In this document: piece by piece, positions 1 through 64,000 of the stretch
Layout of the letters: each line of letters opens with the position of its first letter
How positions within the stretch are numbered: position 1 is the first letter of the stretch
Source: Candidatus Omnitrophota bacterium
Lineage (GTDB): Bacteria; Omnitrophota; Gorgyraeia; Zapsychrales; Fredricksoniimonadaceae
NCBI GenBank assembly: GCA_044225175.1
Contig: JBGAJA010000002.1
Span: 82,917-146,916, forward strand
Length of the DNA stretch: 64,000 nucleotides
Reading direction: 5' to 3'
Made by a program: the position numbers and the translations under genes
The notes under the pieces: model-generated
The model's input: the letters and a program-made list of their open reading frames with translations, nothing else
Told to the model about the DNA's origin: nothing
The model's database searches: none

Positions 1-1152
1 AAATTTATTAGAAAATGCCATCAGAATATTTCCACGTATTCTTGCTTGGAGATTCTCTTCTGCGATATTGACAGCTAATGTTCTAAAGTGTTTTCTCAAT
101 ACGGTTAAATACACTTGATGAATGGCTTTGATTGGAATTTCTTTAAATTCAATACCAAGGTTACTAGCTATTATTCTTGCATCCTTCTTGGTTGCCTTGC
201 TGTTAAATCGAGAGGGCATGGAAATTGCAGTGACATTCTCAGCCCCTAGAGCATCAACCGCAATGAGAGCGACCAGAGCCGAATCAATCCCGCCGCTTAA
301 TCCCAAAGCAACCTTCATAAAACCATTCTTGGCTACATAATCTTTTGTTCCAAGCACAAGCGCCTGATAAATCTCTTCATTCTCATCTAATGCTTCAGCT
401 GAAGAAGCTGGCGTTCCATTTAAATCGCAAATAAGCAACTCTTCTTTGAATTGTTTGGCTTGAGCAATGATATTTCCCTGTACATTGACAACCATACTTG
501 CCCCATCAAAAACAAGCTCATCTTGTCCTCCAACCAAATTACAATAAACAACTGTAGTTTTTGTTTCTTTAGCCCTACGAACTAACAGGTCTTGGCGCTT
601 CTTTAACTTTCCTGCTTCAAAAGGTGAACAAGAAATATTAATAAGGACTTTGGCCCCTGCTTTGGCTTGTTTTAGATAGATACTATTGTTGATCCAAATG
701 TCTTCACAAATAGAAATTCCAACCTTACAGCCTTCGATGGTAACCACCCCATCATTAGAGGCAGGTTTTCCTGGAAAGAAGTATCTCTTTTCGTCAAAAA
801 CTCCGTAATTAGGAAGTTCTTTCTTATGATAAATGCTTGTGATCTTGCTTTCTTGAATAATGGCTGCGGCATTATAAATCTTACCCTGATTATCCATATC
901 GACAAATCCTACAATGGCTGTAATTCCCTGAATCTTTTTAGCCAAGGAAGAAATTGTTTTAAGGTTATTCTCAATGAAATGGATTTTTAAAAGGAGGTCC
1001 TCTGGGGGATAACCACAAATCGTCAGCTCCGGAAATACGACCACATGAGCTTTGGCTTTCTTAGCCCAATTGACATGATCAAGGATCAATGCCCCATTGC
1101 CTGAAAAATCTCCAACGGTTGTATTAATTTGAGCAATGGCAATTTTTAACAT
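1..1152 (-). CDS. nadE: Glutamine-dependent NAD+ synthetase (N-terminal nitrilase/CN-hydrolase domain followed by synthetase domain with SGGIDS P-loop). Partial: the C-terminus runs off the window start.
   Basis: Hand translation of the minus strand from the ATG at 1150-1152 gives MLKIAIAQINTTVGDFSGNGALILDHVNWAKKAKAHVVVFPELT..., then ...ALGLSGGIDSALVALIAVDALGAENVTAISMPS...ILMAFSNKF. The frame stays open to position 1. Confidence 0.85.
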   Translation of the reverse strand, partial: MLKIAIAQINTTVGDFSGNGALILDHVNWAKKAKAHVVVFPELTICGYPPEDLLLKIHFIENNLKTISSLAKKIQGITAIVGFVDMDNQGKIYNAAAIIQESKITSIYHKKELPNYGVFDEKRYFFPGKPASNDGVVTIEGCKVGISICEDIWINNSIYLKQAKAGAKVLINISCSPFEAGKLKKRQDLLVRRAKETKTTVVYCNLVGGQDELVFDGASMVVNVQGNIIAQAKQFKEELLICDLNGTPASSAEALDENEEIYQALVLGTKDYVAKNGFMKVALGLSGGIDSALVALIAVDALGAENVTAISMPSRFNSKATKKDARIIASNLGIEFKEIPIKAIHQVYLTVLRKHFRTLAVNIAEENLQARIRGNILMAFSNKF

Positions 1153-1155
1153 GGT

Positions 1156-1854
1156 TTATTTAATGATCCCCAAAAAATTCTCATAAAGACGGTTTGCTTG
1201 AGATCGAAATTGTTGTTCATAACGGACATAATCATTGAGCATGTTCTGAGCATGCTCTGGTCTTCCTGGAAGATCGTTTTGGCAATATTCATCACACCAT
1301 TCTTTAATGCTTTTATCTGTGACTTCGACGTGGAATTGCAAACCATAAGCATTTGCGCCCACTTTGATGGCTTGATGAGGACAACCTTGGGCCGTTGCTA
1401 ACAAATTACCCTCGGATGGTATCTCAAACATATCTCCATGCCAATGATAAATAGGTTCGTTTTCTTTAAAACCTTTAAATAACGGATCTTTCTGCCCTTC
1501 GGGAGTTAACTGGACATTGTACCAGCCAATTTCTTTGACGGGAGATTTGACGACCTTAGCACCTGCGGCTTTGGCTAAAAGCTGCGAGCCTAAACAAATC
1601 CCTAAGAAAGGAATTTGCTTCTTTAAAACTTCTTGAATAAAAATGTGCTCCTGAACTAAGAAGGGATACTGGTTTTCTTCGTAAACATTCATGGGTCCGC
1701 CAAGAACAACAACAGCACTAATGTCAGAGAAATCCTCAGGAAGAATTTCCCCTTCCCCTAAATCTATTATTCGATAAGGAATCTTTCTTTCATCCAGAAA
1801 TTCCCCCAATGTCCCAGGGCCTTCGATATCGATATGTTTGACGATTAAAATCAT
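1156..1854 (-). CDS. Class I glutamine amidotransferase (GMP-synthase-like GATase1, stand-alone)
   Basis: 232 aa with the catalytic GICLG Cys motif and an FHVE His-Glu pair. Its stop lies 4 nt from the nadE start, so they are probably co-transcribed. Confidence 0.7.
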   Translation of the reverse strand: MILIVKHIDIEGPGTLGEFLDERKIPYRIIDLGEGEILPEDFSDISAVVVLGGPMNVYEENQYPFLVQEHIFIQEVLKKQIPFLGICLGSQLLAKAAGAKVVKSPVKEIGWYNVQLTPEGQKDPLFKGFKENEPIYHWHGDMFEIPSEGNLLATAQGCPHQAIKVGANAYGLQFHVEVTDKSIKEWCDEYCQNDLPGRPEHAQNMLNDYVRYEQQFRSQANRLYENFLGIIK

Positions 1855-1961
1855 AGCAAGATATTACCATGAAATTCTAAAATCGCATTTTCGATTTTCA
1901 TGGTAATTAAAAAGGGGCGGATAAAATTTATCCACCCCTTTTTATGTTATCGATTCATTGA

Positions 1962-4106
1962 TTATGCATTCATCAAAAGCATTTCTGCATAAGAAGGAAC
2001 AGGCCAAATGGCTTGTGGCACATATGCTTCTAAGGCATCAATGGATTGACGCAATTTGCTCATGGCTGCATTGGTTTTAGCGGAATCGTGTTTGGCTATT
2101 CCAGCTTCCAAAGCATCACAGGTTGTAAGAGCATCATCAATCAAACCAGAGATTGTCTTTAAGATTTTCTTTTGAGCAATCATCTTACCTGCAGCACCGA
2201 CTGTTCTAACATTCTCTGCTAACTCTCTTTGATATTCAATTGCAGCTGGAATCAACTGTGTGCGAGCCATGGTTAAAGCACAGTTACCTTCCAAGGCAAT
2301 GACTGTATTGTAAGCATGGACGTTGATTTCGTAACGAGAAGCAACTTCTTTGGCAGAAAGAACACTGTGTTTAACCAACACATCAATATTCTTTTTAGCT
2401 TTAAGAACTTCTAAAGCTTCAGGAGTTGTTTTCATGTTAGGAAGTCCGCGTTTCTTTGCTTCTTTGTGCCAATCAGCGGTGTAACCATCGCCATTAAACA
2501 GCACGCGTTTATGTTTCTTGATGATCTCTTGTAAGATCTTTTGAAGGCTGGCATTGAATTCTTTACCAGCTTTTTTATCTGCTTCTAATTGATCGGCAAT
2601 CTCACTCATCGCTTGAGCGACAATGGTGTTTAACACAGTATTTGCTGCGGAAGGATTTTGATTTGAACCAACAGCGCGGAATTCAAACTTAGCACCCGTG
2701 AAAGCAAATGGTGAGGTGCGGTTACGATCTGTTGTGTCCTTAGCTAATGAAGGAAGTGAATCAACACCGACGTGGATACTGCCTCCTTCGCGTGAAGATT
2801 TAGCCCCACCTTTTTCAATTTGCTCAACGATATCAAATAATTGATCGCCTAAGAAAATGGAAACGATAGCTGGAGGAGCTTCGTTTGCACCTAAGCGGTG
2901 ATCATTACCAGCGGTTGCAACAGTCATACGAAGAAGATCTGCGTATGTATCAACGGCCTTAATAATGGCACAAAGGGTTGTTAAAAATTTAGCATTTTCA
3001 TGAGGAGTTTTTCCAGGATATAACCAATTTTTGCCATCAGGACCGACGACAGACCAGTTATTGTGTTTACCAGAACCATTGATGCCGGCAAATGGTTTTT
3101 CATGAAGCAAACATGTTAGCCCATGTTTATCAGCTAACTGTCTCATGATTTCCATGGCCATCATGTTGTGATCAACACCTGTGTTTAAATCTTCATAGAT
3201 TGGAGCCATTTCGTATTGAGCGGGAGCAACTTCATTGTGACGTGTCTTGGAAGGAATGCCTAAGCCCCATAGTGTACGGTCCAAATCTTCCATGAAAGCC
3301 ATTACTCGAGGTTTAATTGCCCCAAAATAATGATCTTCTTGTTGCTGGTGTTTAGCTGGTGTGCGTCCGAATAATGTTCGTCCGGTTTGAACCAAGTCTA
3401 AACGAGCTTGATAATGAGCTTTATCAATTAGGAAATATTCTTGTTCTGGTCCTAAGGTGCAGTAGGCACGTTTGCCTTTAACATCAATTCCAAAAAGGCT
3501 TGCTAAACGGCAGACTTGCTTGGATAAAGCATCCATAGAACGCAATAATGGGGTCTTTTTGTCTAAGGCTTCCCCATGATAACCAATGTAGAAGGTTGGA
3601 ATGCAAAGTGTAGCACCTTCTGGACCTTCTTTAATGAAGGCAGGAGAGGTTGGATCCCAGCCGGTATAACCACGAGCTTCGAATGTTGCACGTAAACCAC
3701 CTGAAGGAAAAGAGGATGCATCAGGTTCGCCTTGAATCAATTCTTTACCAGAGAAGGTTAAAGAAATACCGCCTTGATCGTTCCAGCTGATGAAAGAATC
3801 ATGTTTTTCAGCCGTTGTACCGGTCAGAGGCTGAAACCAATGTGTAAAGTGGGTTGCACCTTTGGAAATTGCCCAATTCTTCATGGCTTCGGCTACTTCA
3901 TCGGCAATTGTTGCATCTAACTTGCCGCCTTCTTTGATTGTTTTCTCAATCGAAGAATAAGCTTTGGGTGATAAAACTTCCTTCATCACCTTCAAATTGA
4001 ATACATTTTGACCGAAATTTGCTGGCAAATTGCTGGCGAACGTGCCATCACAGCAGCATCCTTCATCAGCACAAGCGTCTATTACTTCTTTACGTCCTTG
4101 ACTCAT
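1962..4106 (-). CDS. glnN: Glutamine synthetase type III (GSIII)
   Basis: 714 aa, the size of GSIII, with the characteristic N-terminus [16 protein letters not shown]...[14 protein letters not shown].... A GGGGGA Shine-Dalgarno sits 7 nt upstream. Confidence 0.9.
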
Positions 4107-4159
4107 AATGTAATCCCCCTGTTGTTAGGTTGAAGTTAAATATGTCCATAAAAGAAAAA

Positions 4160-4203
4160 GTCCCCCTTGAAATCTAACCAACTTTGGTATTTCAAGGAGG
4201 ACT
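4160..4203 (-). terminator. Leader intrinsic terminator between the glnN promoter and the glnN start (14-bp stem followed by U-run on the minus-strand RNA). It also lies downstream of glnK1.
   Basis: tcccccttgaaat...atttcaaggagga inverted repeat, followed on the minus strand by TTTTTCTTTT. Confidence 0.6.
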
Positions 4204-4230
4204 TCTTTGCCCTCTAAACTTAAGGCCTAA

Positions 4231-4259
4231 ATAATAATTAATACGCTTAAATCTGTCAA
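4231..4259 (-). promoter_or_regulatory. Sigma70-type promoter for glnN (TTGACA-17-TATTAT, read on the minus strand)
   Basis: Reverse complement of tgtcaa at 4254-4259 and ataata at 4231-4236, with a 17-nt spacer. Confidence 0.55.
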
Positions 4260-4290
4260 GAAAAAATTCCTTGAACGACCTAAAGGGCTG

Positions 4291-4632
4291 TTATCCAATG
4301 GCTTTTGAACCTTCTTCGCCGGTGCGGATGCGAATGGCACGAGGCAAATCAAGGACGAAAATCTTGCCGTCTCCGATTTTTCCTGTGCGCGCACCTTTGA
4401 TAATCGCCTTAATTGTAGGCTCCACGTAGTCGTCATTGACGGCTATTTCCACTTGGATTTTACGAAGAAGATTACCTGTTTCTTTGACCCCGCGATAAAA
4501 TTCATCAACACCAATTTGGCGGCCATGACCTAAGACTTCCAAGACAGTAATTAAACTCACTTGAGCTTCATATAATGCAGTTTTCACATCTTCGAGCCTG
4601 TGCGGCTGGATGATTGCGATGATTAATTTCAT
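4291..4632 (-). CDS. glnK: PII nitrogen regulatory protein (copy 1)
   Basis: 113 aa: [17 protein letters not shown]...[29 protein letters not shown]...[12 protein letters not shown]. The T-loop is conserved, a GGAGG Shine-Dalgarno is present, and it lies downstream of amt. Confidence 0.9.
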
Positions 4633-4652
4633 TTAAAATCCTCCGTATTATT

Positions 4653-4712
4653 CGTAGGGGCGACCCTTGCGGTCGCCTTATTATTGGGCAGGTGCTAGAC
4701 CTGCCCCTACGA
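4653..4712. repeat. Composite REP/BIME-like element (two hairpins, GTAGGGGCGACC..GGTCGCC and GGGCAGG..CCTGCCCCTAC) in the amt1-glnK1 spacer
   Basis: Direct reading. Outer arms CGTAGGGG / CCCCTACG, and internal hairpins gcgacc-cttgc-ggtcgc and gggcagg-tgctaga-cctgccc. Confidence 0.7.
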
Positions 4713-4716
4713 TTAT

Positions 4717-5955
4717 TTAATCCAAAATCGTATATGCACGTTCATGGTGTTGTGTTAAATCTAATCCCATGATTTCATCTTCGGCGCTCACGCGCATACG
4801 AATGATCTTATCGGTCACGAAGCAAATAATCCATGTCATCACGCCACAATACAAAACAGCAACGACGGCACATTTTAATTGGATAAAGAATTGCTGCGGA
4901 TTACCCAGAAACATGCCATCTGCTCCAGCAGGATTAACTGCTTTGGTGCCGATTAATCCAATGGCTAATACTCCCCAAAATCCACTCACTCCATGAACAC
5001 CAAAAGCATCTAGCGTGTCGTCGAATTTAAATTTCTGTTTAAATGAGCTGATTGCAAAGAAACTTAAAAGACTTGCTCCTGCACCAACAATCAAAGCTCC
5101 TTGAAAATCAACAAACCCGCAAGAAGGGGTGATTGCAACTAACCCTGCAACTGCTCCTGAAATGGATCCGTACATCGTTGGTTTTCCGGATAAAGCCCAT
5201 TCTAATATGGCCCACACCACAACAGCTGCACTCGCTGCAGCATTTGTTGTAATAAAAGCATTCACCGCAACGCCATTGGCTCCTAAAGCAGAGCCCGCAT
5301 TAAATCCTAACCATCCAAACCACAGCAAACATCCTCCCATGACAACCATAGGAATATTATGCAGACTTGGTTTTGAAACTCCAATTCTCTTGCCTAAGTA
5401 AATGGCTGTAATCAACCCTGCAACTCCACAATTGATTTCAATGACAGTTCCTCCCGCAAAATCCAAAAGGCCCCAGCCACGAAATAAACCGCCTGTCCCC
5501 CAAGCCATATGAGCCATAGGACAATACACAAAAGTAAGCCATAGCACTGTGAACAATAAGAATGCAGAGAATTTAACACGTTCCGCATAAGAACCCACAA
5601 TAATGGCAGGAGTAATAACCGCAAACATGCATTGGAAGATCATAAATGCACTATGTGGAATAGTTGCGGAATAATCGGGGTTGGCATCTGCTCCAACTCC
5701 TTTAAGCATTAACCAATCAAATCCTCCAAAGAGCCAATTGCCTGTTGAAAAAGCCAAACTATACCCATACATACCCCATATAATACTAATCACAGCCAAG
5801 CAGGCCATGCACTGCATCAAAATACCTAGAACGTTTTTACGACGAACCATTCCTCCATAAAAGAACCCTAACGCGGGCGTCATAAGTAACACCAAAGCAG
5901 CTGACACTAACACCCATGCCGTATCCCCGGCACTGATTTGATTGACTGAATCCAT
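4717..5955 (-). CDS. amt: Ammonium transporter (Amt family), copy 1
   Basis: 412 aa polytopic membrane protein: MDSVNQISAGDTAWVLVSAALVLLMTPALGFFYGGMVRRKN. Confidence 0.9.
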   Translation of the reverse strand: MDSVNQISAGDTAWVLVSAALVLLMTPALGFFYGGMVRRKNVLGILMQCMACLAVISIIWGMYGYSLAFSTGNWLFGGFDWLMLKGVGADANPDYSATIPHSAFMIFQCMFAVITPAIIVGSYAERVKFSAFLLFTVLWLTFVYCPMAHMAWGTGGLFRGWGLLDFAGGTVIEINCGVAGLITAIYLGKRIGVSKPSLHNIPMVVMGGCLLWFGWLGFNAGSALGANGVAVNAFITTNAAASAAVVVWAILEWALSGKPTMYGSISGAVAGLVAITPSCGFVDFQGALIVGAGASLLSFFAISSFKQKFKFDDTLDAFGVHGVSGFWGVLAIGLIGTKAVNPAGADGMFLGNPQQFFIQLKCAVVAVLYCGVMTWIICFVTDKIIRMRVSAEDEIMGLDLTQHHERAYTILD

Positions 5956-6041
5956 ATAGATACTTCTCCTTCATACCATTCTCCATTTGACCTAGTTCTC
6001 CGTCGGCGGATCCTGTGGCATCTATGCCTTATAAAAACAAA

Positions 6042-6084
6042 GAAGCTCAGAGATGTTCTCTTTGAAAGAACATCTCTGAGCTTC
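6042..6084 (-). terminator. Leader intrinsic terminator between the amt1 promoter and the amt1 start (perfect 17-bp stem followed by U-rich run on the minus strand)
   Basis: gaagctcagagatgttc-tctttgaaa-gaacatctctgagcttc, with an A-run on the + side at 6031-6041. Confidence 0.65.
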
Positions 6085-6134
6085 TTCGCTCTTATTAATT
6101 GAAGACCTCATTGCCCCCAATCCAATTGAGGGCA

Positions 6135-6163
6135 ATGATATCGTCAAAATTTTGAAATGTCAA
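6135..6163 (-). promoter_or_regulatory. Sigma70-type promoter for amt1-glnK1 (TTGACA-17-TATCAT, minus strand)
   Basis: Reverse complement of tgtcaa at 6158-6163 and atgata at 6135-6140, with a 17-nt spacer. Confidence 0.5.
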
Positions 6164-6191
6164 GTAAGGGCGTATTGCAATACGCCCTTAC
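6164..6191. repeat. 28-nt perfect palindrome GTAAGGGCGTATTGCAATACGCCCTTAC (REP-like, GTA...TAC ends), 3 nt after the glnK2 stop
   Basis: Direct reading. It has the same 28-nt length and GTA...TAC architecture as the in-frame palindromes at 10974 and 11130. Confidence 0.7.
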
Positions 6192-6193
6192 AA

Positions 6194-6535
6194 TTATCCG
6201 ATTGCTTTAGAACCTTCTTCACCAGTACGGATACGAATCGCACGAGGAAGATCCAAGATAAAGATCTTTCCATCGCCGATTTTTCCTGTACGAGCACCTT
6301 TGATAATGGCTTTGATCGTTGGTTCCACATAATCTTCGTTCACTGCAATTTCAATTTGGATCTTACGAAGAAGATTACCTGTTTCTTTGACTCCGCGATA
6401 AAATTCATCGACTCCAACTTGACGGCCATGGCCCAGAACTTCCATAACTGTAATTAAGTTTACATCTGCCGCGTATAGCTCTTTTTTAACATCTTCGAGT
6501 CTATGGGGCTGTATGATTGCAATCACTAATTTCAT
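6194..6535 (-). CDS. glnK: PII nitrogen regulatory protein (copy 2)
   Basis: 113 aa, about 85% identical to copy 1. Confidence 0.9.
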   Translation of the reverse strand: MKLVIAIIQPHRLEDVKKELYAADVNLITVMEVLGHGRQVGVDEFYRGVKETGNLLRKIQIEIAVNEDYVEPTIKAIIKGARTGKIGDGKIFILDLPRAIRIRTGEEGSKAIG

Positions 6536-6564
6536 TTAAAATCCTCCTTGATTTATATATTGAT

Positions 6565-6593
6565 GTACGGGCACCGCATGCCGTGCCCCTACG
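6565..6593. repeat. REP element GTACGGGCACCGCATGCCGTGCCCCTACG in the amt2-glnK2 spacer
   Basis: Palindrome gggcacggcatgccgtgccc flanked by GTAC/CTAC. It is the same family as the copy at 23398. Confidence 0.75.
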
Positions 6594-7844
6594 TTAATCT
6601 AAAATCGTATACGCACGTTCATGATGTTGTGTTAAATCAAGACCCATGACTTCATCTTCTTGAGATACACGAAGACCCATGACTTTATCAATTGCAAAAC
6701 AGATAATCCAAGTGGCGATTGCGGTGTAACCAATTGTGACTGAGCAAGCCACGAATTGATTCCACAATTGAGCCCCATTACCTAATAAAAGACCATCTGC
6801 ACCAGCACCATTGACTAACTTGGTTGCAAAGATACCTGTTGCCAAAGCACCCCATAACCCGCCGATACCATGGATACCGAAAGCATCGAGTGTGTCATCA
6901 TAACCAAACTTCGGTTTTACATAAGCAACCATGCAATAGCAGAAGATGCTAACTAAGAAACCAATCCATAAAGAACCACCGATGTCGACGAAACCGCAAG
7001 CAGGAGTAATTGCAACCAACCCTGCAACTGCACCGGAGACGACACCAACCATTGTTGGTTTTCCTGCAAAGATCCATTCCATCAAAGCCCAGCTAAGTGC
7101 AGCAGCAGCTGTGGCTGTGTTGGTTGTGACAAATGCATGAGCTGCTAAACCACTTGCACCTAAAGCAGAACCTGCATTGAAACCAAACCATCCAAACCAG
7201 AGTAAAGCAGCACCAATCACAATAAAAGGAACATTGTGCATACCTGGCTTTTCGGTATGACCAATACGCTTACCTAAATATAAGGCTGTAACCAAACCTG
7301 CAATACCTGCGTTGATATGAACAACAGTACCGCCAGCAAAGTCTAAGGCGCCTAAACCACGTAAGAACCCGCCAACACCCCAAACCATGTGTGCAATTGG
7401 GCAATAGACTAAAAGCAACCATAATGCGGTAAAAACTAAGAATGCAGAAAACTTCATACGTTCAGCAAAGGATCCAATAATGAGCGCTGGTGTAATGACC
7501 GCAAACATACATTGGAAGATCATAAAAGCCAAATGAGGAATGGTCGCTGCATAATCAGCGTTAGCATCTTGTCCAACACCTTTAAGCATAAACCAATCTA
7601 AACCACCCATAAAGGCGCTTCCCTTACCAAATGCTAAACTGTAACCTATTACCACCCATAAAATACTCACCAAAGCCAAGCACACAAAACATTGCATAAA
7701 AACACCTAAGATGTTCTTACGTCTAACCATACCTCCGTAAAATAAAGCGAGTGCTGGAACTGTCATCAACAAAACTAGTGCAGTTGATGCCAATACCCAT
7801 GCCGTGTCCCCGGCATTGATTGGATTTACTATTGTTGTATCCAT
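6594..7844 (-). CDS. amt: Ammonium transporter (Amt family), copy 2
   Basis: 416 aa, paralogous to amt1. Confidence 0.9.
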   Translation of the reverse strand: MDTTIVNPINAGDTAWVLASTALVLLMTVPALALFYGGMVRRKNILGVFMQCFVCLALVSILWVVIGYSLAFGKGSAFMGGLDWFMLKGVGQDANADYAATIPHLAFMIFQCMFAVITPALIIGSFAERMKFSAFLVFTALWLLLVYCPIAHMVWGVGGFLRGLGALDFAGGTVVHINAGIAGLVTALYLGKRIGHTEKPGMHNVPFIVIGAALLWFGWFGFNAGSALGASGLAAHAFVTTNTATAAAALSWALMEWIFAGKPTMVGVVSGAVAGLVAITPACGFVDIGGSLWIGFLVSIFCYCMVAYVKPKFGYDDTLDAFGIHGIGGLWGALATGIFATKLVNGAGADGLLLGNGAQLWNQFVACSVTIGYTAIATWIICFAIDKVMGLRVSQEDEVMGLDLTQHHERAYTILD

Positions 7845-7881
7845 TTACTTCCTCCTTGATTGTTTGTTAAACAATAAAAAA

Positions 7882-7917
7882 GCCCAATTCCCCGCAACCT
7901 TTTTGCGAAAAATTGGA
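7882..7917 (-). promoter_or_regulatory. Second terminator-like hairpin in the amt2 leader, directly before the start codon (stem GCCCAATT/AATTGGGC followed by U6)
   Basis: Minus strand reads cccaatt[tttcgcaaaaaggttgcgggg]aattgggcttttttatt. Confidence 0.45.
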
Positions 7918-7954
7918 CCTCTGTGTCCCGTAGGCATCATAGCCTAAATAAAAA

Positions 7955-7993
7955 ATCCTCTTAAAGGAGTTTCATTACTTCCTTAAAGAGGAC
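7955..7993 (-). terminator. Intrinsic terminator in the amt2 leader. It also lies downstream of the 1045-aa gene.
   Basis: tcctcttaaagga...tccttaaagagga stem with one mismatch, then TTTTTTATTT on the minus strand. Confidence 0.55.
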
Positions 7994-8059
7994 TATCTTT
8001 GCCCTTACTTCTTACTTCACGCCCAAAACATCTTTGCTTTGAGCTAAATAACTGGTGCA

Positions 8060-8088
8060 AATATATCTGATGCTTTTGGCTTTGTCAA
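8060..8088 (-). promoter_or_regulatory. Sigma70-type promoter for amt2-glnK2 (TTGACA-17-TATATT, minus strand)
   Basis: Reverse complement of tgtcaa at 8083-8088 and aatata at 8060-8065. Confidence 0.5.
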
Positions 8089-8097
8089 ATTGTTTTT

Positions 8098-11000
8098 TCA
8101 GATCTTAGCCAATTGCTCTTGTTCTCGTCCAGGATTTGTAGAATTATCCTTCAATCCTAACAGAGGTCTCATTTGCATAATGTTCAGCGGTGTTATCTGA
8201 ATGATCACAGGTTCAGCTGAGAATATGCCTTGAACTTTAATACGTGCAATCATGGCTGGATCGAAATTCACTTTAACCTCACCGTTAACATCTTTCATCA
8301 CACTCATGCCCATGTTGGCACTGTTTAAATCAATACCACCGGGAGAAGAACTGTGGGCTGAATCTGTGGTTAATCCTTTATTTATTGAGGCATCGGTGGA
8401 TCTAGCTCCTTGACCAGCAAAACTTTTGGACATGGCGAAATCGGAAAACCGTTCAACCATACTATCAATAGACTTACCATTCACATTTTTAATGGTATCT
8501 ATTTCATTTCGGAACCTATTGGCTAATTCGTAAGCTGTTAAATCAGTGGGGAAATTCCTTATATAACTTATTATTTTTCCATCCTCTTTTTTTTCTATAA
8601 TTAATTTTCTTTGATTACTTCCCAAATCTTCAGCTTTAACCATCCAACCTTTCTTAGAAAGCATATTTGCTGATACTCTAACTCTGACTACTTTTTTACT
8701 CCTAGCCCTCGCTGCATTAACAGCTGGCTTAGCTGCCATGGCGGAGTCATATGGTCGGGGGAAACGGTTGTTAACAAGATCACAAAGAGTAGTCACCGTC
8801 CATGGTTTATCAAAAATATTATCCCTCTCTTGATCTGAGAACTCCGTAATGGATAATTCTCTCTGTATTGTTGAAAACAACCCAAATTCTTTGTTATATC
8901 TATTTTTTCCTAAATTAACCGAAGGAGTATCGCTGTCCTTAAGGGAACCCTTTGCTAATCCAAATTGTCTTTCTATAATTTCAATAACTTTTTGTTTTCG
9001 TCCTTTGTTCTGAATGTCATATTTTATGAATCTAATCCATTTTCCTAGTTGATCTTGATTATACGATTGCACTCCAATACTATCTGTATTGTTTTCATCT
9101 GCCTTAAGTAGATGTCTTCCTTCAAAATATTCATTTTTTATTGCTTCATAAATTTCTTTGTCTTCTGGAAACAATCTTGACAAGACGAGAATTTCAACAA
9201 AATTAGTATTACGACTCGAATTTTCTAAAAAACTGCCATAAAACTCATCGATAAAACGGATAACACGATCATATTCAAATTCTTTCCCATTCTTAAACTT
9301 AATCTTCACCTCCATCGCTGCGTCGTTAGATGCGATGGCCGCATCGGAGAATTTCTTTGGCTGACTGGCTATCATGGCTAGATGAGGTAAGGCTGCTTTC
9401 ATATCATTAACTTTAGCGATCATTGCCTCGCTCACATCAGGTCTCCAGCGATCGTCTCTTGCAGTAGTATCAATATGATTAGGAAGAGAAGCGGCTAAAG
9501 CTGCCAATTTTGCAATTTCAAGCGGTGCAAATCTTTGGTCTATTCTCAAGGGAAGGTATCCTCTATCAGCACCAAAGCGCTCGGAGAAGTTTGATTCTAC
9601 AATCAACATCACCGTAGGGTTTTCATATGTATAAGCAAAAGGTTCCCATTGGTCTATTTCTTCTTTAAAACTGTCTGGCATAATTACAAAAAGAGTGGCT
9701 GGTTCATACGCAGATAAAGCCCGACGATAATAAAATCCTTTAGCAACGGTTTTTGTGATCGAGCCTCCTCTGACCGTCTGTTGTGCTGTTAATTGCAAAT
9801 TCAATTGATCTCTAAAAGAAACTGTTGCTTCTTGAGGTCCAAAAACTATTCTAAAGCCTCGTGGACTACCATCACTCCATATAAGATTCCCATGCTCATC
9901 TTGTGAATACCCTTGATTGGATTGGTTAAAATGCAACATCGCTGAGTCGGAAGATTTGACTGCTATGGCCCGTTGTGGATTAAAAGCACCATTAATATTT
10001 AAGGCTGTTGTGATACGTTGGAACGAAGAGCCTGTGGGGGTAGCCACAGTGGCTGCATCCATTAAATTGTGCGATACACTAAGCATTGCTTCATTAGGCC
10101 CTTGGTATCCCCCTGAGAAGTATTTTCGTGGAATTCTTTGACCCGTAAGCTTGCCCTGAGCGTCAGTCAAAGGGTCTTCTTTGATATAGTTGAATACACC
10201 CTTCTTATATGCCTGAAGATACTGCTGGTAGATTTGTTCTTTTACAGATGGATCAGAAAGGTTGACGCCTTTAATTGTATTTTTATTGGAATAGACCTGA
10301 TTAATAAGCGCTTCTTTAAGGTTCTTTTTGTACCATATAGCCAGAATCTGGGAATTGAAGATTTGGCGTAATGTGGCGAAGTTTTTGCCGGTGTTGACTT
10401 CTTTTTCGATTTCAGGAATGACGATGTCTCGAATGATTTGGCTGCTGATGACGTTGGGGGTATTTCCCTGGGTTGCTTTCACATTCAACGCTGTCTCGCT
10501 TGGCAACCTGCTTGGGGACACGTTCTGGTTGTTCTTGTTAGGAACATGTCCCCTGGTTGGCATTTGGTTTTTATCTCTGGCTAGATAATCTTCCTCCAAC
10601 ATCACCTTCAAATGCCCATCTACAACAAAGGCTGTTTGTCCATGTTCATATACACTGGCTTTATCGGCTAGAATCCACACCTTATTAAAGGTGTTAACTG
10701 GTATCTGAGCATTGGGACCGTAGATTGCTTGGGCTTTGGCATAGACTCTGTTCCAAAACTCTTTTCCTAGGTCTTTCTCTGGATAGATCAAAGATGCGGT
10801 TAACTGTTTGAGGATGTAGTCTTGGGCTAAAAGATCTCTGCCTAAGGCTGTTTGGCCTAAGGCTTCAGGAACTATACGGTCTTTTTCATAGGGGCTTAGG
10901 TTCACCCATAGGTCTTTCTCTGGAACGGTTAGGCAGGCGAAGAAATATTTAACCAAACGGTCGCCTTCTTGATGTAGAGACGCAAGATCTTGCGTCTCTA

Positions 11001-11235
11001 CAGATAGGCCGGAATTCCCGGTATCTACGATAAAATCAAATAAAAATGGATTATCTTTATGAACAGTTAAACCTTTGATTAAGGTTGGTTCAAAGGCTGG
11101 GCTTAAATTGACCATGGTTCCAGGAATAGGTAGAGACGCAAGATTTTGCGTCTCTACTGCATGTGATTTAGGAATAATAATTGATGTGCATGAAAAGGTA
11201 AGAATAACCAGGGAAGCAGTAACCTTCTTAAACAT
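8098..11235 (-). CDS. Giant secreted protein B (1045 aa), a paralog of the 1848-aa protein. It has a signal peptide. Its N-terminal domain of about 330 aa and a short C-terminal module (GGIDxxS...) are shared with A. Function unknown.
   Basis: Long ORF. N-terminus ...CLTVPEKDLWVNLSPYEKDRIVPE...NTFNKVWILADKASVYEHGQTAFVVDGHLKVMLEEDY aligns with protein A. Signal peptide MFKKVTASLVILTFSCTSIIIPKSHA. Confidence 0.75.
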   Translation of the reverse strand: MFKKVTASLVILTFSCTSIIIPKSHAVETQNLASLPIPGTMVNLSPAFEPTLIKGLTVHKDNPFLFDFIVDTGNSGLSVETQDLASLHQEGDRLVKYFFACLTVPEKDLWVNLSPYEKDRIVPEALGQTALGRDLLAQDYILKQLTASLIYPEKDLGKEFWNRVYAKAQAIYGPNAQIPVNTFNKVWILADKASVYEHGQTAFVVDGHLKVMLEEDYLARDKNQMPTRGHVPNKNNQNVSPSRLPSETALNVKATQGNTPNVISSQIIRDIVIPEIEKEVNTGKNFATLRQIFNSQILAIWYKKNLKEALINQVYSNKNTIKGVNLSDPSVKEQIYQQYLQAYKKGVFNYIKEDPLTDAQGKLTGQRIPRKYFSGGYQGPNEAMLSVSHNLMDAATVATPTGSSFQRITTALNINGAFNPQRAIAVKSSDSAMLHFNQSNQGYSQDEHGNLIWSDGSPRGFRIVFGPQEATVSFRDQLNLQLTAQQTVRGGSITKTVAKGFYYRRALSAYEPATLFVIMPDSFKEEIDQWEPFAYTYENPTVMLIVESNFSERFGADRGYLPLRIDQRFAPLEIAKLAALAASLPNHIDTTARDDRWRPDVSEAMIAKVNDMKAALPHLAMIASQPKKFSDAAIASNDAAMEVKIKFKNGKEFEYDRVIRFIDEFYGSFLENSSRNTNFVEILVLSRLFPEDKEIYEAIKNEYFEGRHLLKADENNTDSIGVQSYNQDQLGKWIRFIKYDIQNKGRKQKVIEIIERQFGLAKGSLKDSDTPSVNLGKNRYNKEFGLFSTIQRELSITEFSDQERDNIFDKPWTVTTLCDLVNNRFPRPYDSAMAAKPAVNAARARSKKVVRVRVSANMLSKKGWMVKAEDLGSNQRKLIIEKKEDGKIISYIRNFPTDLTAYELANRFRNEIDTIKNVNGKSIDSMVERFSDFAMSKSFAGQGARSTDASINKGLTTDSAHSSSPGGIDLNSANMGMSVMKDVNGEVKVNFDPAMIARIKVQGIFSAEPVIIQITPLNIMQMRPLLGLKDNSTNPGREQEQLAKI
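10974..11001. repeat. 28-nt perfect palindrome GTAGAGACGCAAGATCTTGCGTCTCTAC embedded in frame in gene B, encoding VETQDLASL
   Basis: Direct reading. Codons gta gag acg caa gat ctt gcg tct cta fall in the gene B frame. Confidence 0.8.
11130..11157. repeat. Second copy (27/28 identical) of the GTAGAGACGCAAGAT(T/C)TTGCGTCTCTAC palindrome, in frame in gene B. It encodes VETQNLASL at residues 27-35, immediately after the predicted signal-peptide cleavage site SHA.
   Basis: Direct reading. Residue V27 maps to 11155-11157. Confidence 0.8.
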
Positions 11236-11346
11236 GAAAACTCTCCAGATGATTCATTGAAATCCAACGATTATTAAGGGTAGCAGCTACGAGGCAAGGA
11301 TAACACACAAATCTTACTTGTCAAATTTAGCAATATGAAGGAAAAA

Positions 11347-11652
11347 TTACTCTGCTTTCTCAAATTCAAGCACAATTCCGCCTAAACGTGAGGCAATAAA
11401 GTTATAGAAGCCAGCAATCAAGCATCCTGTTAGGAAGCCTAATATTCCATTAATGATAGGCAACACTAGGATGGACCAAGCTCCCAGCCCCCACATTCCT
11501 GTCTCACCATTAACTAAAGATCCAAAAGTAACAATGATTCCAACCATTAAACCAACCAGTGTATGCAAAGCACTAAGGATGATCCCTAAGGATTTAAGGG
11601 AAATCTTCTTTAACTTGTAAATTATCGGTTCTCCTAAGACGGTATTCATCAT
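11347..11652 (-). CDS. Small membrane protein (101 aa, 2-3 predicted TM helices) between the two giant genes
   Basis: Hydrophobic ORF MMNTVLGEPIIYKLKKISLKSLGIILSALHTLVGLMVGIIVTFG.... It sits 19 nt after the stop of A and 111 nt before the start of B. Confidence 0.5.
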   Translation of the reverse strand: MMNTVLGEPIIYKLKKISLKSLGIILSALHTLVGLMVGIIVTFGSLVNGETGMWGLGAWSILVLPIINGILGFLTGCLIAGFYNFIASRLGGIVLEFEKAE

Positions 11653-11670
11653 TAATCTCCTTAAAATTAG

Positions 11671-14600
11671 CTATTCCGCCAATAATGTGTGGATCATGCT
11701 TTGAGAAACAGGTACAACCATTACAACTTCAGGCGTTATTCCATAGATGGATTGTATTGAAAAAGGCTCTATGCTAGGTTGATTAGTCCCTTGCTCTTGA
11801 AGATCTAATAAATGACTGTCCATATCAATGCCCCCTTTAATCTCAGAGAGGCCTTTAACAGGATTTGCGGTCATCATAGCCTGGTCTGAAGGAGATTTTC
11901 CAATCTCTTCAACCTTTGCAACCGTTTGAGGGTCAATCCCAATAGGTGAACGGGTAGTGTGAACGGAAATACTAGGATATGTCCAGGCCCGGTTCCAAAG
12001 GTGAATATCTTGAGGCTTAATACTCATCTTAAAAAGACCCAAATTGATCGTGAACTCAGGAAATATGGAAATGGTACTGGCCTTTTTATACATGGCATTA
12101 AACATCACCTTGTAAGCCATTAAACGGCCCAAAGGATCAAAAGCAAGGTTATTCATTTTCTTAATCACCTCACTATCCGTCGCATTTAATATCTGGCCTT
12201 GAATGTTGATGTGGTGATCTGTAATATTTTTATCTGAAAAATCCTCTCGGCCGATCGTAGTCACCTCTGCACCAGATACCAAACGATTGCCAAAAATACC
12301 ATTTCTAACCGCCTTAGCCTGTCTCAGAGTGACTTTAACAGCCTCTTTGGCCATTTGATCAACAGGAAGAGCACTAATAAGTTGTAGACCTCTGACAATG
12401 CGATGCGTAAATCTGGCTCCCAAATGATCTTCGGGGTTTCCTCCATGAACATTCATCGTCATGGAACCAGGCGCACGGGCCCCCATTTTGCTGACAAACG
12501 CAGTACTAATCTGATGCACAAAAGGAAGGTCTCCAATGACCATACTAGGAGGCCCCATTCTCGCCCATCGAGGCCTGCCGGTAAAGGTACGATAAATAAG
12601 TGTCGTAATTAAAAAAGGCGCCCACACCGCAACCATAAAGTCTGCTGTGGTTGCCCAAAAACCACTCATACTGCGAAGCGCAGGACCAGGGGGACATCCT
12701 AACGCATTCATGGCTAAATGAACTGGAGCTCCCATATAAAAAATACTAGCGACAAATGCTCTGAAGATAAAATTAACTTTAGGGGTTTCCAATAAATGTC
12801 CCCCGAGATACTGTCCATGATTAATTAGTTCTTGATGAACCTTGCTCTTAATGTCCCTGCCTTGCTCATCAACTCCTGTTATTCTTTTGGAATCTTTGAT
12901 CATTCCCTGAATCATGTCCTCGAGCCTTTTGAGATCGCTTTCTTGAACTTGTAAACCCCAAGGATTGTGATGAGGAAAAACTTCTCTTAATCGTTTAACC
13001 AAATGCCGTGTTAATAAAATCTGCTCTGCAAATAAAAGAATGTCTGAAGTAGGAGCTGCTTCTGCTGGATAGTAATCTCCCGTCGTAAAAATACGCCTTG
13101 TAAAAGGAGCATCCGGAGTTAATCTTTGCCCTAAAGCCATGTTGATCATGGCATCCAGACGAGAGGTCATCACAAATGTGTTGCCTTGAGTAATCTTATT
13201 TAAAAGTCCTGCTAAGGCCATGCTTGGAAATGTAGATCCGGAAAGAGATATGATTAAGCCGATTGTCCTATTGTTTATTTTAGATAGAGGGTCACGCAAT
13301 TTTTTATTAGAAGAGTTGGTTTCAATAGGCATTTTGGGCATAAAAATATGCAGTAATTGCTTAAAATTTTCACCTAACCACAAAGATTTTTCATAACCAC
13401 TAATATCTAAAACGGTGTTGTTGGAATCGTCCTTATTATTTAGTGTTTTTTGTTTTTGACGCAAACTTGAGATAGAACGATCAAAGTTAGCTATTAAATC
13501 ATCTAGAATTATTTTAATCTGAAGTTCGGTAAAAACCTGAAGCTCATGGTCCATTTGTTCAGCATGCTTTATAAGATCTTCATCTTTGATCTGTCTTGAT
13601 AGCAGCTTCTTATTTAAATCTTCTGCATAAGAAATAATGAAATTACTCGCCTGACTTTCAATGATGGCCACGATCAATGAGTTTTCCCAAGAAATGGAAT
13701 CTTGGTGCAAAAATTTCTTTTGATCTTCTGAACAAACCACTTGGCCTGATTCACAATCCTGTAAAAATTTGTGGATTCGCCTGACTACATCTGCACGCAA
13801 CAAAGAATACGTGAGGCTGTGTTTCTTTAAGAAATCTTCCACGTAACGAGAGGATGCCATTTCAGCAAAGGCTTCTGCAGATTGATAGTCAAAAGACCGT
13901 GGATTTTCCCAGTCCTTAACTTTGGTAGAGATGGCGTTGGATGTTCTTTCTAAATCTTCATCGATAATGTTTTGAGGATCTTTATATTCAATAGGGGGCT
14001 TGTAGTATGGATTATCTTCATTTAAAGAATAAAGCCGTTGTGAAATTTGTTCTGGGGTCAGATCTTTATTGCCGGAAGAACGCACCCTCACATAAAAGGC
14101 CTTTGTCTTTGAAAAACCAATGTCTGCAACCTCATCCTTTCTGGGATCTAACATAAATAACTTCTCTAAAGAACCTTTACTGCCAAATTTTCCCAATAAA
14201 ACCAAAGGGTCTGAGGCAAAGCTCAAAAACTTCTTCATTACATTAAAGCCAAACGCCATGCCTTGGGATTTTGAAAAAAGAGTCACTCCGTCATTTTGTA
14301 AAGAAGTCCTGACAACTAGCCCATAAGATCCTTCAGCTCTTTCTTTAAAATCCAAAGTGGCTTGAAAACGATTGCCAATAAAAAACCTTTCAACGGCCAT
14401 GTCCACAAATCGAATTCTAGTCTCTTGGCTTTGATTCCACCGACGTAAAATTTCTCCAGCTGGGGTTTGTTTTGAACCCTCTGCTTCTAAGCGTTTCACT
14501 AACTTTTCTTTAAACGCATTGATCTTGTGGTATTGAAACTTCAAATCCGGCCATTGATTAGCCATGTCTTTGCTTACCCACAAATCTTTAAATTCTTTAT

Positions 14601-17217
14601 TAGCCCCCAGATCAGGTCGCGAGAGCCCTGGGGCATCTTGGATAAAGATTTCTTCGAAGAGTTGCGCCATAGCATCTTCTTCTTCGATGTTTAGAATATC
14701 CCCCAAGGCTTCATCTGCTGTTTTATGATTGACCATGACATGGGCGTATCGAATCGATCCCCGCCAGCTGCCTTGAGTTAAATGAAAATGGATTTCTGGA
14801 GCCGTAGGTGGTGAGTCGCCCTCAGGCATATAGTCATAGCGCCCCTGGGTGCCCCTTTCTGGATCAGGAGGAATCCATACATCTTTCTTCATATGAACGA
14901 CTTTGCCAAAGAACTCTCGAATCTCTGTAAGATCAAGCATTCTGTCATGCAAATAATAATAATCATTGTCTCCGTTATGAGAGGTAGTGACCAAAACTTC
15001 TTTCTTATGGACCACCAGTTTTCCATCGCTAATTGCCCATTGAAGTCTTTCTTCTTTAGGACCTAAGAAAGGATGTGAGGCCCTTTTGCTGACAGCCCCT
15101 CCCGTGGCAAAACGCACATGACCATTGACTCCATGAACCATGACTTCACTATCAGCTGAATGCTTTGCTCCCTTGATGTCTTGTCTGAATTCACTGAGCA
15201 AGGAGCTTACTAAATCACTGCCTGCACCTCGTTTACTTTTAACGACCTTGGTCAAATAAACATTGGCTTCTCCATTAGAACCATCAATCATCACCTGTCC
15301 GGCCGACTGACCGCCTCTCACAATCAGACGCCTCATAAGCCCATCTACTCCCTCCTGCACCCATTGGGGATAAAGCCCTTGATTGGATTCATCAACCCAG
15401 AACACTCCATAATTGCCGCATTCGAATTTATCTGAATCAACAGGGAGTTTTTTAATGTCGGATTTCCATGAGGCCTTGATGGCATTCCATCCTGACACAC
15501 CGATAGGGCCTAAAAGAGGTAAAACCCAGGAATGTTCAAGCCCAAGAAAATAAGCGCTAATAGCTGTAGCGACTGTGGTAAGCCACGTTGCAGCGAATCC
15601 TGTATAATGGATGGTTTTTTTCCTCCAACCTTCACTGGAAAAAAGAACATAAGGGTTTTCTTTAGGTATTTGCCTCCAGGGTAATATTATTTGCAACCAT
15701 TGATTGAGACTGAAATTTGCTTTCAAATTATTAACACTTAAAGCTTCTTTCGATCGATGAGGATGGAATACGGCAGAGGACACAGCATGACCACCGACCT
15801 CATGAACCCCTATATTTAAGGCATATAATGCGCGTGTAATAAATGGCAAGGCAACCGCAGTCGTTATTAAACTCACTGGGTCCCATCCAACTGTACTAGT
15901 TGCTATGACCATGCCGCTACTCCAGCCTAAAAAATCCATCGATCTTGAGTATGTGGTCGCGGACTTTTGAGCAAAGTCTCTTTCTTTTCCTCCGACCAAA
16001 CGAGGAATAGAATTTCTAACTTCTCCTTCTATTAGCTTGAATGGATGCTTATTCGTCAAAGTTCTTTGATCAGGAAAACGCACAATGGAACCATGTTCAT
16101 CTGTAGCATTCAAATCGATAGTGGCCATGGCCAAATCACTGCCTAAGTCCATCCCTTGAGAATTCTCTATTTCACTGTAAACATGTTTGGTTTGAAGGCC
16201 GAATCCTATAAAATCCATCCCTCCTGATGCATATTTACGAGGAATAACTGTTTGATTTGAAGAATCATAATCTTCACGGATATAGTTATAAACCAGCTTT
16301 TTATATGCCTTCAGGTACTGTAAGAAAATCTTTTCTTTAATGTTCTTATCTTGAGCATCCACCCCTGTGATTTTATTTTTTCCAACATACTCTTGAGATA
16401 ACACGCTGCTTTTTAAATGTTTCTTGTACCATGTTGCTAAAATCATGGCATTGAAGACTTGGCGAACGACCGCAAAATTCTTTCCCTCATTGATTTCCCG
16501 CCTTAGTTCAGGAAGAATAATTTCTCGGACGATTTGGGCGTATTTTTCCGTAGGGGCAGGCCCCTGCCCGATATTTTTATCCATCGACACATAATCGTAT
16601 TCCAACATCACATCCAATTTGCTATCCACAACAAAAGCACTATCTCCCTTCACATAAACCTTGGCTGTTTTAGGGACGATCCAAACTTTATTAAAGGTAT
16701 TAATAGAAACATTGGTTGTGCCATAGATTTCTTGAGCCTTTAGATATATTTTTTGCCAAAACTTTCGGCCTAATTCATTTTCGGGGTAACTTAAAGAAGC
16801 CATGATTTGTTTAAGTAGATAGTCTTGTTCTAAAAGACTTTTCCCCATTTCCGTTCTACCAAAGTATTCAGGTGCAATGCGGTCCTTTTCATAGGGCGAA
16901 AGATTGACCCATAGATCACTTTCGGGAACTGTTAAGCAAGTAAGGAAATATTTGGTGAGTGTGGTAATTGCATCTTTTAAAGCTTGCCCTCTAAGGCCAG
17001 AAGCTCCTTCATCAATTAAGAAATCAAAACGCAAAGCATTATTCGTGTTGGTCTTAATCCCTTTTAATACCAAGGGTTTAAAAGAGGGGCTTGTAGAAAT
17101 CATCATCCCAGGAACAGGAAGATGAGGCATAGATTGAGCATGAGCATCCGGTAAAGGACCTAAGGAAGTAAGAAAAAATGCAAGAATGAGGATCTGAATA
17201 AGAATTTTCTTGATCAT
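11671..17217 (-). CDS. Giant protein A (about 1848 aa from ATG 17217; the ORF track uses an upstream TTG). It has a signal peptide, the shared N-terminal domain, several hydrophobic TM segments, an embedded class II (Ntn) glutamine-amidotransferase-like domain (residues about 604-760) and the shared C-terminal module. Function unknown.
   Basis: ...KFECGNYGVFWVDESNQG...RRLIVRGGQSAGQVMIDG...HGVNGHVRFATGGAVSKRASHPF...VTTSHNGDNDYYYLHDRM matches the GlmS/PurF/AsnB N-terminal motifs (CGIVG, RRLEYRGYDSAG, HTRWATHG..AHPH, VHNGIIENY). TM-like stretches include FIFRAFVASIFYMGAPVHLAMNALG and AVWAPFLITTLIY. Confidence 0.8.
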   Translation of the reverse strand: MIKKILIQILILAFFLTSLGPLPDAHAQSMPHLPVPGMMISTSPSFKPLVLKGIKTNTNNALRFDFLIDEGASGLRGQALKDAITTLTKYFLTCLTVPESDLWVNLSPYEKDRIAPEYFGRTEMGKSLLEQDYLLKQIMASLSYPENELGRKFWQKIYLKAQEIYGTTNVSINTFNKVWIVPKTAKVYVKGDSAFVVDSKLDVMLEYDYVSMDKNIGQGPAPTEKYAQIVREIILPELRREINEGKNFAVVRQVFNAMILATWYKKHLKSSVLSQEYVGKNKITGVDAQDKNIKEKIFLQYLKAYKKLVYNYIREDYDSSNQTVIPRKYASGGMDFIGFGLQTKHVYSEIENSQGMDLGSDLAMATIDLNATDEHGSIVRFPDQRTLTNKHPFKLIEGEVRNSIPRLVGGKERDFAQKSATTYSRSMDFLGWSSGMVIATSTVGWDPVSLITTAVALPFITRALYALNIGVHEVGGHAVSSAVFHPHRSKEALSVNNLKANFSLNQWLQIILPWRQIPKENPYVLFSSEGWRKKTIHYTGFAATWLTTVATAISAYFLGLEHSWVLPLLGPIGVSGWNAIKASWKSDIKKLPVDSDKFECGNYGVFWVDESNQGLYPQWVQEGVDGLMRRLIVRGGQSAGQVMIDGSNGEANVYLTKVVKSKRGAGSDLVSSLLSEFRQDIKGAKHSADSEVMVHGVNGHVRFATGGAVSKRASHPFLGPKEERLQWAISDGKLVVHKKEVLVTTSHNGDNDYYYLHDRMLDLTEIREFFGKVVHMKKDVWIPPDPERGTQGRYDYMPEGDSPPTAPEIHFHLTQGSWRGSIRYAHVMVNHKTADEALGDILNIEEEDAMAQLFEEIFIQDAPGLSRPDLGANKEFKDLWVSKDMANQWPDLKFQYHKINAFKEKLVKRLEAEGSKQTPAGEILRRWNQSQETRIRFVDMAVERFFIGNRFQATLDFKERAEGSYGLVVRTSLQNDGVTLFSKSQGMAFGFNVMKKFLSFASDPLVLLGKFGSKGSLEKLFMLDPRKDEVADIGFSKTKAFYVRVRSSGNKDLTPEQISQRLYSLNEDNPYYKPPIEYKDPQNIIDEDLERTSNAISTKVKDWENPRSFDYQSAEAFAEMASSRYVEDFLKKHSLTYSLLRADVVRRIHKFLQDCESGQVVCSEDQKKFLHQDSISWENSLIVAIIESQASNFIISYAEDLNKKLLSRQIKDEDLIKHAEQMDHELQVFTELQIKIILDDLIANFDRSISSLRQKQKTLNNKDDSNNTVLDISGYEKSLWLGENFKQLLHIFMPKMPIETNSSNKKLRDPLSKINNRTIGLIISLSGSTFPSMALAGLLNKITQGNTFVMTSRLDAMINMALGQRLTPDAPFTRRIFTTGDYYPAEAAPTSDILLFAEQILLTRHLVKRLREVFPHHNPWGLQVQESDLKRLEDMIQGMIKDSKRITGVDEQGRDIKSKVHQELINHGQYLGGHLLETPKVNFIFRAFVASIFYMGAPVHLAMNALGCPPGPALRSMSGFWATTADFMVAVWAPFLITTLIYRTFTGRPRWARMGPPSMVIGDLPFVHQISTAFVSKMGARAPGSMTMNVHGGNPEDHLGARFTHRIVRGLQLISALPVDQMAKEAVKVTLRQAKAVRNGIFGNRLVSGAEVTTIGREDFSDKNITDHHINIQGQILNATDSEVIKKMNNLAFDPLGRLMAYKVMFNAMYKKASTISIFPEFTINLGLFKMSIKPQDIHLWNRAWTYPSISVHTTRSPIGIDPQTVAKVEEIGKSPSDQAMMTANPVKGLSEIKGGIDMDSHLLDLQEQGTNQPSIEPFSIQSIYGITPEVVMVVPVSQSMIHTLLAE
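16548..16570. repeat. REP-family sequence (GGGCAGG-cc-CCTGCCCCTACGG on the coding strand) embedded in frame in gene A, encoding GQGPAPTE, in a region that differs from paralog B
   Basis: Direct reading. It has the same CCTGCCCCTAC half as the intergenic REP at 4690-4712. Confidence 0.6.
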
Positions 17218-17231
17218 AATGGCTTTCAAAT

Positions 17232-17248
17232 TCCGCCAAAGGCGGATC
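17232..17248. repeat. 17-nt hairpin motif TCCGCCAAAGGCGGATC about 15 nt upstream of the giant gene A start codon. An identical copy is at 37348-37364, upstream of nuoD.
   Basis: Exact 17/17 match between the two loci. Stem CCGCC/GGCGG with an AAA loop. Confidence 0.7.
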
Positions 17249-17266
17249 TGCCATAGGCAGAAAAAA

Positions 17267-17307
17267 AGCCCAACGCTCTTTTGATTTTCACCAAAAAGAA
17301 TTGGGCT
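17267..17307 (-). promoter_or_regulatory. Terminator-like hairpin 2 in the giant-operon leader (stem AGCCCAA/TTGGGCT, then U7 on the minus strand)
   Basis: Minus RNA reads ...agcccaattctttttggtgaaaatcaaaagagcgttgggctttttttct. Confidence 0.45.
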
Positions 17308-17324
17308 TCAACGCCAATAAAAAA

Positions 17325-17353
17325 CCCAATGTCCTCGTCTCGAGTCATTGGGC
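17325..17353 (-). promoter_or_regulatory. Terminator-like hairpin 1 in the giant-operon leader (CCCAATG...CATTGGG, then U6)
   Basis: Minus RNA reads cccaatgactcgagacgaggacattgggttttttatt. It lies downstream of a candidate promoter TTGACA(17457-17462)-16-TATGCT. Confidence 0.45.
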
Positions 17354-17478
17354 ATCAGTGTCCTTGTCCTACAAGCAGTTATACCGACTTCCTTGCCGAA
17401 CTGCTTTTATTAAAATCTTGTTAAGACCGTGTTAAGCATACTATCTTTTTTTGCTTTGTCAAGAATGCGGAGGAATGT

Positions 17479-18750
17479 TTACAAAGATTTTTGCAGATCA
17501 GCCATCAAAATAATGGATTCGGCAATGTCTTTCATGGAGCGGCAGGAGTCCATGCTTTTTTTGTGGATGAGTCGATAAGCGGCATCTTCTGAGATTGAGT
17601 TCATCTTCATAATAATCCCTTTGGCACGTTCCACAAGCTTGCGCGTTTCTAAGGCTTCTTTGGCTTTGAGGGCTTCTTCCATGAGCTTGGTGTTTTCAAC
17701 AGCAACGGCTGCTTGATTTGCTACCATTTGCAGAACGTTGACCTCTTCGTCGGAGAAACGGTGCTGTTCTTTGGTGTAGACATTGATAACCCCAATGGCC
17801 TTATCTTTAACTATCATGGGAACAGCTACCATAGATGTTAAACCTTCCTTAACAGCCAAATCTCGATAGGCATACATTTTGTCATTTCTAACATCATAGA
17901 CTGTGATTGGTTTTCGTGTTTTAAGAACTGTGCCGCTTAAGGAAGTCTCTACTTTAATATTAGGTTTCTTTTTATAATCTTCACTCAAAGACTGTGTGGC
18001 TTTAATGACAAGATCGCTTCCTTTATCATCTAAAAGCATGACAGAACAAATCTTGGAATTAAGCATTTCTGCCGTCACAACGACAATCAAATTTAGAATT
18101 TCATCGAGATAGTGTTCGGAAGTGATTGACTGGCTGACTTTAATAAGAGAATCAAATTGCAAAGCTTTCTTTTTGGTTTCATCAAAAAGCCTTGCATGCT
18201 CAATAATGCCTCCCACCTGTTTAGCAATCATTTCAATAAGATTGATGGTGGTCTGGGAATAATCTTGTTCACGTTTATGTTGGACATTGATAACGCCAGT
18301 TGCCTTACCCTTAAAAATAACAGGGACAGAAAGAAACGCTTCATAGCGATCTTCTGGAAGAACATCAAAACTCTTGAAGCGTTGATCTTTGTAGGCTAGT
18401 TTTGAGATGGCGACCGTCTTACTTTCACGAGCTACCCACCCTGTAATTCCTTCCCCGATTTCCAAGTGCACCTTCCCTAACTCTTTAGTGTGAACCGTTT
18501 TGGAAGCCATTAGCACCAAAAATTCTTTCTTATCATCAAAAAGATAGATAAAAACAGAATCTGCCTTAGTCATTTCGGTCACGATTTTAACAATTAATTG
18601 GAGAGTCAGGTGTAAGTCAAGTTCGGAAGAGGCTATATCAACGACTGATCGAAGAACTTTAAGCTCTTCGTTGGAAGAAATATTAAGTGTTTTCTGGGGT
18701 GCCTTATTTTTCATGGGGGTTATTATATCCATCGACTCAACTAGACACAA
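17479..18750 (-). CDS. GAF-GAF-ANTAR RNA-binding antitermination regulator
   Basis: 423 aa. It has two GAF-like domains (...LHLTLQLIVKIVTEMTKADSVFIYL..., ...LDEILNLIVVVTAEMLNSKICSVMLLDD...) and a C-terminal ANTAR helix bundle, ALETRKLVERAKGIIMKMNSISEDAAYRLIHKKSMDSCRSMKDIAESII. Confidence 0.8.
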   Translation of the reverse strand: MCLVESMDIITPMKNKAPQKTLNISSNEELKVLRSVVDIASSELDLHLTLQLIVKIVTEMTKADSVFIYLFDDKKEFLVLMASKTVHTKELGKVHLEIGEGITGWVARESKTVAISKLAYKDQRFKSFDVLPEDRYEAFLSVPVIFKGKATGVINVQHKREQDYSQTTINLIEMIAKQVGGIIEHARLFDETKKKALQFDSLIKVSQSITSEHYLDEILNLIVVVTAEMLNSKICSVMLLDDKGSDLVIKATQSLSEDYKKKPNIKVETSLSGTVLKTRKPITVYDVRNDKMYAYRDLAVKEGLTSMVAVPMIVKDKAIGVINVYTKEQHRFSDEEVNVLQMVANQAAVAVENTKLMEEALKAKEALETRKLVERAKGIIMKMNSISEDAAYRLIHKKSMDSCRSMKDIAESIILMADLQKSL

Positions 18751-18905
18751 CTAGTTTATTACATTGATTAAAAATGATTGCAAACCATTGAAATAAATCG
18801 ATTTATATAAATATTTCTCTTCCTTGACTTGACAATCAGGTGGTTTTTATGGCAGACTTTAAATAGGGATCGCTATAATAACTTTAAAAATTGAGGAGAT
18901 TATTT

Positions 18906-19103
18906 ATGACAAAACTAACTTTTTTACTGACAGCCTTTATTGTAGTAATGTTTAGTTCTCAAAGTTTTGCTGTTCCCCATGTTACTAAATTCTCAGGAAA
19001 GCCATCTCATTTAGGAAGCGCTAAGGCTAATGCAGCCAAGTCCGCTTCACAAGCGTCTAGGTCTTCAAACGCCTCACATATGAGAGCTTCTCCTCATCGT
19101 TAA
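18906..19103 (+). CDS. Small secreted protein (65 aa, signal peptide MTKLTFLLTAFIVVMFSSQSFA)
   Basis: Good ribosome-binding site ttGAGGAGattatttATG, and a downstream intrinsic terminator. Confidence 0.45.
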   Translation: MTKLTFLLTAFIVVMFSSQSFAVPHVTKFSGKPSHLGSAKANAAKSASQASRSSNASHMRASPHR

Positions 19104-19117
19104 GCTAAATTTTATAT

Positions 19118-19147
19118 AAACCCCATGGCATCTCCTGTCATGGGGTT
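19118..19147 (+). terminator. Intrinsic terminator (CCCCATG-gcatctcctgt-CATGGGG followed by TTTT)
   Basis: Direct reading. Confidence 0.6.
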
Positions 19148-19255
19148 TTGCTTTTAACAAATCCTACAATATTCTTGACACTCTTATCTTTGTTTATATA
19201 TTGGATATGTGTTTCAATACTGTGTTCGAATTTACCTTTAGAAAACGACATTTCA

Positions 19256-19783
19256 ATGAATATTCCTGATCTATCTTTTTACTTCTTTGCTGCGATTTTG
19301 GTGTTCGCTAGTTTGTCGGTAGTTGCGGCTCGCAATCCTCTATATAATGTTCTGTCCTTAGTACTTGCAATCTTTTGTCTTTCTTCTTTATTTATTCTCA
19401 TGGAAGCTTATTTCGTAGGCATGATTCTGATTTTGGTCTACGCGGGTGCGGTCTTAGTTTTCTTTTTATTCGTTGTTATGTGCTTAAATTTAAATGCCGC
19501 TGCTATCACATCAGCCAAACAAAACCGCCTTAGACTCTTAGGAAGCCTGGTAGGGGTTGCCTTTCTATTAGAATTTCTTTTAGCCACCAAAAGTTTTATG
19601 GCAGCCCAAAATTTTGGCCCTACTACAGTCCGTGGAACAATTGAGGTGATTGGCAGAATCCTTTTTACAGATTATCTTCTTCCTTTTGAATTAACTTCCC
19701 TTCTCTTATTGATTGCTGTCTTTGGAATTGTATCTTTGGCTCAAGGAGCCTTTAGTACGGGTAAAGAGGTCGAACAATCATGA
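19256..19783 (+). CDS. nuoJ: NADH-quinone oxidoreductase subunit J
   Basis: MNIPDLSFYFFAAILVFASLSVVAARNPLYNV... aligns with the NuoJ N-terminus. The ORF track start at 19148 lies inside the upstream terminator. Confidence 0.85.
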   Translation: MNIPDLSFYFFAAILVFASLSVVAARNPLYNVLSLVLAIFCLSSLFILMEAYFVGMILILVYAGAVLVFFLFVVMCLNLNAAAITSAKQNRLRLLGSLVGVAFLLEFLLATKSFMAAQNFGPTTVRGTIEVIGRILFTDYLLPFELTSLLLLIAVFGIVSLAQGAFSTGKEVEQS

Positions 19784-20082
19784 TCGATATTCAATCTTAC
19801 TTAGTTCTCAGTGGTATTATTTTTGCTATTGGCTTAGTTGGTATTATGACCAGCCGTAGCGTTCTCAAAGTTCTTCTCTCTCTAGAACTTCTTTTGGCTG
19901 CCTCCAATTTATTGTTCGTGGCTTTCTCAAGATTTAATGGCGACTATGCGGGACAGTTGATTGTGTTCTTTGTCATTTTGGTTGCCGCAGCCGAAGTGGC
20001 TATCGGTTTGGCCATCATTGTTTTGATGTATCGCCGTTTAAACACGATTCAAGCCGATGAATTAAAGGAAATGAAATGGTAA
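19780..20082 (+). CDS. nuoK: NADH-quinone oxidoreductase subunit K
   Basis: 100 aa, 3 TM: MIDIQSYLVLSGIIFAIGLVGIMTSR. Confidence 0.9.
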   Translation: MIDIQSYLVLSGIIFAIGLVGIMTSRSVLKVLLSLELLLAASNLLFVAFSRFNGDYAGQLIVFFVILVAAAEVAIGLAIIVLMYRRLNTIQADELKEMKW

Positions 20083-21920
20083 ATCCTTGTTTAGTTTGGA
20101 CCTCTTATTTTGCGCCCCTGGTTGCTTGCATTATCATCACTTTGTTTTTCCTGCGTAATAAAAATCTAAGCTCATTGACCGCCATTGCCGGAATCTTGAC
20201 ATCCTTTATTTGCACAGTTTTAACAGCCATTCAAATTTTTAGCAGTCATCCTGCTTTAGAAGTCCAGCAATCCTTCACATGGATTCAGTTTGATCAGTTA
20301 ACCATTAACTTTGGGTTCTTAGTCAATCCTTTGGCCATTATGATGATGATGGTTGTCACAGGGGTTGGCAGTGCGATTTTCATTTATTCCCGCGGATACA
20401 TGGCTGATGATGAAAGCATGCCTCGCTTCTTTGCTTTCTTGAGTCTCTTTGCCTTTTCCATGATCGGCATTGTCTTATCTAATAATCTTATTCAATTATT
20501 TATCTTCTGGGAATTGGTTGGGTTAAGCTCCTATTTACTTATTAGCTTCTGGTATCAAAAGCCTTCTGCCGCTGATGCGGGGGTCAAAGCTTTCATGGTC
20601 AATCGCTTGGCTGATTTTGGTTTCTTGTGCGGCATTCTTCTTCTTTGGAGTCTTTCAGGGGTAGGTGGTGCACCGCGCAGTTTTCAAATCACAGATTTAG
20701 CATCTTGTGTCTCTGGCATGGATCCACATTTGCTTGGCATTGCCGCTTTACTACTCTTTTGCGGGGTCATGGGTAAATCAGCCCAAGTGCCTTTGCATGT
20801 GTGGCTGGTGGATGCTATGGAAGGTCCGACACCTGTGAGCGCCTTAATCCATGCGGCAACGATGGTGGCCGCTGGCGTATACTTACTGGCCCGTACATTC
20901 TTTATCTTTGAACCTTTGCATGATGCCTTAACCGTGATTGCTTATGTGGGTGGTTTTACAGCTTTGATGGCAGCTACCTTAGCTGTGGCTGAAAATGATA
21001 TTAAAAGAATCTTGGCTTATTCAACGCTTAGCCAATTAGGGTTGATGGTCATGGCTTTAGGTTTAGCTGGTCCTGTGCAAGGGATGTTTCACTTAACAAC
21101 CCATGCCTTCTTTAAGGCTTTGTTGTTCTTAGGCGCAGGCAGCGTGATCTACGGGCTTCATCACGAACAAAATATTTGGAAGATGAAAGGCGTGCTTTCA
21201 ACCATGCCTATTACAGGGATTACCTTCTTAATTGGCACATTGGCTTTAGCGGGCATCTTTCCTTTAAGTGGTTTCTGGAGTAAAGATGAGATATTAGCCT
21301 TGGCCCGTGAACATAACACATTGCTTTATGGCATGGCCTCCTTAGCTTCATTCCTCACAGCCTTCTATATGGGCCGCTTGTTCTTTATCGCTTTCTGGGG
21401 TAAACCTGCCCCTCACGATCACACCCATGAATCACCTGCTGTGATGACTTTACCTTTGATTTTTTTAGCCATTCTGTCGGTCATTGGCGGTGTTATTGGT
21501 ATTCCTCATTACATTTTCCCGGATCATGAAGCAGAATCCTTAAACATGCAAGTGGCTATCGTCTCTTCTGTGATTGCTGTTCTTGGACTTGCCATTTCCT
21601 ATGCTTTGTATGGCAAACGTCCAAACGTGGATCCTTTGGAAAAAGGTCTGGGCGGATTTTATTTAGTCTTAAAGAACAAATATTATTTCGATACTGTCTA
21701 TGGATGGTACGTTGATTACGTGCAACAAGGATTTGCCCTGGCATTAGCTTGGTTTGAGAGAATATTCATTGTTCGCTTAGGCGTGCATGGTATGGAAACA
21801 TTAGCTAAGGCAAGCGGCAAAGCATTACGGTTCTTACAAACCGGATTTGTACAGTTTTATGCCTTAGTGTTTATCTTTGGTGTAGTGTATTTATTTTATG
21901 TGATGGTTAAAGGCTTATGA
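20076..21920 (+). CDS. nuoL: NADH-quinone oxidoreductase subunit L
   Basis: 614 aa antiporter-like subunit. Confidence 0.9.
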   Translation: MVNPCLVWTSYFAPLVACIIITLFFLRNKNLSSLTAIAGILTSFICTVLTAIQIFSSHPALEVQQSFTWIQFDQLTINFGFLVNPLAIMMMMVVTGVGSAIFIYSRGYMADDESMPRFFAFLSLFAFSMIGIVLSNNLIQLFIFWELVGLSSYLLISFWYQKPSAADAGVKAFMVNRLADFGFLCGILLLWSLSGVGGAPRSFQITDLASCVSGMDPHLLGIAALLLFCGVMGKSAQVPLHVWLVDAMEGPTPVSALIHAATMVAAGVYLLARTFFIFEPLHDALTVIAYVGGFTALMAATLAVAENDIKRILAYSTLSQLGLMVMALGLAGPVQGMFHLTTHAFFKALLFLGAGSVIYGLHHEQNIWKMKGVLSTMPITGITFLIGTLALAGIFPLSGFWSKDEILALAREHNTLLYGMASLASFLTAFYMGRLFFIAFWGKPAPHDHTHESPAVMTLPLIFLAILSVIGGVIGIPHYIFPDHEAESLNMQVAIVSSVIAVLGLAISYALYGKRPNVDPLEKGLGGFYLVLKNKYYFDTVYGWYVDYVQQGFALALAWFERIFIVRLGVHGMETLAKASGKALRFLQTGFVQFYALVFIFGVVYLFYVMVKGL

Positions 21921-23395
21921 TTCCAAACATTCTTTCCTTGATTCTCTTAACTCCCGTCGTGGGATTAGCTTTGCTTTTTTTAATTCCTTCCCAAAAGACG
22001 GATTTGATTCGTAAGGTGAGCTTTTGGGCTACATTTATTCCCTTTGCTTTATCTGTGTATGTCTTTGCTTCCTATAATCCCTACTTAGGCGGTTATCAAT
22101 TTATTGAGATGATTCCTTGGGTCACTCCGTTAGGAATCTCCTACCACCTGGGGGTAGATGGCATTAACTCTATGCTTTTAGTCCTCTTAGGTGTTGCTTC
22201 GTTTACCTCGGTCATGGTGAGTGGCAATATCAAGGATCGCATCAAAGAATATTTCATCATGCTTATGTTAATTGTGATTGGCACATATGGCGCCTTCTTA
22301 TCCGTCGATATGTTCTTCTTTTATTTCTTCCACGAAATTGCTGCCATTCCAGTATTCTTGATGATTGCTATCTATGGTTCCCAGCGCCGTGATTATGCTG
22401 CCATGAAGCTTACCCTCTATTTAACTGCTGGCGCATCTTTGGCCTTGATTGGTTTGATTGCTCTTTATCTAAAGGTAGGTATTGGAAGCTTTGATTTGAT
22501 CGCGATCCAAGAGCATTTGGTCAACAATCCTATTCCTATTGCTGTTCAGCATTGGATCTTTCCTTTAATTGTGATCGGATTTGGCATCACATTAACCTTG
22601 TTCCCCTTTCATACATGGGCTCCCGTCGGATATGCAGAAGCACCGACCGCTGTCAGTATGCTGCACGCAGGTGTCCTTAAGAAAATGGGCGCTTATGCCA
22701 TCATCCGTTTTGCCATTCAATTAATGCCGGAAGCGGCCCACACATGGATGCCCATTATTGCTGTCTTGGCTGTCGTTAACATACTCTTTTGCGGTTTGGT
22801 TGCCCTCACCCAGCGCGATATCAAATACATTTTAGGATATTCCAGCTGCAGCCATATGGGCTATATCTTGCTTGGGCTTGCTTGCTATAACGTGATTGGA
22901 CTCAATGGGGTCGTCTTTATGATGTTTGCCCACGGCATTATGGCTACCCTAGCCTTCGCCTTAACAGGATTTATTGAAAACCAAACCAAAACACGAAACT
23001 TAGATGAATTGGGTGGAATCGCCAAACGCCTTCCTTTTATTTCCACATGTTTCATTATGGTTGCCTTAGCATCCGCTGGCGTTCCTGGATTTGCGAATTT
23101 TGTTTCTGAACTTTTAGTGTTATTAGGCGCATGGGACCAATACCGTTGGTTAACGGTCCTTGGCGTTCTTGGGATTGTTCTGGGCGCCATCTACATGCTT
23201 AAGATTATTCGTTTAGCTTTGCAAGGACCGTTAGGCCCTGGCATGGACAAATTAGTGGATGCCAAAGGCTTAGTGGCCAAGTTTCCATATGTACTATTAC
23301 TAGGAATTTTAATTTGGGTAGGCTGCTTTCCCTCAACATTGATTAAACATATTGAGACAAGCACCAAACCTGTAGCAGTTATATTGCAGAAATAA
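21917..23395 (+). CDS. nuoM: NADH-quinone oxidoreductase subunit M
   Basis: 492 aa antiporter-like subunit. Confidence 0.9.
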   Translation: MIPNILSLILLTPVVGLALLFLIPSQKTDLIRKVSFWATFIPFALSVYVFASYNPYLGGYQFIEMIPWVTPLGISYHLGVDGINSMLLVLLGVASFTSVMVSGNIKDRIKEYFIMLMLIVIGTYGAFLSVDMFFFYFFHEIAAIPVFLMIAIYGSQRRDYAAMKLTLYLTAGASLALIGLIALYLKVGIGSFDLIAIQEHLVNNPIPIAVQHWIFPLIVIGFGITLTLFPFHTWAPVGYAEAPTAVSMLHAGVLKKMGAYAIIRFAIQLMPEAAHTWMPIIAVLAVVNILFCGLVALTQRDIKYILGYSSCSHMGYILLGLACYNVIGLNGVVFMMFAHGIMATLAFALTGFIENQTKTRNLDELGGIAKRLPFISTCFIMVALASAGVPGFANFVSELLVLLGAWDQYRWLTVLGVLGIVLGAIYMLKIIRLALQGPLGPGMDKLVDAKGLVAKFPYVLLLGILIWVGCFPSTLIKHIETSTKPVAVILQK

Positions 23396-23397
23396 TA

Positions 23398-23429
23398 CCC
23401 GTAGGGGGCACGGCATGCCGTGCCCGTAC
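23398..23429. repeat. REP element CCCGTAGGGGGCACGGCATGCCGTGCCCGTAC in the nuoM-nuoN spacer
   Basis: Same family as the copy at 6565, in the opposite orientation. Confidence 0.75.
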
Positions 23430-23447
23430 TGTACAGAAAGAATACAC

Positions 23448-24893
23448 ATGTTCCCCGTCATCGATTGGAATTTATTTTCTTTAGAAGCTTTAATCACAAG
23501 CATCCTTGTTGGCTTAGTGATTATTGAAATGTTCCTGCCTAAGGATGAACGCCAGGATGTCATTGGCATCTTAAGTGTGATCAGCACCGTCGGACTACTT
23601 GCCTTTTGGTTGACCCAACAAAATTTAGCTGGTATCACATTCAGCGGCATGTTTGTGATGGATTCATTGGCCTGGTTCTTTAAGGCTTTCTTCTTAGTTG
23701 CCATGATTTTTATCTTTGGCATGACACAGCATTTCTTTAAATCTTTAGATGGCAGACGCAATGAATTCTATTTGCTACTGTGGCTGGCTTTGCTGGGTAT
23801 GTGCTTGGTGGCCTCATCCGCAGACTTCCTGATGGTGTTTATCTCTATTGAGATTCTAACGATTTCTTTGTATGTCATGACTGCCTATTTGAAAAGCGAC
23901 AAGCTTTCGATTGAAGCTGGGATGAAATATTTGATTTTAGGTGCCCTTTCTTCAGGTTTTTTACTTTATGGTATTAGCTTCTTATACGGGGCAACCCAGT
24001 CAACCAACTTCCTTACCATCCTAAATTACGTTCAAACACATGCCATGAATCCCATGATGCTCTTTGGTTTAGTGCTTGTCTTTGCAGGGGTTGGTTTTAA
24101 GATTGCAGCGGTCCCCTTTCATATGTGGGCCCCCGATGTTTATCAAGGCGCTCCAGCTCCGGTTACTGCCTTATTGTCGGTGGGATCTAAAGCTGCAGGA
24201 TTTGTGATTTTGATTCGTTTATTCTTCGGTATCTTAGAGCCCTGGCATCCTCAATGGAGCATGGTCTTAGCTGTTTTAGCGGCTATCAGCATGACATACG
24301 GCAACCTGGTCGCCATGTTTCAAACCAATATCAAACGTGTCTTTGGTTATTCAAGTATTGCGCATGCCGGATATCTATTAATGGGTGCTGCGGCAGGAAG
24401 CGCGCTCGGTGCAACCGCCATGAATTACTATTTGCTGGGATATTTATTTACAAATCTTGCTGCATTTACCGTGATCGTTATATTCTTTGTGGCAACCAAA
24501 TCTGATGAAATTGATGACTATGCCGGACTTGCCAAACGCTCCGCCATCTTAGGAACAACACTACTTTTAGCACTCGTTTCTTTGGCTGGCATTCCACCCT
24601 TAGCAGGCTTCTTCGGTAAATTCACATTACTCATGGCAACTGTCCAAGCCGGTTTCGTCTGGTTAGCCCTAGTTGCCGCGGTCAATATCGTCATTTCCCT
24701 CTACTACTACATGACAATCGCCAAACGCATGTACGTCGATGCACCAAAAACTAACACCCCCATCATCGTCTCTCCCATGATGCGTATCCTATTAATCCTC
24801 GCCATGACCGGAATCATAGTCATCGGCATCTTCCAAGGCCCCTTCACCGACGCCGCCCTTACTGCAGTCCAAGGAATGTACCTGCACCCTTAA
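23448..24893 (+). CDS. nuoN: NADH-quinone oxidoreductase subunit N
   Basis: MFPVIDWNLFSLEALITSILVGLVIIEMF.... The ORF-track start at 23415 falls inside the REP. Confidence 0.85.
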   Translation: MFPVIDWNLFSLEALITSILVGLVIIEMFLPKDERQDVIGILSVISTVGLLAFWLTQQNLAGITFSGMFVMDSLAWFFKAFFLVAMIFIFGMTQHFFKSLDGRRNEFYLLLWLALLGMCLVASSADFLMVFISIEILTISLYVMTAYLKSDKLSIEAGMKYLILGALSSGFLLYGISFLYGATQSTNFLTILNYVQTHAMNPMMLFGLVLVFAGVGFKIAAVPFHMWAPDVYQGAPAPVTALLSVGSKAAGFVILIRLFFGILEPWHPQWSMVLAVLAAISMTYGNLVAMFQTNIKRVFGYSSIAHAGYLLMGAAAGSALGATAMNYYLLGYLFTNLAAFTVIVIFFVATKSDEIDDYAGLAKRSAILGTTLLLALVSLAGIPPLAGFFGKFTLLMATVQAGFVWLALVAAVNIVISLYYYMTIAKRMYVDAPKTNTPIIVSPMMRILLILAMTGIIVIGIFQGPFTDAALTAVQGMYLHP

Positions 24894-24910
24894 AAATCAA
24901 TATTTCCTAT

Positions 24911-24942
24911 TTGGGTTTGATGAATCAAACCCCTACGGATTT
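24911..24942. repeat. Hairpin GGGTTTGA-TGAA-TCAAACCC plus CTACGGATTT that overlaps the stop codon of the RAYT gene. A 30/32 copy lies inside the RAYT CDS at 25197-25228.
   Basis: Direct reading. The last codons of the RAYT gene (aat ccg tag) are part of the element. Confidence 0.7.
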
Positions 24943-25466
24943 ACATTATTTGGATCTGTTTCCCACATTTGAGGATTATTAATAATGTATTGCCGTATCT
25001 GCATTAATTCTTTTTCATGACGAATGATATGTTCATAATAATTACGTTGCCATGCAAATGTGCTATTTTTAGCGTGAATTAATTTTGTGGTTTTCGCCTT
25101 AAAATGTCTAATAATTTTCCCTAACGAAACATCGTGTTGTTGCATCAATCGCCATGATTCCGTAGGGGCATGATTTATCATGCCCTTATGAATGTCTTGG
25201 GTTTGATGAATCAAAACTCTACGGATTTCAATAATTCCATGAATATGATTTGGCATAACTACAAACGTATCCATATAAATTGGATAATGTTTTGGTAATT
25301 GATCCCAAACTGATTGCACCATTTGGCCGGAATCATTTAAAATCATGCGCTCATTAATAATCTGACCAAATAAATGCATCCGGTAATTTACACATATGGT
25401 CAAAAAATAATAACCCGCAGATGAATAATCATATCCTTTCAAGCGTAATGAACTTCTTTTGGGCAT
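24933..25466 (-). mobile_element. REP-associated tyrosine transposase (RAYT; IS200/IS605 TnpA-like HuH Y1 transposase), single copy
   Basis: 177 aa with the HuH motif MPNHIHGII and the catalytic Tyr motif QRNYYEHIIR. REP-like palindromes with GTAG/CTAC ends are scattered through the window. Confidence 0.8.
25162..25185. repeat. REP-like palindrome GTAGGGGCATGA-tttat-CATGCCC inside the RAYT CDS, in frame, encoding ...GMINHAPTE...
   Basis: Direct reading. Together with the copy at 25197-25228 (encoding EIRRVLIHQTQ), it accounts for an insertion of about 20 aa between the HuH and Tyr motifs relative to typical RAYTs. Confidence 0.6.
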
Positions 25467-25516
25467 AACGATATCTCTTTCTTATCAATGGAATAGTTGT
25501 ACACACATTGTGGAAG

Positions 25517-25541
25517 ATTTGTGACGCACTGCGTCACAAAT
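25517..25541. promoter_or_regulatory. Perfect palindrome ATTTGTGACGC-act-GCGTCACAAAT in the RAYT 5' leader (candidate operator or RNA hairpin)
   Basis: 11-bp arms, located between a candidate promoter and the RAYT ATG. Confidence 0.5.
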
Positions 25542-25582
25542 TGACAAATAATACTTTCTATTATGTCTTAAAGGGGATTTTG

Positions 25583-25650
25583 GAAACTACTTCCGATGGG
25601 GAATCGGATGAAACAAAGAAATCTTAATCTCACTTAATTAGAATGTCAAG
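25583..25650 (-). promoter_or_regulatory. Repeat copy A of a module about 65 bp long (TTGACA-17-TAAGAT promoter plus hairpin TCCGnTGGGGAAnCCGGA) upstream of the RAYT gene. Copy B is at 27145-27215, upstream of the DUF1016 gene.
   Basis: Aligned by eye. Shared blocks are ttccg(a/g)t(t)ggggaa(t/a)ccggatgaa, aatcttaatct and aatgtcaaga. Confidence 0.55.
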
Positions 25651-25664
25651 ACCATTAGAAACGC

Positions 25665-26438
25665 CTATTTGCTATAGTCCTGCCAAATAAGCTCTAGGGT
25701 TTCGGCGGATTTTTGGGGGATTTGGATGTTGACTTGGTTGCTGATGATGGTTGGGACGGGGTTGATTTCGATGGTGAGGGAGTTGTCGGCTTGGGCGATT
25801 TGTAGGGGTTGTTGGATGTAGGGGAAGACAGCGGTTGTGCCGATCCATAGATAGACGTCGAAGCCTTGGCGTAGTTGTTGTTGGTAGAGCATGAGTTCGT
25901 GGGTGGGAAGCATTTCTCCAAAGAAGACTACATCTGGCCTGGCTATGCGGGCACAATCCTTGCAGGTAGGGGGGATTGAGATTTCTTCGAAGCTTTCAAT
26001 GGTAGTTCTCCAGCCGCATACAGGGCAGCGCAGTCTGTGCATGTTGCCGTGAATTTCAATCACATTCTTAGAACCTGCTTTGGTGTGAAATCCATCGATG
26101 TTTTGAGTCAAAATCCAAAAACGCTCAAAGCGTTGTTCCATAAGGGCCAGGATTTCATGGCCGCGATTAAAGGACACTTTACGGCAATTGTTTTCAATTT
26201 GGGACAAATATTTCCAGGTAAGCTTTGGATTGCTGTGAATCATCTGGCCCGAAAGCACCATTTCAATTGGAATGCCATCTTCGGTTTGGCTGTCTTGATA
26301 AAGCCCTCCTAAACCTCGATAAGTAGGAAGCCCTGAATCCGCCGACATCCCAGCGCCTGTGATGCACAAAACACTCTTTGCATCTTTAAGACTATTAACA
26401 ACATTCTTTAGCCATGGAAGAGATGGATTTGCATTCAT
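25665..26438 (-). CDS. cobB: NAD-dependent protein deacylase (Sir2/CobB family sirtuin)
   Basis: 257 aa: GAGMSADSGLPTYRG...QNIDGFHTKAGS...CPVCGW...CKDC Zn ribbon. Confidence 0.8.
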   Translation of the reverse strand: MNANPSLPWLKNVVNSLKDAKSVLCITGAGMSADSGLPTYRGLGGLYQDSQTEDGIPIEMVLSGQMIHSNPKLTWKYLSQIENNCRKVSFNRGHEILALMEQRFERFWILTQNIDGFHTKAGSKNVIEIHGNMHRLRCPVCGWRTTIESFEEISIPPTCKDCARIARPDVVFFGEMLPTHELMLYQQQLRQGFDVYLWIGTTAVFPYIQQPLQIAQADNSLTIEINPVPTIISNQVNIQIPQKSAETLELIWQDYSK

Positions 26439-26555
26439 GATCTCAAAATCTCATATATGCTCTACATTGTCAAATTAACCGCTGCATTTCTTTTTTAAGT
26501 TCTTCTTCACTTGGCAGATATAGTTTATAACGCGAAGCAAAAATCTGTTTGTTCT

Positions 26556-27110
26556 TCACAGACCTGTAAACTCTAGAACATACGGATCTTTGATCATATC
26601 TTGATAGGTATTTAATTCGTGTCCCTTCTGAGCCAATTTCATAATCCCTTTCTTATCTCTACTTAATGCAAGACGTTCAAAAAGAGAAGATCCTTTTTGG
26701 CGTTCTAGTTCCCGAGATGACCAATTATTCTTAATGCATTCAATCTCATAAAATGAACGTGCCTCTGGTCTATCAATGCACATAAGAATGCGATGATGAG
26801 TCCATGTCAATTCGAGACGCAGTGCGTCTCGAATTGGATAAATTAAATAGAATTGTCGAATCTTCCTTAAATTTGTTTCATCATACCCTTCTCCAAAGTC
26901 AATCTTCAAACGCATAGCTAACTTTTCGAGAAGATTCTTTCCATATTCTGCCCTGCCTTTTCCTTTCTGCTCTTCTTCAACAATCTCCTTCCCAATTTGC
27001 CAATAAGTTTGAACCATCTCACTATTCACCGAAAGCATGATGTTTGCGCGCGCATGTTCAATAATGTTGTGGATTCGATTATAAATATTCTTAGAAGCTG
27101 TTTTAGACAT
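26556..27110 (-). CDS. YhcG/DUF1016 family protein with the N-terminal domain only (184 aa; the PDDEXK nuclease half is missing, so possibly a truncated remnant)
   Basis: ...TYWQIGKEIVEEEQKGKGRAEYGKNLLEKLA...LTWTHHRILMCIDRPEARSFYEIECIKNNWSSRELERQKGSSLFERLALS...IKDPYVLEFTGL stops where full-length YhcG continues into the nuclease domain. Confidence 0.5.
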   Translation of the reverse strand: MSKTASKNIYNRIHNIIEHARANIMLSVNSEMVQTYWQIGKEIVEEEQKGKGRAEYGKNLLEKLAMRLKIDFGEGYDETNLRKIRQFYLIYPIRDALRLELTWTHHRILMCIDRPEARSFYEIECIKNNWSSRELERQKGSSLFERLALSRDKKGIMKLAQKGHELNTYQDMIKDPYVLEFTGL

Positions 27111-27144
27111 GAATTCCCCCTGTGGTAAATGATTAGTAATAAAC

Positions 27145-27215
27145 TTAAACTGTTGGGGAGTTAATAATAAATTCCGGTTGGGGAAACCGGATGAATCTGA
27201 AGCTGATTAATCTTA
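27145..27215 (-). promoter_or_regulatory. Repeat copy B of the promoter-plus-hairpin module (TTGACA-17-TAAGAT plus TCCGGTTGGGGAAACCGGA)
   Basis: See copy A at 25583-25650. Confidence 0.55.
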
Positions 27216-27260
27216 ATCTATGGTCTTAAAATGTCAAGATCGTTCAAAGCTTGCCTGTGT

Positions 27261-27289
27261 TGACTGACGTCATCTTCCTCTTTATAATC
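27261..27289 (+). promoter_or_regulatory. Near-consensus sigma70 promoter TTGACT-17-TATAAT, ending 7 nt before the sixA-like ATG (leaderless or very short leader)
   Basis: ttgact gacgtcatcttcctctt tataat cacctct ATG. Confidence 0.55.
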
Positions 27290-27295
27290 ACCTCT

Positions 27296-27799
27296 ATGAA
27301 TATCTACATTTTACGGCATGCCATTGCTGTCGAGCGCGGGACTAAGGGGTTTGAGGATGATAATAAGCGACCTTTGACAGTCGATGGTATTGCTAAGATG
27401 AAAGAAAATGCTCGTGGACTTAAATGTTTAAAGCTTTCTTTTGATGTGATCTTTTCAAGTCCTTACCTTCGAGCCAAACATACGGCAGAAATTGTCGTTC
27501 AAACATTCAAAACTAAGCAAACCATTATTCTGACTAAGAATCTCACTCCTGATGTGCCTTTTAAAGACCTTCTTTTAGAAATCAACGCCAAGGCTAAGAA
27601 CCAGTCGAATGTCCTCTTAGTGGGGCATGAACCACATTTAGGCGGATTGATTTCTTTTCTATTAGATGGTCAAGAGGATTTGTCCTTGATCCTCAAAAAA
27701 GGCGGGTTTTGCCACTTGATTGCAGAATATCCAATTAAGCCGGGGTCAGCGAGTTTAAGTTCTCTTTTAACCCCGGCCCAACTTCGTTTAATTCACTAA
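27296..27799 (+). CDS. Histidine phosphatase superfamily protein (SixA-like phosphohistidine phosphatase)
   Basis: MNIYILRHAIAVERG...the R-H-A/G catalytic motif, about 167 aa. Confidence 0.6.
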   Translation: MNIYILRHAIAVERGTKGFEDDNKRPLTVDGIAKMKENARGLKCLKLSFDVIFSSPYLRAKHTAEIVVQTFKTKQTIILTKNLTPDVPFKDLLLEINAKAKNQSNVLLVGHEPHLGGLISFLLDGQEDLSLILKKGGFCHLIAEYPIKPGSASLSSLLTPAQLRLIH

Positions 27800-28213
27800 C
27801 TGAGCATTCATCGTAATTTTGGCATTCAATAATCTTGAAATAGGACATCCCGCTTTAGCATCATTAGCTGCTTTTTCAAAGGCTGCTTGATCTGCGCCAG
27901 GAATTTTGGCCTTTACATCCAAATGAACAGCTGTCACCGTCCATCCTTGGTCTAACTTATCCATAGTGACTGTAGCTGCAGTTTCAATTTTATCCGCCTT
28001 TAGATTGGCATTGCCCAATTGAGCAGAAAGTGCCATGGAGAAACATCCAGCGTGGGCCGCCCCAATTAATTCTTCAGGATTCGTTCCAGGACCATTTTCA
28101 AAACGTGCCGTAAAACCATAAGGAGCATTCGATAATACCCCTGTCTCCGTCGAAATACTTCCCTTGCCTGTTTTCAAATCTCCTATCCATATTGCTGAAG
28201 CTTTCTTTTGCAT
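27788..28213 (-). CDS. osmC: OsmC/Ohr family peroxiredoxin
   Basis: 141 aa with the two conserved Cys ([16 protein letters not shown]). Confidence 0.8.
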
Positions 28214-28239
28214 AACGTTCTCCTTAATAATTACTATTA

Positions 28240-28722
28240 TTAATTTAATTCCCTCATCAAACTATCAAAGTCTAACGCATTAGTATACATCGTAAGCTCT
28301 CCCTTATCTGTCCTAGGCCATTGGTCTTTTGGACGATCGACATAGATTTCAATGCCATTACTATCTGGATCAGAAAAGTAAACTGCTTCACTTACACCAT
28401 GATCAGCTGCACCTTCAATAGGCCAATCATGTTCTTGAAGACGTCTAACTGTTTGAGCTAGAGATTTTCGATCTGGCAAAAGAATCGCAAAGTGGTATAA
28501 GCCAGTATGCCCGCGTTTAGGAGCAGATCCACCCTTACTTTCCCAGGTATTAAGACCAATGTGGTGGTGATAGCCACCCGCAGAGAGAAACGCCGCAGTA
28601 TTCCCCATCCGTGTTGTGACGTCAAATCCAAGGACTTGAGTGTAAAACTGAATCGAGCGCTCCAAATCAGATACCTTCAAATGCACATGGCCAATTCTTG
28701 TTTGAGGGGCGATAGAATCCAT
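28240..28722 (-). CDS. VOC (glyoxalase/bleomycin resistance/dioxygenase) family protein
   Basis: 160 aa: IGHVHLKVSDLERSIQFYTQVLGF. Confidence 0.7.
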   Translation of the reverse strand: MDSIAPQTRIGHVHLKVSDLERSIQFYTQVLGFDVTTRMGNTAAFLSAGGYHHHIGLNTWESKGGSAPKRGHTGLYHFAILLPDRKSLAQTVRRLQEHDWPIEGAADHGVSEAVYFSDPDSNGIEIYVDRPKDQWPRTDKGELTMYTNALDFDSLMRELN

Positions 28723-28733
28723 AAAATTTCTTC

Positions 28734-29240
28734 TTATGCTTTTCCTAAATAATCTTTCTTCCCCAAATCAACACCATTGTGTCTTAAAATCGCATATGTC
28801 ATGGAGGAATGAAAATACAAATTAGGCAGGACAAAATGCAATAGATACACTTGACCTGGAAATACCATTTCATTGCCGCCTACTTTCAACTTAATGTTAC
28901 GTTCCTCACTACCGTCGATTTGGTTGGCTTTAAAGCTCTTAACAAAATCAATTGTCTTAGCAATACGGGCTTGAAGCTCTGCAAATGTCTTCTCGGTGTC
29001 AGGATAACTTGGCACCTCTGCCCCTGCTAAACGGGCTGCTCCCCCTTTGACCATATCCGCTGCTATCTGGACTTGACGCGAGAGTGGAAACATATTCAAG
29101 GCAAGGCGGGCATTCAAAATGACATCTGGTTCAATTTTCTTTTCTTGGGCGTGACTTTCTGCTTTTTTCAAAATTTCGGATAATACGCTAAGGTGGTGAA
29201 CAAAAACGGGGATGGATGCTTGATACATGGATAAAGACAT
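28734..29240 (-). CDS. DUF1993-like protein
   Basis: 168 aa: MSLSMYQASIPVFVHHL... This is family-level recognition only. Confidence 0.45.
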   Translation of the reverse strand: MSLSMYQASIPVFVHHLSVLSEILKKAESHAQEKKIEPDVILNARLALNMFPLSRQVQIAADMVKGGAARLAGAEVPSYPDTEKTFAELQARIAKTIDFVKSFKANQIDGSEERNIKLKVGGNEMVFPGQVYLLHFVLPNLYFHSSMTYAILRHNGVDLGKKDYLGKA

Positions 29241-29316
29241 ATAAGACTCCTTGTTGATCGTTAAACAACATTTAATGTTACTATCATAGTAACATATTGT
29301 TCTTTTGCAATCATTA

Positions 29317-30078
29317 TTAGTTCTTCAGGCGATAGCCCGTCTTAAACATCCATCTGACTAACACAATGCAGGATACAAGGAAGACAAAAATCATAAAAAG
29401 GCTTAAAGATAAACTAACATCGGCAGATTCATAGAAACTCCACCTAAAACCGCTGATCAAATACACAACAGGATTAAGAAGTGAAACTTTATACCAAAAT
29501 GGCGGAAGCATATTGATCGAGTAGAAACTTCCACCCAAGAATGTCAAGGGGGTCACAATCAACATGGGAATGATTTGCAGCTTCTCAAATCCATCTGCCC
29601 AAATCCCTATAATGAAACCAAAAAGACTAAATGTCACAGATGTTAAAACTAAAAAGAAGAACATCATAAAAGGATGTTTGATTTGAAAAGGCACGAAGAA
29701 TTGCGCGGTAATTAAAATCAATATCCCTAAGATAATAGATTTAGTTGCAGCAGCTCCCACATAGCCTAGAAGAATTTCAACATAGGCAATTGGCGCCGAT
29801 AGGATTTCGTAAATGGTCCCAGTAAATTTAGGGAAGTAAATACCAAAAGATGCGTTCGAAATGCTTTCTGTCAAAATCGAAAGCATCACAAGTCCAGGAA
29901 CTATAAAAGCTCCATAGTTAATACCATCGATATCTGTGATGCGAGAGCCTATGGCTGAACCAAAAACGACAAAGTACAACGTTGTTGAAATAACCGGAGA
30001 GGCTATGCTTTGACCGATCGTCCGCCACCAGCGCGACATTTCAAAATAATAAATAGAGTAAACCGCATGCAAGTTCAT
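29317..30078 (-). CDS. ABC-2 type transporter permease
   Basis: 253 aa with 6 TM segments. It overlaps the stop of the ATPase gene upstream. Confidence 0.8.
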
Positions 30079-30995
30079 TAGGCTTTCACCAATTCAATAA
30101 AGATCTCTTCTAGAGAACTTGTCTTACTATGAATATCCACATAAGGAACTTTGGCTAAAGATAACGCATCCATGAGTCTAGAAATGTTTCCATCCTTAGT
30201 TGAATCATACGCATAACTCAATTGGCTGCCTTCTGGATTAAGAGAAAGGCCCCAAGAAGACAGTTCTAAGGGAATGGCTTTTAACGGAGTCTTTAGATCA
30301 AACATAAGTTGTTTGCGGCCAAGCTTTTTCATCAATTCTTTCTTATTTTCAGTAACTATAATCTCACCCTTATTAATCACACCGATGCGATCTGCCATTT
30401 CTTCAGCTTCATCAATATAGTGGGTAGTTAATATAATCGTTACTCCCATTGCTTTGAGGGCCCACACTTGGTCCCACATGTCTTTGCGTAAATTAACATC
30501 GACCCCAGCTGTTGGCTCGTCGAGAAATAAAATCCTAGGCTCATGGGAAAGCGCCTTGGCAATCATGACACGCCTTTTCATCCCACCTGAAAGAGTCATG
30601 ATCTTGCTGTCTTTTTTGTCCCACAATGATAGTTGCTTGATGATTTTTTCAGTGAAGGCATGATCTGGGGCTTTACCAAATAAACCACGGCTAAAATTGA
30701 CCGTATGCCACACAGATTCAAATGCATCGGTTGCAAGTTCCTGGGGAACCAGTCCGATTAAGGAACGAGTTAGACGAAATTCCTTAATAATGTCGTGTCC
30801 ATCGACTAGAATTTCTCCGCTGGTTGGGTTGATAATGCCGCAAATGGCATTAATGAGGGTTGTCTTGCCAGCTCCATTAGGCCCAAGCAAGGCAAAGATT
30901 TCACCTTTAGAGATATCTAGATTGATATCTTTAAGGGCCTGAAAGCCACTGGAATAAATCTTATTTAGATTTTTAATGGAAAGAATGGAAGACAT
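30078..30995 (-). CDS. ABC transporter ATP-binding protein
   Basis: Walker [10 protein letters not shown], signature LSGGMKRR, Walker B ILFLDEPT. Confidence 0.85.
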
Positions 30996-31020
30996 AATGG
31001 GAAATTATCGGGACTACCTT

Positions 31021-31623
31021 TTAGCCATCCATCAAACGCTTTTTATTGTAGATCATGCTACCACGGGAGTATTCAGCGGTATCGAGCTTTCCAGTGTCCA
31101 TGCGAATAGCATCTTCTGGGCAAACTTCTACACAAAAACCGCAATAAACGCATTTGCCTAAATCCAGGACGAATTCGGCAGGATACTTCTCAATATTAGG
31201 ATCTGGGTGTTCTGCAGCTGTAATTTCAATACAACGAGCTGGACAAACGGTTTCACACATCATACAAGCTACACATCGTGGAGAACCATCTTCTCTTTTC
31301 ATCAAACGATGACGAGTTCTGGTACGTTTGGCCAAAGGTCTCTTTTGTTCTGGGTATTGATATGTGACCGCAGCCGGAACGTCTTTATAAAGACCAAACA
31401 CATGCAGAATATGTAAGCTTAAGTTTCGGAAGAAATGTTTGGAAGTAAGATAAAGCCCGCTAAAAAGCATAGGGAAATAAGTATTCTCCCACCATGTCAG
31501 TTCTCGACGGTCCTTTTGTTGCCAGGCTCGTTTCATTTGAGAAACACGTAACAACGCAAATGGGCTTTTGGCATCAAAATACTTCTCAAGTTCTGCTCGA
31601 CGTTTTTCGTTTGGATTTTCCAT
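31021..31623 (-). CDS. nuoI: NADH-quinone oxidoreductase subunit I (2x[4Fe-4S])
   Basis: CVACMMCETVCP and CVYCGFCVEVCP motifs. Confidence 0.9.
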   Translation of the reverse strand: MENPNEKRRAELEKYFDAKSPFALLRVSQMKRAWQQKDRRELTWWENTYFPMLFSGLYLTSKHFFRNLSLHILHVFGLYKDVPAAVTYQYPEQKRPLAKRTRTRHRLMKREDGSPRCVACMMCETVCPARCIEITAAEHPDPNIEKYPAEFVLDLGKCVYCGFCVEVCPEDAIRMDTGKLDTAEYSRGSMIYNKKRLMDG

Positions 31624-31630
31624 AATTTAC

Positions 31631-32716
31631 CTAATTTAAAAGCGTTATGACAATAGCTGTGATAGCAATATTAAATAACGATGCTGGAAGTAAAATCTGC
31701 CAGCCTAAGCGCATCAGTTGATCGTAGCGGAATCTTGGTAATGTCCAGCGAATGGCCATCAGTACCCATATAAAAAAACCAACCTTGGTAAAGAAAGCTC
31801 CTACACCTAAAAGAGTGACGGCCAAATTGCTAAGAAGGATTTGTCCACCCCAGGGAAAGAAAAACCCATCATGAAAAAGATAAGGAATTTGCCATCCACC
31901 AAAGAACAAAGTTGTCATTAATGCGGCGACAAGCACTGTTTCAATCAAATCTGCTAAAAAGAACATGCCAAACTTCATACCGCTATATTCAACGAAATAT
32001 CCAATGATTTCGCTTTCTCCTTCAGGAAGATCGAATGGTGTGCGTTTGGTCTCAGCCGTGGCTGCCGTTAAAAACAAAAAGAAGGCTAAAGGCTGAACAA
32101 AAACTCCCCATTTAGGAAGCCATCCGGAAAACATATAGTCTCCCTGGGCTCGTACAAGCATTTGAAGATCAAGCGTGTTAAAGACCATGATGACACCCAT
32201 AATGGCAGCACCCATGGTGATTTCATAAGCAATCATCTGGGCGGCCCCACGCATGCCCCCTAGAAATGCATAATTATTATTGGAAGAAAATCCAGCTAAA
32301 ACAACACCGTAAACCCCCATAGACATCATGGCAAAAACAAAAAGCAAGGCTACGTTAATATTGGCAGCCTGTAGTTCAATCACACGGTCTCCGATGATCA
32401 ATTGATTACCAATCGGAATGGCGGCAAATCCAACGAGAGCAAAGACAACGGACAGATAAGGAGCCAAATTAAATAAGAATTTATTCGCCCCTTGAGGCAT
32501 AAATTCTTCTTTGCTTAACATCTTTAGCACATCTGCAATCGCATGGAATAAACCTAAAGCTTTGAATCCAAAAATGGACGCACGGTTAGCTCCAATACGG
32601 TCTTGCATAACAGCACTTTGCTTGCGTTCAACCCAAGTCAAAAGACCAGCAATATTAAACATGATAAATATCGTGCCGGATGCTAGTGCAAATTTAATTA
32701 AAATGTCGATCCACAT
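31631..32716 (-). CDS. nuoH: NADH-quinone oxidoreductase subunit H
   Basis: 361 aa polytopic membrane subunit. Confidence 0.9.
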   Translation of the reverse strand: MWIDILIKFALASGTIFIMFNIAGLLTWVERKQSAVMQDRIGANRASIFGFKALGLFHAIADVLKMLSKEEFMPQGANKFLFNLAPYLSVVFALVGFAAIPIGNQLIIGDRVIELQAANINVALLFVFAMMSMGVYGVVLAGFSSNNNYAFLGGMRGAAQMIAYEITMGAAIMGVIMVFNTLDLQMLVRAQGDYMFSGWLPKWGVFVQPLAFFLFLTAATAETKRTPFDLPEGESEIIGYFVEYSGMKFGMFFLADLIETVLVAALMTTLFFGGWQIPYLFHDGFFFPWGGQILLSNLAVTLLGVGAFFTKVGFFIWVLMAIRWTLPRFRYDQLMRLGWQILLPASLFNIAITAIVITLLN

Positions 32717-32719
32717 AGT

Positions 32720-34285
32720 TTATTTTTTTAAAACCATTCCTTGATCACCGATTGCCTCATATGACATTCCAGAAAAGGGCGCCACGCTTGCGGCAATGTC
32801 TTCAAAGATATCTTGAGACTTTTTATGATGAAATGCTGTTCCTAGCTTTTCACTTAATAATCTTACAATTTCCCAGTCGCCCTTTGACTCTCCTTTTGCC
32901 ATGAATGCAGGCCAGATTCTTTGCACGCGGCCTTGGCAATTGGTAAATGTTCCGTCTTTCTCGGCGTAAACAGCGCTTGGAAGGATCATATGCGCATAAG
33001 AAGCTGTTTCGTTGATATTGCTGCCTTGATAAACGAAAAGCTTGACCTTTTTAGCAACTTCTTCGACGGTCTGCTTGCCAAATAATTTAACTAAATCATG
33101 TCCAAAGACGTAAAGCACCTCAATTTTTCCTTCTTTGGCTTGTTGAATAATGTCTTTGGAATCACTGTCTCCTAAAATTGTCACTGCCCCTGCTGTATTA
33201 GGGTTACGGTCTGATTTTAAGAGAAAATCATCACTCTTACCTGGTTGCTCAGGAACTTTGAAGGCCACTTGTGCTTTCAGGCTGTCCTTAAATAATTTAC
33301 GAATAACAAAAAGGTCTTCATTGGTCAGTTGGGCAGATGCAATGACGCCCACTTTGTTTCCTGCTGCCTTAATGCTTTTGGCTAAAGTATCCATGGCTTG
33401 TTCCCAAGAAACAAGATCATTTTTGATTTGCGGGGTTGTGATTCTTTTTTCATCAATAAAACGATAGTTATAGCGACCCACATCACAAATCCAATAATCA
33501 TTCACATCTGGATTAAGCCTGGGTTTTAGACGCATAACCCGCTCTGGTTTATCTGCATGAGGCCGTGACTTGTCCCAATCAATGTTGATATTGCATCCCA
33601 TGCTGCAGCCGGGACACACAGACTTTGTGTGGTCCAAATACCAGACGCGGCATTTGAAACGAAAATCTTTATCTGTTAATGCACCCACAGGACAAATATC
33701 AACGACATTTCCTGAATAATTATTATCTAATTCTTTCCCGGGATACACATCAACCTGGGAGTGGTCGCCTCTTTCAAAAACACCTAATTCATGAGTCTTG
33801 CTAATATTGTCTGTAAAGCGAACACAGCGCGTACAAAGAATGCAGCGCTCTTGATCGAGCATAACGTTCGGTCCAATAGAAAAAGCCTTCTTTTCCTTTT
33901 TGACCTTCACATCATCGAGCCGGCTATTGTACTTACCATGATCCATATAGTAGTCTTGAAGCTTACATTCACCAGCTTGATCACAAACTGGACAATCGAG
34001 CGGATGATTAACAAGTAAGAATTCCAAAACCGTTTTACGTACTTCTAAAACTTTAGGCGAGTTGGTCTTTACAATCATTCCATCAGCGACGGGGGTATAG
34101 CAGGCAATTTGCAGTTTAGGCTGTTTTTCAACTTCCACCATGCAAATGCGGCAGTTTCCAGACACAGGCAATGACTCATGATAGCAGTAGCGTGGAATAT
34201 CAATTCCTAACTTGGCTGCTGCTTGAATGATCGTTGTTCCTGCAGCTACTTCAATTTCTTTTCCATCAATCGTTAATTTTGGCAT
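32720..34285 (-). CDS. nuoG: NADH-quinone oxidoreductase subunit G (short form)
   Basis: N-terminal 2Fe-2S cluster (CYHESLPVSGNCRIC) and 4Fe-4S motifs; 521 aa. Confidence 0.85.
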   Translation of the reverse strand: MPKLTIDGKEIEVAAGTTIIQAAAKLGIDIPRYCYHESLPVSGNCRICMVEVEKQPKLQIACYTPVADGMIVKTNSPKVLEVRKTVLEFLLVNHPLDCPVCDQAGECKLQDYYMDHGKYNSRLDDVKVKKEKKAFSIGPNVMLDQERCILCTRCVRFTDNISKTHELGVFERGDHSQVDVYPGKELDNNYSGNVVDICPVGALTDKDFRFKCRVWYLDHTKSVCPGCSMGCNINIDWDKSRPHADKPERVMRLKPRLNPDVNDYWICDVGRYNYRFIDEKRITTPQIKNDLVSWEQAMDTLAKSIKAAGNKVGVIASAQLTNEDLFVIRKLFKDSLKAQVAFKVPEQPGKSDDFLLKSDRNPNTAGAVTILGDSDSKDIIQQAKEGKIEVLYVFGHDLVKLFGKQTVEEVAKKVKLFVYQGSNINETASYAHMILPSAVYAEKDGTFTNCQGRVQRIWPAFMAKGESKGDWEIVRLLSEKLGTAFHHKKSQDIFEDIAASVAPFSGMSYEAIGDQGMVLKK

Positions 34286-35562
34286 ACATGCTCACATTTC
34301 TTATGATTCACATGGTCTTCAAATTCACCTCTAAATTTCGAAACATAGCTTCCCACAGACATGGTCACTGCATCTCCAAAAGCGCAAATGGTGTTTCCAC
34401 CGATATTATTCACGATGCCTGGCAAATTCTTAAGATCATGGGGCTGACCTTCCCCATGATAAATTCTTTTCACATTGCGATACACCCAGCCAGAACCTTC
34501 ACGGCAAGGAGAACATTGTCCGCAGCTTTCATGGGCAAAGAACCTGGCGGCAATGAGCGCTGCTCGAACCATACATGTGGTGTCATCCATGACAATGACT
34601 CCTCCGGATCCCGCCATAGAACCAATTGCCTTTAGAGAATCAAAATCCATTTTTACATCCAACTGGTCCGGCGTTAAGATCGGCGCAGAAATCCCTCCAG
34701 GGATAACAGCTTTAAGTTTTCGGCCATTAGGAATTCCACCGGCATGATCATAAATGATTTCGCGAAGGGTAGTTCCATTAGGCAACTCGTAGACTCCTGG
34801 TTTGACCACATGACCGCTCACACAAAACAAACGATTTCCCCCGTTTTTCTCACATCCTAATTTTGCAAACCATTCACTCCCATTTAAAAGGATAGGAGGC
34901 ACACAAGCTAATGTCTCGACGTTATTAATGACTGTAGGGCATCCAAATAAACCAATGACAGCGGGAAATGGGGGCTTAAGTCTTGGGAAACCTTTTTTAC
35001 CTTCCAATGATTCCAACAGAGCTGTTTCTTCACCACAGATATACGCCCCTGCTCCTTGGTGGACAACCACATCCAAATCAAAGGTTGTTCCCATGATTCC
35101 TTTTCCTAAAAATCCTTTTTTGTACGCCTCATCAATGGCCCCCTGCAATCTTGCAATAGGAATTAAATACTCTCCTCGGATATAGACATAGGCTTTGTGA
35201 GAACCAATCGCATAACACGTGATAATAACGCCTTCTAAAAACGCATGAGGATCAAGTTCAAGAATATATTTATCTTTAAATGTGCCTGGTTCACCTTCAT
35301 CGCCATTGACTACTAAATATTTAGGTTTTGGACTAGCAGGATTAATAAAGCCCCACTTGGTACCCGTCGGAAAACCAGCACCACCAAGGCCTCGAAGATT
35401 AGATTTCTTGACCTCTTCAATGACAGCAACTGGTGTCATGCCCGTTAATGCTTTGCGAGCGGCTTCATATCCTTTATTGGCCACATAAGTATCCAGGCGA
35501 TAGGAATTAGCTTTATCAAAATTTCTAGTGACGATCTTTTCCATACTATTTATTTTTCTCAA
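34273..35562 (-). CDS. nuoF: NADH-quinone oxidoreductase subunit F
   Basis: FMN/NADH-binding GAGAYICGEETALLESLEG, and a 4Fe-4S CGQCSPCREG motif. Confidence 0.9.
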   Translation of the reverse strand: MRKINSMEKIVTRNFDKANSYRLDTYVANKGYEAARKALTGMTPVAVIEEVKKSNLRGLGGAGFPTGTKWGFINPASPKPKYLVVNGDEGEPGTFKDKYILELDPHAFLEGVIITCYAIGSHKAYVYIRGEYLIPIARLQGAIDEAYKKGFLGKGIMGTTFDLDVVVHQGAGAYICGEETALLESLEGKKGFPRLKPPFPAVIGLFGCPTVINNVETLACVPPILLNGSEWFAKLGCEKNGGNRLFCVSGHVVKPGVYELPNGTTLREIIYDHAGGIPNGRKLKAVIPGGISAPILTPDQLDVKMDFDSLKAIGSMAGSGGVIVMDDTTCMVRAALIAARFFAHESCGQCSPCREGSGWVYRNVKRIYHGEGQPHDLKNLPGIVNNIGGNTICAFGDAVTMSVGSYVSKFRGEFEDHVNHKKCEHVCQN

Positions 35563-36007
35563 TCATTTCGTCGATCTTTTTCTTGTTTAAAAGCCCCACA
35601 TAATCTTTATTGCATTGCATGACTGGCGCATGCTCACAGGCGCCTAAACATTCAACAACCGTTAAACTGAATTTACCATCTTTGGTTGTCTCACCATGTT
35701 TAATCCCTAAACGATTTTCAATATGTCCAATGACATCTTCCCCGCCTAACAGAGCGCATGCCGTTGTCTGACACACGGAAAAATGGCACTTCCCTTTTTT
35801 CTCTCGATGAAACAGATGATAAAAGGAAACAACTTCATGCACATGGACAACAGGTATGCCTAAGCGGTCTGCTGCTTTTTGCTCTGATTCAGGAGAAATA
35901 AAACCTTCTTTCTCTTGAAGGAAATGCAACACAGGCAAAAGCGCTGCTTTTTTATCTTCGTAAAGGTTTACTATTTTATCGATGTCTTGTGAATAATCTT
36001 GGGCCAT
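35546..36007 (-). CDS. nuoE: NADH-quinone oxidoreductase subunit E
   Basis: 153 aa thioredoxin-like protein with 2Fe-2S cysteines. Confidence 0.9.
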   Translation of the reverse strand: MAQDYSQDIDKIVNLYEDKKAALLPVLHFLQEKEGFISPESEQKAADRLGIPVVHVHEVVSFYHLFHREKKGKCHFSVCQTTACALLGGEDVIGHIENRLGIKHGETTKDGKFSLTVVECLGACEHAPVMQCNKDYVGLLNKKKIDEMIEKNK

Positions 36008-36011
36008 ATGA

Positions 36012-37337
36012 TTATCGATCTAATTCTCCAGCAATCATGTTGACTGATCCAAATGTGGGGACCAAATCTGCCATGGAGTCTCCAATTAATAGTTTAGGTA
36101 ATGCGGCCATGATGGGAAAACATGGCGGGTGAACACGAACGCGCCAGGGATGGTCGCGGCCATCAGAGACAATATAAAAGCCTAACTCTCCATTAGCTCC
36201 CTCGACGGGACAGTAGACTTCCCCCACTGGAGGACGAATCCCATGTCCATACATGACTAACTTAAAATGGTTCATCAGACCTTCGATGTTGCCATATGTT
36301 TCTTCTTTAGCTGGCAGCACAACACCTTTTTGGTCTGAATTAATCGCATCACGGTATCTCTTAGTACTTCCTTGTAAGGTAGGGTCCAAATCAACTTCAA
36401 ACTCTTTTAAACCTTCTGTTTCTCCCATCTTGGCATGATCCACCATTTGAGCAGCACTCATTACCTCTCCTGTTAATTCCCCGGAGATAGGTCCATCAGG
36501 AATAAGCTGAAAACATTGTTCAATCATTCTCAAAGATTGTTCCATCTCCGCCATACGAACAAAATAACGGTCCAAATTGTCTCCCTTAGTGCCTACGGGA
36601 ACTTCAAAATCTAATTTATCATAGATCAAATATGGGTTTGCCTTACGCACATCGTAAGCCACCCCTGTTGATCTTAAAAATGGTCCTGTGATTCCAAAGG
36701 CAACAGCATCTTTAGCAGAGAGCTTGCCAATGTCTTTCATGCGATCAAAGAAAATTCGATTACGGGTTAAGAGCTCATCGCCTTCAATTAAAACCTTACG
36801 GACCTCAGCTATTTTCTTAAAACATGTGTCAGCAAAATTTGGTGTTAAGTCAGCCTTCACTCCGCCAATACGCACATAAGAAATTGTCAAACGTGCACCG
36901 GTAATTTCTTCGACGATCTCATAAAGCATATCGCGGGCTTTGATCATATAAAGAAACACCGACATGGCGCCTAATTCCATGGCGGATGCACCAATACATG
37001 TCAAATGATCAGTGACACGGGAAATTTCACTCATGATCACACGGATATATTGGGCACGTTCTGGGACTTGAATGTCTAAGAGTTTCTCAACAGTCATTGC
37101 AAAGCCAACATTATTAATCAAAGGAGAAACATAATTAAGGCGGTCGGTATAAGGAAAGCATTGGGCATACATGACGGTTTCGCACATTTTTTCGAAAGCG
37201 CGATGAAGATAACCTATTTCCACATCCACATTTCTGATCTTCTCCCCTTCAACTTCCAGGACAAGACGAATGACCCCATGCATAGCTGGATGGGAAGGGC
37301 CTACATTTAAAAGCATTGTACGTGATTGAGTAGCCAT
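36012..37337 (-). CDS. nuoD: NADH-quinone oxidoreductase subunit D
   Basis: 441 aa; separate from nuoC (not fused). Confidence 0.9.
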   Translation of the reverse strand: MATQSRTMLLNVGPSHPAMHGVIRLVLEVEGEKIRNVDVEIGYLHRAFEKMCETVMYAQCFPYTDRLNYVSPLINNVGFAMTVEKLLDIQVPERAQYIRVIMSEISRVTDHLTCIGASAMELGAMSVFLYMIKARDMLYEIVEEITGARLTISYVRIGGVKADLTPNFADTCFKKIAEVRKVLIEGDELLTRNRIFFDRMKDIGKLSAKDAVAFGITGPFLRSTGVAYDVRKANPYLIYDKLDFEVPVGTKGDNLDRYFVRMAEMEQSLRMIEQCFQLIPDGPISGELTGEVMSAAQMVDHAKMGETEGLKEFEVDLDPTLQGSTKRYRDAINSDQKGVVLPAKEETYGNIEGLMNHFKLVMYGHGIRPPVGEVYCPVEGANGELGFYIVSDGRDHPWRVRVHPPCFPIMAALPKLLIGDSMADLVPTFGSVNMIAGELDR

Positions 37338-37347
37338 TTAAGTCTTC

Positions 37348-37364
37348 TCCGCCAAAGGCGGATC
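37348..37364. repeat. Second copy of the 17-nt hairpin TCCGCCAAAGGCGGATC, about 11 nt upstream of the nuoD start codon
   Basis: Exact match to 17232-17248. Confidence 0.7.
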
Positions 37365-37367
37365 AGT

Positions 37368-37862
37368 CTAAGACTGAGGTCCTATTAAAGGTTGACGTTT
37401 ATTAAAGCTATAGTCCTTGCGCAACGCATGACCTTGAAATTCTTCATACATCAAAATACGTTTCAAATTTGGGTGTCCGGTAAAACGAATCCCAAACATA
37501 TCCCAAACTTCTCGTTCATACCAATTCGCAGAAGGCCATAAATCACTTAACGTATTCACTTCTGGGGTACTCTCAGCTACAGGAACTTTAATACGGATAC
37601 GATGATTGTGTTTTAGTGAATAAAAATGAATAACAACTTCAAAGCGATAATCTTTTTGAATGCGTCCACCTGCAAAGAACAGATAATCCACGGCAGTCAA
37701 ATCCATCAGATAATCAAAAGCAAGTTCCGGAGTATCCTTTAAAAATAACGCAACGGCCCTTAAGGCTTGTGGTTTAATTAAGACAGTATCATCTCCTCGA
37801 AATGAATGACTTTCGATGATCTCTGAAGCAAATTTTTCTTGGACTTTTTCTAAGGGTGTCAT
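37368..37862 (-). CDS. nuoC: NADH-quinone oxidoreductase subunit C
   Basis: 164 aa. Confidence 0.9.
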   Translation of the reverse strand: MTPLEKVQEKFASEIIESHSFRGDDTVLIKPQALRAVALFLKDTPELAFDYLMDLTAVDYLFFAGGRIQKDYRFEVVIHFYSLKHNHRIRIKVPVAESTPEVNTLSDLWPSANWYEREVWDMFGIRFTGHPNLKRILMYEEFQGHALRKDYSFNKRQPLIGPQS

Positions 37863-38425
37863 GATTGTGATTCTATATGTTTAATGTGTTGTTCAACGCT
37901 GTAACCTTGGGATAAATCGGAAGGTCTGCCAACCTTGGTTCGTGGATCATAGAGTGTGCGTGATTGCTCTCCTTTTTGAATCTTTTCCTGCAATTTAATC
38001 AAACCATCAATAACATTTTCAGGACGAGGAGGGCAGCCGGGGATATAAATATCGACCGGTATAATAGTGTCAATCCCCTGAACGGTCGCATAATTATCGT
38101 AGAACCCACCAGTGCATGTGCAAACTCCAAAGGCTACAACCCATTTTGGTTCACACATTTGATCATACACCGTCTTTAAAACGGGTGCCATCTTATGACT
38201 GATTGTTCCTACCACAAAAAGTACATCTGATTGTCGAGGAGAAAATCTTGGGAAACCTGCTCCAAAACGATCCACATCATAATGAGATGCCGCCGTGGCC
38301 ATGTATTCCATGCCGCAGCAAGCTGTTACGAAAGGATACTGAAAAATAGAATATTTACGGGCCCAGCCTAAAGCATCATTTAACTTAGCAGTAAAAAAAT
38401 TTGTTGGTGAACTCATAAATGACAT
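37859..38425 (-). CDS. nuoB: NADH-quinone oxidoreductase subunit B
   Basis: CCGMEYM...GCPP motifs. Confidence 0.9.
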   Translation of the reverse strand: MSFMSSPTNFFTAKLNDALGWARKYSIFQYPFVTACCGMEYMATAASHYDVDRFGAGFPRFSPRQSDVLFVVGTISHKMAPVLKTVYDQMCEPKWVVAFGVCTCTGGFYDNYATVQGIDTIIPVDIYIPGCPPRPENVIDGLIKLQEKIQKGEQSRTLYDPRTKVGRPSDLSQGYSVEQHIKHIESQS

Positions 38426-38437
38426 ACGCTTAACTCC

Positions 38438-38791
38438 TTATGACCACTCTAGGGCTTTCTTTTTCCAAACATAAACAAAGCCTAAAACGACAAAACCCAT
38501 AAAAACACCCATTTCAATCAACCCAAACATCCCTAACTCACGAAAAAGAACTGCCCAAGGGAAAAAGAACACCATCTCAACGTCAAAAATAATAAAAAGC
38601 ATAGCTACGATATAAAAATGCACCGGCATTTGCCCAATGGGAAGCGAGAAAGCTTCCTTACCGCATTCAAAAGGTCTTGATTTAATTTCACTGGGATTTT
38701 TAGGGGCAAGGATTTTAGGCAGCACAAGCAAAAGCATGGCTACCGCGATTGAAAACAGAAAAGCAAATATGATTGCAATGTATTCGAGCAT
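38438..38791 (-). CDS. nuoA: NADH-quinone oxidoreductase subunit A
   Basis: 117 aa, 3 TM. Confidence 0.85.
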   Translation of the reverse strand: MLEYIAIIFAFLFSIAVAMLLLVLPKILAPKNPSEIKSRPFECGKEAFSLPIGQMPVHFYIVAMLFIIFDVEMVFFFPWAVLFRELGMFGLIEMGVFMGFVVLGFVYVWKKKALEWS

Positions 38792-38908
38792 TTGAGGATA
38801 TGACGTAATTTGTAATATAAATAATAAGACAGAACAATTTTAGTGAATCTAAACAAATAGGCAAGAATTTATTGGGAAATCATTTCAAAAATAGTCCGGT
38901 GTCCGTCT

Positions 38909-39949
38909 TTACTTCATGGATTGAAACATTGTGTATGGATAAATACCTGAGGCGTGGCCATCACTCCATGTGATACTCAACGCATAGTTACCTAAGGGTA
39001 AAATTTCTTTGGGGGTGATGTCTGCTGGGATTTTGGATGGATCAAGTGTTCTTTTGCCGGTGATCTCAGAGACACACAGAGCACAAGGACAGTTGATACG
39101 AAGGTCATAAGCTTTAGCCATCAATTTACGTTCATCGCTAAAGCGCAGTACGATGTTTCCGTCGAGGAATTGGGCGTCTTCAAGGCTGTCTTGAGAATCG
39201 AGCACGGCGTCCACGGATTTTAGCAGTTCATCGGCTGCTTTTTGAATATAGGAATTGGCTTGGTATTGTCCGAAGCCTTGGGTCAACTCAGATACCAAAG
39301 GAACCTCAGCCAATGTTTTAATACCAAAGCGTTTAGACAAAGCTCCTGCTTTTTGCTCACCAAAGATATAATACTTAGCTTTTGTATCTGGAGCTACAAA
39401 ATAGGACATGTTTTCAATCACACCTAAGATGGGGACGTTGACCTTTTCAAACATCAGAATCCCACGCGCCACATCGACCAAAGACAGCGTATGGTGAGTT
39501 GTTACAATGACCGCTCCGGTCAATTTGACTGACTGTGTGATGGTCAATTGAATATCTCCGGTTCCAGGAGGCATGTCTAAAATCAGATAATCAAGCTGCC
39601 CCCACTCGGTTTGCAACAAGAGCTGTTGAATATAGCGCGTTACAATTGGCCCACGCATCACAGCTGGTGCATCGCCTAGAACGAAACCAAATGACATGAG
39701 CTTCAAACCTTGATGTTCCAAAGGAATGAGCATTTTGAATTCGTTGGATTGAAGTTTGACGGATGGTAAGCCAAATAATGCTGGCAAAGAAGGTCCATAA
39801 ATATCCGCATCCATAAGCCCCACCTTGAGCCCTCGTTGCAACAATTCCCAAGCCAAGGCCGCTGCAATCGTGGACTTCCCCACCCCCCCTTTGCAGGAAG
39901 AAACAGCAATAATATTCTTAACGTTAGTGAGTCCAAATGAATTTGACAT
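38909..39949 (-). CDS. apbC: Fe-S cluster carrier ATPase Mrp/ApbC with a C-terminal DUF971-like domain
   Basis: Walker A SCKGGVGKST, CxxC, and a C-terminal ...ITWSDGHASGIYPYTMF. Confidence 0.85.
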   Translation of the reverse strand: MSNSFGLTNVKNIIAVSSCKGGVGKSTIAAALAWELLQRGLKVGLMDADIYGPSLPALFGLPSVKLQSNEFKMLIPLEHQGLKLMSFGFVLGDAPAVMRGPIVTRYIQQLLLQTEWGQLDYLILDMPPGTGDIQLTITQSVKLTGAVIVTTHHTLSLVDVARGILMFEKVNVPILGVIENMSYFVAPDTKAKYYIFGEQKAGALSKRFGIKTLAEVPLVSELTQGFGQYQANSYIQKAADELLKSVDAVLDSQDSLEDAQFLDGNIVLRFSDERKLMAKAYDLRINCPCALCVSEITGKRTLDPSKIPADITPKEILPLGNYALSITWSDGHASGIYPYTMFQSMK

Positions 39950-39966
39950 GAGTGAGATGCATTATA

Positions 39967-41019
39967 CTATTTTTTTAAAAGTTTTATCACAATCCCTACA
40001 AAAATTCCTGTTAGGACAAGATTAAAGGCTAGACTCAACATGGCAAGGGTTGTGACATAGCCTCCAAAGCCATAGCCTAAAGCAATGAGTAAGACAGCAG
40101 CTCCTACTTCCCCTCGGGGAAACATGGCAATACTTAAGGCTAAGCGTTCTCTGAGAGGCACTTCTTTGCGGTAACACAGTAAAGGAAAACATTTGCCTAG
40201 ATTGGCCAATACAGTCAGGAAAAAGACATGGCCGATCGTTGTCCCCAAAGAGATCCCACCTAAGGAAATCTTAGGGAAAGAAAGCCCCACGAGAAGCATA
40301 AACAGTCCCTTAATGGAGACATCTAACAACTTTCCTCCATTGGTATTTTGATTATGTTTAGAATGACGAATGAGGCATCCCAGCGTGAAAGCTGGAATCA
40401 AAACTTCTAAATGAATATTAGTCTTGTGTTTAATCAACAGGATACTTCCTGTTAGCACGAATGCATAGAACAAGAGTGCTGGTTTTTCAATCGGCCATTC
40501 TAGTGAGTTCTTCCATCGAAAAGAAATAAATAAAAATCCTGTAACTAAAACCACCAAAATGATCGCCTGCGGTTCAAAACCATAAAGAATGATTTGAAGG
40601 GGAGTCAATAATAAAAGAACAACCAAATCATCCAAAACTGCCAAAGTCTGAGCTTTCTTGTAAACCCATGTGCCACTTAATCCTGCTGCCATCAGCATTG
40701 CAAAAAGAACACCCGCGGAAGTTGGAGCACTCGAAAGACCTGAAAGTACCCCTGACTGCCAAGGACTTTGTAGAATCTCTGTGAAATAAATAAACCAAAA
40801 TACAGCTGGGAGAAAAGCAGCCAAAAAGGCAACAACAAAGTCCCATCTATAGCTTTTGATGGAACGCTGAGCTGAAGAAAACTCAAGCCCCACTTCAATC
40901 ATGATGTAAGACAGACAAGTTGATGTAATAAGGGTAAGTCCCCCTCTAAAAGAAGAGACATCCATCAGTTGTCCACCAACAATCCCGGCAATTAAAAGTA
41001 CACAAAAAGCAATAACCAT
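39967..41019 (-). CDS. Polytopic membrane protein, possibly a cation/proton antiporter family member
   Basis: 350 aa with 10 or more TM segments; a PRGEVG motif near the C-terminus. Confidence 0.45.
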   Translation of the reverse strand: MVIAFCVLLIAGIVGGQLMDVSSFRGGLTLITSTCLSYIMIEVGLEFSSAQRSIKSYRWDFVVAFLAAFLPAVFWFIYFTEILQSPWQSGVLSGLSSAPTSAGVLFAMLMAAGLSGTWVYKKAQTLAVLDDLVVLLLLTPLQIILYGFEPQAIILVVLVTGFLFISFRWKNSLEWPIEKPALLFYAFVLTGSILLIKHKTNIHLEVLIPAFTLGCLIRHSKHNQNTNGGKLLDVSIKGLFMLLVGLSFPKISLGGISLGTTIGHVFFLTVLANLGKCFPLLCYRKEVPLRERLALSIAMFPRGEVGAAVLLIALGYGFGGYVTTLAMLSLAFNLVLTGIFVGIVIKLLKK

Positions 41020-41100
41020 AAGACTATCCTAAAGATTTTTTAATACTGACTTCACATTAATTTAATCTTTGAAAGATTAAAATTTATTTATAAAGAAAGG

Positions 41101-41436
41101 ATGATCATGAAAAAAACAAACCCTAGGAATAAAAAACCATCTGATAACTTGAGTGCAAGAAGCAAAGGCCGCTCATTGAAGAAAAACCAAGATGATTCTC
41201 AAGAAAACATTATTGATACAATCGCTCTTAATCAAGGTCTTGCTGAAGAATTTCGAGAACCCGAAGTTAGCAATTTGGATGATTCAGAACTCAAAACATC
41301 CTCGTGGGATGAGACCCAAGACCGTGGAGAAGATTTAGCCGACAACAGAGACCCCTTGATTCAAGAGGAGGATTTTGATGATGAAAACTTGGCTGATCGA
41401 TTTGATAAAGAACGTAGAAATAGTAAAGATATGTAG
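41101..41436 (+). CDS. Acidic low-complexity hypothetical protein
   Basis: ORF only; D/E-rich. Confidence 0.35.
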   Translation: MIMKKTNPRNKKPSDNLSARSKGRSLKKNQDDSQENIIDTIALNQGLAEEFREPEVSNLDDSELKTSSWDETQDRGEDLADNRDPLIQEEDFDDENLADRFDKERRNSKDM

Positions 41437-41447
41437 CTGCTGAGCTT

Positions 41448-42545
41448 CTACAAATTTTCTAAGATCATGTCCATATCAACATAATTCTTAAAGAGTCTGT
41501 GGGCTTCGCGAATTTTGTCTTTATCTGTCTTTTGAATTTTGCATGTGAGATTTTCAACAGCAGCTGCAATTGTGTATGTATCCGCATCAGAATAAAGAAC
41601 GGGGATGCGACTGTCTTTTAAAAGACCAGCGATCTTAGGGCCTGGAAGCAATCCTCCTGTTAAAATGAGTCCCGCAACTTTTACACTTTTCCCTTCTTTT
41701 AAAAGATAGGATGAGACGGCAACTAAAATATTGTCCACTCGATCTCCAGATGTAATAACCAAAGCACCGTCACGCAGATGACCAATCATATTATAAGGTT
41801 CCATTGCAGCCACAATGGCATCTTTGACATATGTTTGTAAGTTTTCTTCTCCAGAAAAGATTTTCAAATCCAATCGTTCTTGGATTTGTTGAACAGTCGG
41901 AGCGCTTAACATTTCTGTTTCTGGAATTGCCCCTAAAAGCCTAATGCCTTTGCGTTCTAGACCTTTTCCCACAATCTTTTTAATTTTGTCTAACTTATCA
42001 GGAATGATCTTATTAACAATAACACCTAAAACCTCTACATTGCATTGATCGAAGAGTGCTTTATTAAGCATAATCTCATCGATCGCCCGGCCAATTCCAC
42101 CCTGAGAAATGATAATGACTTTAGAACCAAGCAATGATGCTACATCTGCATTGGAGCAATCAATGACAGCACCCACCCCTGCATGACCTGTACCTTCGAC
42201 GATGATTGCGCTTTTACCCTTAACAAGCTTATTGAATGATTTTTTAATTTTCTGCTGTAGAAATTCTTTCTGAGGATCAAGGATATATTGTTCTGTGTAT
42301 CCTTTCCCAACAGTCACAGGAGACATGTCACTAATATGCTTATTACAGTGGTACACTTGGCCTATCAAATAAGTGTCTTTGTCGATGGGGTGTTCACCAT
42401 ACCTGACGGTTTCTTGACCCACCGGCTTCATAAATGCGGTTCTAATTTTTCTTTCTTGGAAACTTTTAAAAAGACCTAGAGAGATCGTGGTTTTACCCGC
42501 GTTCTGATGAATGGCAGAAATAAAAATGTTTTTTAATTTTTTCAT
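41448..42545 (-). CDS. Phosphotransacetylase N-terminal-like protein (AAA/CobQ-type P-loop plus DRTGG domain) lacking the PTA catalytic domain
   Basis: P-loop NAGKTT...DRVDNILVAV (DRTGG-like). Confidence 0.55.
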   Translation of the reverse strand: MKKLKNIFISAIHQNAGKTTISLGLFKSFQERKIRTAFMKPVGQETVRYGEHPIDKDTYLIGQVYHCNKHISDMSPVTVGKGYTEQYILDPQKEFLQQKIKKSFNKLVKGKSAIIVEGTGHAGVGAVIDCSNADVASLLGSKVIIISQGGIGRAIDEIMLNKALFDQCNVEVLGVIVNKIIPDKLDKIKKIVGKGLERKGIRLLGAIPETEMLSAPTVQQIQERLDLKIFSGEENLQTYVKDAIVAAMEPYNMIGHLRDGALVITSGDRVDNILVAVSSYLLKEGKSVKVAGLILTGGLLPGPKIAGLLKDSRIPVLYSDADTYTIAAAVENLTCKIQKTDKDKIREAHRLFKNYVDMDMILENL

Positions 42546-42587
42546 ATGGGTTAACAAAGATTGTAAAGACGAAGCAGTGCCGCGTCT

Positions 42588-43457
42588 CTACTTTAGCCTT
42601 TGAGCTAAGGCTTGAGGAATTTCATCAGGAAAGTCAATCACATGAACACCGGCATCTCGTAAGATTTGCATTTTAGCTTCTGCAGTTGAATCTCCAGAGG
42701 AAATGATAGCACCCGCATGACCCATACGTTTTCCCGCAGGAGCGGTACGGCCGGCAATAAAAGAAACAACAGGTTTTTTAACATAGCTTTTAATGAAATC
42801 CGCGGCAAGCTGTTCATCTCCCCCACCGATTTCACCAACCATGACAATACCTTGTGTTTCAGGATCATCTTGAAACATTTTTAAAATATCAACAAAGCGA
42901 GTTCCAATAATGGGGTCACCACCTAAACCAACGCAAGAACTTTGACCCATGTGATTAAGAGTCAAATTATAAACCACTTCATAGGTTAAAGTTCCTGAAC
43001 GAGAGACAACACCAATCCCGCCTGGCTTATGAATATGGCCTGGCATAATACCTATTTTAGATTTTCCCGGTGATATTAATCCTGGGCAATTAGGACCTAT
43101 CAAACGGCATTTGCTGGCATTCAATGCTTTTTTAACTTCAACCATGTCAATGACAGGAACACCTTCGGTAATACAAACAATCAACTCAAGACCATTGGCA
43201 ATATCTTCAAGCATGGCATCTTTGGCAAACTTAGCTGGTACATAAATAACAGCCGCTGTTGCTCCAGTTGCATCTTTGGCTTCTTTAACCGAGTTAAAAA
43301 CTGGGATTCCTTCAAGACTTTGTCCGCCTTTGCCAGGAGTTACACCGCCGACAACGTTTGTGCCATATTCCTTCATTTGCTTAGCATGAAATGAACCGTC
43401 GCGTCCAGTAATCCCTTGAACAATAACTTTTGTGTTTTGATCGATCAGTATACTCAT
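42588..43457 (-). CDS. sucD: Succinyl-CoA synthetase alpha subunit
   Basis: 289 aa: SRSGTLTYE... Confidence 0.9.
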
Positions 43458-43458
43458 A

Positions 43459-44592
43459 TTATTTATTCACCACTTTAACAGCTTCAGTGACTGCCTGACG
43501 CATGGAAGAAAATGTTGTAAGACCAGCTTTTGTGAGCATTTCTTTAGCAATGGCTTCATTGGTCCCAGTTAAACGAATGACAAGAGGAACAGGCATTTTG
43601 ATTTGTTCTAGGGCCTTTAAAATACCGCTGGCAATGTCATCACAGCGGGTGATTCCACCAAAAATATTAATCAAAATGACTTTGATATCAGGATTTCTTA
43701 AAATAATTTTAAGAGCATTTAAAACTTTTTCAGGATTTGAGCTTCCACCCACATCTAAGAAGTTTGCGGGTTTACCTCCCAGAAGATTGACGGCATCCAT
43801 AGTACCCATGGCTAGACCTGCTCCATTAACAATGCAACCAACGTTTCCATCTAATTTCACAAAGCTCAAACCTTTTTCTTTAGCTTCAAGTTCATCGGCA
43901 TCTTCATATTTCATATCCATCATCTTGCCGACAGCCTCTTGACGATAAAGGGCATTATCATCAATGATGACCTTGGCATCAGCAGCAATCAAATTACCTT
44001 CGCCATTGATAACAAATGGATTAATTTCAGCCAAAGAACAATCTTTCTCAAAGAATAACTTCACAAGTTTAGAAATAATTGCGGTCGCACTCTTTTGAAG
44101 ACGTATATCGGTAAATAATTGGGCAACGACAGGGGCCCAGCGAGCTTCATCCAAAGTTTTTTGACCTTGCATGTAGAATTTAAGGATTTTCTCAGGATTT
44201 GTTTTGGCAGTTTCTTCAATCTCCACACCACCTTCAGCGGATGCGATAATAACCACATCGCCTTTGATGTTATCGATTGTTACTGCGACATAAATTTCTT
44301 TCTTAATATCGATGGCTTTAGCAACGAGGATACGTTCAACGCTATAGCCTTTTATGGTAAGTTTTTTGATACGGTCAAATTCACTGATTAAATCAGTTTC
44401 ATTATTTACGACTTTAACACCACCTGCTTTGCCTCGTCCACCTACTAGGACCTGGGCTTTGATAACTACAGGAAGGCCAAATTTTCTAACGAGATTGACA
44501 GCCTCAGAGGAAGTTTCAGCAACGCCTCCTTGAGCGATGGGAATTTCATATTGGGCAAATAAGTCTCTGGCTTGATATTCATGAATCTTCAT
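43459..44592 (-). CDS. sucC: Succinyl-CoA synthetase beta subunit
   Basis: 377 aa: [18 protein letters not shown]... Confidence 0.9.
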
Positions 44593-44645
44593 ATGGTCAG
44601 AATCTTATCATAGATTTTTAAATGTCCTAGGGAATTAAAAGAAAT

Positions 44646-45422
44646 TTATTTAAAGATTTCTTTGAAGAACGCTTGCATTCTGTTCCAGGATTTTAGATCC
44701 GCACTTTTATTATATTTAGCACCCTTCATCTCGCCGGTATTAGCTGGATTTGTAAATCCATGTACAGCGCCAGGATATTTGACCAATTGATAATTCACGT
44801 TTGCATCTTTCATTTCTTTTTCAAAATCGGCAACTTCGGAAGGTGGAACAAATGGATCATCGGCCCCATGAAGAGCAAGAACTCCTCCTTTGATATTATT
44901 TGCATCCTCTGGTGTAGGAGAACTTAATCCTCCATGAAAACTCACAACACCTTTAACATCTGCTCCTGCCCTGGCTAATTCTAAGACGGTGGTTCCACCA
45001 AAACAATATCCGATTGCAGCAAGCTTTGTTTGATCAACATTAGGTTGAGCTTTTAATTGATCTAATCCAGCAATCACTCTTTCCCTAAGCAAAGAACGAT
45101 TTCCTTTATACAATCCTGAAACCTTGCCCGCTTCTTCCACGGATTGAGGACGGATATCTTTGCCGTAAATGTCAGCCGCAAAAGCCACATAACCTAATTT
45201 AGCCAACATATCGGCACGCATCTTTGCATAATCATTAAGGCCCTTCCATTCATGCACTACCAAAACGCCTGGCCGTTGACCTGTAAATTTTGTGTCGTAG
45301 GATAAATAGCCTTGGAGAGTGACATCGCCTTGCTTATATTCCACCATTTGGGTCTTAAGGTCAGCATAAGCTTGAGTTATCAAACCGAAAGACAAAAGAA
45401 ACATTATGATAAAAGCACGCAT
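44646..45422 (-). CDS. Dienelactone hydrolase family protein (secreted)
   Basis: Signal peptide, nucleophile elbow GYCFGG. Confidence 0.75.
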   Translation of the reverse strand: MRAFIIMFLLSFGLITQAYADLKTQMVEYKQGDVTLQGYLSYDTKFTGQRPGVLVVHEWKGLNDYAKMRADMLAKLGYVAFAADIYGKDIRPQSVEEAGKVSGLYKGNRSLLRERVIAGLDQLKAQPNVDQTKLAAIGYCFGGTTVLELARAGADVKGVVSFHGGLSSPTPEDANNIKGGVLALHGADDPFVPPSEVADFEKEMKDANVNYQLVKYPGAVHGFTNPANTGEMKGAKYNKSADLKSWNRMQAFFKEIFK

Positions 45423-45863
45423 ATCTTAGACTCCCTATTTTAAAAATGTTATTAAAAAGGCCCCGCTTTTTATAGCGGGGCTATTTTAACAATGAATCCT
45501 GCCTTATGAAATCATTATTTAACTTGCAGAAGCATGTAGCGCCTTTGTTTCCAACTTATCTGGATGACCTTTCATCCCCTTATGGTGCTTATGTACTCGG
45601 TGCATTTTCTTCTCTGATTTTTCGACTTTCTTGACTTCCGATTTAACTTCTACGGCTGTTGGTGCTGCAACTGTACTAGTTGACCTTATGTTTTTGCTCG
45701 GGAGTCATTTGGTAGTTTCTTTCCATAATGACATTAAAAGCTCCTTGATCTCCGCTTTTAAATGCCATCATCAAAACTACGTCAGGATCTTCTAAATAAG
45801 GGTTTGGTTTGGCAGAAAAAAATAACATGTTTGGTTTGCTTTTCAATTAAAGGCACTTATTAT

Positions 45864-46508
45864 ATGGGTCATATGGAACACATTAAAGACATCCTTGATG
45901 TTTTTCTTCACCTAGACCATCATATCAGCAATTTACAAGCCATGTGCGGTTCCTGGACGTATGTGGTTTTATTTCTCATTATTTTTTGTGAAACCGGCCT
46001 TGTCATTATTCCTTTTCTTCCAGGAGATTCATTGCTTTTTGTCTTAGGTGCTCTTTGTGCCTCTGGAACTTTCAATATCTTAATCCTCGGGCCCTTATTG
46101 CTGGTCGCAGCTGTATTAGGCAACACCATCAATTATTTAATTGGGACAAAAATGGCTCATATCATTGAGAATAAAGAACAAAAGCTGATTGATCCTAAAC
46201 ATTTGCAAAGCACCCACCAATTCTTTGAAAAATATGGAAGCAAAGCTATTGTGCTGACCCGTTTCTTACCTATTTTAAGAACCATTGCCCCGTTCTTAGC
46301 AGGGGTTGGAAAAATGGATTACCGCAAATTTACCTTTTATAATTTTATTGGCGGGTTCTTATGGGTAACAATCGGTCTTGGGGCTGGATGGTTGTTTGGA
46401 CAATTGCCTTGGGTTAAAGAAAATTTCTCTTTAGTAGTACTTGCAATTGTAGTGATCTCTCTTATCCCTGCTGGTATTGAATTCTGGAAGCACAAAAAGC
46501 AAATTTAA
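45864..46508 (+). CDS. dedA: DedA/VTT-domain membrane protein
   Basis: ...FCETGLVIIPFLPGDSLLF.... Confidence 0.75.
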   Translation: MGHMEHIKDILDVFLHLDHHISNLQAMCGSWTYVVLFLIIFCETGLVIIPFLPGDSLLFVLGALCASGTFNILILGPLLLVAAVLGNTINYLIGTKMAHIIENKEQKLIDPKHLQSTHQFFEKYGSKAIVLTRFLPILRTIAPFLAGVGKMDYRKFTFYNFIGGFLWVTIGLGAGWLFGQLPWVKENFSLVVLAIVVISLIPAGIEFWKHKKQI

Positions 46509-47941
46509 ATCTCTGTAATAATGGTATCTGCTTTAGGAAAATCTTGATCTTCTTCTTTAAGTATCAAAAGAAAAGTATCCACAACATCGGGATGGAATTG
46601 GGTTCCTCTATTATTGACTAGTTGCTCAATTGCCTTTTCTTTGCTCAAAGCATATCGATACGCCCGACTGGAAATCATCGCATCATAGCTGTCGGCCACA
46701 GTTACAATGGCCACCATTAAAGGAATATTATCTTTAGCTAATCCATCCGGATATCCCTTACCGTCGAAACGTTCATGGTGGTTTCGAACAATAGATAAAA
46801 GTTGAGGATCATTGACCATAGGACGCAAGATTTGTTCTCCTAAAACAGGGTGTGTCTTAATAATGTCCCATTCAGAAGAAGTTAAGTCACCTGGTTTAAG
46901 TAAAATGCTGTCTCTTACACCAACTTTTCCGATGTCATGAAGAAGAACTATTCTTTTAAAATTCTCAACTAGCTGCGGATTGAGTCCCATGCGAAGGGCT
47001 ATTTTTTCTGAATAGTATGCAACTGCTTCAGAATGACCCAAAGTATAGTGATCTTTGGCTTCCAAAAGCATCATCAGTGATTTTACGGAATCATAAAAAT
47101 AACTGTTCAGCTTTTTTTGTGATTCGTGCAGCCCCCTTGCCATTTCATTAAAAGCTTTTGCCAATTGAGAAATTTCGTCATTCCCCTTCACTCTGACCTG
47201 ATAATGTAAGTTTCCTTCGTTAATATAGTTAATCCCTCTCGTAAGCTGGGTAATAGGTCCTACAACTCGCCGTGAAATAAAGAATCCTAAAACCATTGCA
47301 AAGAGAGCTCCTACTGCTAATAAAAGCAAAGACGTGTTACGAATTTGGTTTTCCATGATATAGATATTGCTAGCATCCATATCAACTCCTAAAACAGCTA
47401 TAGGTCTGCCTAGGCCATCTCTAATGGGAGCATAACCCGAAAGCGTTGTTCCCCATTCATCTTTCTCTAACTTTAAATCTGCTCCTGAAACATCAAAACC
47501 TTTGACCATTTCTGAAAATCTATTTGCATCATAGGCTTCTCCCGGAGTAGATCCTTTTTGAAGAACACCATTTTCTCCCTCTTCGTCCAAATCCACTAAA
47601 AATTTCCAAACCTTTCCGCTGTCCGATTTTGTTAAAATATAAATGTATTTAATTTGTGGGTTGGCTACCTTAATATTCTTAAGCTGCTGGCTAATGATTT
47701 GATACCCCTGAGTATTGACACCTTCTTTAGTCAAAGGTATTTGGGCCAAGTATTCCGAATTGATGGTCATGGCTGCTGTACGAGCCAGAGTTTTTAGATA
47801 GGTGCGGCGACTTTCGAATTGTGTTTTGACGGTAAATTGATAAATGATCACGTCACCTAAAGAGACAAGGATGACCATGGAGCTTATTATTGCGAGGGTA
47901 ACACGAAAACCAAATGATCCTATAGACTTTTTGATATACAC
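46505..47941 (-). CDS. Membrane sensor with periplasmic domain, HAMP and HD-GYP c-di-GMP phosphodiesterase domains
   Basis: LLHDIGK...HHERFDGKGYPDGL. Confidence 0.8.
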   Translation of the reverse strand: MYIKKSIGSFGFRVTLAIISSMVILVSLGDVIIYQFTVKTQFESRRTYLKTLARTAAMTINSEYLAQIPLTKEGVNTQGYQIISQQLKNIKVANPQIKYIYILTKSDSGKVWKFLVDLDEEGENGVLQKGSTPGEAYDANRFSEMVKGFDVSGADLKLEKDEWGTTLSGYAPIRDGLGRPIAVLGVDMDASNIYIMENQIRNTSLLLLAVGALFAMVLGFFISRRVVGPITQLTRGINYINEGNLHYQVRVKGNDEISQLAKAFNEMARGLHESQKKLNSYFYDSVKSLMMLLEAKDHYTLGHSEAVAYYSEKIALRMGLNPQLVENFKRIVLLHDIGKVGVRDSILLKPGDLTSSEWDIIKTHPVLGEQILRPMVNDPQLLSIVRNHHERFDGKGYPDGLAKDNIPLMVAIVTVADSYDAMISSRAYRYALSKEKAIEQLVNNRGTQFHPDVVDTFLLILKEEDQDFPKADTIITEI

Positions 47942-48027
47942 TCTCTTTCTTTAACCTTTCAAGATCTAAAGCTCCTCTATTAAGTATATCCGTCTATATT
48001 TTAAAATCCAAATTTTGAATTCTCCAT

Positions 48028-48432
48028 CTAGAATATAATTCCTTCATTATCACCTGCTTGCAGATAGCGAGTCAAAATGGTGGTATTCCCAACATCCGCC
48101 AATTTTGAGAAACTTTCTTCCATCCACTTAACCCATTTTATATTTGAAGCATCATCCGAATTGAATCTGATGCCGCACAAATAATGAGCTTTGTTTTCTC
48201 CCACCTTCCTAAACCACACCAGCTTTCCTTTCTGAGGAAGCGTCGGTGTTTCTTCACATTTTAATGAAAGAGTCATTCCATGTTCTGGGGAAAAAAGACG
48301 GTCGGTCTCAAAAAGCATACCTGTTTTACTGACATTAAATGCAGTGCCTTTTCCTTCGGTTTTCTGATCTGTGACTGACCAATCTAAATCTATTTGTTGA
48401 CGTAAACGAAAACTCTGACGATTTTCTATCAT
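48028..48432 (-). CDS. PilZ domain protein
   Basis: RQSFR (RxxxR) and NVSKTG (D/NxSxxG) motifs. Confidence 0.6.
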   Translation of the reverse strand: MIENRQSFRLRQQIDLDWSVTDQKTEGKGTAFNVSKTGMLFETDRLFSPEHGMTLSLKCEETPTLPQKGKLVWFRKVGENKAHYLCGIRFNSDDASNIKWVKWMEESFSKLADVGNTTILTRYLQAGDNEGIIF

Positions 48433-48562
48433 AGTATCCTCCTCGTAGTAAATTTCATTCTACCCAAAATGAAACCCCTTTGCAAAATAATTATCCATGA
48501 GAAATATTACATCTTATTGATGTGCTATGATGGTTTAATGACCTGTCCTAAGTGAGGATAAC

Positions 48563-49675
48563 TTGAAGAAAAACATTTTTTATACTATTGCCTTCATTAT
48601 TTTACTTTCCAATGGATTTTACTTATCTTCTCAAAAACCCTTGTGGAGCGATGAAATTCTCTCTCAAACACTTACCATTAATCAAAGCTATTCTGATCTC
48701 TTGCTTAAAAAAAATCCTCAAGAAGGAAACGTGTCTCCTCTGTTTTATATTCTTCAGAAATCCTTTTGTGATCTCTTTGGATTTCGGACTCCTACTCCTT
48801 GGTTAAATGGGCACTGGGAATACCGAGATATGGCTGCAAATATTTTCTTAAGAATTCTTCCGGTTGTTTGGATGTCCTTGTCCTTCTTGCTTTTTCTCAT
48901 CTACTTTTCAAAACGTTTTAATCTTTGGGTAGGAATCTTTAGTTTATCTCTAGCGCTTTCTTCCTCCATGTTATGGTCATATTGGGCAGAGGCGCGACCC
49001 TATGGTCTTTGGATTCTTCTAACTGTCTGTCAAATGATTATATTTTGTGAATTATTTCAAAAACAGCCTTTCCAGCTTAAAAAGTGGGTTTTATTATCCT
49101 TGGTTCATCTAGCCTTGAGTCTTACTTGTGCCCTAAGCTTTGTTCAAATTAGCGTTATTTATTTTCTCTTATTCTTAAAAGAACGCCGATGGATTCAATG
49201 CATCTTTCTCTTACTGCTTCCTCTTTGTTTTATTTATTTCTACAAGCCTATTTCTTCATTTAACAATGTTCTTGTAATAGCTCCAGTTAACGAACTAATT
49301 TTTAATACTATTCCTAAAGAAAAACTCTGGGTGCTGTGTCTTTATCCTTTAATGCTCACATTAGTTCTTCTGTATAAAAGATTTTCTGAAACTTATGGGC
49401 CTGAGAGTGAGACGTTCAAAAAATGTTTGCCTTTGTTTACAGCGATTTACTTAATGATTTTGTCGGTTGTTCTTTTTCTTGCTTATTTAAAATCTCATTC
49501 GACAGGATCATCTCAAATGATCCTGTCGAGACATGTGATATTCTTGGTTCCTTTAGGTGTGTTTGGAATTTCTTATTTGGTAGGTACTCTATGGGAGACA
49601 GTTAAGCAGCCTTGGTGGCTTAACTTGTTCATCTTTATTCTTATTACGTTACTCTTAATTCCAACCTATCGATAA
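48563..49675 (+). CDS. Polytopic membrane protein (possibly a GT-C-like glycosyltransferase); TTG start after a GAGGA Shine-Dalgarno
   Basis: 370 aa with about 10 TM segments. Confidence 0.45.
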   Translation: MKKNIFYTIAFIILLSNGFYLSSQKPLWSDEILSQTLTINQSYSDLLLKKNPQEGNVSPLFYILQKSFCDLFGFRTPTPWLNGHWEYRDMAANIFLRILPVVWMSLSFLLFLIYFSKRFNLWVGIFSLSLALSSSMLWSYWAEARPYGLWILLTVCQMIIFCELFQKQPFQLKKWVLLSLVHLALSLTCALSFVQISVIYFLLFLKERRWIQCIFLLLLPLCFIYFYKPISSFNNVLVIAPVNELIFNTIPKEKLWVLCLYPLMLTLVLLYKRFSETYGPESETFKKCLPLFTAIYLMILSVVLFLAYLKSHSTGSSQMILSRHVIFLVPLGVFGISYLVGTLWETVKQPWWLNLFIFILITLLLIPTYR

Positions 49676-49683
49676 ATTCAAAT

Positions 49684-50457
49684 TTATTTGCCTTGTTCCT
49701 GAAATAGTGCCACTGTCGCATCTAATATCTCTGAAGGTTTAGCATATTCGCACATAAGTTTTACACCCGTCTTATGAGCAAAATGTTCCATGACGGCTTT
49801 ATCATGTTTATAATTTTTTCGAATATATAAAATGTATTTTGTTTCTTTTCTTTTCATGAGCTGTTGAAGCCTAAGTATCACAAGATCTCCTGACAGATCA
49901 TTTAAACCTAAGCTAATAACGGCCAAATCAGGAGGATTATTCATGACCTTCTCAATACCAGCAAGTCCGCTGGTTGCAATCTCACTTTTATATCCCACAT
50001 GGGCCAAAATGCAGCTGATCTTTTGCGCCGATTCCAAATTATCATCTACAATTACAATCCTTCTAGCTGTACCATCTGTTTTTCTCCAATATTGCTTATT
50101 TAAAATAGCTTCTATTTTACTGAGCAATTCGTTTCCACCAAATGGCTTCATAATAAATCCATCTACATACAAATCTTTAAATAGTTCGGTCAAATTTGAA
50201 CGACCCGTCAAAACTAATATCGGATACCTGGGTCTTTCTTCCTGACCACATAGATTCTGATAAAATTCAATCCCATTCATTTTTGGCATTCCTAAATCTA
50301 GTAGAATCAAATCAGGTTTCATTTTCTTAAGCTTTTCAAGGCCCTCTTTACCATTGGTTGCAATTTCTGTACCATATCCATCTGCTTCAATACATTCCGC
50401 ATACAATTCGGCTAGTTCTGGATCATCTTCAAGAATCAGGATTTTTTTATCCATCAT
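49684..50457 (-). CDS. Tandem receiver (REC-REC) response regulator without an output domain
   Basis: Two CheY-like domains (ILLDLGMPKMNG and VISLGLNDLSG). Confidence 0.75.
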   Translation of the reverse strand: MMDKKILILEDDPELAELYAECIEADGYGTEIATNGKEGLEKLKKMKPDLILLDLGMPKMNGIEFYQNLCGQEERPRYPILVLTGRSNLTELFKDLYVDGFIMKPFGGNELLSKIEAILNKQYWRKTDGTARRIVIVDDNLESAQKISCILAHVGYKSEIATSGLAGIEKVMNNPPDLAVISLGLNDLSGDLVILRLQQLMKRKETKYILYIRKNYKHDKAVMEHFAHKTGVKLMCEYAKPSEILDATVALFQEQGK

Positions 50458-50660
50458 TATTCACCTGCCTCTCTAATTCAAGTATGACATGCCACGATGC
50501 TATAACAACCGGTTTTCAGCCTTTGTAAGAAAACGTTTTCTTAAATAAAAATACTTTCCCCTTCTGGGGAAAGCGTGGTGTGACTTTTCTGATTACCTGC
50601 TTAAAGCAGGCGGTTCATGCGGGATACTTAGGCGGTCGGTCATGCAGATTATGCTGAAGT

Positions 50661-50930
50661 TTATTGAACCGTTTTTCTAATAGAGTCCGCAGCCTCACGA
50701 CCCATAGTCTTAAGGTCGTTTCCTGCGTCTTGAACAGTTGCTTTAATATCATTTCCGTTGCTTCTAAAAAGAGGTCGGCCTTCTGCTAAAACCCAAATAA
50801 CTAAAACAACTAAAACCAAAGTGAGCACCCCTGTTGGGGCATATCCCCAAGAAGAACTATAAGACCAGGTTGGAAGAGCTCCTAAAACCAAAATTAAAAG
50901 GATTAATAGCAAAACTGTTTCATTGGTCAT
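50661..50930 (-). CDS. DUF3309-like small membrane protein
   Basis: LLILLILVLGALPTWSYSSSWGYAPTG. Confidence 0.5.
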   Translation of the reverse strand: MTNETVLLLILLILVLGALPTWSYSSSWGYAPTGVLTLVLVVLVIWVLAEGRPLFRSNGNDIKATVQDAGNDLKTMGREAADSIRKTVQ

Positions 50931-50945
50931 TACATTTCTCCATTA

Positions 50946-51398
50946 TTATTTTGCTAAAGCAAGGCGATTTTCTTGCATTTGTGATGAAACTTCTGCAAAC
51001 TGAGTAAGCATTTCATTTTTAGAATTCAAACGAGTAATTTTAATATTGCCTTGGGTTAATTTAACAGTTCGCCCAGTCTCCTCTTTAATGATGGCTTCAA
51101 TTTGAGCAATACTTGTTGTCTTTGGGTCAAATTTAACTTGTCTTAAATCTTTATTGTTTGAGACCGATAGAGCTGGTAAATAAATCGTTCCATTGCTAAA
51201 GTCAACGGCAAAGGCAATAATACCTGGAATTAAGAAAAATAATAACCCGATAGCATCAAGAATCACAACTCCTGCATCCAAATGTCCAGATTTTTGTCCA
51301 CGGCGTTCAGGATAAAGAAGTGTTCCACATCCTACTAATTGAAAACTCAAAACTGCAACAATAACACTTTTAAAAATTTTATTGATGGTTATTTCCAT
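50946..51398 (-). CDS. Hypothetical membrane or lipoprotein
   Basis: ORF with hydrophobic segments. Confidence 0.4.
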   Translation of the reverse strand: MEITINKIFKSVIVAVLSFQLVGCGTLLYPERRGQKSGHLDAGVVILDAIGLLFFLIPGIIAFAVDFSNGTIYLPALSVSNNKDLRQVKFDPKTTSIAQIEAIIKEETGRTVKLTQGNIKITRLNSKNEMLTQFAEVSSQMQENRLALAK

Positions 51399-51400
51399 AA

Positions 51401-52108
51401 TTAATCTCCTAGGATAGTGACTGGTTCCTCTTTCCCTTGTTTAAGGGCATCAAGGTGGCTATAAATTTTTTGAGATTTATAGACAAGTATGCATAAGGCA
51501 GCAAATGATACTGCCACAAAAAAGGGAAAGATTTGAACAAGCAAATTTTTCCCTGTAAAAAGTAGCACTGTATTAAAAATAATAAGTGTCCAGCGCAATT
51601 CCGATACACCAAAATAATTGCAGCTAATTTTAAAGTTATTAGTAATCGCAAAATCCATAAGAGTGTGTACCATGAATCCGGCAGTAAAACCTAGACAGAG
51701 TAAAGTCAAAAGGCTGTAGGATGGAGGCAGTAAAAAGGAGTACCCTACCACAATAGAGGCTAGAAACACATAATCTAGAAAATGGTCCATGTAAAAACCC
51801 CATTTAATCAAACCTGTATTACGAAGCCGTCCAACCGCTCCATCTAGCATATCCGTTATATATTGAGCAAAAATACAAAAACTAAACACCCCAAGCCAAC
51901 GAATATCTTCCTGGGCTAGATATCCCGATAGTACAATGACGCTAGACCAAATGATCGTCATCAAGGTAAGATGCGCTGTACCGATTGGTTTAGGCACATG
52001 AGGAACCGCCCAATCCAAGAACTTCTTTTCATAAGGAACAAGAAAGTGGATCAGATTCTTTTTATCGCCGGCAAATTCTTCTTTAGTTGTAGTTACGATC
52101 GTATTCAT
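51401..52108 (-). CDS. CDP-alcohol phosphatidyltransferase family protein
   Basis: DMLDGAVGRLRNTGLIKWGFYMDHFLD matches Dx2DGx2ARx8Gx3Dx3D. The start is trimmed to ATG 52108 so that it does not overlap the tRNA. Confidence 0.6.
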   Translation of the reverse strand: MNTIVTTTKEEFAGDKKNLIHFLVPYEKKFLDWAVPHVPKPIGTAHLTLMTIIWSSVIVLSGYLAQEDIRWLGVFSFCIFAQYITDMLDGAVGRLRNTGLIKWGFYMDHFLDYVFLASIVVGYSFLLPPSYSLLTLLCLGFTAGFMVHTLMDFAITNNFKISCNYFGVSELRWTLIIFNTVLLFTGKNLLVQIFPFFVAVSFAALCILVYKSQKIYSHLDALKQGKEEPVTILGD

Positions 52109-52187
52109 GATGGAAGTATATCTTGATGGAGATGAAGGCAGGATGAAGAGAAGATTAAATATAATTAATAGTTGGTTTAGACTATCA

Positions 52188-52259
52188 TTGCCTCGTCTGG
52201 ACTCGAACCAGAATACTGAGATCCAGAATCTCATGTCCTACCAATTAGACGACAAGGCA
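52188..52259 (-). tRNA. tRNA-Gln (anticodon CUG)
   Basis: Hand-folded cloverleaf. Acceptor TGCCTTG/CGAGGCA (U1-A72), D-stem GTCT/GGAC, anticodon stem TGAGA/TCTCA with loop TTCTGGA, T-stem TCTGG/CCAGA, T-loop TTCGAGT. Confidence 0.8.
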
Positions 52260-52319
52260 TAAAATAAGAAACCGCCGTCCCACTATAGTGAGACAGCGGT
52301 TTTTAAAATCATAAGTTAT

Positions 52320-52508
52320 TTACCACAGATGTTTCTTGATCCAGTCATCTGCATTGGCTAGCATATTATCTTCGTGTGGTTGATCTTCCTTTAATAGCTG
52401 ATTAGGCTCATTGGTTTCTGAAAAAGGTTGGGTAATGGCGTATTTTAAGGATTCGCATCCTGTTAAGAAAGCCGTCATCACTAGAAGTATTAAGAATTTT
52501 TTCATCAT
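52320..52508 (-). CDS. Small lipoprotein (lipobox LTGC)
   Basis: Signal peptide plus Cys. Confidence 0.4.
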   Translation of the reverse strand: MMKKFLILLVMTAFLTGCESLKYAITQPFSETNEPNQLLKEDQPHEDNMLANADDWIKKHLW

Positions 52509-52519
52509 ATTTTCCTCAA

Positions 52520-53797
52520 TTAATTGTTCACCATTGCTTTTAAACGTTCTACGGTTTTGGATTGCCCAAGAACTGCCATTGTTTCAAACAAACCAGGCCC
52601 TACAGCTCTGCCTGTCAACGCCACTCGAACGGGATGAACTAAATCTCCCGCCTTTATGCCCAACTGCTCAACCACTGATCGAAAAGCCTCTTCAGCTGTT
52701 TTTGCATTAAATTCTGTAAGCTTTGATTCAGATTCAGCCAAAAGAGCAAACTCCTTGGATCGGTCTTCAGAAAGATGTTTTTCTTTAGCTTCTGGATCAA
52801 AATTGACTGCATCGCTAAAAATAAAATCTGTCCACTCCAAAAAGTCCTTCAAAGTCGACATCCGACCTTTGAATAAGTTTACAATACTTTCCATGGCTTT
52901 GCCATCCGGGATTGGTTTATCCTGGTATTTCTCTTTAAGAAAAGGAATGAGCAATTCCGTTAGTTTCGCTACATCCATATTCTTTATATACTCACCATTG
53001 AGCCATTTAAGCTTATCTAAAGAGAAAACTGCTCCAGCTTTATTAATCTTCTTGATGGAGAAATTTTTAACCGCTGTTGCAAGCGTCACTTTTTCCTGAT
53101 TATTACCAGGAGACCATCCTAAAAGCATCAAATAATTGATGACAGCTTCTGACAAAAATCCTTCGCGGCGATATTCAGTAACAGCAACTGCGCCCGCTCT
53201 TTTAGACATACGAGCCCTCTCATCATCTAATATCAAAGGCAAATGAGCAAATTTAGGAGGTTTAAAACCTAACGCTTCGTAAATAACAATCTGCTTTGGA
53301 GTATTCGAAATATGATCTTCCCCTCGAATGACACAAGAAATTTCCATGAGCGCATCATCGATAACACAAGCAAAACTATACGTGGGTGATCCATCCGACT
53401 TCATGAGTACTTGGTCTTTAATTTCTTTTGAATCCACAACAATTTCATCACGAATAAGATCATACAGTTTAATGACCTTTTCTGGCATCTTCAAAATGAC
53501 TGCTTCACCATCTTTATAAGCTTTACCCTCATCTAAAAGTTTTTGGGCATATTGACGATAAATATCAAAACGATCGCTTTGCTTATAAAATTCATCCCAT
53601 GACAGCCCCAGCCACTGCATGCTGTCCATAATCTCATCTAAATACTCCTGTTTAGAACGCAGCTGGTCTGTGTCTTCAATACGGAGGATAAACTTTCCAC
53701 CTTGTGCTTTAGCATACATCCAGTTAAATAATGCTGTGCGTGCACCGCCTATATGAAGAAAACCGGTTGGTGAAGGAGCAAATCGAACTCTAGTCAT
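52520..53797 (-). CDS. gltX: Glutamyl-tRNA synthetase (short form)
   Basis: RFAPSPTGFLHIGGARTALFNW...KMSKR-like MSKR motif. Confidence 0.85.
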   Translation of the reverse strand: MTRVRFAPSPTGFLHIGGARTALFNWMYAKAQGGKFILRIEDTDQLRSKQEYLDEIMDSMQWLGLSWDEFYKQSDRFDIYRQYAQKLLDEGKAYKDGEAVILKMPEKVIKLYDLIRDEIVVDSKEIKDQVLMKSDGSPTYSFACVIDDALMEISCVIRGEDHISNTPKQIVIYEALGFKPPKFAHLPLILDDERARMSKRAGAVAVTEYRREGFLSEAVINYLMLLGWSPGNNQEKVTLATAVKNFSIKKINKAGAVFSLDKLKWLNGEYIKNMDVAKLTELLIPFLKEKYQDKPIPDGKAMESIVNLFKGRMSTLKDFLEWTDFIFSDAVNFDPEAKEKHLSEDRSKEFALLAESESKLTEFNAKTAEEAFRSVVEQLGIKAGDLVHPVRVALTGRAVGPGLFETMAVLGQSKTVERLKAMVNN

Positions 53798-53802
53798 AAT
53801 CC

Positions 53803-54165
53803 TTATAAACCATTCTGTTGTGTCGATATTTTTTCGACTAATTCTTTAATAAATTTTTTTTGAGCCTCATTTAAATCTTCAAATGTTATTCCAACTGAAA
53901 AATTGGCCTTTAAATCGTTTGGGATATTGACAAATTGTCTGCAGCGAAGAATCCTTCCTGAACATTCAAAAAGAATATTGTCAACAAACTCCATTCTGAT
54001 GTCTACTTTAGCCCCCACCATAAGCCCATGATCAATATTAACTAAAATCCCGCCCGCTCCAATATTAACTGTATTTGTCAGTATCGTATTAAACCCGTTT
54101 TTTTCCCATAGGGTGATTGAGCACTTGCATGTAACTCTTGGGAATTTGCGATTTTCGTAGGACAT
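53803..54165 (-). CDS. PilZ domain protein
   Basis: RKFPRV, NIGAGG. Confidence 0.6.
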   Translation of the reverse strand: MSYENRKFPRVTCKCSITLWEKNGFNTILTNTVNIGAGGILVNIDHGLMVGAKVDIRMEFVDNILFECSGRILRCRQFVNIPNDLKANFSVGITFEDLNEAQKKFIKELVEKISTQQNGL

Positions 54166-54167
54166 AA

Positions 54168-54560
54168 TTAATACGTCATTTTTAAAACAGTAGCTCCATT
54201 TTTAACCACACGATCAATCGTATCTTTAAGATGCTCTTTTTGTTTAGCTGGTAGAGAGACAAATTCAATACCGACATCATAAAAGAGAGGCTTGACTGAT
54301 TCATCTGATTTTCTTCTGACCACCCAAACCACTTTTCCAATTGTTTTAATATGGTCTTGGGCGTCTAATAAGTCGATTTCCAACTCAACATCTGTAAATA
54401 ATTTGACTTCTTTTTTGACAGTGACAGAAACTCCGCCAATTCCTATGTTTTCTGTGTGTGTCAAAAAGGTGGGAACATCTTTTTGTTTACTGACAAGCTT
54501 GATCATACAAGGATAAAGTACTCGTGGAAATTTGCGACGATTTTCACCTTCCCAACTCAT
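54168..54560 (-). CDS. PilZ domain protein
   Basis: RRKFPRV, NIGIGG. Confidence 0.6.
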   Translation of the reverse strand: MSWEGENRRKFPRVLYPCMIKLVSKQKDVPTFLTHTENIGIGGVSVTVKKEVKLFTDVELEIDLLDAQDHIKTIGKVVWVVRRKSDESVKPLFYDVGIEFVSLPAKQKEHLKDTIDRVVKNGATVLKMTY

Positions 54561-54563
54561 AGA

Positions 54564-55364
54564 TTATCCCCCTTGGCTGTTTGGTTCAGGCCTTTGAAGG
54601 CGAACAATTGTGTTTGCCTTGCCTGTTTGTTCGTCAATATTAATGAGAACACCACTAATAGTTGCCTCGCTTTGGGCAACTTCAAATTTCTGAGGAAGAC
54701 TTGTTAAAAAACGTTTGATGATACGATCTTTGTCTTGGCCGATCACGGAATCGTAGGGTCCGCTCATTCCAAGATCTGTAATATAAGCTGTGCCGTTGGA
54801 GAGAATCTTTTCATCAGCTGTTTGAATGTGTGTGTGTGTTCCAACTACGCCTGAGACTCTGCCATTCGCATAATGTCCCATTGCCACCTTCTCACTTGTT
54901 GTTTCAGCATGCATATCAAGAATGATAATATTAGTTTGGGATGCTAAATCTTTAATAGCCTCGTCTAAGCAACGAAAAGGACAATTGACATTATAACGCA
55001 TAAAAGAACGGCCTAACAAATTAATTACACCGACCTTGCGTCCATTGGCAGCTGTGACAACGCTCCAGCCTCGCCCTGGGGCTCCGTCGGGAAAATTACC
55101 CGGACGAACAATATTATCATTGTCCTGAAGATAGGGCTGAATCTCTGGTTTGTCCCATACATGATCACCCAGCGTGATTGCATCTGCTCCGCTGGCAAAA
55201 ATCTCTTGGGCATGCTTAGGTAAAATCCCGCTTCCACCAGCAGAATTTTCTCCATTAACGATTGTAAAATCAACAGCCAATTCTGTCTTGATCAAAGGCA
55301 GGTATTTAGCTAAAGCTTCTCTCCCTGGACGTCCTACAATGTCGCCAATACATAAAATATTCAT
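54564..55364 (-). CDS. ymdB: YmdB-family metallophosphoesterase (2',3'-cyclic-nucleotide phosphodiesterase)
   Basis: MNILCIGDIVGRPGR...GNHVWD. It lies immediately downstream of rny, as in Bacillus. Confidence 0.85.
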   Translation of the reverse strand: MNILCIGDIVGRPGREALAKYLPLIKTELAVDFTIVNGENSAGGSGILPKHAQEIFASGADAITLGDHVWDKPEIQPYLQDNDNIVRPGNFPDGAPGRGWSVVTAANGRKVGVINLLGRSFMRYNVNCPFRCLDEAIKDLASQTNIIILDMHAETTSEKVAMGHYANGRVSGVVGTHTHIQTADEKILSNGTAYITDLGMSGPYDSVIGQDKDRIIKRFLTSLPQKFEVAQSEATISGVLINIDEQTGKANTIVRLQRPEPNSQGG

Positions 55365-55372
55365 ATTTTTCT

Positions 55373-56977
55373 CTACTTAGCGACTTCAATGGCCCTAGTT
55401 TCACGAACAACCATGACTTTGATGTGGCCAGGATATTCCATTTCTTCTTCAATTCTTTTTCTAATATCCCGAGCCATGACCACAGCTTCATCATCATTGA
55501 CTTTTTCAGGCATGACAACAACACGAATTTCTCGTCCAGCTTGTAGAGCGTATGACTTCTCAACACCTTTAAAGGAGTTAGAAATCTTCTCTAAATTCTC
55601 CAGACGTTTGATGTATGTTTCCATGCTTTCAGCACGAGCCCCTGGACGAGCAGCGGAAATAGCATCTGCTGCTGAAACTAGGATCCCATAGAGGGTGTTC
55701 ATTTCAACTTCACCATGATGACTTTCCACAGCATAAGCGACATCTTCTGTTTCACCATATTTGCGGCAAAGACGAGCGCCTACAATCGCATGCGTGCCTT
55801 CTTCTACGTCGGAAGAGACAACTTTTCCAATGTCATGTAAAAGACCCGCACGCTTAGCGGTTTTTACATCAATTCCTAGCTGATGAGCCATAATGCCCAT
55901 CAATTTAGCAACTTCGATTGAGTGATTTAAACCGTTTTGACCAAAGGATGTTCGGTAGCGAAGCTTTCCCACCAGCTTAATGATTTCAGGATGCATTCCA
56001 TGAATTCCAAGTTCAATAGTAGCACGATCGCCTTCTTCTTTGATCTTTCTATCTATTTCATCTTTGGCTTTTTGGACCACTTCTTCAATACGTCCTGGAT
56101 GAATACGACCATCACCTATTAATTGCTCAATGGCTAAACGTGCAATTTCTCGACGCATCATATCGAAACCTGAGATGGTGACTGCTTCGGGAGTATCATC
56201 AATAATAATATCAACTCCTGTTGCCTGTTCCAAAGCACGGATGTTGCGTCCTTCACGGCCAATAATACGGCCTTTCATTTCATCGGAAGGAAGAGGAACA
56301 ACGGAAACAGTGGTTTCCGCGGTATGATCAGAAGCGCAACGTTGGATGGCAATCGTGATAAGTTCTCTGGCTTTTTTATCTGCAGAATCTTTAATTTCTT
56401 CGTTGTTGTGGCGGATACGCTGGGCTTTTTCTGTGGCTAATTCATCTTCAACGCGAACTAATAAAATCTTCTTGGCTTCTTCTGTAGAAAGATTAGCAAC
56501 AGTTTGTAATCTTTGCTTTTCTTCAGCCAATGCTTTACTTAACTCTTCTGTCTTTTCTTTAATACTTATTTCACCTTCTCGCAAGGCTTCCAGACGGCTA
56601 GTTAAGTCTTTTTCTTTTTTCTCGAGCAAATCAACCCGCTTCTCTAAATTCTCTTCCCTGGATAAAATACGTTTTTCAGACGCTGTTAGTTCATCTCTCT
56701 TTTCTTTTGTCTGAACTTCAAATTCTTGTCGCATCTTGAGTAAAATGTCTTTGGCTTGTAACTCGGCTTCCTTGCGAATAGTTTCTGCTTCTCTTTGGGC
56801 CAATTGACGAATATCCGCGGCTCCTGCCTGTGCTTCTTTTGTTCTCTTAGAACTCAAAAAACTATTTAAGAAAAACCCGGCAATAATGCACCCAAGGCCG
56901 ACAAAAATAACAATAAACATGCTTCCTATGTTTTCCATAGTAAAACCCCTTTCATTCCATCTATTCTGCTTCGCCAA
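55373..56977 (-). CDS. rny: Ribonuclease Y
   Basis: N-terminal TM, coiled coil, KH and HD domains (GLLHDIGK). Confidence 0.9.
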
Positions 56978-57072
56978 AGTGCTTTTGCCTTTGGCTTCGC
57001 AGCAATAATTCCTTCAGAGCACACAAACGAAAGTTTTGGTGCGAAGAAGAATATGTTAATGCAGGGAAGTTT

Positions 57073-57624
57073 TTAGTTTGAGATGATTGAAGATAAAGGA
57101 ACGTCGTGTTCCTCAATCGGAAGGTTTTCGGTGAGCTGAACATCAAAGGCCAGACCAATTGTGGTCACGGATTTTGGCAGACGACAAAGAAATCGGTCAT
57201 AGTAACCTACTCCGCGTCCTAATCGATTATTGGATTTATCGAAAGCAACCCCTGGGACAATTACCATGTCTAATTCTTCCAGTGGAACCTGTAAAGAAGA
57301 ATCCATACGTGGTTCAAGGATGCCATAGGATCCTTTTTCTAAATCTGCCAATGTATTAATGAGTGTTGGAATCATTTGCCTTTGATCACGCACCATAACT
57401 GGAACACAGATGCGTTTGTTCATTTCGAAAGCCTTAATAATCATCTCAAAAGTATTTACTTCACCTGGCAGGGAAACATAAAACAGGATTGTTTTAGCCT
57501 TTTTGAAGGCCTCCAAAGAGAAAAGCTTCTTCTGAATTTGGCGGCTTTTGGCTTCTGTTTCTGTGTTTTCCTGCTTTTTAAGTAGCTCCAGAAATTGTTG
57601 TCTTAAAGAGCCTTTATCCTTCAT
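57073..57624 (-). CDS. 5-formyltetrahydrofolate cyclo-ligase
   Basis: ...GRGVGYYDRFL.... The start is placed at the internal ATG, downstream of a TTGTGC-17-TAATAT promoter. Confidence 0.75.
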   Translation of the reverse strand: MKDKGSLRQQFLELLKKQENTETEAKSRQIQKKLFSLEAFKKAKTILFYVSLPGEVNTFEMIIKAFEMNKRICVPVMVRDQRQMIPTLINTLADLEKGSYGILEPRMDSSLQVPLEELDMVIVPGVAFDKSNNRLGRGVGYYDRFLCRLPKSVTTIGLAFDVQLTENLPIEEHDVPLSSIISN

Positions 57625-57678
57625 GTTGGGCGGTATATTACCATTTTTTAAAACAAAGCACAATAGTTGATTCTTTCC

Positions 57679-58989
57679 TTATTTATCTTCTTTGAGCTTT
57701 TTAAATCGTTCTTTAATTTTAGCTTCATAGCCTTGATTGGTGGGCTCATAGAAAGTAGCTTGAATTGGCATATACTCTTGGAAAACATAGTGGTTAGGAT
57801 AATCATGAGCATATTTGTATCCCTCTCCATGTCCCAATTTATGGGCCCCTTTATAATGAGCATCTTTCAAATGTTTGGGTACAGAAGCTATTTTTTTAGT
57901 CTTAACTTCATCTAAAGCTTTATCAATTCCTAAGTAGACTGCATTGGATTTAGGCGCACAAGCAACATATACCGCTGCTTGAGCTAAGATGATTCTAGCC
58001 TCTGGAAGTCCAACAAATTCAGTAGCTTGCATCGCTGATGTAGCAAGAACCAGGGCTTGGGGATCAGCATTACCCACATCTTCACTGGCGCAAATAACAA
58101 TTCTTCGAGATATAAATCGTGGGTCTTCCCCGGCATAGATCATCTTGGCCATCCAATACAATGTGGCATCTGGGTCAGATCCTCGCATGGATTTAATGAA
58201 AGCTGAGATGGTGTCATAGTGTTCATCGCCAGAGGCATCATACTGCACTTGTTTTTTTTGTATGCTTTCTTCTATTGTTTGAATATTTAAAACTATTTGT
58301 CCTTTGGCGTTCTTTGGAGTTGTAAGTGCAGCAATCTCAAGGGTATTCAGAGCTTTTCTGGCATCTCCATCACAAATATTGGCCAGAAACTCAAGCGCAT
58401 CCTCTTTAGCGTCAATATTTAAAAATCCGATGCCTTTTTCCTTATCTATAAGAGCTCTATGCAACACCGTAAGAATGTCTTCTTTCGTCAAAGCTTCAAG
58501 TTCAAAGACCAGTGAACGAGAAAGGAGCGGAGAGACAAGGGCAAAGAAGGGATTAAAAACTGTGGCACCAATAAGAATAATGTTTCCCTCTTCAATATCT
58601 GGCATGAGCACATCTTGTTGGGCTTTATTGAAACGATGGATTTCATCGATAAACAATAGTGTCTTTCTTCCACTCATGCTCCGTCGCTGCTGGGCGCCTG
58701 CAATGATCTTTCTCATTTCATCCACATTGGAAGAAACTGCATTAATTCTCTCGAAATGTGACTGGGTTTTCTGAGAAATACATAAAGCAAGGGTCGTTTT
58801 ACCTGAACCTGGAGGGCCGTAGAGAATGATTGAAGAGACACGGTCTGATCCTATCGCCCGCGTTAAAAGTTTTCCTTCTCCTAAGATATGTTTTTGCCCA
58901 ACATACTCTTCTAAAGTTTGTGGACGCATACGAGCTGCTAAAGGAGAGTCTTTGATTAAATTTTCTGAGGAAGTAAAAAGGTCTGACAT
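57679..58989 (-). CDS. rarA: Replication-associated recombination protein A (AAA+ ATPase)
   Basis: GPPGSGKTTLA, sensor motifs; 436 aa. Confidence 0.85.
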   Translation of the reverse strand: MSDLFTSSENLIKDSPLAARMRPQTLEEYVGQKHILGEGKLLTRAIGSDRVSSIILYGPPGSGKTTLALCISQKTQSHFERINAVSSNVDEMRKIIAGAQQRRSMSGRKTLLFIDEIHRFNKAQQDVLMPDIEEGNIILIGATVFNPFFALVSPLLSRSLVFELEALTKEDILTVLHRALIDKEKGIGFLNIDAKEDALEFLANICDGDARKALNTLEIAALTTPKNAKGQIVLNIQTIEESIQKKQVQYDASGDEHYDTISAFIKSMRGSDPDATLYWMAKMIYAGEDPRFISRRIVICASEDVGNADPQALVLATSAMQATEFVGLPEARIILAQAAVYVACAPKSNAVYLGIDKALDEVKTKKIASVPKHLKDAHYKGAHKLGHGEGYKYAHDYPNHYVFQEYMPIQATFYEPTNQGYEAKIKERFKKLKEDK

Positions 58990-59223
58990 GTAAGAACCTG
59001 CCTTAGGTGGAGTTCTAATAACTTAGGCATCCTTGGGATAAGGATGCCTAAGATTTTACAACTTAAAATCCCGCCTCTGCCGTTGGATTGGTGTATGAGA
59101 AACCATCTTTCTCAAGGGGGCATCAGTGTGTCCTGCCAAAGGCACGGAATCAAGAACCAACGCCCTATGTATTATTTGTGGTTAAATACATCCAACCCTG
59201 ACGCACAGCGCAGGATAAAAATA

Positions 59224-59487
59224 TTAATCACATACGGTGTTGTTGTTATTGTTGTTGCCATTTCCCCAGAAACAACCAAGCCCTAGAGGATTAGGACCTG
59301 GATTCAAATCTTTCCATGTCCATTTTGGAGTACCATCATCATTCGCTGGTGCTTTTTTTTCTACATCTGGTTTTTTACTTTTTTTGCATGGGCCGCCTTT
59401 ACTGCCGACACACGCCATTGAGGAGGAAGGAAAAACTAAAGCAATACTGACTGCAGCAACAAAAAACAAACTTAGTACTTTTCTCAT
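59224..59487 (-). CDS. Small secreted cysteine-containing protein with a poly-Asn tract
   Basis: Strong Shine-Dalgarno AGGAGA 5 nt upstream, signal peptide, 4 Cys, and a 13-bp-stem terminator downstream (59013-59043). Confidence 0.55.
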   Translation of the reverse strand: MRKVLSLFFVAAVSIALVFPSSSMACVGSKGGPCKKSKKPDVEKKAPANDDGTPKWTWKDLNPGPNPLGLGCFWGNGNNNNNNTVCD

Positions 59488-59655
59488 TTTGTTCTCCTTG
59501 GGGTTGTCCTTATCGCTAAACGAAAAAGGAATCCTTCATTACTACGGTGGGATAACTCAAAAACATCCAGCTATTCTAGTCAGACTTTGCTACCTTATAA
59601 GTTTAGTTTTTCTTTGTCAAGAAATTTTAGTTTTGAGGTGTTTTTAGTAAAATTT

Positions 59656-61680
59656 TTAACGACGGGTTGCTTTTAAATCTTTAATGAGAGCTTGAATAAT
59701 GCGCTCATAGCTGGAAGATACTTCCTCTTCTCGCAGGGTTTGTTTGTGACTTTGGTAAATCAAAGAGAAAACCAAAGATTTTTGATCAGGAGAAATTTTA
59801 TCACCCGTGTATTGCTCAATGAATTGAATACTTCTAAGAATATCTCCACCATTTTGACGACAAATAGTTTCAATCTCTTTGTATGATGTTTCTTTTCCAA
59901 TCGCTAAGGATACGTCACGCGTAACTGCGGGGAACTCAACTAACGGTTCATATTTAGTAGTCGTCTTAGGTAAACAGAGAATTTCTTCCAAATGAATACT
60001 GGCAAAATAGACGTCTTGATTCTTGATCTCCCAATTAGTCAGAATTTGTTTGTTCACTTTTCCCAAAAATCCGATTTCTTTTCCTTTAAAAAAAACACTG
60101 GATGAACAGGACTCTTCTAAAATATGTGATTGATTTGGCTTGATTTCGACATTCACATTTAAAGAACGACATACATTTTCAAGGACGCCCTTTAAATCGA
60201 AAATCTCTACATTTTCTTTTCGAGAAATACGCCAGTCTTCGCTTCGTCGACCGGTCATAATAATTGCCAGAGTTTCTTTCTCGCCATTTTTTGAGTATCT
60301 TTTACCTATTTCAAAAATCTTAAGATCCCTTTGTCCTCGGTTAAAATTAGTTAGAGTTACGTTTAAAAGCGAAGGCAAAAGGGATGGTCGTTTGAATTCT
60401 TGTTCCGTCGTCAGAGGATTGTAAACTCGAAGGGCCTTCACATCTTGGTACATGCATTTCTCAATGTCTTTTGCACTTAGCATAGATAAAGTCACCGCTT
60501 CATTTAAACCTGATGCCAGAAGTATTTGTCGAATTAGTTTCTTTAGCTTAATGGGCCTGTCGCTAATTGTGACGTTTTTTGCCTTAATATGAGGGAGGCT
60601 CGTGGGAAGACGATCAAACCCTATAATACGGGCAACTTCTTCAATCAAATCAACCGTTTCTTTGACATCTCCTCGGAAACTTGGAGGTGTGACCATCAAC
60701 ACATTTTTAGAAGAAGAAATCTTAAATTCTAGATTAACCAAAATCGTTTTAATTTGTGCTAAAGAAACTTTGTGACCCAAGAGACTTTCCACATCTTGGG
60801 ATGTTATTTTGATCGATTTAGAAGTACGCTTAGCACCATATGCTGCATCTGTGCGAAAAGCCAGATGACCATGGGTTAAATCCAACAATAGATCTGTAGC
60901 ACGGTTGGCTCCCATTAAAACGCCATCAAAATCCACATTACGTTCAAATCGATAAGAAGAATCGCTTCGAAGCCCTAATTTTCGAGAGGCACGTCGAATA
61001 AGAGTCATGTCAAAATGTGCACTTTCAAGAAGGATGTTCTTGGTAAGCTCTGTTACTTCTGTTTCTTTTCCTCCCATGAGCCCTGCAATCGCAATTGGTT
61101 TTCTTACATCTGCTATCACTAAAATCGTTGGATCTAATGTTCTTTCAATTCCATCAATCGTAATAATCTTCTCTCCTTGCTTGGCTCGACGCACGATGAC
61201 CCTTCCGCCTTCGATCTTATCGTAATCAAATACATGCAAAGGTTGACCCGTTTCCATCAACACAAAATTGGTAATATCGACAGCATTGCTGATGGATGTA
61301 ATTCCCAAAGCATTGATGCGTTCTTGAATAGGTTGAGGTGAGTATGTGATGTTAGTATTAGTAATTAGTGTTGCGATATAACGACTGCAGTCTTTCTTAT
61401 CTTCAATGGAGATAGAAATCTTATTCTTAGTTGGCTTATGTGCTTTAATCTTTGGGGAGTTCACCTTGCGTGAACTAATTGCACCTATCTCACGAGCAAG
61501 TCCTAAAATATTTAAACAGTCGGGTCTATTAGGGGTAATTTCAAGTTCAAAGACAGTGTCTTTTCCATGAAGTTCCACACCCTCAACTTCCCATCCTGCC
61601 ATGACGAGACGAGTAGTTAAATCGTCTGTCGATAGCTTTGGGTCAATATAATCTTTTAACCAATTGAGGGATAATTTCAT
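59656..61680 (-). CDS. pheT: Phenylalanyl-tRNA synthetase beta subunit
   Basis: MKLSLNWLKDYID.... The ORF-track start at 61704 lies inside a REP. Confidence 0.85.
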   Translation of the reverse strand: MKLSLNWLKDYIDPKLSTDDLTTRLVMAGWEVEGVELHGKDTVFELEITPNRPDCLNILGLAREIGAISSRKVNSPKIKAHKPTKNKISISIEDKKDCSRYIATLITNTNITYSPQPIQERINALGITSISNAVDITNFVLMETGQPLHVFDYDKIEGGRVIVRRAKQGEKIITIDGIERTLDPTILVIADVRKPIAIAGLMGGKETEVTELTKNILLESAHFDMTLIRRASRKLGLRSDSSYRFERNVDFDGVLMGANRATDLLLDLTHGHLAFRTDAAYGAKRTSKSIKITSQDVESLLGHKVSLAQIKTILVNLEFKISSSKNVLMVTPPSFRGDVKETVDLIEEVARIIGFDRLPTSLPHIKAKNVTISDRPIKLKKLIRQILLASGLNEAVTLSMLSAKDIEKCMYQDVKALRVYNPLTTEQEFKRPSLLPSLLNVTLTNFNRGQRDLKIFEIGKRYSKNGEKETLAIIMTGRRSEDWRISRKENVEIFDLKGVLENVCRSLNVNVEIKPNQSHILEESCSSSVFFKGKEIGFLGKVNKQILTNWEIKNQDVYFASIHLEEILCLPKTTTKYEPLVEFPAVTRDVSLAIGKETSYKEIETICRQNGGDILRSIQFIEQYTGDKISPDQKSLVFSLIYQSHKQTLREEEVSSSYERIIQALIKDLKATRR

Positions 61681-61690
61681 ATAAATTATT

Positions 61691-61720
61691 GTAGAGGCGG
61701 ACACATAGGTCCTCCCCTAC
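61691..61720. repeat. Imperfect REP (GTAGAGGCGGAC-acat-AGGTCCTCCCCTAC) in the pheS-pheT spacer
   Basis: Direct reading; 10/12 arm matches. Confidence 0.6.
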
Positions 61721-61722
61721 GA

Positions 61723-62733
61723 TTAAAATTGTTTCAAAAACCTCACATCGTTCTCATAAAACAAACGAATGTCATTAATGCCATATTTGAGCATAGCCAT
61801 GCGTTCAATACCCATACCAAAAGCAAATCCAGTATATTTGCCCTTAGGATAACCTACTGATTCAAAAACCTTTGGATGAATCATTCCACATCCTAGGATT
61901 TCTAACCACTTTTTTTTGCCAATTCCAAGGGTCTCTGCAGAGATATCCACTTCGGCTGAAGGTTCGGTAAAAGGAAAAAAGTGAGGGCGAAAACGCATTT
62001 TCACATCTGGGCCAAAAAAACGACGACAGAATTCTGTGAGAAGGCCTTTTAAATCTGCAAATTGAATTTTTTCATCAACTAAAAATCCTTCCAGTTGATG
62101 AAACATAAAGGAGTGACTTGCATCCACAGCATCTGGTCGATACACACGACCAGGAACAATAACGGCCATGGGTGGTTTATGTTCCTTCATAATCCGAATC
62201 TGACCAGGAGATGTGTGACTTCGAAGCAAGAGCCTTCGTCCCTTTGCTGTTGGATCTTCTTGATCAACATAAAATGTATCAAAAGAATCTCGAGAAGGAT
62301 GATCTAAAGGAATATTAAGTCCGGTGAAATTATGAAATTCTGTTTCAATTTCTGGCGTATCGACAATTGCAAAACCAAGTTTTTCAAATACATCTGAAAT
62401 TTCATCAATGGTTTGAGTCAAAAGATGTTGATGACCAAGCGGTAGGGCTGTGCCAGGAAGAGAAATATCGATATAATCTTTTTTGCTAGTTATTGTTGCT
62501 GCGACATTAGACTTTTCTTCAATTAGACGTGTGACAAGAGCCCGCAAATCATTGGCTCCTTTTCCAATAGCCCCCTTATCTTGAGGAGCCGCTGTTGAAA
62601 GTGAAGCAAAAATTTCTGCGACAACTCCTTTTTTTCCTAAATATTTAAGACGGAAAGCTTCTAAACTCTTAGCATCAGAAATGCTTTGGGCTTCTTGTGT
62701 CGCTTGTTGTTGGATTTGATTGAAATCGTGCAT
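61723..62733 (-). CDS. pheS: Phenylalanyl-tRNA synthetase alpha subunit
   Basis: 336 aa class II aaRS motifs. Confidence 0.9.
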   Translation of the reverse strand: MHDFNQIQQQATQEAQSISDAKSLEAFRLKYLGKKGVVAEIFASLSTAAPQDKGAIGKGANDLRALVTRLIEEKSNVAATITSKKDYIDISLPGTALPLGHQHLLTQTIDEISDVFEKLGFAIVDTPEIETEFHNFTGLNIPLDHPSRDSFDTFYVDQEDPTAKGRRLLLRSHTSPGQIRIMKEHKPPMAVIVPGRVYRPDAVDASHSFMFHQLEGFLVDEKIQFADLKGLLTEFCRRFFGPDVKMRFRPHFFPFTEPSAEVDISAETLGIGKKKWLEILGCGMIHPKVFESVGYPKGKYTGFAFGMGIERMAMLKYGINDIRLFYENDVRFLKQF

Positions 62734-62738
62734 AAATT

Positions 62739-62764
62739 AAAAAGCCCCGCGCCAAGGCGGGGCT
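62739..62764 (-). terminator. Intrinsic terminator/attenuator between rplT and pheS (GCCCCGC-cttggc-GCGGGGC followed by TTTTT)
   Basis: Direct reading. Confidence 0.6.
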
Positions 62765-62781
62765 TTAAATTGACTCTTAAA

Positions 62782-63246
62782 CTAAGCCTTGGCTTTCGCT
62801 GTCTTCTTAGTTGTTTTTACTGTGACATTACCTTTGTTATTTGTTGTTGCTGATTTTGGTCTTTTTGCAACCTTAACTTCTTTTTTAGCTGCGGCCGGTG
62901 CATTTTTCGCTGTTTCAACGATTTGGTTGAATGCTTCTGGTGCGCTAATTGCTAATTCGGATAAGACTCTACGATCAAGTTCAATATTGGATCTTTTTAA
63001 ACCGCTGATAAAACGGCTGTATGAAATACCTGCTTCGCGGCAAGCCGCATTTAAACGGATGATCCAAAGAGCACGAAATTCGCCCTTTTTCTTTCTACGA
63101 TCATAAAATGAGTATTGACGTGAGCTCATCAAAGACTTGATGGCTTCTTTATATCTTTTAGAACGATCGCCCCACTGACCGCGGGCTTCCTTCATAATCT
63201 TCTTTTTTCTCTTATGAGAATAAACGTTTGTTTTAATTCGTACCAT
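62782..63246 (-). CDS. rplT: 50S ribosomal protein L20 with a Lys/Ala-rich C-terminal extension of about 35 aa
   Basis: Core RAREQW-like L20 sequence, then ...AKNAPAAAKKEVKVAKRPKSATTNNKGNVTVKTTKKTAKAKA. Confidence 0.9.
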   Translation of the reverse strand: MVRIKTNVYSHKRKKKIMKEARGQWGDRSKRYKEAIKSLMSSRQYSFYDRRKKKGEFRALWIIRLNAACREAGISYSRFISGLKRSNIELDRRVLSELAISAPEAFNQIVETAKNAPAAAKKEVKVAKRPKSATTNNKGNVTVKTTKKTAKAKA

Positions 63247-63451
63247 ATGGCAACAACCTCCTCATACGCTTTGAATCAGCAGGTGAAAGATATCCATCTT
63301 TTCGCAACTGACGCTTATGCTTGCGTGTTTTTTTAGTAAGAATGTGCTGACGACCTGCACTGCGTTTTTTCAAAAGACCTGTTTTGGTCATACGCAAACG
63401 CTTCGCCGCGCTTTTGTTTGTTTTTAATTTTCCTTTTCTACCGATTGCCAT
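63233..63451 (-). CDS. rpmI: 50S ribosomal protein L35
   Basis: Basic 72 aa with HILTKK. Confidence 0.8.
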   Translation of the reverse strand: MAIGRKGKLKTNKSAAKRLRMTKTGLLKKRSAGRQHILTKKTRKHKRQLRKDGYLSPADSKRMRRLLPYGTN

Positions 63452-63487
63452 ACTTGACCGTCCTTTTGTTGGAACGACGTTTTAACG

Positions 63488-64000
63488 TCATTTTTCTGAT
63501 GCTTTTGGAGCCAATACCATCCAAACAATGCGTCCTTCAGCTGAAGGCTCTTTTTCAATGATAGAATGCTCTGCTGTCTTTGCAATAACTTTATCCAGAA
63601 CAGCTTTCCATTGATCTCTGAATGACATTTCTCTTCCTTGAAACACTAAATTAATCTTAACCTTGTCCTTCTTGCTTAAAAAGCTAATGGCCTGTTTCAT
63701 TTTAGTATCCAGGTCATGATCATCAATGTGCGGTTTGATACGAATCTGTTTTAAATGAGTGACATGCTGATTCTTCTTAACTTTACGTTCTTTTTTCTCT
63801 TGATCATATTTATATTTACTGAAGTCAATGATTCTGCAAACTGGTGGTGCTGCCGTTGGTGCAACTTCCACTAAGTCTAATTCATATTCATTGGCAAGTT
63901 CTAAAGCTCTTTGAATGGTGACGACGCCCAATTGTTCTGAGTTAGGGCCAATCACCCGTAATTCTTTGGAACGAATCTGATTATTAATACGGATATTCTT
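63488..64000 (-). CDS. infC: Translation initiation factor IF-3. Partial: the N-terminus and start codon lie at or beyond the window end.
   Basis: ...KNIRINNQIRSKELRVIGPNSEQLGVVTIQRALELANEYELDLVEVAP... Confidence 0.8.
   Translation of the reverse strand, partial: KNIRINNQIRSKELRVIGPNSEQLGVVTIQRALELANEYELDLVEVAPTAAPPVCRIIDFSKYKYDQEKKERKVKKNQHVTHLKQIRIKPHIDDHDLDTKMKQAISFLSKKDKVKINLVFQGREMSFRDQWKAVLDKVIAKTAEHSIIEKEPSAEGRIVWMVLAPKASEK

Follow-up and report, generated by a model that had tools for sequence, protein, structure and literature searches.

A probable ANTAR-type transcription attenuator in the glnN leader of a Candidatus Omnitrophota bacterium

The glnN locus and its leader

In the stretch of Candidatus Omnitrophota DNA analysed here (64 kb, hereafter the window), the minus strand carries glnN (1962..4106), which encodes a type III glutamine synthetase (GSIII) of 714 aa. 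The N-terminal, catalytic and C-terminal domains of GSIII are all present in its product (GSIII_N, Gln-synt_C and Gln-synt_C-ter; PF12437, PF00120 and PF18318 with 4.8e-76, 8.6e-22 and 2.1e-40, respectively), and its closest GSIII relatives, at 83% identity, come from Candidatus Omnitrophota MAGs. On the same strand lie two amtB-glnK pairs, namely amtB1 (4717..5955) with glnK1 (4291..4632; together 4291..5955) and amtB2 (6594..7844) with glnK2 (6194..6535; together 6194..7844), as well as an ORF of 1852 aa. At the head of this minus-strand cluster, 13 kb from glnN, a gene for a GAF-GAF-ANTAR regulator is found (17479..18750).

A sequence-only reading of this DNA had proposed that a consensus promoter and then an intrinsic terminator precede glnN, which suggested control by attenuation or antitermination. 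All these elements are in place on the minus strand. The promoter, TTGACA (4259..4254) and TATTAT (4236..4231) with a spacer of 17 nt (4231..4259 as a whole), matches the consensus at 11 of 12 positions. It is followed by a hairpin with a 14-bp stem (4160..4202) and a U-tract, UUUUUCUUUU (4150..4159), and then by a ribosome-binding site, GGGGGA (4119..4114), located 7 nt ahead of the ATG of glnN (4106..4104; both elements within 4104..4119). Only the distances differ from those given before: the hairpin starts 28 nt after the -10 box instead of about 35 nt, and the leader measures 43 nt from the U-tract to the ATG, close to the 45 nt or so that had been claimed.

The arms of the terminator, GUCCUCCUUGAAAU on the 5′ side (4202..4189) and AUUUCAAGGGGGAC on the 3′ side (4173..4160), form 14 pairs, one of which is G-U, around a loop of 15 nt (4188..4174). 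The stem has a folding energy of about -21 kcal/mol and the U-tract follows directly 3′ of it. As the loop exceeds 8 nt, which is the loop limit of a simple terminator scanner, the terminator was missed by this program. The glnN leader as a whole folds at -41 kcal/mol compared to -24.9 kcal/mol in shuffled sequences (z = -4.8), and none of 200 shuffles folded as well. No convincing sigma-54 promoter or TnrA/GlnR operator was seen in the leader by eye.

The element that explains the placement of the terminator, a small hairpin that we call P, had been missed in the earlier reading. From sequence and folding, hairpin P (4197..4214; GAGGGC-AAAGAA-GUCCUC) is a putative antiterminator with a stem of 6 bp, a C-G closing pair and a 6-nt loop, AAAGAA, that has A at its first and G at its fourth position (A1/G4). 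Its 3′ arm, GUCCUC, is at the same time the first 6 nt of the terminator, which makes the two structures mutually exclusive. In the growing transcript, hairpin P (-7.9 kcal/mol) has the lowest energy of all folds at lengths of 28 to about 58 nt, while from 64 nt onwards the terminator is the best fold (-30.3 kcal/mol versus -20.1 kcal/mol with P enforced). When P is enforced in the folding, a residual A/U-rich upper stem is left, with 6 unpaired nucleotides between it and the U-tract.

The published ANTAR target is a hexaloop with A1 and G4 carried by a hairpin stem of 3 bp or more (Ramesh 2012, PMC3369931), and the minimal target has been redefined as a single hexaloop (Walshe 2022, PMC8934654). 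The glnN leader combines a stem of sufficient length, a hexaloop with A1/G4, an overlap with the terminator and an ANTAR gene in the same genome. It does not have the dual hairpin of Ramesh et al. (2012) and qualifies under the single-hexaloop definition (PMC8934654). Between the likely transcription start (around 4224) and P, no A1/G4 hexaloop hairpin was found. Three candidates for an upstream hairpin P1 were rejected: CCUU/GAGG, with a 7-nt loop, and GCCUU/AGGGC, with an 8-nt loop, neither of them an A1/G4 hexaloop and both competing with P, and a candidate across the -35 box, which also lacks an A1/G4 hexaloop. Two apex hexaloops were considered as second ANTAR sites, ACC-AAAGUU-GGU in the glnN terminator (4188..4177), which is not kept in the orthologous locus L095, and AGU-AAUGAA-ACU in the first terminator of the amtB2 leader, which is not conserved in orthologues. 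Because they are not conserved in L001 or L095, these apex hexaloops are probably due to chance. In energy, the terminator state of the glnN leader lies about 10 kcal/mol below the P-enforced state, which counts against a reading of the leader as an ANTAR-type attenuator.

Related leaders and the regulator gene of the cluster

Similar arrangements were found in three other leaders of the cluster. In the amtB1 leader (6033..6163, promoter 6163..6135), a first hairpin, P1, GAUUGGGGGC-AAUGAG-GUCUUCAAUU (6122..6097), is followed by P2, GAGC-GAAGAA-GCUC (6091..6078), whose sequence extends into a very long terminator hairpin (6086..6040) followed by a U-tract. The amtB2 leader (7876..8088, promoter 8088..8060) harbours two tandem attenuators. 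The first consists of P1, CAAAGC-AAAGAU-GUUUUG (8041..8024), P2, GGGC-AAAGAUA-GUCC (8004..7990), which has a 7-nt loop, and terminator T1 (7993..7956), and the second of a single hairpin, GGAC-ACAGAG-GUCC (7928..7915), with terminator T2 (7919..7882). This layout is repeated in the orthologous leaders of L001 and L081. The leader of the 1852-aa ORF (17261..17462), which sits between the regulator gene and that ORF, has a TTGACA-16-TATGCT promoter (17462..17435), a hexaloop hairpin, UCGGC-AAGGAA-GUCGG (17399..17384), and tandem terminators (17352..17325 and 17306..17268). Tandem P1/P2 hexaloops are thus present in the amtB1 and amtB2 leaders, weakly in the leader of the 1852-aa ORF and not in that of glnN. 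The hairpin sequence GGGC-A..G..-GUCCUC is common to the glnN leader and the amtB leader hairpins, and the promoters of the cluster leaders belong to the sigma-70-like class, each with a perfect -35 box. In the first 12 kb, the top three promoter matches fall before amtB2, amtB1 and glnN on the minus strand, and each of them is followed by a terminator and then by the nitrogen gene.

These features were compared with chance expectation in the window. The motif GGCANNGANGTC occurs three times in the 64 kb where 0.30 copies are expected, a number reached in none of 100 shuffles, and all three copies are on the minus strand in leaders of the glnN cluster. Promoter matches of at least 11/12 are found five times versus 2.07 in shuffles, which is not significant (17 of 200 shuffles reach five); three of the five fall in the three nitrogen-gene leaders, on one strand. 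At 9/12 the matches number 31, with 28 expected in this AT-rich DNA. A generic scan, in which any A..G.. hexaloop hairpin counted if it had 4 bp or more and gave up its 3′ arm to a terminator, yielded three modules in the window and 2.7 in shuffles. Since the structure statistics of the window do not exceed chance, the case rests on the specific motif, the positions, the linked regulator and the comparative data. The Rfam search of the leader suggested by the sequence-only reading, for the glnA RNA among others, returned no relevant family: the single match in the window at gathering score (Rfam 15) is a tRNA, and at E values up to 10 in 4050..8150 only hairpin look-alikes appeared. They comprised miRNA models, which matched the perfect amtB1 hairpin, and SpR14 of Streptococcus (35 bits versus a gathering score of 50), and we attribute them to chance or to structure only.

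The regulator gene encodes 423 aa from a TTG start; a database twin of the protein starts at the ATG at 18714 and has 411 aa. The C-terminal ANTAR domain (PF03861, residues 363-414) scores 72.1 bits versus a cut-off of 27.3 and is preceded by two GAF domains. [quoted passage not shown] The NifA GAF domain of Azotobacter binds 2-oxoglutarate. Binding of glutamine has been described for the EI-Ntr GAF domain (PMC4848567). By this likeness, we propose that the regulator may respond to glutamine and/or 2-oxoglutarate through its PtsP-like and NifA-like GAF domains, or to a signal relayed by GlnK.

By tblastn, no second ANTAR domain was detected in the window. The regulator is highly conserved, with at least 120 protein clusters which, among the matches listed, are all at least 68% identical. 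The few clusters among these listed matches that are named by organism belong to Omnitrophota, and the sources name the protein by its domains alone. GAF-ANTAR proteins were stated to be uncharacterised in 2012 (Ramesh et al., PMC3369931), and our literature search found no later characterisation of any GAF-ANTAR regulator.

Orthologous leaders and wider distribution

Six Omnitrophota loci (L001, L002, L003, L081, L083 and L084) carry an orthologue of the regulator, 46-89% identical, in linkage with glnN or with amtB-glnK-glnN. Those of L001, L002 and L003 were found by tblastn, which places the regulator gene of L002 directly upstream of glnN. Among the orthologues examined on long contigs (L081, L082, L083 and L084), the order in L081, L083 and L084 is regulator, variable genes, amtB, glnK and glnN. 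In L083 and L084, a GATase gene and an NAD synthase gene come after glnN, and L084 also has gltB; the sequence of L081 ends inside glnN. In L082 the regulator orthologue is followed by an ORF of 6303 aa. The amtB leaders of L001, L081, L083 and L084 all contain hexaloop-plus-terminator modules, often two in tandem.

In five orthologous glnN leaders, those of L095, L087, L002, L088 and L092 (GSIII identity to the window 83%, 68%, 69%, 64% and 66%, respectively), a sigma-70-like promoter, an A1/G4 hairpin and an overlapping terminator are present. Their hexaloops are AUUGAA, AUUGGA, AUUGAU, AAUGAC and AAUGAC, and the base of the terminator is in each case the 3′ arm of the hairpin, GUCC(U)…. The terminator apex is unrelated among these leaders, though both alternative structures are kept. 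Between the window and L095, G-C has been replaced by C-G at one stem position. In addition, the glnN leaders of L095, L086 and L085 share an unchanged -35 box, with the -10 box at equal spacing.

The module is not found before every glnN. In L085 and L086 (GSIII 80-81%) the promoter is kept and the hairpin and terminator are lost, with palindromic repeats in L085 where the module would be. The glnN of L084 has a plain leader in which the module is absent, it is likewise absent in L001, where glnN follows glnA, and the leader of L081 has a weak one, AAC-AGUGAG-GUU. The absence from L085, L086, L084 and L001 indicates that the glnN module is dispensable or easily lost.

We also searched upstream of GSIII genes in two independent samples, 80 genome loci and 80 metagenome loci, for a strict module. 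This was taken to be an A..G.. hexaloop closed by 4 bp or more, with its 3′ arm drawn into a terminator of -9 kcal/mol or lower and a U-tract behind that terminator. The zones upstream of glnN in the genome set contained 15 modules in 32 kb, compared to 56 in 1.75 Mb elsewhere (approximately 14-fold), and the metagenome set gave 19 versus 1.1 expected (Poisson P = 2e-17). Across both sets the enrichment is approximately 15-fold, and about a quarter of the 160 sampled GSIII loci are linked to a module. The named carriers in the genome set are mostly Clostridia, together with one Treponema locus and Omnitrophota. The inspected Clostridial leaders typically have a promoter, about 10-15 nt, a single hexaloop hairpin and an overlapping terminator, and because they share this layout the single-hairpin arrangement appears to be the common form for GSIII genes.

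With the window regulator as query, tblastn found no GAF-GAF-ANTAR gene in the flanks of the Clostridial GSIII loci with the module; one weak match among the Clostridial loci, in L043, was to the ANTAR domain alone. These loci presumably rely on different ANTAR proteins, of the NitR type. In a set of 27 hairpins, A1 is present in 25, G4 and hairpin formation being selection criteria. The covariation of this set (94% paired, reached in 0 of 500 shuffles) carries little weight, as the sequences were selected for hairpin formation.

Proposed mechanism and alternative explanations

The proposal of attenuation or antitermination is supported by the overlap of the A1/G4 hairpin with the terminator, the recurrence of the module, the linked regulator and its synteny, and the conserved alternative structures in orthologous leaders. 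From the sequence, we consider it likely that the glnN leader works by protein-dependent transcription attenuation of the ANTAR type. In this mechanism, transcription would start around 4224 from a near-consensus, probably constitutive promoter, and after about 28 nt the nascent RNA would fold into the GAGGGC-AAAGAA-GUCCUC hairpin. If this hairpin stays unbound, its 3′ arm would be drawn into the more stable 14-bp terminator once GGGGGAC has been transcribed, and the polymerase would stop at the U-tract. If, on the other hand, the GAF-GAF-ANTAR protein is active, it would bind the A1/G4 hexaloop and hold the small hairpin. Termination would then fail, because the A/U-rich upper stem that is left lies 6 nt from the U-tract, and glnN would be transcribed. 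We infer both the binding of the protein and the direction of control, which would be on under nitrogen limitation. The same switch may control amtB1-glnK1, amtB2-glnK2 and the 1852-aa ORF, and with one switch for four leaders the cluster would form one regulon. Each leader terminator also ends the operon upstream, so antitermination would join the operons into longer transcripts.

This last point touches on the explanation that the hairpin is a plain terminator of amtB1-glnK1, with a promoter match that is non-functional or a leak-through at a fixed rate, and with no regulated antitermination of glnN. The sequence-only reading had itself named a similar scenario as one that would refute it, namely a hairpin that serves only as the terminator of the upstream gene together with a separate glnN promoter further downstream. 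Its first half holds in so far as glnK1 ends at 4291 and the amtB1-glnK1 transcript has no other terminator ahead of or up to the hairpin; its second half does not, as the segment from the U-tract to the ATG contains no sigma-70-like promoter. Sequences that resemble promoters occur often in this AT-rich DNA, and L085, L086 and L084 have a glnN promoter without a leader terminator, both of which would fit a plain terminator. However, the position of the promoter is conserved in L095, L086 and L085, and therefore transcripts should start upstream of the hairpin. A plain terminator also leaves unexplained why the hexaloop overlaps it and why the arrangement recurs in three other leaders, in orthologues and at other GSIII loci. 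We regard this explanation as unlikely, while a dual role of the hairpin as operon terminator and attenuator is compatible with ANTAR control.

It is also improbable, if conceivable, that the attenuator is run by another factor, such as a second ANTAR protein encoded elsewhere, a different RNA-binding protein, or a small RNA complementary to the CCUCC-rich arm. The sequence analysed covers 64 kb of the genome, there is one hexaloop in the glnN leader where the amtB leaders have dual hairpins, and the Clostridial GSIII loci with the module show no flanking GAF-GAF-ANTAR gene. Against this stand the synteny of regulator and glnN in six Omnitrophota loci, with adjacent genes in L002, the match between the glnN hairpin sequence and the amtB leader hairpins of the cluster, and the lack of a second ANTAR domain in the window. 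A metabolite riboswitch (e.g. a glutamine riboswitch), a T-box or a leader-peptide attenuator would show the same order of promoter, terminator and ORF, and the sequence-only reading had listed riboswitches and T-boxes next to ANTAR-regulated leaders. Of these architectures, the hexaloop and the GAF-GAF-ANTAR gene speak for the ANTAR type. Riboswitches and T-boxes found no support, since no Rfam family besides the one tRNA reaches gathering score in the window and the approximately 20 nt between the likely start and the terminator arm leave no room for an aptamer or a T-box. There is also no ATG in the leader, and we consider this whole group of explanations highly improbable.

NasR and AmiR are the classical cases of ANTAR antitermination, and ANTAR control of nitrogen genes is already known from GnfR, NasR and predicted regulons. 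In Geobacter sulfurreducens, the site of the REC-ANTAR protein GnfR, CAGGCAANGGCGCC, overlaps terminators in the leaders of nifH, glnK and amtB (Ueki & Lovley 2010, PMC2995071). The GnfK/GnfR system resembles the cluster described here in that nitrogen genes including glnK and amtB have leader terminators, and in that CAGGCAANGGCGCC corresponds to a hexaloop hairpin, GGC-AANGGC-GCC, upstream of and overlapping the terminator, which is in the motif class of GGGC-AAAGAA-GUCC. In contrast, GnfR is a response regulator that is phosphorylated and stands under a sigma-54 cascade, whereas the regulator here is a one-component GAF-GAF-ANTAR protein with sigma-70-like promoters at its putative targets, these targets include a type III glutamine synthetase, and the host belongs to Omnitrophota. 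The one-component or orphan ANTAR antiterminators NasR, which acts on the nasF leader of Klebsiella oxytoca, and NitR of solventogenic Clostridium also serve nitrogen assimilation through leader terminators. Unlike the regulator here, both are without GAF domains: NasR senses nitrate/nitrite by a NIT domain, and NitR, with a receiver-like domain, targets a type I glnA together with an antisense RNA.

The eut leaders of Enterococcus faecalis share with the glnN leader an A1/G4 hexaloop in which the closing pair matters and an antiterminator that excludes an intrinsic terminator. EutV antitermination needs both hairpins (PMC3369931; PMC8934654), of which P1 recruits the protein and P2 brings about antitermination, the linker between them being constrained, whereas the glnN leader has the terminator-overlapping hairpin alone; EutV is moreover a REC-ANTAR protein and controls ethanolamine use. 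Finally, covariance models have placed ANTAR targets upstream of P-II, ammonium transporter and glutamine/glutamate synthase genes, e.g. in Desulfotomaculum acetoxidans (PMC3369931). These predicted regulons often have several targets per genome, as in the glnN cluster; they differ in that dual hairpins were required and in that they come from cultured genomes, Omnitrophota not being covered.

Of note in the present case are a regulator with PtsP-like and NifA-like GAF domains, the single-hexaloop form of the target and the first model of nitrogen control in Omnitrophota. The result is a concrete regulatory model for a candidate phylum without a cultured model organism, in which a regulator would act on four target leaders in response to a proposed signal. 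It bears on what GAF-ANTAR regulators sense, and on whether a single hexaloop beside a terminator can drive antitermination in vivo. A much more tentative extension, which we consider possible but doubtful, is that nitrogen assimilation in Omnitrophota is governed mainly after transcription start. Constitutive consensus promoters would then drive amtB, glnK, glnN and their neighbours, and one GAF-GAF-ANTAR protein would directly read glutamine through its PtsP-type GAF domain and 2-oxoglutarate through its NifA-type GAF domain to open single-hexaloop attenuators that are simpler than the dual hairpin. The same module would in that case be a common control of GSIII across Clostridia, Spirochaetes and Omnitrophota. 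The link between the module and GSIII genes suggests a widespread and little-described control of glnN.

Loops and terminators in the leaders

In the amtB leaders, the hairpin that overlaps the terminator of the first module carries a conserved loop of 7-8 nt rather than a hexaloop. The loop reads AAAGAUA in the amtB2 leader of the window (8004-7990), AAAGAUAA in the amtB leader of the related locus L001 (about 2523-2541) and AAAGAUG in that of L081 (about 17753-17767). This loop is a consistent deviation from the ANTAR consensus across three orthologous amtB leaders.

A1/G4 hexaloop hairpins were also found at the apices of two terminators, namely that of the glnN leader (ACC-AAAGUU-GGU, 4188-4177) and T1, the terminator of the first module in the amtB2 leader (AGU-AAUGAA-ACU, 7978-7967). 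It is conceivable that these apices provide a second ANTAR contact. Neither apical hexaloop is conserved in L095 or L001, however, and their presence in the two terminators is therefore probably a coincidence.

The terminator of the amtB1 leader (6086-6040) folds into an almost perfect hairpin with some 31 bp, and the leader has a folding energy of -55.8 kcal/mol (z = -10.9). Several Rfam miRNA precursor models matched this hairpin below threshold; these matches are spurious. The sole Rfam match at gathering score within the window was a tRNA gene at 52188-52259 on the minus strand (58 bits).

Gene content around glnN and amtB

A strong hairpin with a flanking A-run and T-run (AAAAAGGGGTGGATAAATTTTATCCGCCCCTTTTT, 1905-1982) separates glnN from the GATase gene downstream of it. 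As it reads as a terminator in both strand directions, glnN is probably monocistronic. The region 4291-7844 harbours two tandem amtB-glnK pairs, each with a separate promoter and attenuator leader. Since three relatives studied on long contigs (L081, L083 and L084) have a single pair at the corresponding place, the additional pair in the window appears to be a lineage-specific duplication.

Between the ANTAR regulator gene and amtB2 are two very large ORFs on the minus strand, of 1852 aa (11671-17229) and 1045 aa (8098-11235), neither of which has a match in Pfam or NCBIfam. The 1852-aa ORF, the first of the two after the regulator gene, is preceded by an ANTAR-type leader. At the equivalent position in relatives we found giant ORFs differing from those of the window, one of 1606 aa in L081 (12043-16863) and one of 6303 aa in L082 (from 11406 onward).

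Repeated palindromes and the glnN leader of L085

The 9-mer CGTAGGGGC occurs in five copies in the window (0.10 expected) and begins short GC-rich palindromes, e.g. GTAGGGGCAGGTCTAGCACCTGCCC. Copies or palindromes are located at 4653-4711, 6585-6593, 16549-16557, 25161-25169 and also 23401-23425, and both amtB-to-glnK spacers contain copies. The element resembles a REP-type repeated extragenic palindrome. Similar palindromic elements are found in relatives, as in L081 (gggcaggc…gcctgccc). In the close relative L085, whose GSIII is 81% identical, the glnN promoter is retained and two palindrome copies (gattcccgcg…cgcgggaat, about 2280-2490) stand in place of the leader hairpin and terminator, which suggests that a repeat element broke up the putative glnN attenuator in this relative.

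Follow-up and report, generated by a model that had tools for sequence, protein, structure and literature searches.

Two nearly identical 28-bp palindromes lie in frame in one gene (gene B) of a Candidatus Omnitrophota bacterium, and they are very probably double-foot REP copies of the subclass 2.4 class that entered the gene in this lineage and most likely ride as near-neutral passengers in flexible linkers of the encoded secreted protein. Their 5' GTAG and 3' CTAC feet place them among the REPs that travel with RAYT (also called TnpA-REP) genes of subclass 2.4. They now occupy two linkers of variable length, and a RAYT acting in trans may have mobilised them by cleaving single-stranded DNA beside the GTAG foot. 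Most likely the REPs serve no purpose in the protein, on which their effect is presumably neutral. The 28-mers are not a new kind of element and reveal no new mechanism, and the phenomenon has already been described in other bacteria. What is new here is that further members of this protein family, too, have these two linkers filled by REPs or by different hairpin repeats.

Two palindromes in the coding region of gene B

Gene B (8098-11235, minus strand) encodes 1045 aa, comprising a signal peptide and an N-terminal domain of about 370 aa from a large family, of roughly 1400 members, without a Pfam entry. An earlier note on this DNA called the gene giant; it is a real gene, but its size is large rather than giant. 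Gene B hosts both 28-mers of the window (the whole 64-kb stretch of DNA that was analysed), and both are where the note had placed them. Copy 1 (10974-11001, unstranded) is GTAGAGACGCAAGATCTTGCGTCTCTAC, a perfect 28-bp double-foot palindrome that extends to 30 bp if the flanking T/A is included, and it encodes VETQDLASL at residues 79-87 of the protein (hereafter site 2). Copy 2 (11130-11157, unstranded) matches copy 1 at 27 of 28 positions, has perfect 12-nt arms around a non-palindromic centre (GATT on the plus strand) and encodes VETQNLASL at residues 27-35 (site 1). Translation of the minus strand of gene B confirms that both peptides are in frame, as the note had said. The distance of 156 bp reported there is correct from start to start, but the gap itself is 128 bp. 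Both copies likewise have the REP-type ends, 5' GTAG and 3' CTAC, in agreement with the REP foot GT[AG]G and hence the term double foot. At 28 bp, the elements are within the range of the short, stem-loop-forming palindromes known as REPs (about 20-40 bp), and their local hairpins have arms of 12-14 bp and energies of -19 to -30 kcal/mol.

Chance does not account for the palindromes: 100 dinucleotide-preserving shuffles yielded no match with up to 3 mismatches. No third copy occurs within the 64-kb window. Together with a further 8 kb from the same organism, about 72 kb of source genome contain two copies of this REP type, both in gene B. This counts against the main reading; REPs as a class are present in many copies per genome and are mostly extragenic. 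Near identity of the copies and their intact palindromy suggest that they arrived recently. An assembly or sequencing artefact can practically be dismissed. The organism is represented by a single other, independent contig (Logan SRR28480385), which ends at window position 10423, before the REPs, so that one assembly covers the REP region, but over these 10,423 nt the window is 100% identical to that contig; moreover, the 1045-aa ORF runs open through both copies, inside a conserved domain with conserved sequence on either side, and the same element is found in hundreds of independent assemblies, cultured isolates among them.

Positions in the protein

The earlier note had the second copy directly after the signal-peptidase site. 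VETQNLASL does directly follow ...PKSHA, the likely site of the signal-peptide cut, as judged from the n-h-c layout and an A-x-A box conserved across homologues. With this predicted cut, the mature protein would begin with site 1, which makes up its first nine residues, and in the AlphaFold model residues 23-32 have a pLDDT below 50. Site 2 is the loop ahead of the first long helix in the N-terminal domain, modelled at a coil-to-helix junction (helix 84-103). Both sites are length-variable across the family, and the two in-phase copies bracket its most conserved segment, of 43 aa.

Gene A (11671-17229, minus strand; 1852 aa), a tandem paralog with the same N-terminal domain, is without the 28-mers; it was described as different and shorter at both places, and the sequence there is indeed shorter and unrelated. 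Pfam, NCBIfam and PDB sequence searches with proteins A and B found no family, and the single PDB match, to huntingtin (E = 0.006), was set aside as spurious. Protein B has no identical record, and no close orthologue of gene B occurs in the databases searched, the best N-terminal homologue being 68% identical. Where the source names the homologues, almost all are Candidatus Omnitrophota/Omnitrophica.

Comparison with homologues

VETQxLASL is present at neither site in the best 120 homologues of the N-terminal domain of gene B, the top ones being 66-68% identical. The elements are thus lineage-specific, as proposed, relative to these homologues of at most 68% identity. The same 120 also contain no relative with the peptide in non-palindromic codons, which the earlier note named as the mark of an ancestral motif. 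The idea that VETQxLASL is an ancestral protein motif whose DNA palindromy is incidental is therefore effectively refuted and very improbable, both by this absence and by the identical 12-nt arms in unrelated genes, intergenic DNA and RAYT genes of many phyla. Coding constraint, furthermore, would not be expected to yield a perfect 28-bp palindrome. In favour of such a motif, one homologue (P0117) has VETPSLESL at site 2 from an imperfect palindrome, and the terminal leucine of each REP peptide is a leucine conserved by the family.

The word insertion, used for both copies in the earlier note, fits in that the homologues are without the peptides, but the insertions are not clean. In codon alignments with homologues, the net gain is 6 or 9 nt at site 1 and 9 or 15 nt at site 2, and the palindrome fills the whole linker at each site. 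Because the gain is 6 to 15 nt and not 28, simple cut-and-paste insertion fails to explain the junctions. The note also proposed that stops in the other frames would indicate selection for in-frame insertion, an expectation that did not hold: just one of the three frames of the element has a stop (TAG), identically on both strands, so the open frame is weak evidence of selection. The 28-mers persist because the stop-free frame V-E-T-Q-x-L-A-S-L is used, because total length remained a multiple of three, and because the last codon, CTA, gives the family-conserved leucine at both sites.

The repeat family in other genomes and its link to RAYT genes

The palindrome GTAGAGACGCAA-NNNN-TTGCGTCTCTAC, whose central 4 nt vary, is present at no fewer than 120 genome loci, from Bacteroidota, Chloroflexota, Planctomycetota, Acidobacteriota, Cyanobacteria, Patescibacteria, Proteobacteria and Omnitrophota. 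The 120 loci listed contain 126 exact copies, among which most centres are palindromic (AATT 43, TGCA 25). Though located mainly outside genes, the repeat does occur within them: 30 of the 126 copies (24%) are well within ORFs of at least 200 aa, versus 69% for random positions. Among these intragenic copies in the listed loci, 22 are in the VETQ frame and 8 in the RDA..CVS frame. Insertion into pre-existing hairpins was considered and rejected, since the flanks of most copies show no complementarity beyond chance: 86 of the 126 copies have no flank extension, and the chance expectation is roughly 95. A full-text literature search for GTAGAGACGC returned unrelated primer sequences only.

That the elements are of a RAYT-associated kind, another claim of the note, is upheld by the informative loci from other genomes, which all tie the palindrome to a RAYT gene. 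At nine of the nine listed loci with a homologue of the window RAYT, it overlaps the stop codon (the TAG of GTAG), flanks the gene, or lies in frame inside it, where it reads VETQNFASL or RDAMHCVST. RAYTs that carry the GAGACGCAA palindrome form a 'GPQSKNLASIIRGFK' group and are 33-43% identical to the window RAYT in full-length matches. Double-foot REPs of TnpA-REP subclass 2.4 are known from Bacteroidetes, Cyanobacteria and scattered phyla, and both these and 'canonical long' REPs are associated with the subclass (Quentin et al. 2018, PMC6006769). The GAGACGCAA palindrome fits the double-foot class and is RAYT-linked in other genomes, but differs from the published case in that its host here is a secreted structural-type Omnitrophota protein instead of a transposase gene, and in that the window RAYT bears the other (GGG-foot) REP type.

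The RAYT of the window and a second REP type

The RAYT gene reported in the window is present (24933-25466, minus strand; 177 aa), but its own REPs are of the GTAGGGG type, unlike the 28-mers. Its motifs NHIH (residue 73), WQ (139) and YIINNP (160) match the NH[IFV]H, WQ and YIxNNP of subclass 2.4, and the protein scores 31.6 bits against Pfam Y1_Tnp (cut-off 23) and 61.8 bits against NCBIfam REP_Tyr_transpos, which is under the cut-off of 80. One REP inside the gene, GTAGGGGCATGATTTATCATGCCC (25162-25185, plus strand), is in frame between the HuH and Tyr motifs (HKGMINHAPT), while the TAG of a second, GTAGGGGTTTGATTCATCAAACCC (24913-24936, minus strand), is the stop codon of the gene. The closest homologues share this GTAGGGG type: loop peptides of the nearest ones (P0122-P0128) read RRGLIHQT...GMINHAPT, and REP-like loop peptides are found in most RAYT homologues with an extracted loop (91 of the best 120).

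Other REPs are spread over the window. In gene A, GTAGGGGCAGGCCCCTGCCC (16550-16569, plus strand), a member of the second (GTAGGGGC) family, is in frame at a third variable linker and encodes NIGQGPAPT from residue 219. An inverted pair of GTAGGGGC REPs is intergenic (4654-4710, unstranded as a pair; 4654-4677 on the plus and 4686-4710 on the minus strand). GTAGGGGCACGGCATGCGGTGCCCGTAC (6565-6592, minus strand) separates an ammonium-transporter gene from a 113-aa ORF (6194-6535). This ORF is identified as P-II by the identical Logan contig only. Finally, GTAGGGGGCACGGCATGCCGTGCCCGTAC (23401-23429, plus strand) sits at the 19-bp gap of two consecutive 492-aa ORFs in an NADH-dehydrogenase gene cluster (21917-23395 and 23415-24893) and overlaps the predicted start of the second.

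Did the window RAYT mobilise the two 28-mers? This is conceivable but doubtful. The gene is a genuine member of the Y1/HUH genes, has the motifs of subclass 2.4 and is 14 kb from the 28-mers, and the window has both REP kinds reported with this subclass, double-foot and 'canonical long', the latter with a stem base of three G-C pairs. However, co-evolution of REPs with their RAYTs has been reported, the internal and stop-codon REPs as well as the P0122-P0128 loops are GTAGGGG-type, and the carriers of the GAGACGCAA palindrome are the RAYTs of 33-43% identity described above. No RAYT with the 28-mer REP type is found within the window, and with its different REP type the window RAYT is not established as the mobiliser.

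Recurrent occupation of the same linkers

Occupants of the linkers in other family members were checked at the DNA level. At site 2, a 52%-identical homologue (L054) has the same 28-mer in the same frame, as one copy only, and P0117 has the decayed copy mentioned above. Site 2 also holds an inverted GTAGGGGC REP dimer in P0045 and other hairpin repeats in P0061 and P0106. At site 1, tandem GTAGAGACGCCA-type hairpins are present in P0067, L127 and L131, and related GCCA-type REPs occupy the site in another lineage. JGI metagenomes, scanned for a REP followed by the site-1 context (GCGTCTCTACC-N4-CC-N-GG-N4-ATG), gave no second GCAA insertion at site 1; only two of the seven matches are family members, both of the GCCA tandem type. 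REP-signature peptides are present in other variable linkers of the family too, which fits tolerance rather than homing.

The recurrence in L054 of the same REP, frame and linker could nevertheless mean more than passive tolerance, and the 22 versus 8 frame bias of intragenic copies elsewhere points the same way. Together with the GCCA-type REPs at site 1 elsewhere and the conserved leucine from the terminal REP codon at both sites, these observations raise an alternative that we consider unlikely, namely that the two linkers are preferred landing sites for double-foot REPs, or that REP-encoded V...L peptides or mRNA hairpins are positively selected. If true, REPs would repeatedly supply new sequence to the exposed N-terminus and the first loop in a large family of surface proteins.

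In another improbable reading, the paired palindromes would have been co-opted, either as a long-range 28-bp mRNA duplex that controls translation or RNase III decay, or as recombination or cleavage sites for in-frame loss of the conserved module between them (156 bp, or 52 codons). A minimum-energy prediction for the 5' 291 nt of the mRNA pairs the two copies with each other (-80 kcal/mol, z = -5.7 versus shuffles), but such in silico pairing is expected for any two copies of a palindrome. Their phase, the conserved segment they bracket and the same REP at site 2 of L054 would suit co-option; yet L054 has a single copy, most family members, the closest included, have no REP at either site, and elsewhere the linkers are filled by unrelated hairpin repeats. 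In addition, no Rfam family scores above its gathering threshold in the region. An inversion switch between the copies was rejected because the inverted segment would contain a stop codon. A terminator scan found one terminator-like site (11378-11396, minus strand), upstream of gene B and away from the palindromes.

A REPIN, which Bertels and Rainey are said to have described in 2011, is reportedly a doublet of inverted REPs that forms a hairpin and moves together with its spacer as one repeated unit. The gene B copies resemble it as two nearby REPs able to pair. Unlike in a REPIN, however, the 128-bp 'spacer' belongs to the conserved coding sequence of the host gene and is also present in homologues that have no REP, and we reject the REPIN reading for this reason. 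The window has no second doublet, and the JGI metagenome scan found none of the GCAA type at the site-1 junction.

Comparison with known intragenic palindromes

The 28-mers of gene B share with the Rickettsia palindromic elements (RPEs), to which the earlier note likened them, a palindromic repeat in frame in an apparently functional gene. RPE-1 is much longer than 28 bp, and the short intragenic repeats RPE-4 and RPE-6 of R. conorii differ in their tag. The latter are CGTC-tagged (Di Nocera et al., PMC3733652), whereas the elements here are GTAG-tagged, 28 bp long and RAYT-linked, a link not described for RPEs. The descriptions of RPE families thus set them apart: the likeness holds for in-frame tolerance, but the 28-mers are not members of the Rickettsia families.

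The closer precedent is a survey of GTAG REPs, some of which lie wholly inside ORFs, sometimes two per ORF, for example in Opitutus terrae; there, the TAG of a REP may serve as stop codon, and flexible linkers or loops were proposed as the places where proteins tolerate intragenic REPs (Di Nocera et al. 2013, PMC3733652). The gene B copies are similar in being GTAG-tagged, intragenic, two in one ORF and at linker positions. They differ from most surveyed REPs, with stems of 6-9 bp, in their 12-bp arms. The survey, which predates Omnitrophota genomes, includes one same-site case, Xanthomonas recB, but no protein family struck repeatedly at the same linkers.

Implications

The in-frame 'decoration' of proteins by REPs is hereby extended to Omnitrophota, a largely uncultured phylum. 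For annotation, the peptides VETQxxASL, RDAxxCVST, VGAxxxxP and xxINxAPT should be read as repeat-derived. As the junctions in gene B are not simple 28-bp insertions, they also offer material on how REPs enter coding DNA. With two or three linkers refilled by different palindromic repeats, this one paralogous family is an unusually clean natural experiment, in which the linker occupants map the insertion-tolerant parts of an uncharacterised protein domain.

Gene B carries two REP palindromes in frame

Gene B (8098-11235, minus strand, 1045 aa) contains two palindromes with GTAG/CTAC ends, exactly where the earlier note had placed them. Copy 1 (10974-11001) is the perfect 28-bp palindrome GTAGAGACGCAAGATCTTGCGTCTCTAC, and copy 2 (11130-11157) differs from it by a single base within the 4-nt centre. 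Allowing up to 3 mismatches, the 28-mer had zero matches in shuffled versions of the window, and no further copies or half-sites (up to 1 mismatch) occur in the 64 kb window. Minus-strand reading of the gene confirmed the proposed peptides and their in-frame location: copy 2 encodes VETQNLASL (residues 27-35), immediately behind ...IIIPKSHA and presumably after a signal-peptidase site, and copy 1 encodes VETQDLASL (residues 79-87).

The host is a genuine gene. For its first 379 residues the databases contain 1374 homologues, alike in a signal-peptide-like N-terminus and in many positions that do not vary. Nearly all homologues with a name come from Candidatus Omnitrophota MAGs. The ATG is preceded, 60-90 nt upstream, by a sigma-70-like site. 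Gene B and its paralog gene A (11671-17229, minus strand, 1852 aa), together spanning 8098-17229, stand in tandem, belong to a very large Omnitrophota family and both have a signal peptide; neither protein matched a Pfam, NCBIfam or PDB family. The contig of a relative (P0002) and the window share the gene order Oxidored_q3 (NADH-dehydrogenase chain 6), GAF-ANTAR and family gene.

The DNA of the source organism covered here amounts to about 72 kb, comprising the window and 8 kb from the Logan contig L124 (SRR28480385). This independent assembly is 100% identical to window positions 1-10423 (10,423 nt) and stops within gene B, about 550 bp short of the first REP. The window RAYT gene was found identical in runs SRR28480381 and SRR28480388 (contigs of about 1.1-1.3 kb).

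The element belongs to a known class of RAYT-associated REPs

A search for GTAGAGACGCAA-N4-TTGCGTCTCTAC in a single genome of each species revealed at least 120 loci, spanning Bacteroidota, Chloroflexota, Planctomycetota, Acidobacteriota, Cyanobacteria, Patescibacteria, Proteobacteria, Omnitrophota and others, with cultured strains among them. The 4-nt centres of the loci listed are mostly palindromic themselves (AATT 43, TGCA 25). Homologues of the window RAYT are encoded at nine of these loci, and in 9/9 the palindrome is placed at, beside or inside the RAYT homologue: at the stop codon, with the TAG of GTAG serving as stop; closely flanking the gene, upstream or downstream; or in frame past the HuH motif, where it reads VETQNFASL or, using the second open frame, RDAMHCVST. 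These features agree with the published picture of TnpA-REP subclass 2.4, which has "double foot" REPs (5' GT[AG]G and 3' C[TC]AC) and REPs in frame within the HuH-Y interval of the tnpA-REP gene (Quentin et al. 2018, PMC6006769). Furthermore, Di Nocera et al. (2013, PMC3733652) described intragenic GTAG REPs, sometimes two per ORF, and REP TAGs employed as stop codons, and suggested that intragenic REPs occupy flexible linkers or loops; the REPs of gene B are likewise GTAG-tagged, intragenic and two in one ORF. The element is therefore a REP of known class and known behaviour. The interpretation of the earlier note is supported, with corrections.

The 12-nt arms GTAGAGACGCAA and TTGCGTCTCTAC are identical across about 12 labelled phyla (L001-L120), including cultured Bacteroidota and Cyanobacteria, and only the 4-nt centre differs. 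This suggests either tight constraints on RAYT-REP recognition or horizontal spread.

Stops in the other reading frames had been proposed as a sign of selection for in-frame insertion. Palindromy makes the three frames identical on both strands: VETQxxASL and RDAxxCVS are open, and the third reads RRKILRLY with a TAG stop before it. Since two of three phases are open, the in-frame state alone is weak evidence. Among the at least 120 loci listed, copies at least 30 codons deep in an ORF of at least 200 aa make up 30/126 (24%), versus 69% for random positions, and these intragenic copies use the VETQ frame rather than the other open frame by 22 to 8.

The window RAYT carries a second REP family

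ORF 24933-25466 (minus strand, 177 aa) confirms the reported RAYT gene. It exceeds the Pfam Y1_Tnp cut-off (31.6 bits against 23), scores under that of NCBIfam REP_Tyr_transpos (61.8 against 80) and bears the subclass 2.4 motifs NHIH, WQ and YIINNP. Although the Y1_Tnp match and these motifs would suit a mobiliser of the two 28-mers, its in-gene and stop-codon REPs are of the GTAGGGG type and its closest homologues have the same loop, RRGLIHQT...GMINHAPT. The link to the 28-mers is therefore not confirmed, and we consider this role rather unlikely. This second family, with a GTAGGGG(C) foot and variable stems, has at least seven members in the window and is more abundant than the 28-mer type: an inverted intergenic pair (4654-4710), single elements at 6565-6592 and 23401-23429, in-frame copies in gene A (16550-16569, NIGQGPAPT) and in the RAYT gene (25162-25185, HKGMINHAPT), and one at the RAYT stop codon (24913-24936). 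The element at 23401-23429 lies where 19 bp separate two consecutive 492-aa ORFs and runs over the predicted start of the second one (23415-24893), so the real start may lie further downstream.

The post-HuH loop could be extracted in 91 of the best 120 RAYT homologues (P0121-P0240), and most contain REP-like translated peptides (VGAQFIAP...GAINRAPT, RGLINQTPT, VGANNYSPLQ, VGAIHESPLQ), in many cases arranged as inverted pairs. REP type is apparently readable from the RAYT protein sequence; REP-derived loop peptides have already been reported for subclass 2.4 (PMC6006769).

Other palindromes are scattered over the window. Within a minus-strand DUF1016-family gene (26556-27110), a perfect 29-bp palindrome, CAATTCGAGACGCAGTGCGTCTCGAATTG (26808-26836), is read in frame as IRDALRLEL; this palindrome has the core GAGACGCA in common with the 28-mers and lacks their GTAG feet. 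The 25-bp palindrome ATTTGTGACGCACTGCGTCACAAAT (25517-25541) lies 50 bp 5' of the RAYT start. The intergenic space separating ORF 41448-42557 from ORF 42588-43457 contains a degenerate double-foot element, GTAAAGACGAAGCAGTGCCGCGTCTCTAC (42563-42591), which overlaps the stop codon of the second ORF. Three hairpins cluster at 6031-6191, flanked by the next ammonium-transporter gene and by a 113-aa ORF (6194-6535) that is called as P-II on the identical Logan contig. The hairpins at 6031-6095 and 6099-6147 are long and imperfect, and the third is the perfect 28-bp palindrome GTAAGGGCGTATTGCAATACGCCCTTAC (6164-6191).

The palindromes occupy variable linkers

Both REPs of gene B fill length-variable linkers of the N-terminal domain: site 1, after the signal-peptide box (copy 2; mode 5 residues in the family versus 8 in B), and site 2, before the first long helix (copy 1; 18 versus 23). 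In an AlphaFold (AF2) model of moderate confidence (mean pLDDT 75, pTM 0.67), site 1 falls inside a segment with pLDDT <50 (residues 23-32) and site 2 where coil meets helix 84-103. To the earlier note the copies had looked like lineage-specific insertions. VETQxLASL is indeed absent at either site from the best 120 of 1374 homologues, which at 66-68% top identity include no close orthologue for dating. However, in codon alignments with paralog A and homologue P0003 the palindrome occupies the entire linker, for a net lengthening of just +6/+9 nt (site 1) and +9/+15 nt (site 2). With a gain of 6-15 nt instead of 28, these are not clean 28-bp insertions; either earlier linker DNA has been lost, or the element came in via a sequence-replacing process. 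At both sites the final REP codon, CTA, encodes a Leu conserved in the family (L35 of gene B, at least 90%).

Could the paired copies be functional, via an mRNA duplex or in-frame deletion? A folding prediction for the 291 nt at the 5' end of the mRNA pairs them over 28 bp (-80 kcal/mol, z = -5.7), and loss of the segment between them would remove 156 bp, in frame. We regard both properties, however, as following from the presence of two palindrome copies. Because close homologues lack the copies, the related locus L054 has a single one, no Rfam family exceeded its gathering score in the REP region and a scan of that region found no terminator-like sites at the palindromes, we do not take them as evidence of function.

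The same linkers are occupied repeatedly in the family

DNA-verified palindromic repeats occur at the same sites in other B-family members. At site 2, L054 (52% identical to B) carries the same 28-mer in the same frame (GD-VETQNLASL-RDESTRLIKYF), P0117 a decayed copy, GTTGAGACGCCATCATTGGAGTCTCTAC, P0045 GTAGGGGC REPs as an inverted dimer, and P0061 and P0106 unrelated hairpin repeats (VIPAQAGI and SSPNASVGDP). At site 1, P0067 and the metagenome loci L127 and L131 carry GTAGAGACGCCA-type hairpins in tandem, with 2-3 copies encoding VETPFMAS. Repeat-signature peptides are present too in the third variable region of the family and in later ones. Targeting of, or selection at, these linkers seems improbable; the simplest reading is that near-unlimited tolerance of the linkers and a very large family explain the recurrence. 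This recurrence at the same linkers goes further than the published descriptions we found.

What the first reader, a model, noticed from the sequence alone, without database searches (positions are those of the whole stretch)
14950..15420. Class II (Ntn) glutamine-amidotransferase-like domain embedded internally (Cys about 604) in giant protein A
The segment KFECGNYGVFWVDESNQG…RRLIVRGGQSAGQVMIDG…GVNGHVRFATGGAVSKRASHPF…TSHNGDNDYYYLHD reproduces, in order, the CG(I/V)xG, RRLxYRGxDSAG, HTRWAT(H/G)G…HP and (V/S)HNG motifs of the GlmS/PurF/AsnB amidotransferase domain. In those enzymes the nucleophilic Cys must be the N-terminal residue, so an internal position implies either autoproteolytic cleavage at E|C (self-processing, like other Ntn hydrolases) or a non-catalytic, repurposed fold. 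Its location in a glutamine-centred neighbourhood (GSIII, GATase1, Gln-dependent NadE, amt/glnK) is suggestive.
Basis: partly seen in the sequence, partly recalled or inferred. Interest (0 to 1): 0.7.

Follow-up and report, generated by a model that had tools for sequence, protein, structure and literature searches.

The report
Membrane-tethered GlmS-like amidotransferase, internal Cys
The flagged segment is a real, complete glutamine-hydrolysing (class II, Ntn-type) domain that, with two sugar-phosphate-binding domains after it, forms a very divergent copy of the amino-sugar enzyme GlmS; its catalytic cysteine is buried 600 residues into a membrane protein, so the enzyme can only work if the protein is cut just before that cysteine.

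Summary
The motifs lie on the minus strand, in a 1852-aa ORF (11671..17229), with Cys604 at 15420..15418.

- **Detection.** Pfam, NCBIfam and pairwise searches find nothing. A profile of 18 orthologues hits only class II amidotransferases in the PDB (GlmS, E=1.7e-5).
- **Catalytic residues.** Cys1, Arg26, Arg73, Thr76, Asn98, Gly99 and Asp123 (GlmS numbering) are invariant or nearly so in 132 relatives drawn from clusters at 50% identity. A non-catalytic fold is therefore unlikely.
- **Downstream.** aa 1270-1745 fold as a double-SIS isomerase domain, so aa 604-1745 have the GlmS architecture, with helical inserts and a hydrophobic hairpin.
- **Upstream.** A signal peptide, an Omnitrophota-wide N-domain and a polytopic membrane module with an HExxH-type motif and a conserved Asp 13 residues before the Cys.
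- **Family.** At least 801 cluster representatives, unannotated in Pfam, from Omnitrophota, cyanobacteria and algae. Of 141 informative members, 124 have the Cys internal and 13 start Met-Cys.

Cleavage before Cys604 is inferred, not shown. The nitrogen-gene neighbourhood is conserved only in a close relative.

The parts
11671..17229 (-). Whole ORF ('protein A'), 1852 aa from TTG. NCBI's call (P0001, 1848 aa) starts at the ATG at 17217.
17134..17229 (-). Sec-type signal peptide, aa 1-32 (…LPDAHA|QS).
   Evidence: Read from the sequence, plus the hydropathy peak at aa 4-20. Inferred, no predictor run.
16210..17133 (-). Omnitrophota-wide N-terminal domain, aa ~33-340. More than 2000 proteins share it, fused to many different enzymes.
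15445..15942 (-). Polytopic membrane module, aa ~430-595. Conserved positions are R466, H476-E477…H481, P517, G544 and D591.
15787..15804 (-). HEVGGH motif, aa 476-481. This is HExxH in most relatives, with one extra residue in this clade.
15457..15459 (-). Asp591 at the end of the last membrane helix, 13 residues before Cys604. Conserved in 73 of 93 relatives. Candidate third metal ligand.
   Evidence: for conservation; the ligand role is inferred
15418..15420 (-). Cys604, the predicted Ntn nucleophile, aligned to Cys1 of GlmS. The preceding codon is GAA (Glu603), which is not a start codon.
14026..15420 (-). Complete class II (Ntn) glutamine amidotransferase domain, aa 604-~1068.
14338..14805 (-). 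Helical insertion of about 155 aa inside the amidotransferase domain, aa ~809-964. It lies between the Asp123-equivalent (D805) and the C-terminal β-sheet half.
   Evidence: Secondary structure of the model; split profile hits
13441..13944 (-). All-helical linker domain, aa ~1096-1263.
12877..13410 (-). SIS domain 1, aa ~1274-1451. It carries the phosphate-loop-like S1328-x-S1330-G1331-x-T1333.
12589..12780 (-). Hydrophobic helical hairpin between the two SIS domains, aa 1484-1547. Probable membrane anchor of the enzyme part.
   Evidence: lower pLDDT. The anchor role is inferred.
12001..12546 (-). SIS domain 2, aa ~1562-1743.
11674..11838 (-). C-terminal 'GGID' domain, aa 1798-1852. Most proteins that carry the N-domain also carry this.

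Best explanation
Protein A is a membrane-tethered pro-enzyme whose core (aa 604-1745) is a highly divergent paralogue of glucosamine-6-phosphate synthase (GlmS). The core is a complete class II/Ntn glutamine amidotransferase domain followed by a double-SIS sugar-phosphate domain.

Proposed topology (inferred from hydropathy and the positive-inside rule):
- The signal peptide sends the Omnitrophota N-domain outside the cell.
- About three membrane helices bring the chain back into the cytoplasm.
- The HExxH-type motif and Asp591 then lie at the cytoplasmic face, and Cys604 follows 13 residues later.

Proposed mechanism (inferred):
1. The peptide bond Glu603|Cys604 is cut, freeing the α-amino group of Cys604. 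Every Ntn amidotransferase needs that group as its general base.
2. The cut is made either by the intrinsic N-to-S acyl-shift autoproteolysis known for B. subtilis PurF and for glutamate synthase propeptides (my own knowledge of the family), or by the adjacent metalloprotease-like membrane module.
3. Cys604 then hydrolyses glutamine, or a γ-glutamyl amide.
4. The ammonia is passed to a ketose phosphate held by the SIS domains, giving an amino-sugar phosphate at the membrane. The enzyme part stays anchored by its own hydrophobic hairpin (aa 1484-1547).

Shown here: the fold, the architecture, the conservation of the catalytic residues, and the internal position of the Cys. Inferred: the cleavage, the topology, the acceptor substrate and the product.
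For: **Fold.**
- Profile against the PDB hits only class II amidotransferases.
- hhalign puts C604 on GlmS Cys1.

**Catalytic residues.** GlmS numbering was checked on the E. coli sequence. Among 132 relatives from 50%-identity clusters:

| protein A residue | GlmS equivalent | conserved |
|---|---|---|
| C604 | Cys1 | 131/131 |
| G605 | Gly2 | 131/131 |
| R638 | R26 | 131/131 |
| H704 | H71 | 132/132 |
| R706 | R73 | 131/132 |
| T709 | T76 | 129/132 |
| N752-G753 | N98-G99 | 132/132 |
| D805 | D123 | 132/132 |

**Acceptor domain.**
- The model of aa 1095-1795 (pLDDT 80) matches double-SIS isomerase domains: 108 hits at E<=1e-3 and TM-score up to 0.67 to GlmS C-domains.
- The S-x-S-G-x-T loop is kept.
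- 153 of 180 family proteins carry both halves.

**Need for processing.**
- The codon before Cys is GAA and the P1 residue varies, so internal initiation is excluded.
- 13 relatives begin Met-Cys. One of them sits on an 81-kb contig and has no membrane module.

**Membrane coupling.**
- 112 of 124 long-extension members have a membrane-like helix within 60 aa upstream of the Cys.
- The conserved residues are H476/E477/H481/G544/D591.
Against: - No experiment or proteomic datum shows cleavage.
- No curated model (Pfam GATase_2/6/7, SIS; NCBIfam) recognises any part.
- The SIS assignment rests on a predicted structure alone. Sequence profiles find nothing there (local hhalign E=0.34).
- The GlmS isomerase catalytic residues (K485, E488, H504, K603) cannot be matched with confidence, so the acceptor may not be fructose-6-phosphate.
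- A 603-residue 'propeptide' is far longer than the 11-43 residues of known amidotransferase propeptides.
- The P1 residue is not conserved, unlike in many self-processing Ntn precursors.
- The number of membrane helices is uncertain (2 to 4). With four helices the amidotransferase would face the periplasm.
Confidence: 0.62

Rival explanations
1. Cleavage is done in cis by the upstream membrane module, which acts as a site-2-protease-like zinc metalloprotease (ligands H476, H481, D591; base E477). It is not done by Ntn self-processing. Cutting 13 residues after D591 would create the catalytic N-terminal Cys. The amidotransferase would then be switched on by regulated intramembrane-type proteolysis, possibly in response to the external N-domain.
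For: - The module is conserved with the amidotransferase well beyond Omnitrophota: H476 in 67/93, E477 in 77/93, H481 in 78/93, D591 in 73/93 (A5).
- The motif lies 82-177 aa before the Cys, median 127, in 79 of 124 members.
- The Met-Cys member that was examined lacks the module.
- Peptidase_M50 is the commonest weak Pfam hit among members: 4 of 20, best E=0.0077.
- A RseP-like protease is the second PDB hit, E=0.72.
Against: - All M50 similarities are below threshold. hhalign against E. coli RseP aligns only the motif, E=0.066.
- 45 of 124 internal-Cys members have no H[ED]x2-3H motif. Orthologues P0025, P0026, P0034 and P0037 have only a single helix before the Cys.
- In protein A's own clade the motif carries an extra residue (HEVGGH), which changes the His-His spacing.
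- Known class II amidotransferase propeptides are removed without a dedicated protease (my own knowledge).
Confidence: 0.2
2. The domain is never cleaved and is not a glutaminase. It would be a repurposed Ntn fold that binds glutamine or a γ-glutamyl compound as a sensor, or a purely structural module in a large membrane protein.
For: - The Cys is internal in 124 of 141 members.
- Curated amidotransferase models do not match.
- The locus has a nitrogen-sensing flavour, with GAF-ANTAR, amt and GSIII genes.
Against: - The nucleophile and both oxyanion-hole residues, not only the ligand-binding residues, are invariant across relatives drawn from clusters at 50% identity. Pure binding would not require that.
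- Relatives with a classical Met-Cys start exist.
- The nitrogen-gene context is not conserved in more distant orthologues.
Confidence: 0.13
3. Artefact. The long ORF would be a mis-assembled or mis-called fusion of separate genes, and the amidotransferase would really start at its own initiation codon.
For: None beyond the unusual length. One orthologue (P0006) does show a frameshift-like split at its C-terminus.
Against: - The reading frame is uninterrupted here and in more than 20 orthologues from independent assemblies.
- The codon before Cys is GAA, and the residues before the Cys in relatives are Y, F, C, E, G, A and others, not initiators.
- The 25 residues upstream of the Cys are themselves conserved.
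Confidence: 0.02

Closest known systems
GlmS / GFAT (glutamine--fructose-6-phosphate aminotransferase, isomerising)
   Same: - Same domain order: class II amidotransferase followed by two SIS domains.
- The glutamine-site residues C1, R26, R73, T76, N98, G99 and D123 are conserved.
- The SxSGxT phosphate loop is kept.
   Different: - Cys is residue 604, not residue 2.
- About 24% identity in the structural alignment, and invisible to Pfam and NCBIfam.
- A 155-aa helical insert in the glutaminase domain, a 170-aa helical linker, and a hydrophobic hairpin between the SIS domains.
- Membrane-bound.
- The isomerase catalytic residues K485, E488, H504 and K603 could not be matched.
Class II amidotransferases made with a propeptide (B. 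subtilis and vertebrate PurF, 11 residues ending …EE|CG; glutamate synthase large subunit, about 36-43 residues; MEROPS family C44). From my own knowledge, not retrieved here.
   Same: An internal Cys-Gly that must become the N-terminus. Here too the P1 residue is Glu (E603|C604), as in the PurF propeptides.
   Different: The extension is 603 residues and comprises a signal peptide, an exported domain and a membrane module. P1 varies across the family. Processing is untested.
Site-2 protease / Peptidase M50 family (RseP, SpoIVFB), as a comparison for the upstream membrane module only
   Same: An HExxH motif in a membrane helix plus a conserved Asp at the end of a later membrane helix. The weak hits point to M50.
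   Different: - No significant profile match.
- No NxxPxxxLDG motif.
- One extra residue in the motif in this clade.
- The presumed substrate would be the protein's own chain.

Membership tests
Class II (Ntn) glutamine amidotransferase | Four-layer αββα Ntn-hydrolase fold | tested here: met
Class II (Ntn) glutamine amidotransferase | Nucleophile Cys, followed by Gly, at the start of the first β-strand | tested here: met
   C604-G605 align to GlmS C1-G2. Strand 1 of the model starts at residue 2. Cys-Gly is present in 141 of 141 relatives.
Class II (Ntn) glutamine amidotransferase | The Cys is the N-terminal residue of the mature protein | not testable with these tools
   In the gene the Cys is residue 604, with GAA before it. 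The mature N-terminus needs protein chemistry. 13 relatives do start Met-Cys.
Class II (Ntn) glutamine amidotransferase | Oxyanion hole (Asn98, Gly99) and glutamine-binding Arg73, Thr76 and Asp123 | tested here: met
   N752 and G753 in 132/132, R706 in 131/132, T709 in 129/132, D805 in 132/132. Numbering was checked.
Class II (Ntn) glutamine amidotransferase | Match to the curated Pfam or NCBIfam models (GATase_2, GATase_6, GATase_7) | tested here: not met
   No hit at E<=1 for protein A. No hit for 8 further family members at E<=0.01.
GlmS (GlcN-6-P synthase) | Architecture: amidotransferase followed by two SIS domains | tested here: met
   153 of 180 family proteins have both halves.
GlmS (GlcN-6-P synthase) | Sugar-phosphate binding loop S347-Q-S349-G-E-T352, plus S303 | tested here: met
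   S1328 in 17/22, S1330 in 18/22, G1331 in 22/22, T1333 in 19/22, S1282 in 20/22. The equivalence rests on a weak alignment and on the fold match.
GlmS (GlcN-6-P synthase) | Isomerase catalytic residues K485, E488, H504 and C-terminal K603 | tested here: inconclusive
   D1601 (20/22), H1602 (14/22) and K1581 are conserved nearby, but no reliable residue-by-residue alignment exists. E1600 is not conserved.
GlmS (GlcN-6-P synthase) | Soluble cytoplasmic enzyme that starts Met-Cys | tested here: not met
   A 603-aa N-terminal extension with signal peptide and membrane helices, and a hydrophobic hairpin at aa 1484-1547.
Peptidase M50 / site-2 protease (upstream module) | HExxH in a membrane helix plus an Asp ligand in a later helix, and a significant profile match | tested here: inconclusive
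   The motif and D591 are conserved. All matches are sub-threshold: Pfam M50 best E=0.0077 against a gathering score of 27 bits, PDB E=0.72, hhalign E=0.066. Protein A has HExxxH.
Self-processing Ntn precursor (PurF/GltS type) | Demonstrated removal of the residues before the nucleophile | not testable with these tools
   Only inferred, from the invariant catalytic set and the mechanistic need for a free α-amino group.

The most novel reading that the evidence does not exclude
The family is a new kind of zymogen switch. A site-2-protease-like membrane metalloprotease module is fused in cis directly before the nucleophile of an Ntn amidotransferase. A regulated cut would create the catalytic N-terminal cysteine and turn on amino-sugar synthesis at the membrane. 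In Omnitrophota the cut might be triggered through the exported N-domain. The arrangement is ancient and shared by Omnitrophota, cyanobacteria and algae.
Probability: 0.15. Interest if true: 0.85.

Novelty: new variant of a known kind. Interest (0 to 1): 0.62.

Why it matters
Class II amidotransferases are textbook N-terminal-nucleophile enzymes, and GlmS is the universal entry to amino-sugar and cell-wall synthesis.

This is a large GlmS-like family that curated domain libraries do not see: at least 801 cluster representatives at 50% identity. In most members the nucleophile lies hundreds of residues into a membrane protein, right after a conserved metalloprotease-like module.

If the cleavage is confirmed:
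- It would extend self-processing of amidotransferases from short propeptides to a whole exported-plus-membrane pro-region.
- It would point to proteolytic control of amino-sugar synthesis at the membrane.
- It would give a function to a 'dark' protein family found in uncultured Omnitrophota, cyanobacteria, diatoms, dinoflagellates and a streptophyte alga.

It also gives a concrete handle on the many Omnitrophota proteins that wrap ordinary enzymes between the same N- and C-terminal domains. For this cargo alone, catalytic activity demands a cut at a predictable bond.

Tried and rejected
**Searches that found nothing**
- Direct Pfam and NCBIfam scans of the whole protein.
- phmmer against the PDB.
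- A sequence profile of the C-terminal half against the PDB.
- Local hhalign of the C-terminal half against the GlmS isomerase domain: E=0.34, not significant. The SIS assignment therefore rests on the structure model.
- The whole-protein profile against the PDB recovered only the amidotransferase. Nothing matched the N-domain or the C-terminal domain.

**Upstream module and M50**
- All similarities are sub-threshold, so the module is not filed as M50.
- No other HExxH protein is encoded in the window.

**Explanations rejected**
- An internal start codon before the Cys.
- A canonical glmS elsewhere in the 64-kb window: tblastn shows none. This says nothing about the rest of the genome.

**Nitrogen-locus link**
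- Kept in L002, absent in L003-L005.

**Tools and literature**
- The afdb50 fold library was unavailable.
- Literature searches found no description of this family. They also did not retrieve the PurF and GltS propeptide papers, which I cite from my own knowledge.
Full report
**1. The observation**

The finding's coordinates (14950-15420) lie inside a single long ORF on the minus strand, 11671..17229, of 1852 aa. The quoted motifs are there in the stated order:
- KFEC604GNYG at 15429..15406
- RRLIVRGGQSAG at aa 633
- GHVRFATGG at aa 703
- TSHNGDNDY at aa 749

The codons before the cysteine read gat-aaa-ttc-gaa-tgc. No start codon precedes Cys604.

By ordinary searches the resemblance is not significant:
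- Pfam and NCBIfam scans of the whole protein return nothing relevant.
- phmmer against PDB sequences returns nothing.
- tblastn of E. coli GlmS against the window touches this region only at E=4.7.

**2. It is a real class II amidotransferase domain**

The protein has many orthologues in Candidatus Omnitrophota metagenome assemblies, at 28-54% identity over most of the length. A profile of 18 orthologous segments (A1) gave these results:
- Against PDB sequences, the 14 best hits are all class II amidotransferases (GlmS, GFAT1, PurF). The best is the E. coli GlmS glutaminase domain at E=1.7e-5, matched in three collinear pieces.
- hhalign of the full-length alignment against E. coli GlmS gives E=1e-5. 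It places E603-C604 on M1-C2, R638-G639 on R26-G27, H704..R706..T709 on H71..R73..T76, N752-G753 on N98-G99, and D805 on D123 (numbering verified).
- An AlphaFold2 model of aa 604-1090 is confident: pLDDT 90.9, pTM 0.92.
- Foldseek returns only GlmS, GFAT and PurF among its 39 hits with E<=0.001.

The domain is complete but split by an all-helical insertion of about 155 residues (aa ~809-964).

**3. What follows it**

A model of aa 1095-1795 (pLDDT 80.3) has these parts:
- a helical linker
- two Rossmann-like α/β domains, separated by a hydrophobic helical hairpin (aa 1484-1547)

Foldseek matches it to double-SIS sugar-phosphate isomerase domains, with 108 hits at E<=0.001. The matches include AgaS and the isomerase domains of GlmS and GFAT, with TM-scores up to 0.67 on the target. 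The SxSGxT phosphate-loop pattern is kept: S1328, S1330, G1331, T1333.

Sequence profiles alone do not detect the SIS domains. The GlmS isomerase catalytic residues cannot be matched reliably. The acceptor substrate is therefore open.

Taken together, aa 604-1745 have the domain architecture of GlmS.

**4. What precedes it**

- Residues 1-32 look like a Sec signal peptide (…AHA|QS).
- Residues ~33-340 are a domain shared, at 45-65% identity, by more than 2000 Omnitrophota proteins. Those proteins are otherwise fused to unrelated enzymes such as triose-phosphate isomerase, kinases, transketolase and M48 peptidases. The domain is also present in the neighbouring 1045-aa ORF.
- Residues ~430-595 are hydrophobic, with 2 to 4 likely membrane helices, and contain HEVGGH at 476-481.

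I aligned the 190 residues upstream of the Cys in 93 relatives. The alignment shows a conserved module:

| position | conserved in |
|---|---|
| R466 | 68/93 |
| H476 | 67/93 |
| E477 | 77/93 |
| H481 | 78/93 |
| P517 | 78/93 |
| G544 | 86/93 |
| D591 | 73/93 |
| G600 | 65/93 |
| C604-G605 | 93/93 |

Most members have a plain HExxH. Protein A's clade has one extra residue.

The pattern of HExxH in a membrane helix, with an Asp at the end of a later helix, recalls site-2 proteases. Every test of that relationship stayed below threshold:
- Pfam M50 in 4 of 20 members, best E=0.0077
- a RseP-like PDB chain at E=0.72
- hhalign against E. coli RseP at E=0.066, aligning the motif only

**5. The wider family**

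A search of 1.84 billion cluster representatives with the amidotransferase profile found 801 proteins at E<=0.001 and 338 at E<=1e-10.

Among the 141 retrieved proteins in which the first profile position is aligned:
- all 141 have Cys-Gly there
- 13 start Met-Cys
- 4 have a short extension
- 124 have a long one
- in 112 of those 124, a membrane-like helix lies within 60 residues upstream

Further properties of the family:
- The P1 residue varies (Y, F, C, E, G, A, R and others).
- The catalytic and glutamine-binding residues are essentially invariant in 132 members.
- 153 of 180 members also have the SIS half.
- Eight further members, like protein A, have no Pfam hit.
- Named members come from Omnitrophota, the cyanobacterium Stanieria sp. 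NIES-3757, the alga Klebsormidium nitens, a diatom and a dinoflagellate. The K. nitens protein is annotated 'putative type II Glutamine amidotransferase'.
- One Met-Cys member, on an 81-kb contig, has at most 17 in-frame residues upstream and no membrane module.

**6. Interpretation**

Ntn amidotransferases use the free α-amino group of Cys1 as their general base. This is established knowledge of the family (GlmS, PurF, AsnB, GltS). An internal Cys can therefore be catalytic only after cleavage.

Two facts make a degenerate, non-catalytic fold unlikely: the nucleophile and oxyanion-hole residues are invariant across very divergent relatives, and ordinary Met-Cys relatives exist.

I therefore read protein A as a membrane-tethered pro-enzyme that must be cut at Glu603|Cys604. 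Precedents are the 11-residue PurF propeptide (…EE|CG) and the 36-43-residue glutamate synthase propeptides. I cite these from my own knowledge; the library searches did not retrieve the papers.

Who makes the cut is open.
- **Intrinsic autoproteolysis** is the more economical answer. About a third of internal-Cys members lack the HExxH motif, and some orthologues have only one helix before the Cys.
- **The adjacent HExxH module** remains an attractive alternative. It co-occurs with the amidotransferase well beyond Omnitrophota, and D591 sits 13 residues before the Cys.

A three-helix topology fits the positive-inside rule. It would put the HExxH motif, D591 and the enzyme on the cytoplasmic side. 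This is inference from hydropathy only.

**7. Genomic context**

The neighbours are:
- on one side, a GAF-GAF-ANTAR regulator
- on the other, a small two-helix membrane ORF, a paralogue that carries the N-domain, two amt genes, GSIII and a class I amidotransferase

A relative at 50% identity keeps almost the same order, and there NadE and GltB follow. Three more distant orthologues sit in unrelated contexts. The glutamine-centred neighbourhood is therefore real but is not a conserved property of the family.

**8. Novelty**

- **Known:** the fold, the chemistry, the GlmS architecture, and the idea of an amidotransferase propeptide.
- **New, as far as the libraries and the literature searched show:** this large family of GlmS-like proteins that curated models miss, the position of the nucleophile deep inside a membrane protein immediately after a conserved metalloprotease-like module, and, in Omnitrophota, the further wrapping between phylum-specific N- and C-terminal domains.

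I rate it a new variant of a known kind. It is of moderate to high interest, and the inferred cleavage can be tested by a clear and cheap experiment.

Noticed in passing
window 16210-17133 (-) and 11674-11838 (-); also window 8098-11235 (-): Phylum-wide 'wrapper'. A ~310-aa N-terminal domain follows a signal peptide, and a ~60-aa C-terminal domain begins with GGID(L/M). Together they bracket very different cargo in more than 2000 Omnitrophota proteins, including TPI, PGI, transketolase, kinases, methyltransferases and M48 peptidases. The GGID motif lies 57-120 residues from the C-terminus in about 100 of the 120 listed proteins. Neither domain matches Pfam, NCBIfam or PDB sequences.
   Followed up: partly
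window 8098-11235 (-): A 1045-aa ORF next to protein A. It shares the N-domain (47% identity over 356 aa) and the C-terminal GGIDLNS motif, but has a different middle part with no Pfam hit. The close relative's locus L002 lacks it.
   Followed up: partly
window 11347-11652 (-); L002:15780-16052; L004:14845-15141: A small ORF of 90-101 aa with two hydrophobic helices lies directly downstream of the giant gene. It is conserved at 42-52% identity in two orthologous loci whose other neighbours differ. It may be a partner subunit.
   Followed up: partly
L003:14928-15146: The 72-aa ORF after orthologue P0006 (NCBI WCO69_02275, 1640 aa) encodes the GGIDL C-terminal domain. That gene is therefore probably split by a frameshift or an assembly error.
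   Followed up: no
window 17479-18750 (-): A GAF-GAF-ANTAR protein (RNA-binding antiterminator type) lies immediately upstream of protein A on the same strand. It holds the same position in L002. It may regulate the nitrogen gene block.
   Followed up: no
window 17217-17229 (-): The mechanical ORF starts at TTG 17229. NCBI's protein (P0001, 1848 aa) starts four codons later at the ATG (M5). Residue numbers here are +4 relative to that record.
   Followed up: yes
proteins P0258, P0199, P0236, P0242 (not in the window): The same family (membrane HExxH module, then Cys-Gly amidotransferase, then SIS domains) occurs in the cyanobacterium Stanieria sp. NIES-3757, in Klebsormidium nitens, in the diatom Seminavis robusta and in dinoflagellates. 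This suggests an old, possibly plastid-linked distribution.
   Followed up: partly
window 19148-24893 (+): A block of NADH:quinone oxidoreductase membrane subunits (chain 6, 4L-like, L, M/N-type) is divergently oriented from the regulator. The same adjacency is seen in L002.
   Followed up: no

Follow-up and report, generated by a model that had tools for sequence, protein, structure and literature searches.

A GTAG-tagged REP copy read in frame in the variable linker of a giant Omnitrophota gene

There is a short palindrome inside a giant gene of this Omnitrophota bacterium, here called gene A, that resembles the REPs lying between genes in the same window. The window is the whole stretch of DNA that was analyzed, 64,000 nucleotides in length. 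Two questions are raised by this site: whether it is a true member of the REP family and, if it is, how it came to be translated. Gene A is located on the minus strand (11671..17217) and encodes 1848 aa from an ATG; the mechanical ORF starts from a TTG at 17229. The ATG-start protein is present in a public collection. It consists of a signal-peptide-like N-terminus, an Omnitrophota-specific N-terminal domain of about 340 aa, and a long C-terminal part that matches no family. For the N-terminal domain, no match was found in Pfam or NCBIfam, nor was a PDB fold match found at E below 0.1.

The gene A hairpin and the REP family of the window

The REP copy in gene A is found at 16550..16569 on the plus strand, GTAGGGGCAGG-CC-CCTGCCC, and forms a GTAG-tagged, GC-footed hairpin. 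The GTAG head (16550-16553) stands directly at the 5' foot of a GGGCAGG/CCTGCCC stem-loop, whose arms (16554-16560 and 16563-16569) enclose a CC center. The conserved flank TTCC precedes it at 16546-16549. The slightly wider site reported by the first-pass annotation, 16548-16570, is ccGTAGGGGCAGGCCCCTGCCCg on the plus strand and CGG GCA GGG GCC TGC CCC TAC GG on the coding (minus) strand. The ORF 11671..17229 reads through it as ATC GGG CAG GGG CCT GCC CCT ACG GAA (I G Q G P A P T E). The peptide GQGPAPTE (codons GGG CAG GGG CCT GCC CCT ACG GAA, 16546..16569, minus strand) makes up residues 221-228 of the TTG-start ORF and residues 217-224 of the ATG-start protein (P0241). This copy is therefore not extragenic; it lies in frame inside a gene. 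At 20 nt it is shorter than the remaining window copies (24-30 nt), and among short GC-rich palindromes of 20-40 bp it belongs to the short, weak end. The arms are 7 bp, effectively 6 bp with a 4-nt loop, and the folding energy as mRNA is -11.2 kcal/mol, compared with -15.5 kcal/mol for an intergenic relative at 4686-4710.

The similarity to other REPs of the window is exact in several parts. The 11-mer CCTGCCCCTAC is identical at 4700-4710 in the amt-glnK spacer, which bears out the half-site identity first proposed, and the arm GGGCAGG is held in common as well. The 12-nt head TTCCGTAGGGGC is identical at 25158-25169 in a transposase gene described below. In total, 8-9 GTAGGGG-type copies are present in the 64 kb, the gene A copy included. 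Stems vary among these copies, and the exact 20-mer occurs a single time. GTAGGG with a hairpin of at least 6 bp was observed seven times against 0.04 expected (300 Markov simulations, maximum 2). The sequence GTAGGGGC occurs five times against 0.75 expected, and 0/100 shuffles reached five. By its head, its arms, and these chance statistics, the site belongs to the window's GTAG-REP family, as had been claimed. A search of the window and 1.2 Mb of Omnitrophota loci that allowed up to 2 mismatches gave no other instance of the exact 20-mer. A metagenome scan that allowed a center of 0-9 nt gave at least 143 matches in at least 120 loci; the centers of the matches listed were 4-9 nt, never 2 nt. 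No second REP was found near 16550 that could form a REPIN-type pair; the nearest GTAG-hairpin (16815) is AT-rich, 6-bp, and at chance level.

The window REPs other than the gene A copy lie 0-6 nt past stop codons. Two are found in the amt-glnK spacer, whose neighbors were verified as Ammonium_transp (4717..5955) and P-II (4291..4632). These are GTAGGGGCGACCCTTGCGGTCGCC (4654..4677, plus strand) and GTAGGGGCAGGTCTAGCACCTGCCC (4686..4710, minus strand), which form an inverted REP pair; of all REPs in the window, the latter is the one most closely related to the gene A copy. Double-foot REPs are GTAGGGGCACGGCATGCGGTGCCCGTAC (6565..6592, minus strand), intergenic and 1 nt past the stop of the second amt gene (6594..7844), GTAGGGGGCACGGCATGCCGTGCCCGTAC (23401..23429, plus strand), in the spacer between two Proton_antipo_M genes, and GTAGGGGAGGACCTATGTGTCCGCCTCTAC (61691..61720, minus strand), 2 nt past the stop of ORF 61723..62733. 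The REP at 23401-23429 is not present in the syntenic ortholog. The ATG at 23415 falls in the loop of this REP and the true start is at 23445; mechanical ORF lists misplace starts at REPs in this window.

A putative mobilizer for these repeats is encoded 8 kb from the gene A REP. The RAYT (REP-associated tyrosine transposase; 24933..25466, minus strand) is a 177-aa protein with intact HuH (PNHIHG) and Tyr (RQYIINNP) motifs, as well as AWQ (AWQRNYYEH). These are the motifs of RAYT subclass 2.4, NH[IFV]H, WQ, and YIxNNP (Quentin et al., 2018; PMC6006769). In the scheme of Bertels et al., 2017 (PMC5581495), the corresponding set is RAYT Group 4. The protein scores 31.6 bits against Pfam Y1_Tnp (cut-off 23) and 61.8 bits against NCBIfam REP_Tyr_transpos, under the 80-bit cut-off, with a match that is split by internal REPs. 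Its Y160 aligns to the catalytic Y115 of E. coli TnpA-REP (4ER8). The gene is flanked by a REP, GTAGGGGTTTGATTCATCAAACCC (24913..24936, minus strand), at its 3' end, and the TAG of the GTAG is the RAYT stop codon. It also contains an in-frame inverted REP doublet (25162..25222, minus strand) that encodes RRVLIHQTQDIHKGMINHAPT. The doublet consists of a degenerate unit, GTAGAGTTTTGATTCATCAAACCC (25199-25222), and a second unit, GGGCATGATAAATCATGCCCCTAC (25162-25185). Between HuH and Tyr, REP-coded peptide in two reading frames of GTAGGGG was seen in almost all of 60 aligned RAYT homologs out of 120. A strict motif recognizes it in 63 of the 120, and most of the other 57 have it when judged by eye. 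Internal REPs were confirmed at the DNA level in three homologs (L206, L207, and L208); the closest homolog is P0122. Variable in-frame REPs between HuH and Tyr are a hallmark of subclass 2.4 (PMC6006769), and the RAYT-internal REPs were accordingly rejected as a new discovery. The window system agrees with the published one in its motifs, the stem foot of three G-C pairs, the GTAG...CTAC double-foot forms, and the presence of both gene-flanking REPs and in-frame REPs between HuH and Tyr (PMC6006769). No essential difference was found between the window RAYT and subclass 2.4; the gene A REP sits in another gene. The GTAG-tagged, GGG/CCC-footed repeats of this genome are tied to a subclass 2.4 RAYT.

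The peptide HAPTE in the RAYT is encoded by GCCCCTACGGAA at 25158-25169, with the same REP head and frame as in gene A. The APTE shared by the two proteins is not a special coding solution: it comes from one REP head read in one frame, and that frame is one of three open frames of TTCCGTAGGGGC. In window ORFs with a length of 100 aa or more, [AGS]PTE is confined to the two REP sites, and the idea of a recurrent coding solution was rejected.

The linker of the N-terminal domain

The N-terminal domain of about 340 aa is common to more than 900 Omnitrophota proteins. Homologs that align on both sides of the REP site in the same frame number 927, and this continuity confirms that the site is translated as GQGPAPTE. 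Invariant residues flank the site (e.g., V203 and P236). The site itself is the sole hypervariable, loop-forming linker of the conserved domain. In gene A this linker (IGQGPAPTEKYA; 16537..16572, minus strand) lies between ...YVSMDKN and QIVREIILPE, and two thirds of it is REP-coded. AlphaFold predicts coil at 215-222, with pLDDT below 50 at 215-220, between helices at 206-214 and 223-244. In 98 members read as DNA, the linker with its anchor residues is 17-64 residues long and unalignable, one cut-off copy aside, and it is equally variable among 120 protein matches. The orthologous position is thus hypervariable, not a conserved non-REP sequence, and the REP family is not unique to this site; a unique motif together with a conserved non-REP sequence in orthologs would have refuted the first-pass annotation.

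The paralog, gene B, and the syntenic ortholog were compared with gene A. The site is the point at which A and B diverge in length, as had been noticed: the interval from DKN to QI(V/I)R(E/D)I is 12 residues in A and about 42 in B. A possible REP remnant in the linker of B was unconvincing; AGGGGACATGTTCCT resembles a decayed form of GGGGACATGTCCCC, which is present in another locus (L029). Gene B does contain a second REP type in frame, the symmetrical double-foot GTAGAGACGCAAGATCTTGCGTCTCTAC (10974..11001), which encodes VETQDLASL. Another copy of this element (11130..11157) follows directly after the signal peptide and encodes VETQNLASL. These elements replace residues, with a net gain of 3 and 5 aa per 9-aa element. 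The syntenic ortholog of gene A (L004) has GAF-ANTAR and nuo genes nearby and 69% identity. At the REP position its linker is of unrelated sequence, has no REP, and is 8 codons (24 nt) longer, which suggests that the REP replaces sequence instead of adding to it. It was therefore rejected as a clean empty site. A MAFFT pairing of CAGGGGCCT with CAGGAGGCT (7/9) in this comparison was treated as chance. No strain-level variants were found: A, B, and RAYT are singleton 90% clusters, and the Logan contigs carry identical copies. Recurrence of in-frame REPs, as first suggested, is upheld by the inverted doublet in RAYT and the two double-foot copies in gene B. There is no empty site and the linker of the closest ortholog is unrelated and longer, so we infer insertion from family membership, not from a gain of sequence.

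Repeats are common in this linker across the protein family. Perfect hairpins with a stem of at least 8 bp have a density of 1.62/kb in the linker and 0.16/kb in the remaining domain (p = 1.8e-8). For hairpins tagged with GTAG(G/A)G, the density is 0.93/kb in linkers, compared with 0.17/kb outside ORFs and 0.008/kb in the other sequence within ORFs (p = 2e-13; 98 members). In these 98 members the linker density of GTAG-tagged hairpins is about 120 times that of other coding DNA. It is about five times the density outside ORFs, a ratio that comes from about six independent events and a crude intergenic estimate, and this is a hint of more than passive tolerance. Three homologs have REPs identical to those of the window in frame in the linker: GTAGGGGTTTGATTCATCAAACCC in L002, GGGCATGATAAATCATGCCCC in L001, and both in L042, arranged as the doublet of the window's RAYT. 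In the RAYT doublet (25162-25222) and the L042 doublet the GTAG feet lie outside, and the whole forms one larger hairpin (-25.5 kcal/mol, z = -5.9). A tentative suggestion, and a doubtful one, is that the linker is a preferred landing or retention site and that palindromic repeats, REPs included, are a main source of loop sequence and length diversity in this large, multi-copy exported family. If this were true, REP turnover would drive the diversification of a surface loop, at a density greater than that in truly non-coding DNA.

Origin of the gene A copy

What is observed is that the gene A site has the family head (TTCC-GTAG), foot, and arms and is translated in the frame of the gene. It is probable that it is a REP-derived passenger, a member of the RAYT-linked GTAG hairpin family that became fixed in frame in a tolerant loop. 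The copy could have arrived by REP mobilization, either RAYT-type single-strand cut-and-paste or copying from another REP. Three features would have allowed it to persist: five of the REP's six reading frames are open, the Gly, Pro, and Ala residues are small, and the loop appears to tolerate nearly any sequence and length. The 20-nt form may have arisen from a REP of 25-26 nt by shortening; slippage between CCTG repeats, for instance, could have removed 6 nt (TGCCTG) from the common GTAGGGGCAGGCCCCTGTGCCTGCCC without a change of frame. Around the REP, the ancestral linker would have been lost. Most likely, the REP has no protein function of its own and makes up the loop today as a passenger.

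It is also conceivable, but improbable, that the hairpin has been retained for a role as nucleic acid, such as ribosome pausing or mRNA protection at a domain boundary of a secreted protein, or antisense termination. An antisense stop could be envisaged because the hairpin on the opposite strand is followed by GATATTTTTAT, and a simple scan scored 16550-16569 as terminator-like on the plus strand; such matches amount to 2, overlapping, against 1.1 expected. The 10-fold enrichment of hairpins in the linker, the greater density of tagged REPs there than outside ORFs, and the position of other window REPs directly past stop codons, as RNA-level elements would be, are in line with such a role. However, the linker lacks a hairpin of at least 6 bp in about 60 of the 98 members, including the syntenic ortholog and paralog B, and about three quarters of members lack one of at least 7 bp. 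The linker hairpins are of unrelated types, each matching the repeats of its own genome, which fits opportunistic retention. The gene A copy itself folds no better than composition-matched shuffles (z = -1.2).

A REP origin could also have come about without insertion by a transposase. While the linker was being repaired or replicated, the element could have been copied in from another REP by gene conversion or template switching, which would account for the replacement of the old linker rather than an addition. The GCAGG-type copy at 4686-4710, 12 kb off, is a possible donor: the head and both arms are identical in the two, with a different center. The gene A linker is shorter than that of the ortholog, and the two gene B elements likewise replace residues, as would be expected. 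However, the A site and 4686-4710 have no homology in their flanks beyond the REP itself. The window's RAYT and a family linker in a different genome share an intact doublet made of the same two different units, for which movement of the unit is the easier account. Copying in is considered unlikely for gene A.

Chance is a much poorer explanation. A Gly/Pro/Ala-rich linker might by coincidence be encoded by a REP-like GC-rich palindrome, and the hairpin energy, unexceptional for its composition, and the uniqueness of the exact 20-mer in the window, the 1.2 Mb of loci, and the metagenome matches listed would agree with this. However, the 12-nt head is identical to one REP (25158-25169) and both arms to another, GTAGGG-hairpins are expected only 0.04 times per window, and exact REP copies recur in the linkers of homologs, by which coincidence is effectively refuted. 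That the REP is extragenic after all, in a spacer between two genes or before a mis-called start of the kind seen at 23415, is refuted: in A, B, and more than 900 homologs the conserved domain continues across the site without a change of frame, with invariant residues on either side, and no stop is found in 1852 codons.

Relation to published in-frame REPs

The passenger reading has a precedent. Intragenic (codogenic) GTAG REPs were described by Di Nocera et al., 2013 (PMC3733652), for example in Opitutus terrae and in the uvrA, uvrB, and recBCD genes of several species. Singles and dimers encode roughly 8-30 residues with the frame intact, and the authors argue that they are neutral because they lie in flexible linkers or loops; published surveys count intragenic copies as GTAG-REP members (PMC3733652). 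The gene A copy is similarly a GTAG palindrome of a type usually found downstream of genes that lies inside an ORF without a frame break. It differs in its Omnitrophota host, a phylum outside that survey, in its host gene, which encodes a lineage-specific giant secreted-type protein and is not a DNA-repair gene, in its form as a shortened 20-nt singleton, and in that the loop of one family has been struck repeatedly by different REP types. REPINs are inverted REP doublets viewed as a mobile unit (Bertels and Rainey, 2011; PMC3116915). The RAYT-internal element at 25162-25222, the element of the L042 linker, and the amt-glnK pair are REPIN-like, unlike the gene A site, which is an intragenic singleton.

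Rickettsia palindromic elements (RPEs) are palindromic mobile repeats inserted in frame in protein-coding genes, and the added peptide is thought to be located on the protein surface. The classical RPE-1 is much longer, roughly 100-150 bp. RPEs are not known to have a RAYT partner. The gene A element is like an RPE in behavior alone, as a palindromic mobile repeat tolerated in a functional ORF; it is 20 nt and GTAG-tagged, unlike RPEs, whose sequence is unrelated and is not known to carry a GTAG tag. RPEs are cited in the 2013 survey (PMC3733652, its references 13 and 14), which places RPE-4 and RPE-6, shorter and intragenic, among CGTC-type repeats.

The in-frame REP in gene A is a fresh example of a phenomenon published in 2013 (PMC3733652) and 2018 (PMC6006769), and it adds Omnitrophota to the hosts of in-frame REPs. 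That a single linker has been used repeatedly is a modest new point and an unusually clear case of one protein loop that has been rebuilt repeatedly from mobile hairpin DNA. The biological effect is probably neutral because the loop is flexible and its REP-coded residues are a passenger. Gene callers and builders of protein families would register such linkers as 'unalignable'. Repeats encode peptides such as GQGPAPTE, RRGLIHQTQD, GMINHAPT, VETQDLASL, and VIPAKAGIQ, and these should not be taken for protein motifs.

REP copies in the window and the site in gene A

The + strand at 16546-16570 reads ttccGTAGGGGCAGGccCCTGCCCg. The site within it, 16550-16569, consists of a GTAG tetranucleotide followed at once by a GC-footed inverted repeat, GGGCAGG/CCTGCCC. 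This architecture, (c)GTAGGGG with a variable stem and CCC, was also found at seven other places in a scan of the window, 4654-4677 (+), 4686-4710 (-), 6569-6592 (-), 23401-23429 (+), 24913-24936 (-), 25162-25185 (+), and 61691-61720 (-). A ninth copy, at 25199-25222 (-), is degenerate. GTAGGGGC occurs 5 times in the window versus 0.75 expected, and 0 of 100 shuffles got to 5. For GTAGGG with a hairpin of at least 6 bp, 7 were observed versus 0.04 expected (300 simulated windows). The copy at 4686-4710, located in the spacer that separates an ammonium transporter gene from a P-II gene, has the head and both arms in common with the site and differs only in its centre. Because of these counts and the common head and arms, the REP family membership of the site and its half-site match to the amt-glnK spacer, both proposed in the first-pass annotation, are real and not due to chance. 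At 20 nt, the site is atypical in length, as the other copies are 24-30 nt. It has the structure of a GTAG REP and is not extragenic, which is likewise true of published intragenic GTAG REPs (Di Nocera et al., 2013; PMC3733652). As a singleton, it is not a REPIN.

Several intergenic REPs begin close to upstream stop codons. The copy starting at 4710 lies 6 nt past the stop of amt 4717..5955, that at 6592 is 1 nt past the stop of amt 6594..7844, and that at 61720 is 2 nt past the stop of ORF 61723..62733. ORF 59656..61704 has a listed GTG start (61704) that lies within the last of these REPs (61691-61720), so this start is probably mis-placed.

The site is inside an ORF on the minus strand (11671..17229), for which the public gene call has an ATG start at 17217 and 1848 aa. 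The reverse complement of the REP is read in this frame as GGG CAG GGG CCT GCC CCT ACG GAA, encoding GQGPAPTE. The N-terminal ~340 residues of A and of its neighbouring paralog, gene B (8098..11235, minus strand), are one domain, for which no Pfam or NCBIfam model was found. A protein search identified 927 homologs, of which virtually all belong to Candidatus Omnitrophota. There are at least 571 genomic matches to this family, which is large, multi-copy, and Omnitrophota-specific, with several copies per genome and a signal peptide (window 8098-17229, loci L004-L083). On either side of the site, the alignment of homologs with A stays in a single frame and includes invariant residues. Thus, the site is part of the coding sequence, not of a hidden spacer.

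The residues that the REP encodes separate a conserved ...MLE.DY... block from a QI(V/I)REI(V/I)IPE block. This linker is the sole segment of the domain that defies alignment. With its anchors included, it spans 17-64 residues in the 98 members examined at the DNA level (one cut-off copy aside), and it is equally variable among 120 protein hits. The A-linker (16537..16572) is among the shortest and the B-linker among the longest, in agreement with the earlier observation that A and B diverge in length at the site. In an AlphaFold model of the A domain (35-sequence alignment, mean pLDDT 71), residues 215-222 are predicted to be coil with pLDDT below 50, flanked by helices 206-214 and 223-244. 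No PDB match was found for the fold. Among ORFs of the window with 100 aa or more, [AGS]PTE is present only at the site and in the REP of the REP-associated tyrosine transposase (RAYT) gene. The two proteins do have APTE in common, as had been noted; it is not a special coding solution, just the same frame of the common head TTCCGTAGGGGC.

REPs in linkers across the family

From 80 genomic loci encoding family members, 98 domain copies were located and each linker was cut out. Perfect hairpins with a stem of at least 8 bp occur at 1.62/kb in linkers and 0.16/kb elsewhere in the domain (p = 1.8e-8). GTAG(G/A)G-tagged hairpins with a stem of at least 7 bp occur at 0.93/kb in linkers and 0.008/kb in other ORF sequence (p = 2e-13). 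Outside ORFs these tagged hairpins are found at 0.17/kb versus the 0.93/kb of linkers, a comparison in which independent events are few and the intergenic estimate is crude.

Exact copies of window REPs are present in linkers of homologs. The linker of L002, a vent-metagenome homolog, contains GTAGGGGTTTGATTCATCAAACCC (read as RRGLIHQTQD), an exact match to window 24913-24936. That of L001 contains GGGCATGATAAATCATGCCCC, the unit at window 25162-25185, read as KGMINHAP. In L042 (Omnitrophota genome OFTM38), both units are present in inverted order and are read as RRGLIHQTQDKGMINHAPT. Apart from a spacer that is 6 nt shorter, this in-frame doublet (L042:2633-2687) equals the RAYT-internal doublet of the window. 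Other GTAG REPs or doublets were found in L064, L067, and L079, and by eye in L025.

A symmetrical double-foot (GTAG...CTAC) element, GTAGAGACGCAAGATCTTGCGTCTCTAC, is present in frame twice in gene B, at 10974-11001 (VETQDLASL) and 11130-11157 (VETQNLASL). The element has the form GTAGAGACGCAA(G)AT(C/T)TTGCGTCTCTAC and is a fully symmetrical second REP type. Each copy is at a further variable position of the domain, one of them immediately following the signal peptide, the other in a second variable loop. The net gain versus homologs is only 3 and 5 residues, so these elements partly replace sequence. A recurrent in-frame REP mode, as first suggested from the sequence, is therefore well supported by the linker enrichment, the exact window REPs in homologs, and the gene B copies.

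Rickettsia RPEs are the classic analogue of in-frame REPs. What is modestly new is the repeated presence of REPs in a single loop of a large Omnitrophota family, where they are denser than in non-ORF DNA. GTAG REPs lying in frame within ordinary genes have been catalogued, and neutrality through a flexible-linker location was proposed for them (Di Nocera et al., 2013; PMC3733652).

Other linkers contain repeat peptides from unrelated palindromes, VIPAKAGIQ, SVILSAAKDL, and SERSEESQ, which are typical of other widespread palindromic repeats. ATTCCCGCGAAAGCGGGAAT encodes VIPAKAGIQ. Such peptides are present in, for example, the L028:10001 region, L010, and the protein homologs P0020, P0056, P0076, and P0082. 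B-like linkers (QMPTRGHVP...SPSRLPSE...LNVKA.QGN) are common to several homologs, and L029 contains GGGGACATGTCCCC.

Possible origin of the site

Locus L004 is syntenic with A (69% identical), with GAF-ANTAR and nuo-type genes adjoining. At the position of the site it reads NKDKRNVSNSPQEAKAAAPFA, and the REP is absent. The flanks of the two DNAs have ~75% aligned identity and the L004 linker is 24 nt longer; the REP makes up two thirds of the A-linker. Since the L004 linker is longer, the REP appears to replace older sequence in A and not to extend it. No empty site proving insertion was found in this comparison. A metagenome scan for GTAGGGGCAGG-N(0-9)-CCTGCCC returned at least 143 matches with centres of 4-9 nt, mostly 7-8, and the 2-nt centre of the site was absent among the matches listed. 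GTAGGGGCAGGCCCCTGTGCCTGCCC, among the commonest forms in the matches listed, becomes the exact A sequence when 6 nt, TGCCTG, are removed. An in-frame slip between CCTG repeats is a plausible origin of this loss.

Most likely, a REP, or half of a doublet, entered the linker-coding DNA of A. Its persistence would be due to the lack of a stop in five of the six frames of such a REP, to the small residues encoded, and to a loop that accepts anything. Shortening would have come afterwards. Conversion from another REP, in place of transposition, would explain the replacement of the linker; however, it fits the travelling doublet less well and is considered improbable. We similarly doubt that the hairpin has a nucleic-acid function, which would be in keeping with the greater density of REPs in linkers than in non-ORF DNA. 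Antisense to A, at 16550-16579 (+), the hairpin and the GATATTTTTAT T-run after it appear terminator-like in a simple scan. However, the 2 overlapping hits versus 1.1 expected are not significant, hairpins of at least 6 bp are absent from the linkers of most family members, and the site folds no better than shuffles. A chance origin is excluded by the repeat and tagged hairpin counts, and a mis-called gene by the homologs aligning on both sides in one frame.

The RAYT gene and other palindromes

The ORF at 24933..25466 (-) encodes a RAYT with HuH (PNHIHG), WQ, and YIINNP motifs. The Tyr of YIINNP aligns with catalytic Y115 of E. coli TnpA-REP. The TAG stop codon of the gene is provided by the GTAG head of the 3'-flanking REP (24934-24936; aat ccG TAG gggtttga...). 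Between the HuH and the Tyr, an inverted in-frame REP doublet (25162-25222) encodes RRVLIHQTQDIHKGMINHAPT, and the NCBIfam model match is split at this point. REP-coded peptides are at this position in almost every RAYT homolog (60 rows displayed of 120 aligned) and use two GTAGGGG frames, xRG-LI(H/N)QT-PT and VG-Axxxx-P(L/T). By a strict motif count, 63 of the 120 have them, and they can also be recognized by eye in most of the other 57. RAYT-internal REPs were confirmed in DNA from one genome each of Bacteroidota and Omnitrophota and from a metagenome contig. They are not a new discovery, as REPs inside subclass 2.4 RAYT genes were described by Quentin et al. (PMC6006769).

The spacer separating two Proton_antipo_M genes (23396-23444) is filled by a double-foot REP; at 49 nt in the window, versus ~11 nt in syntenic L004, it shows a clean gain of intergenic sequence. 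ATG 23415, where the mechanical ORF starts, is inside the REP loop CATG, and the real start is ATG 23445 (MFPVIDW...) by alignment with the L004 ortholog (MFPTINW...). The inter-amt spacer contains, at 6040-6086 and 6164-6191, a 20-bp-stem hairpin, AAGAAGCTCAGAGATGTTCT...AGAACATCTCTGAGCTTCTT, and a double-foot variant, GTAAGGGCGTATTGCAATACGCCCTTAC, with GTAA in place of GTAG. Non-GTAG palindromes are found just upstream of RAYT (ATTTGTGACGCACTGCGTCACAAAT, 25517-25541) and within the DUF1016_N ORF 26556..27110 (CAATTCGAGACGCAGTGCGTCTCGAATTG, 13-bp arms, 26808-26836). These two are related, with a core, GACGCA-N-TGCGTC, that resembles the core of the gene B element, and may be a third repeat family with one copy intragenic. 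Another palindrome with 13-bp arms, TCGACAGGATCATCTCAAATGATCCTGTCGA (49499-49529), is inside ORF 48563..49675 (+), which is without a Pfam match.
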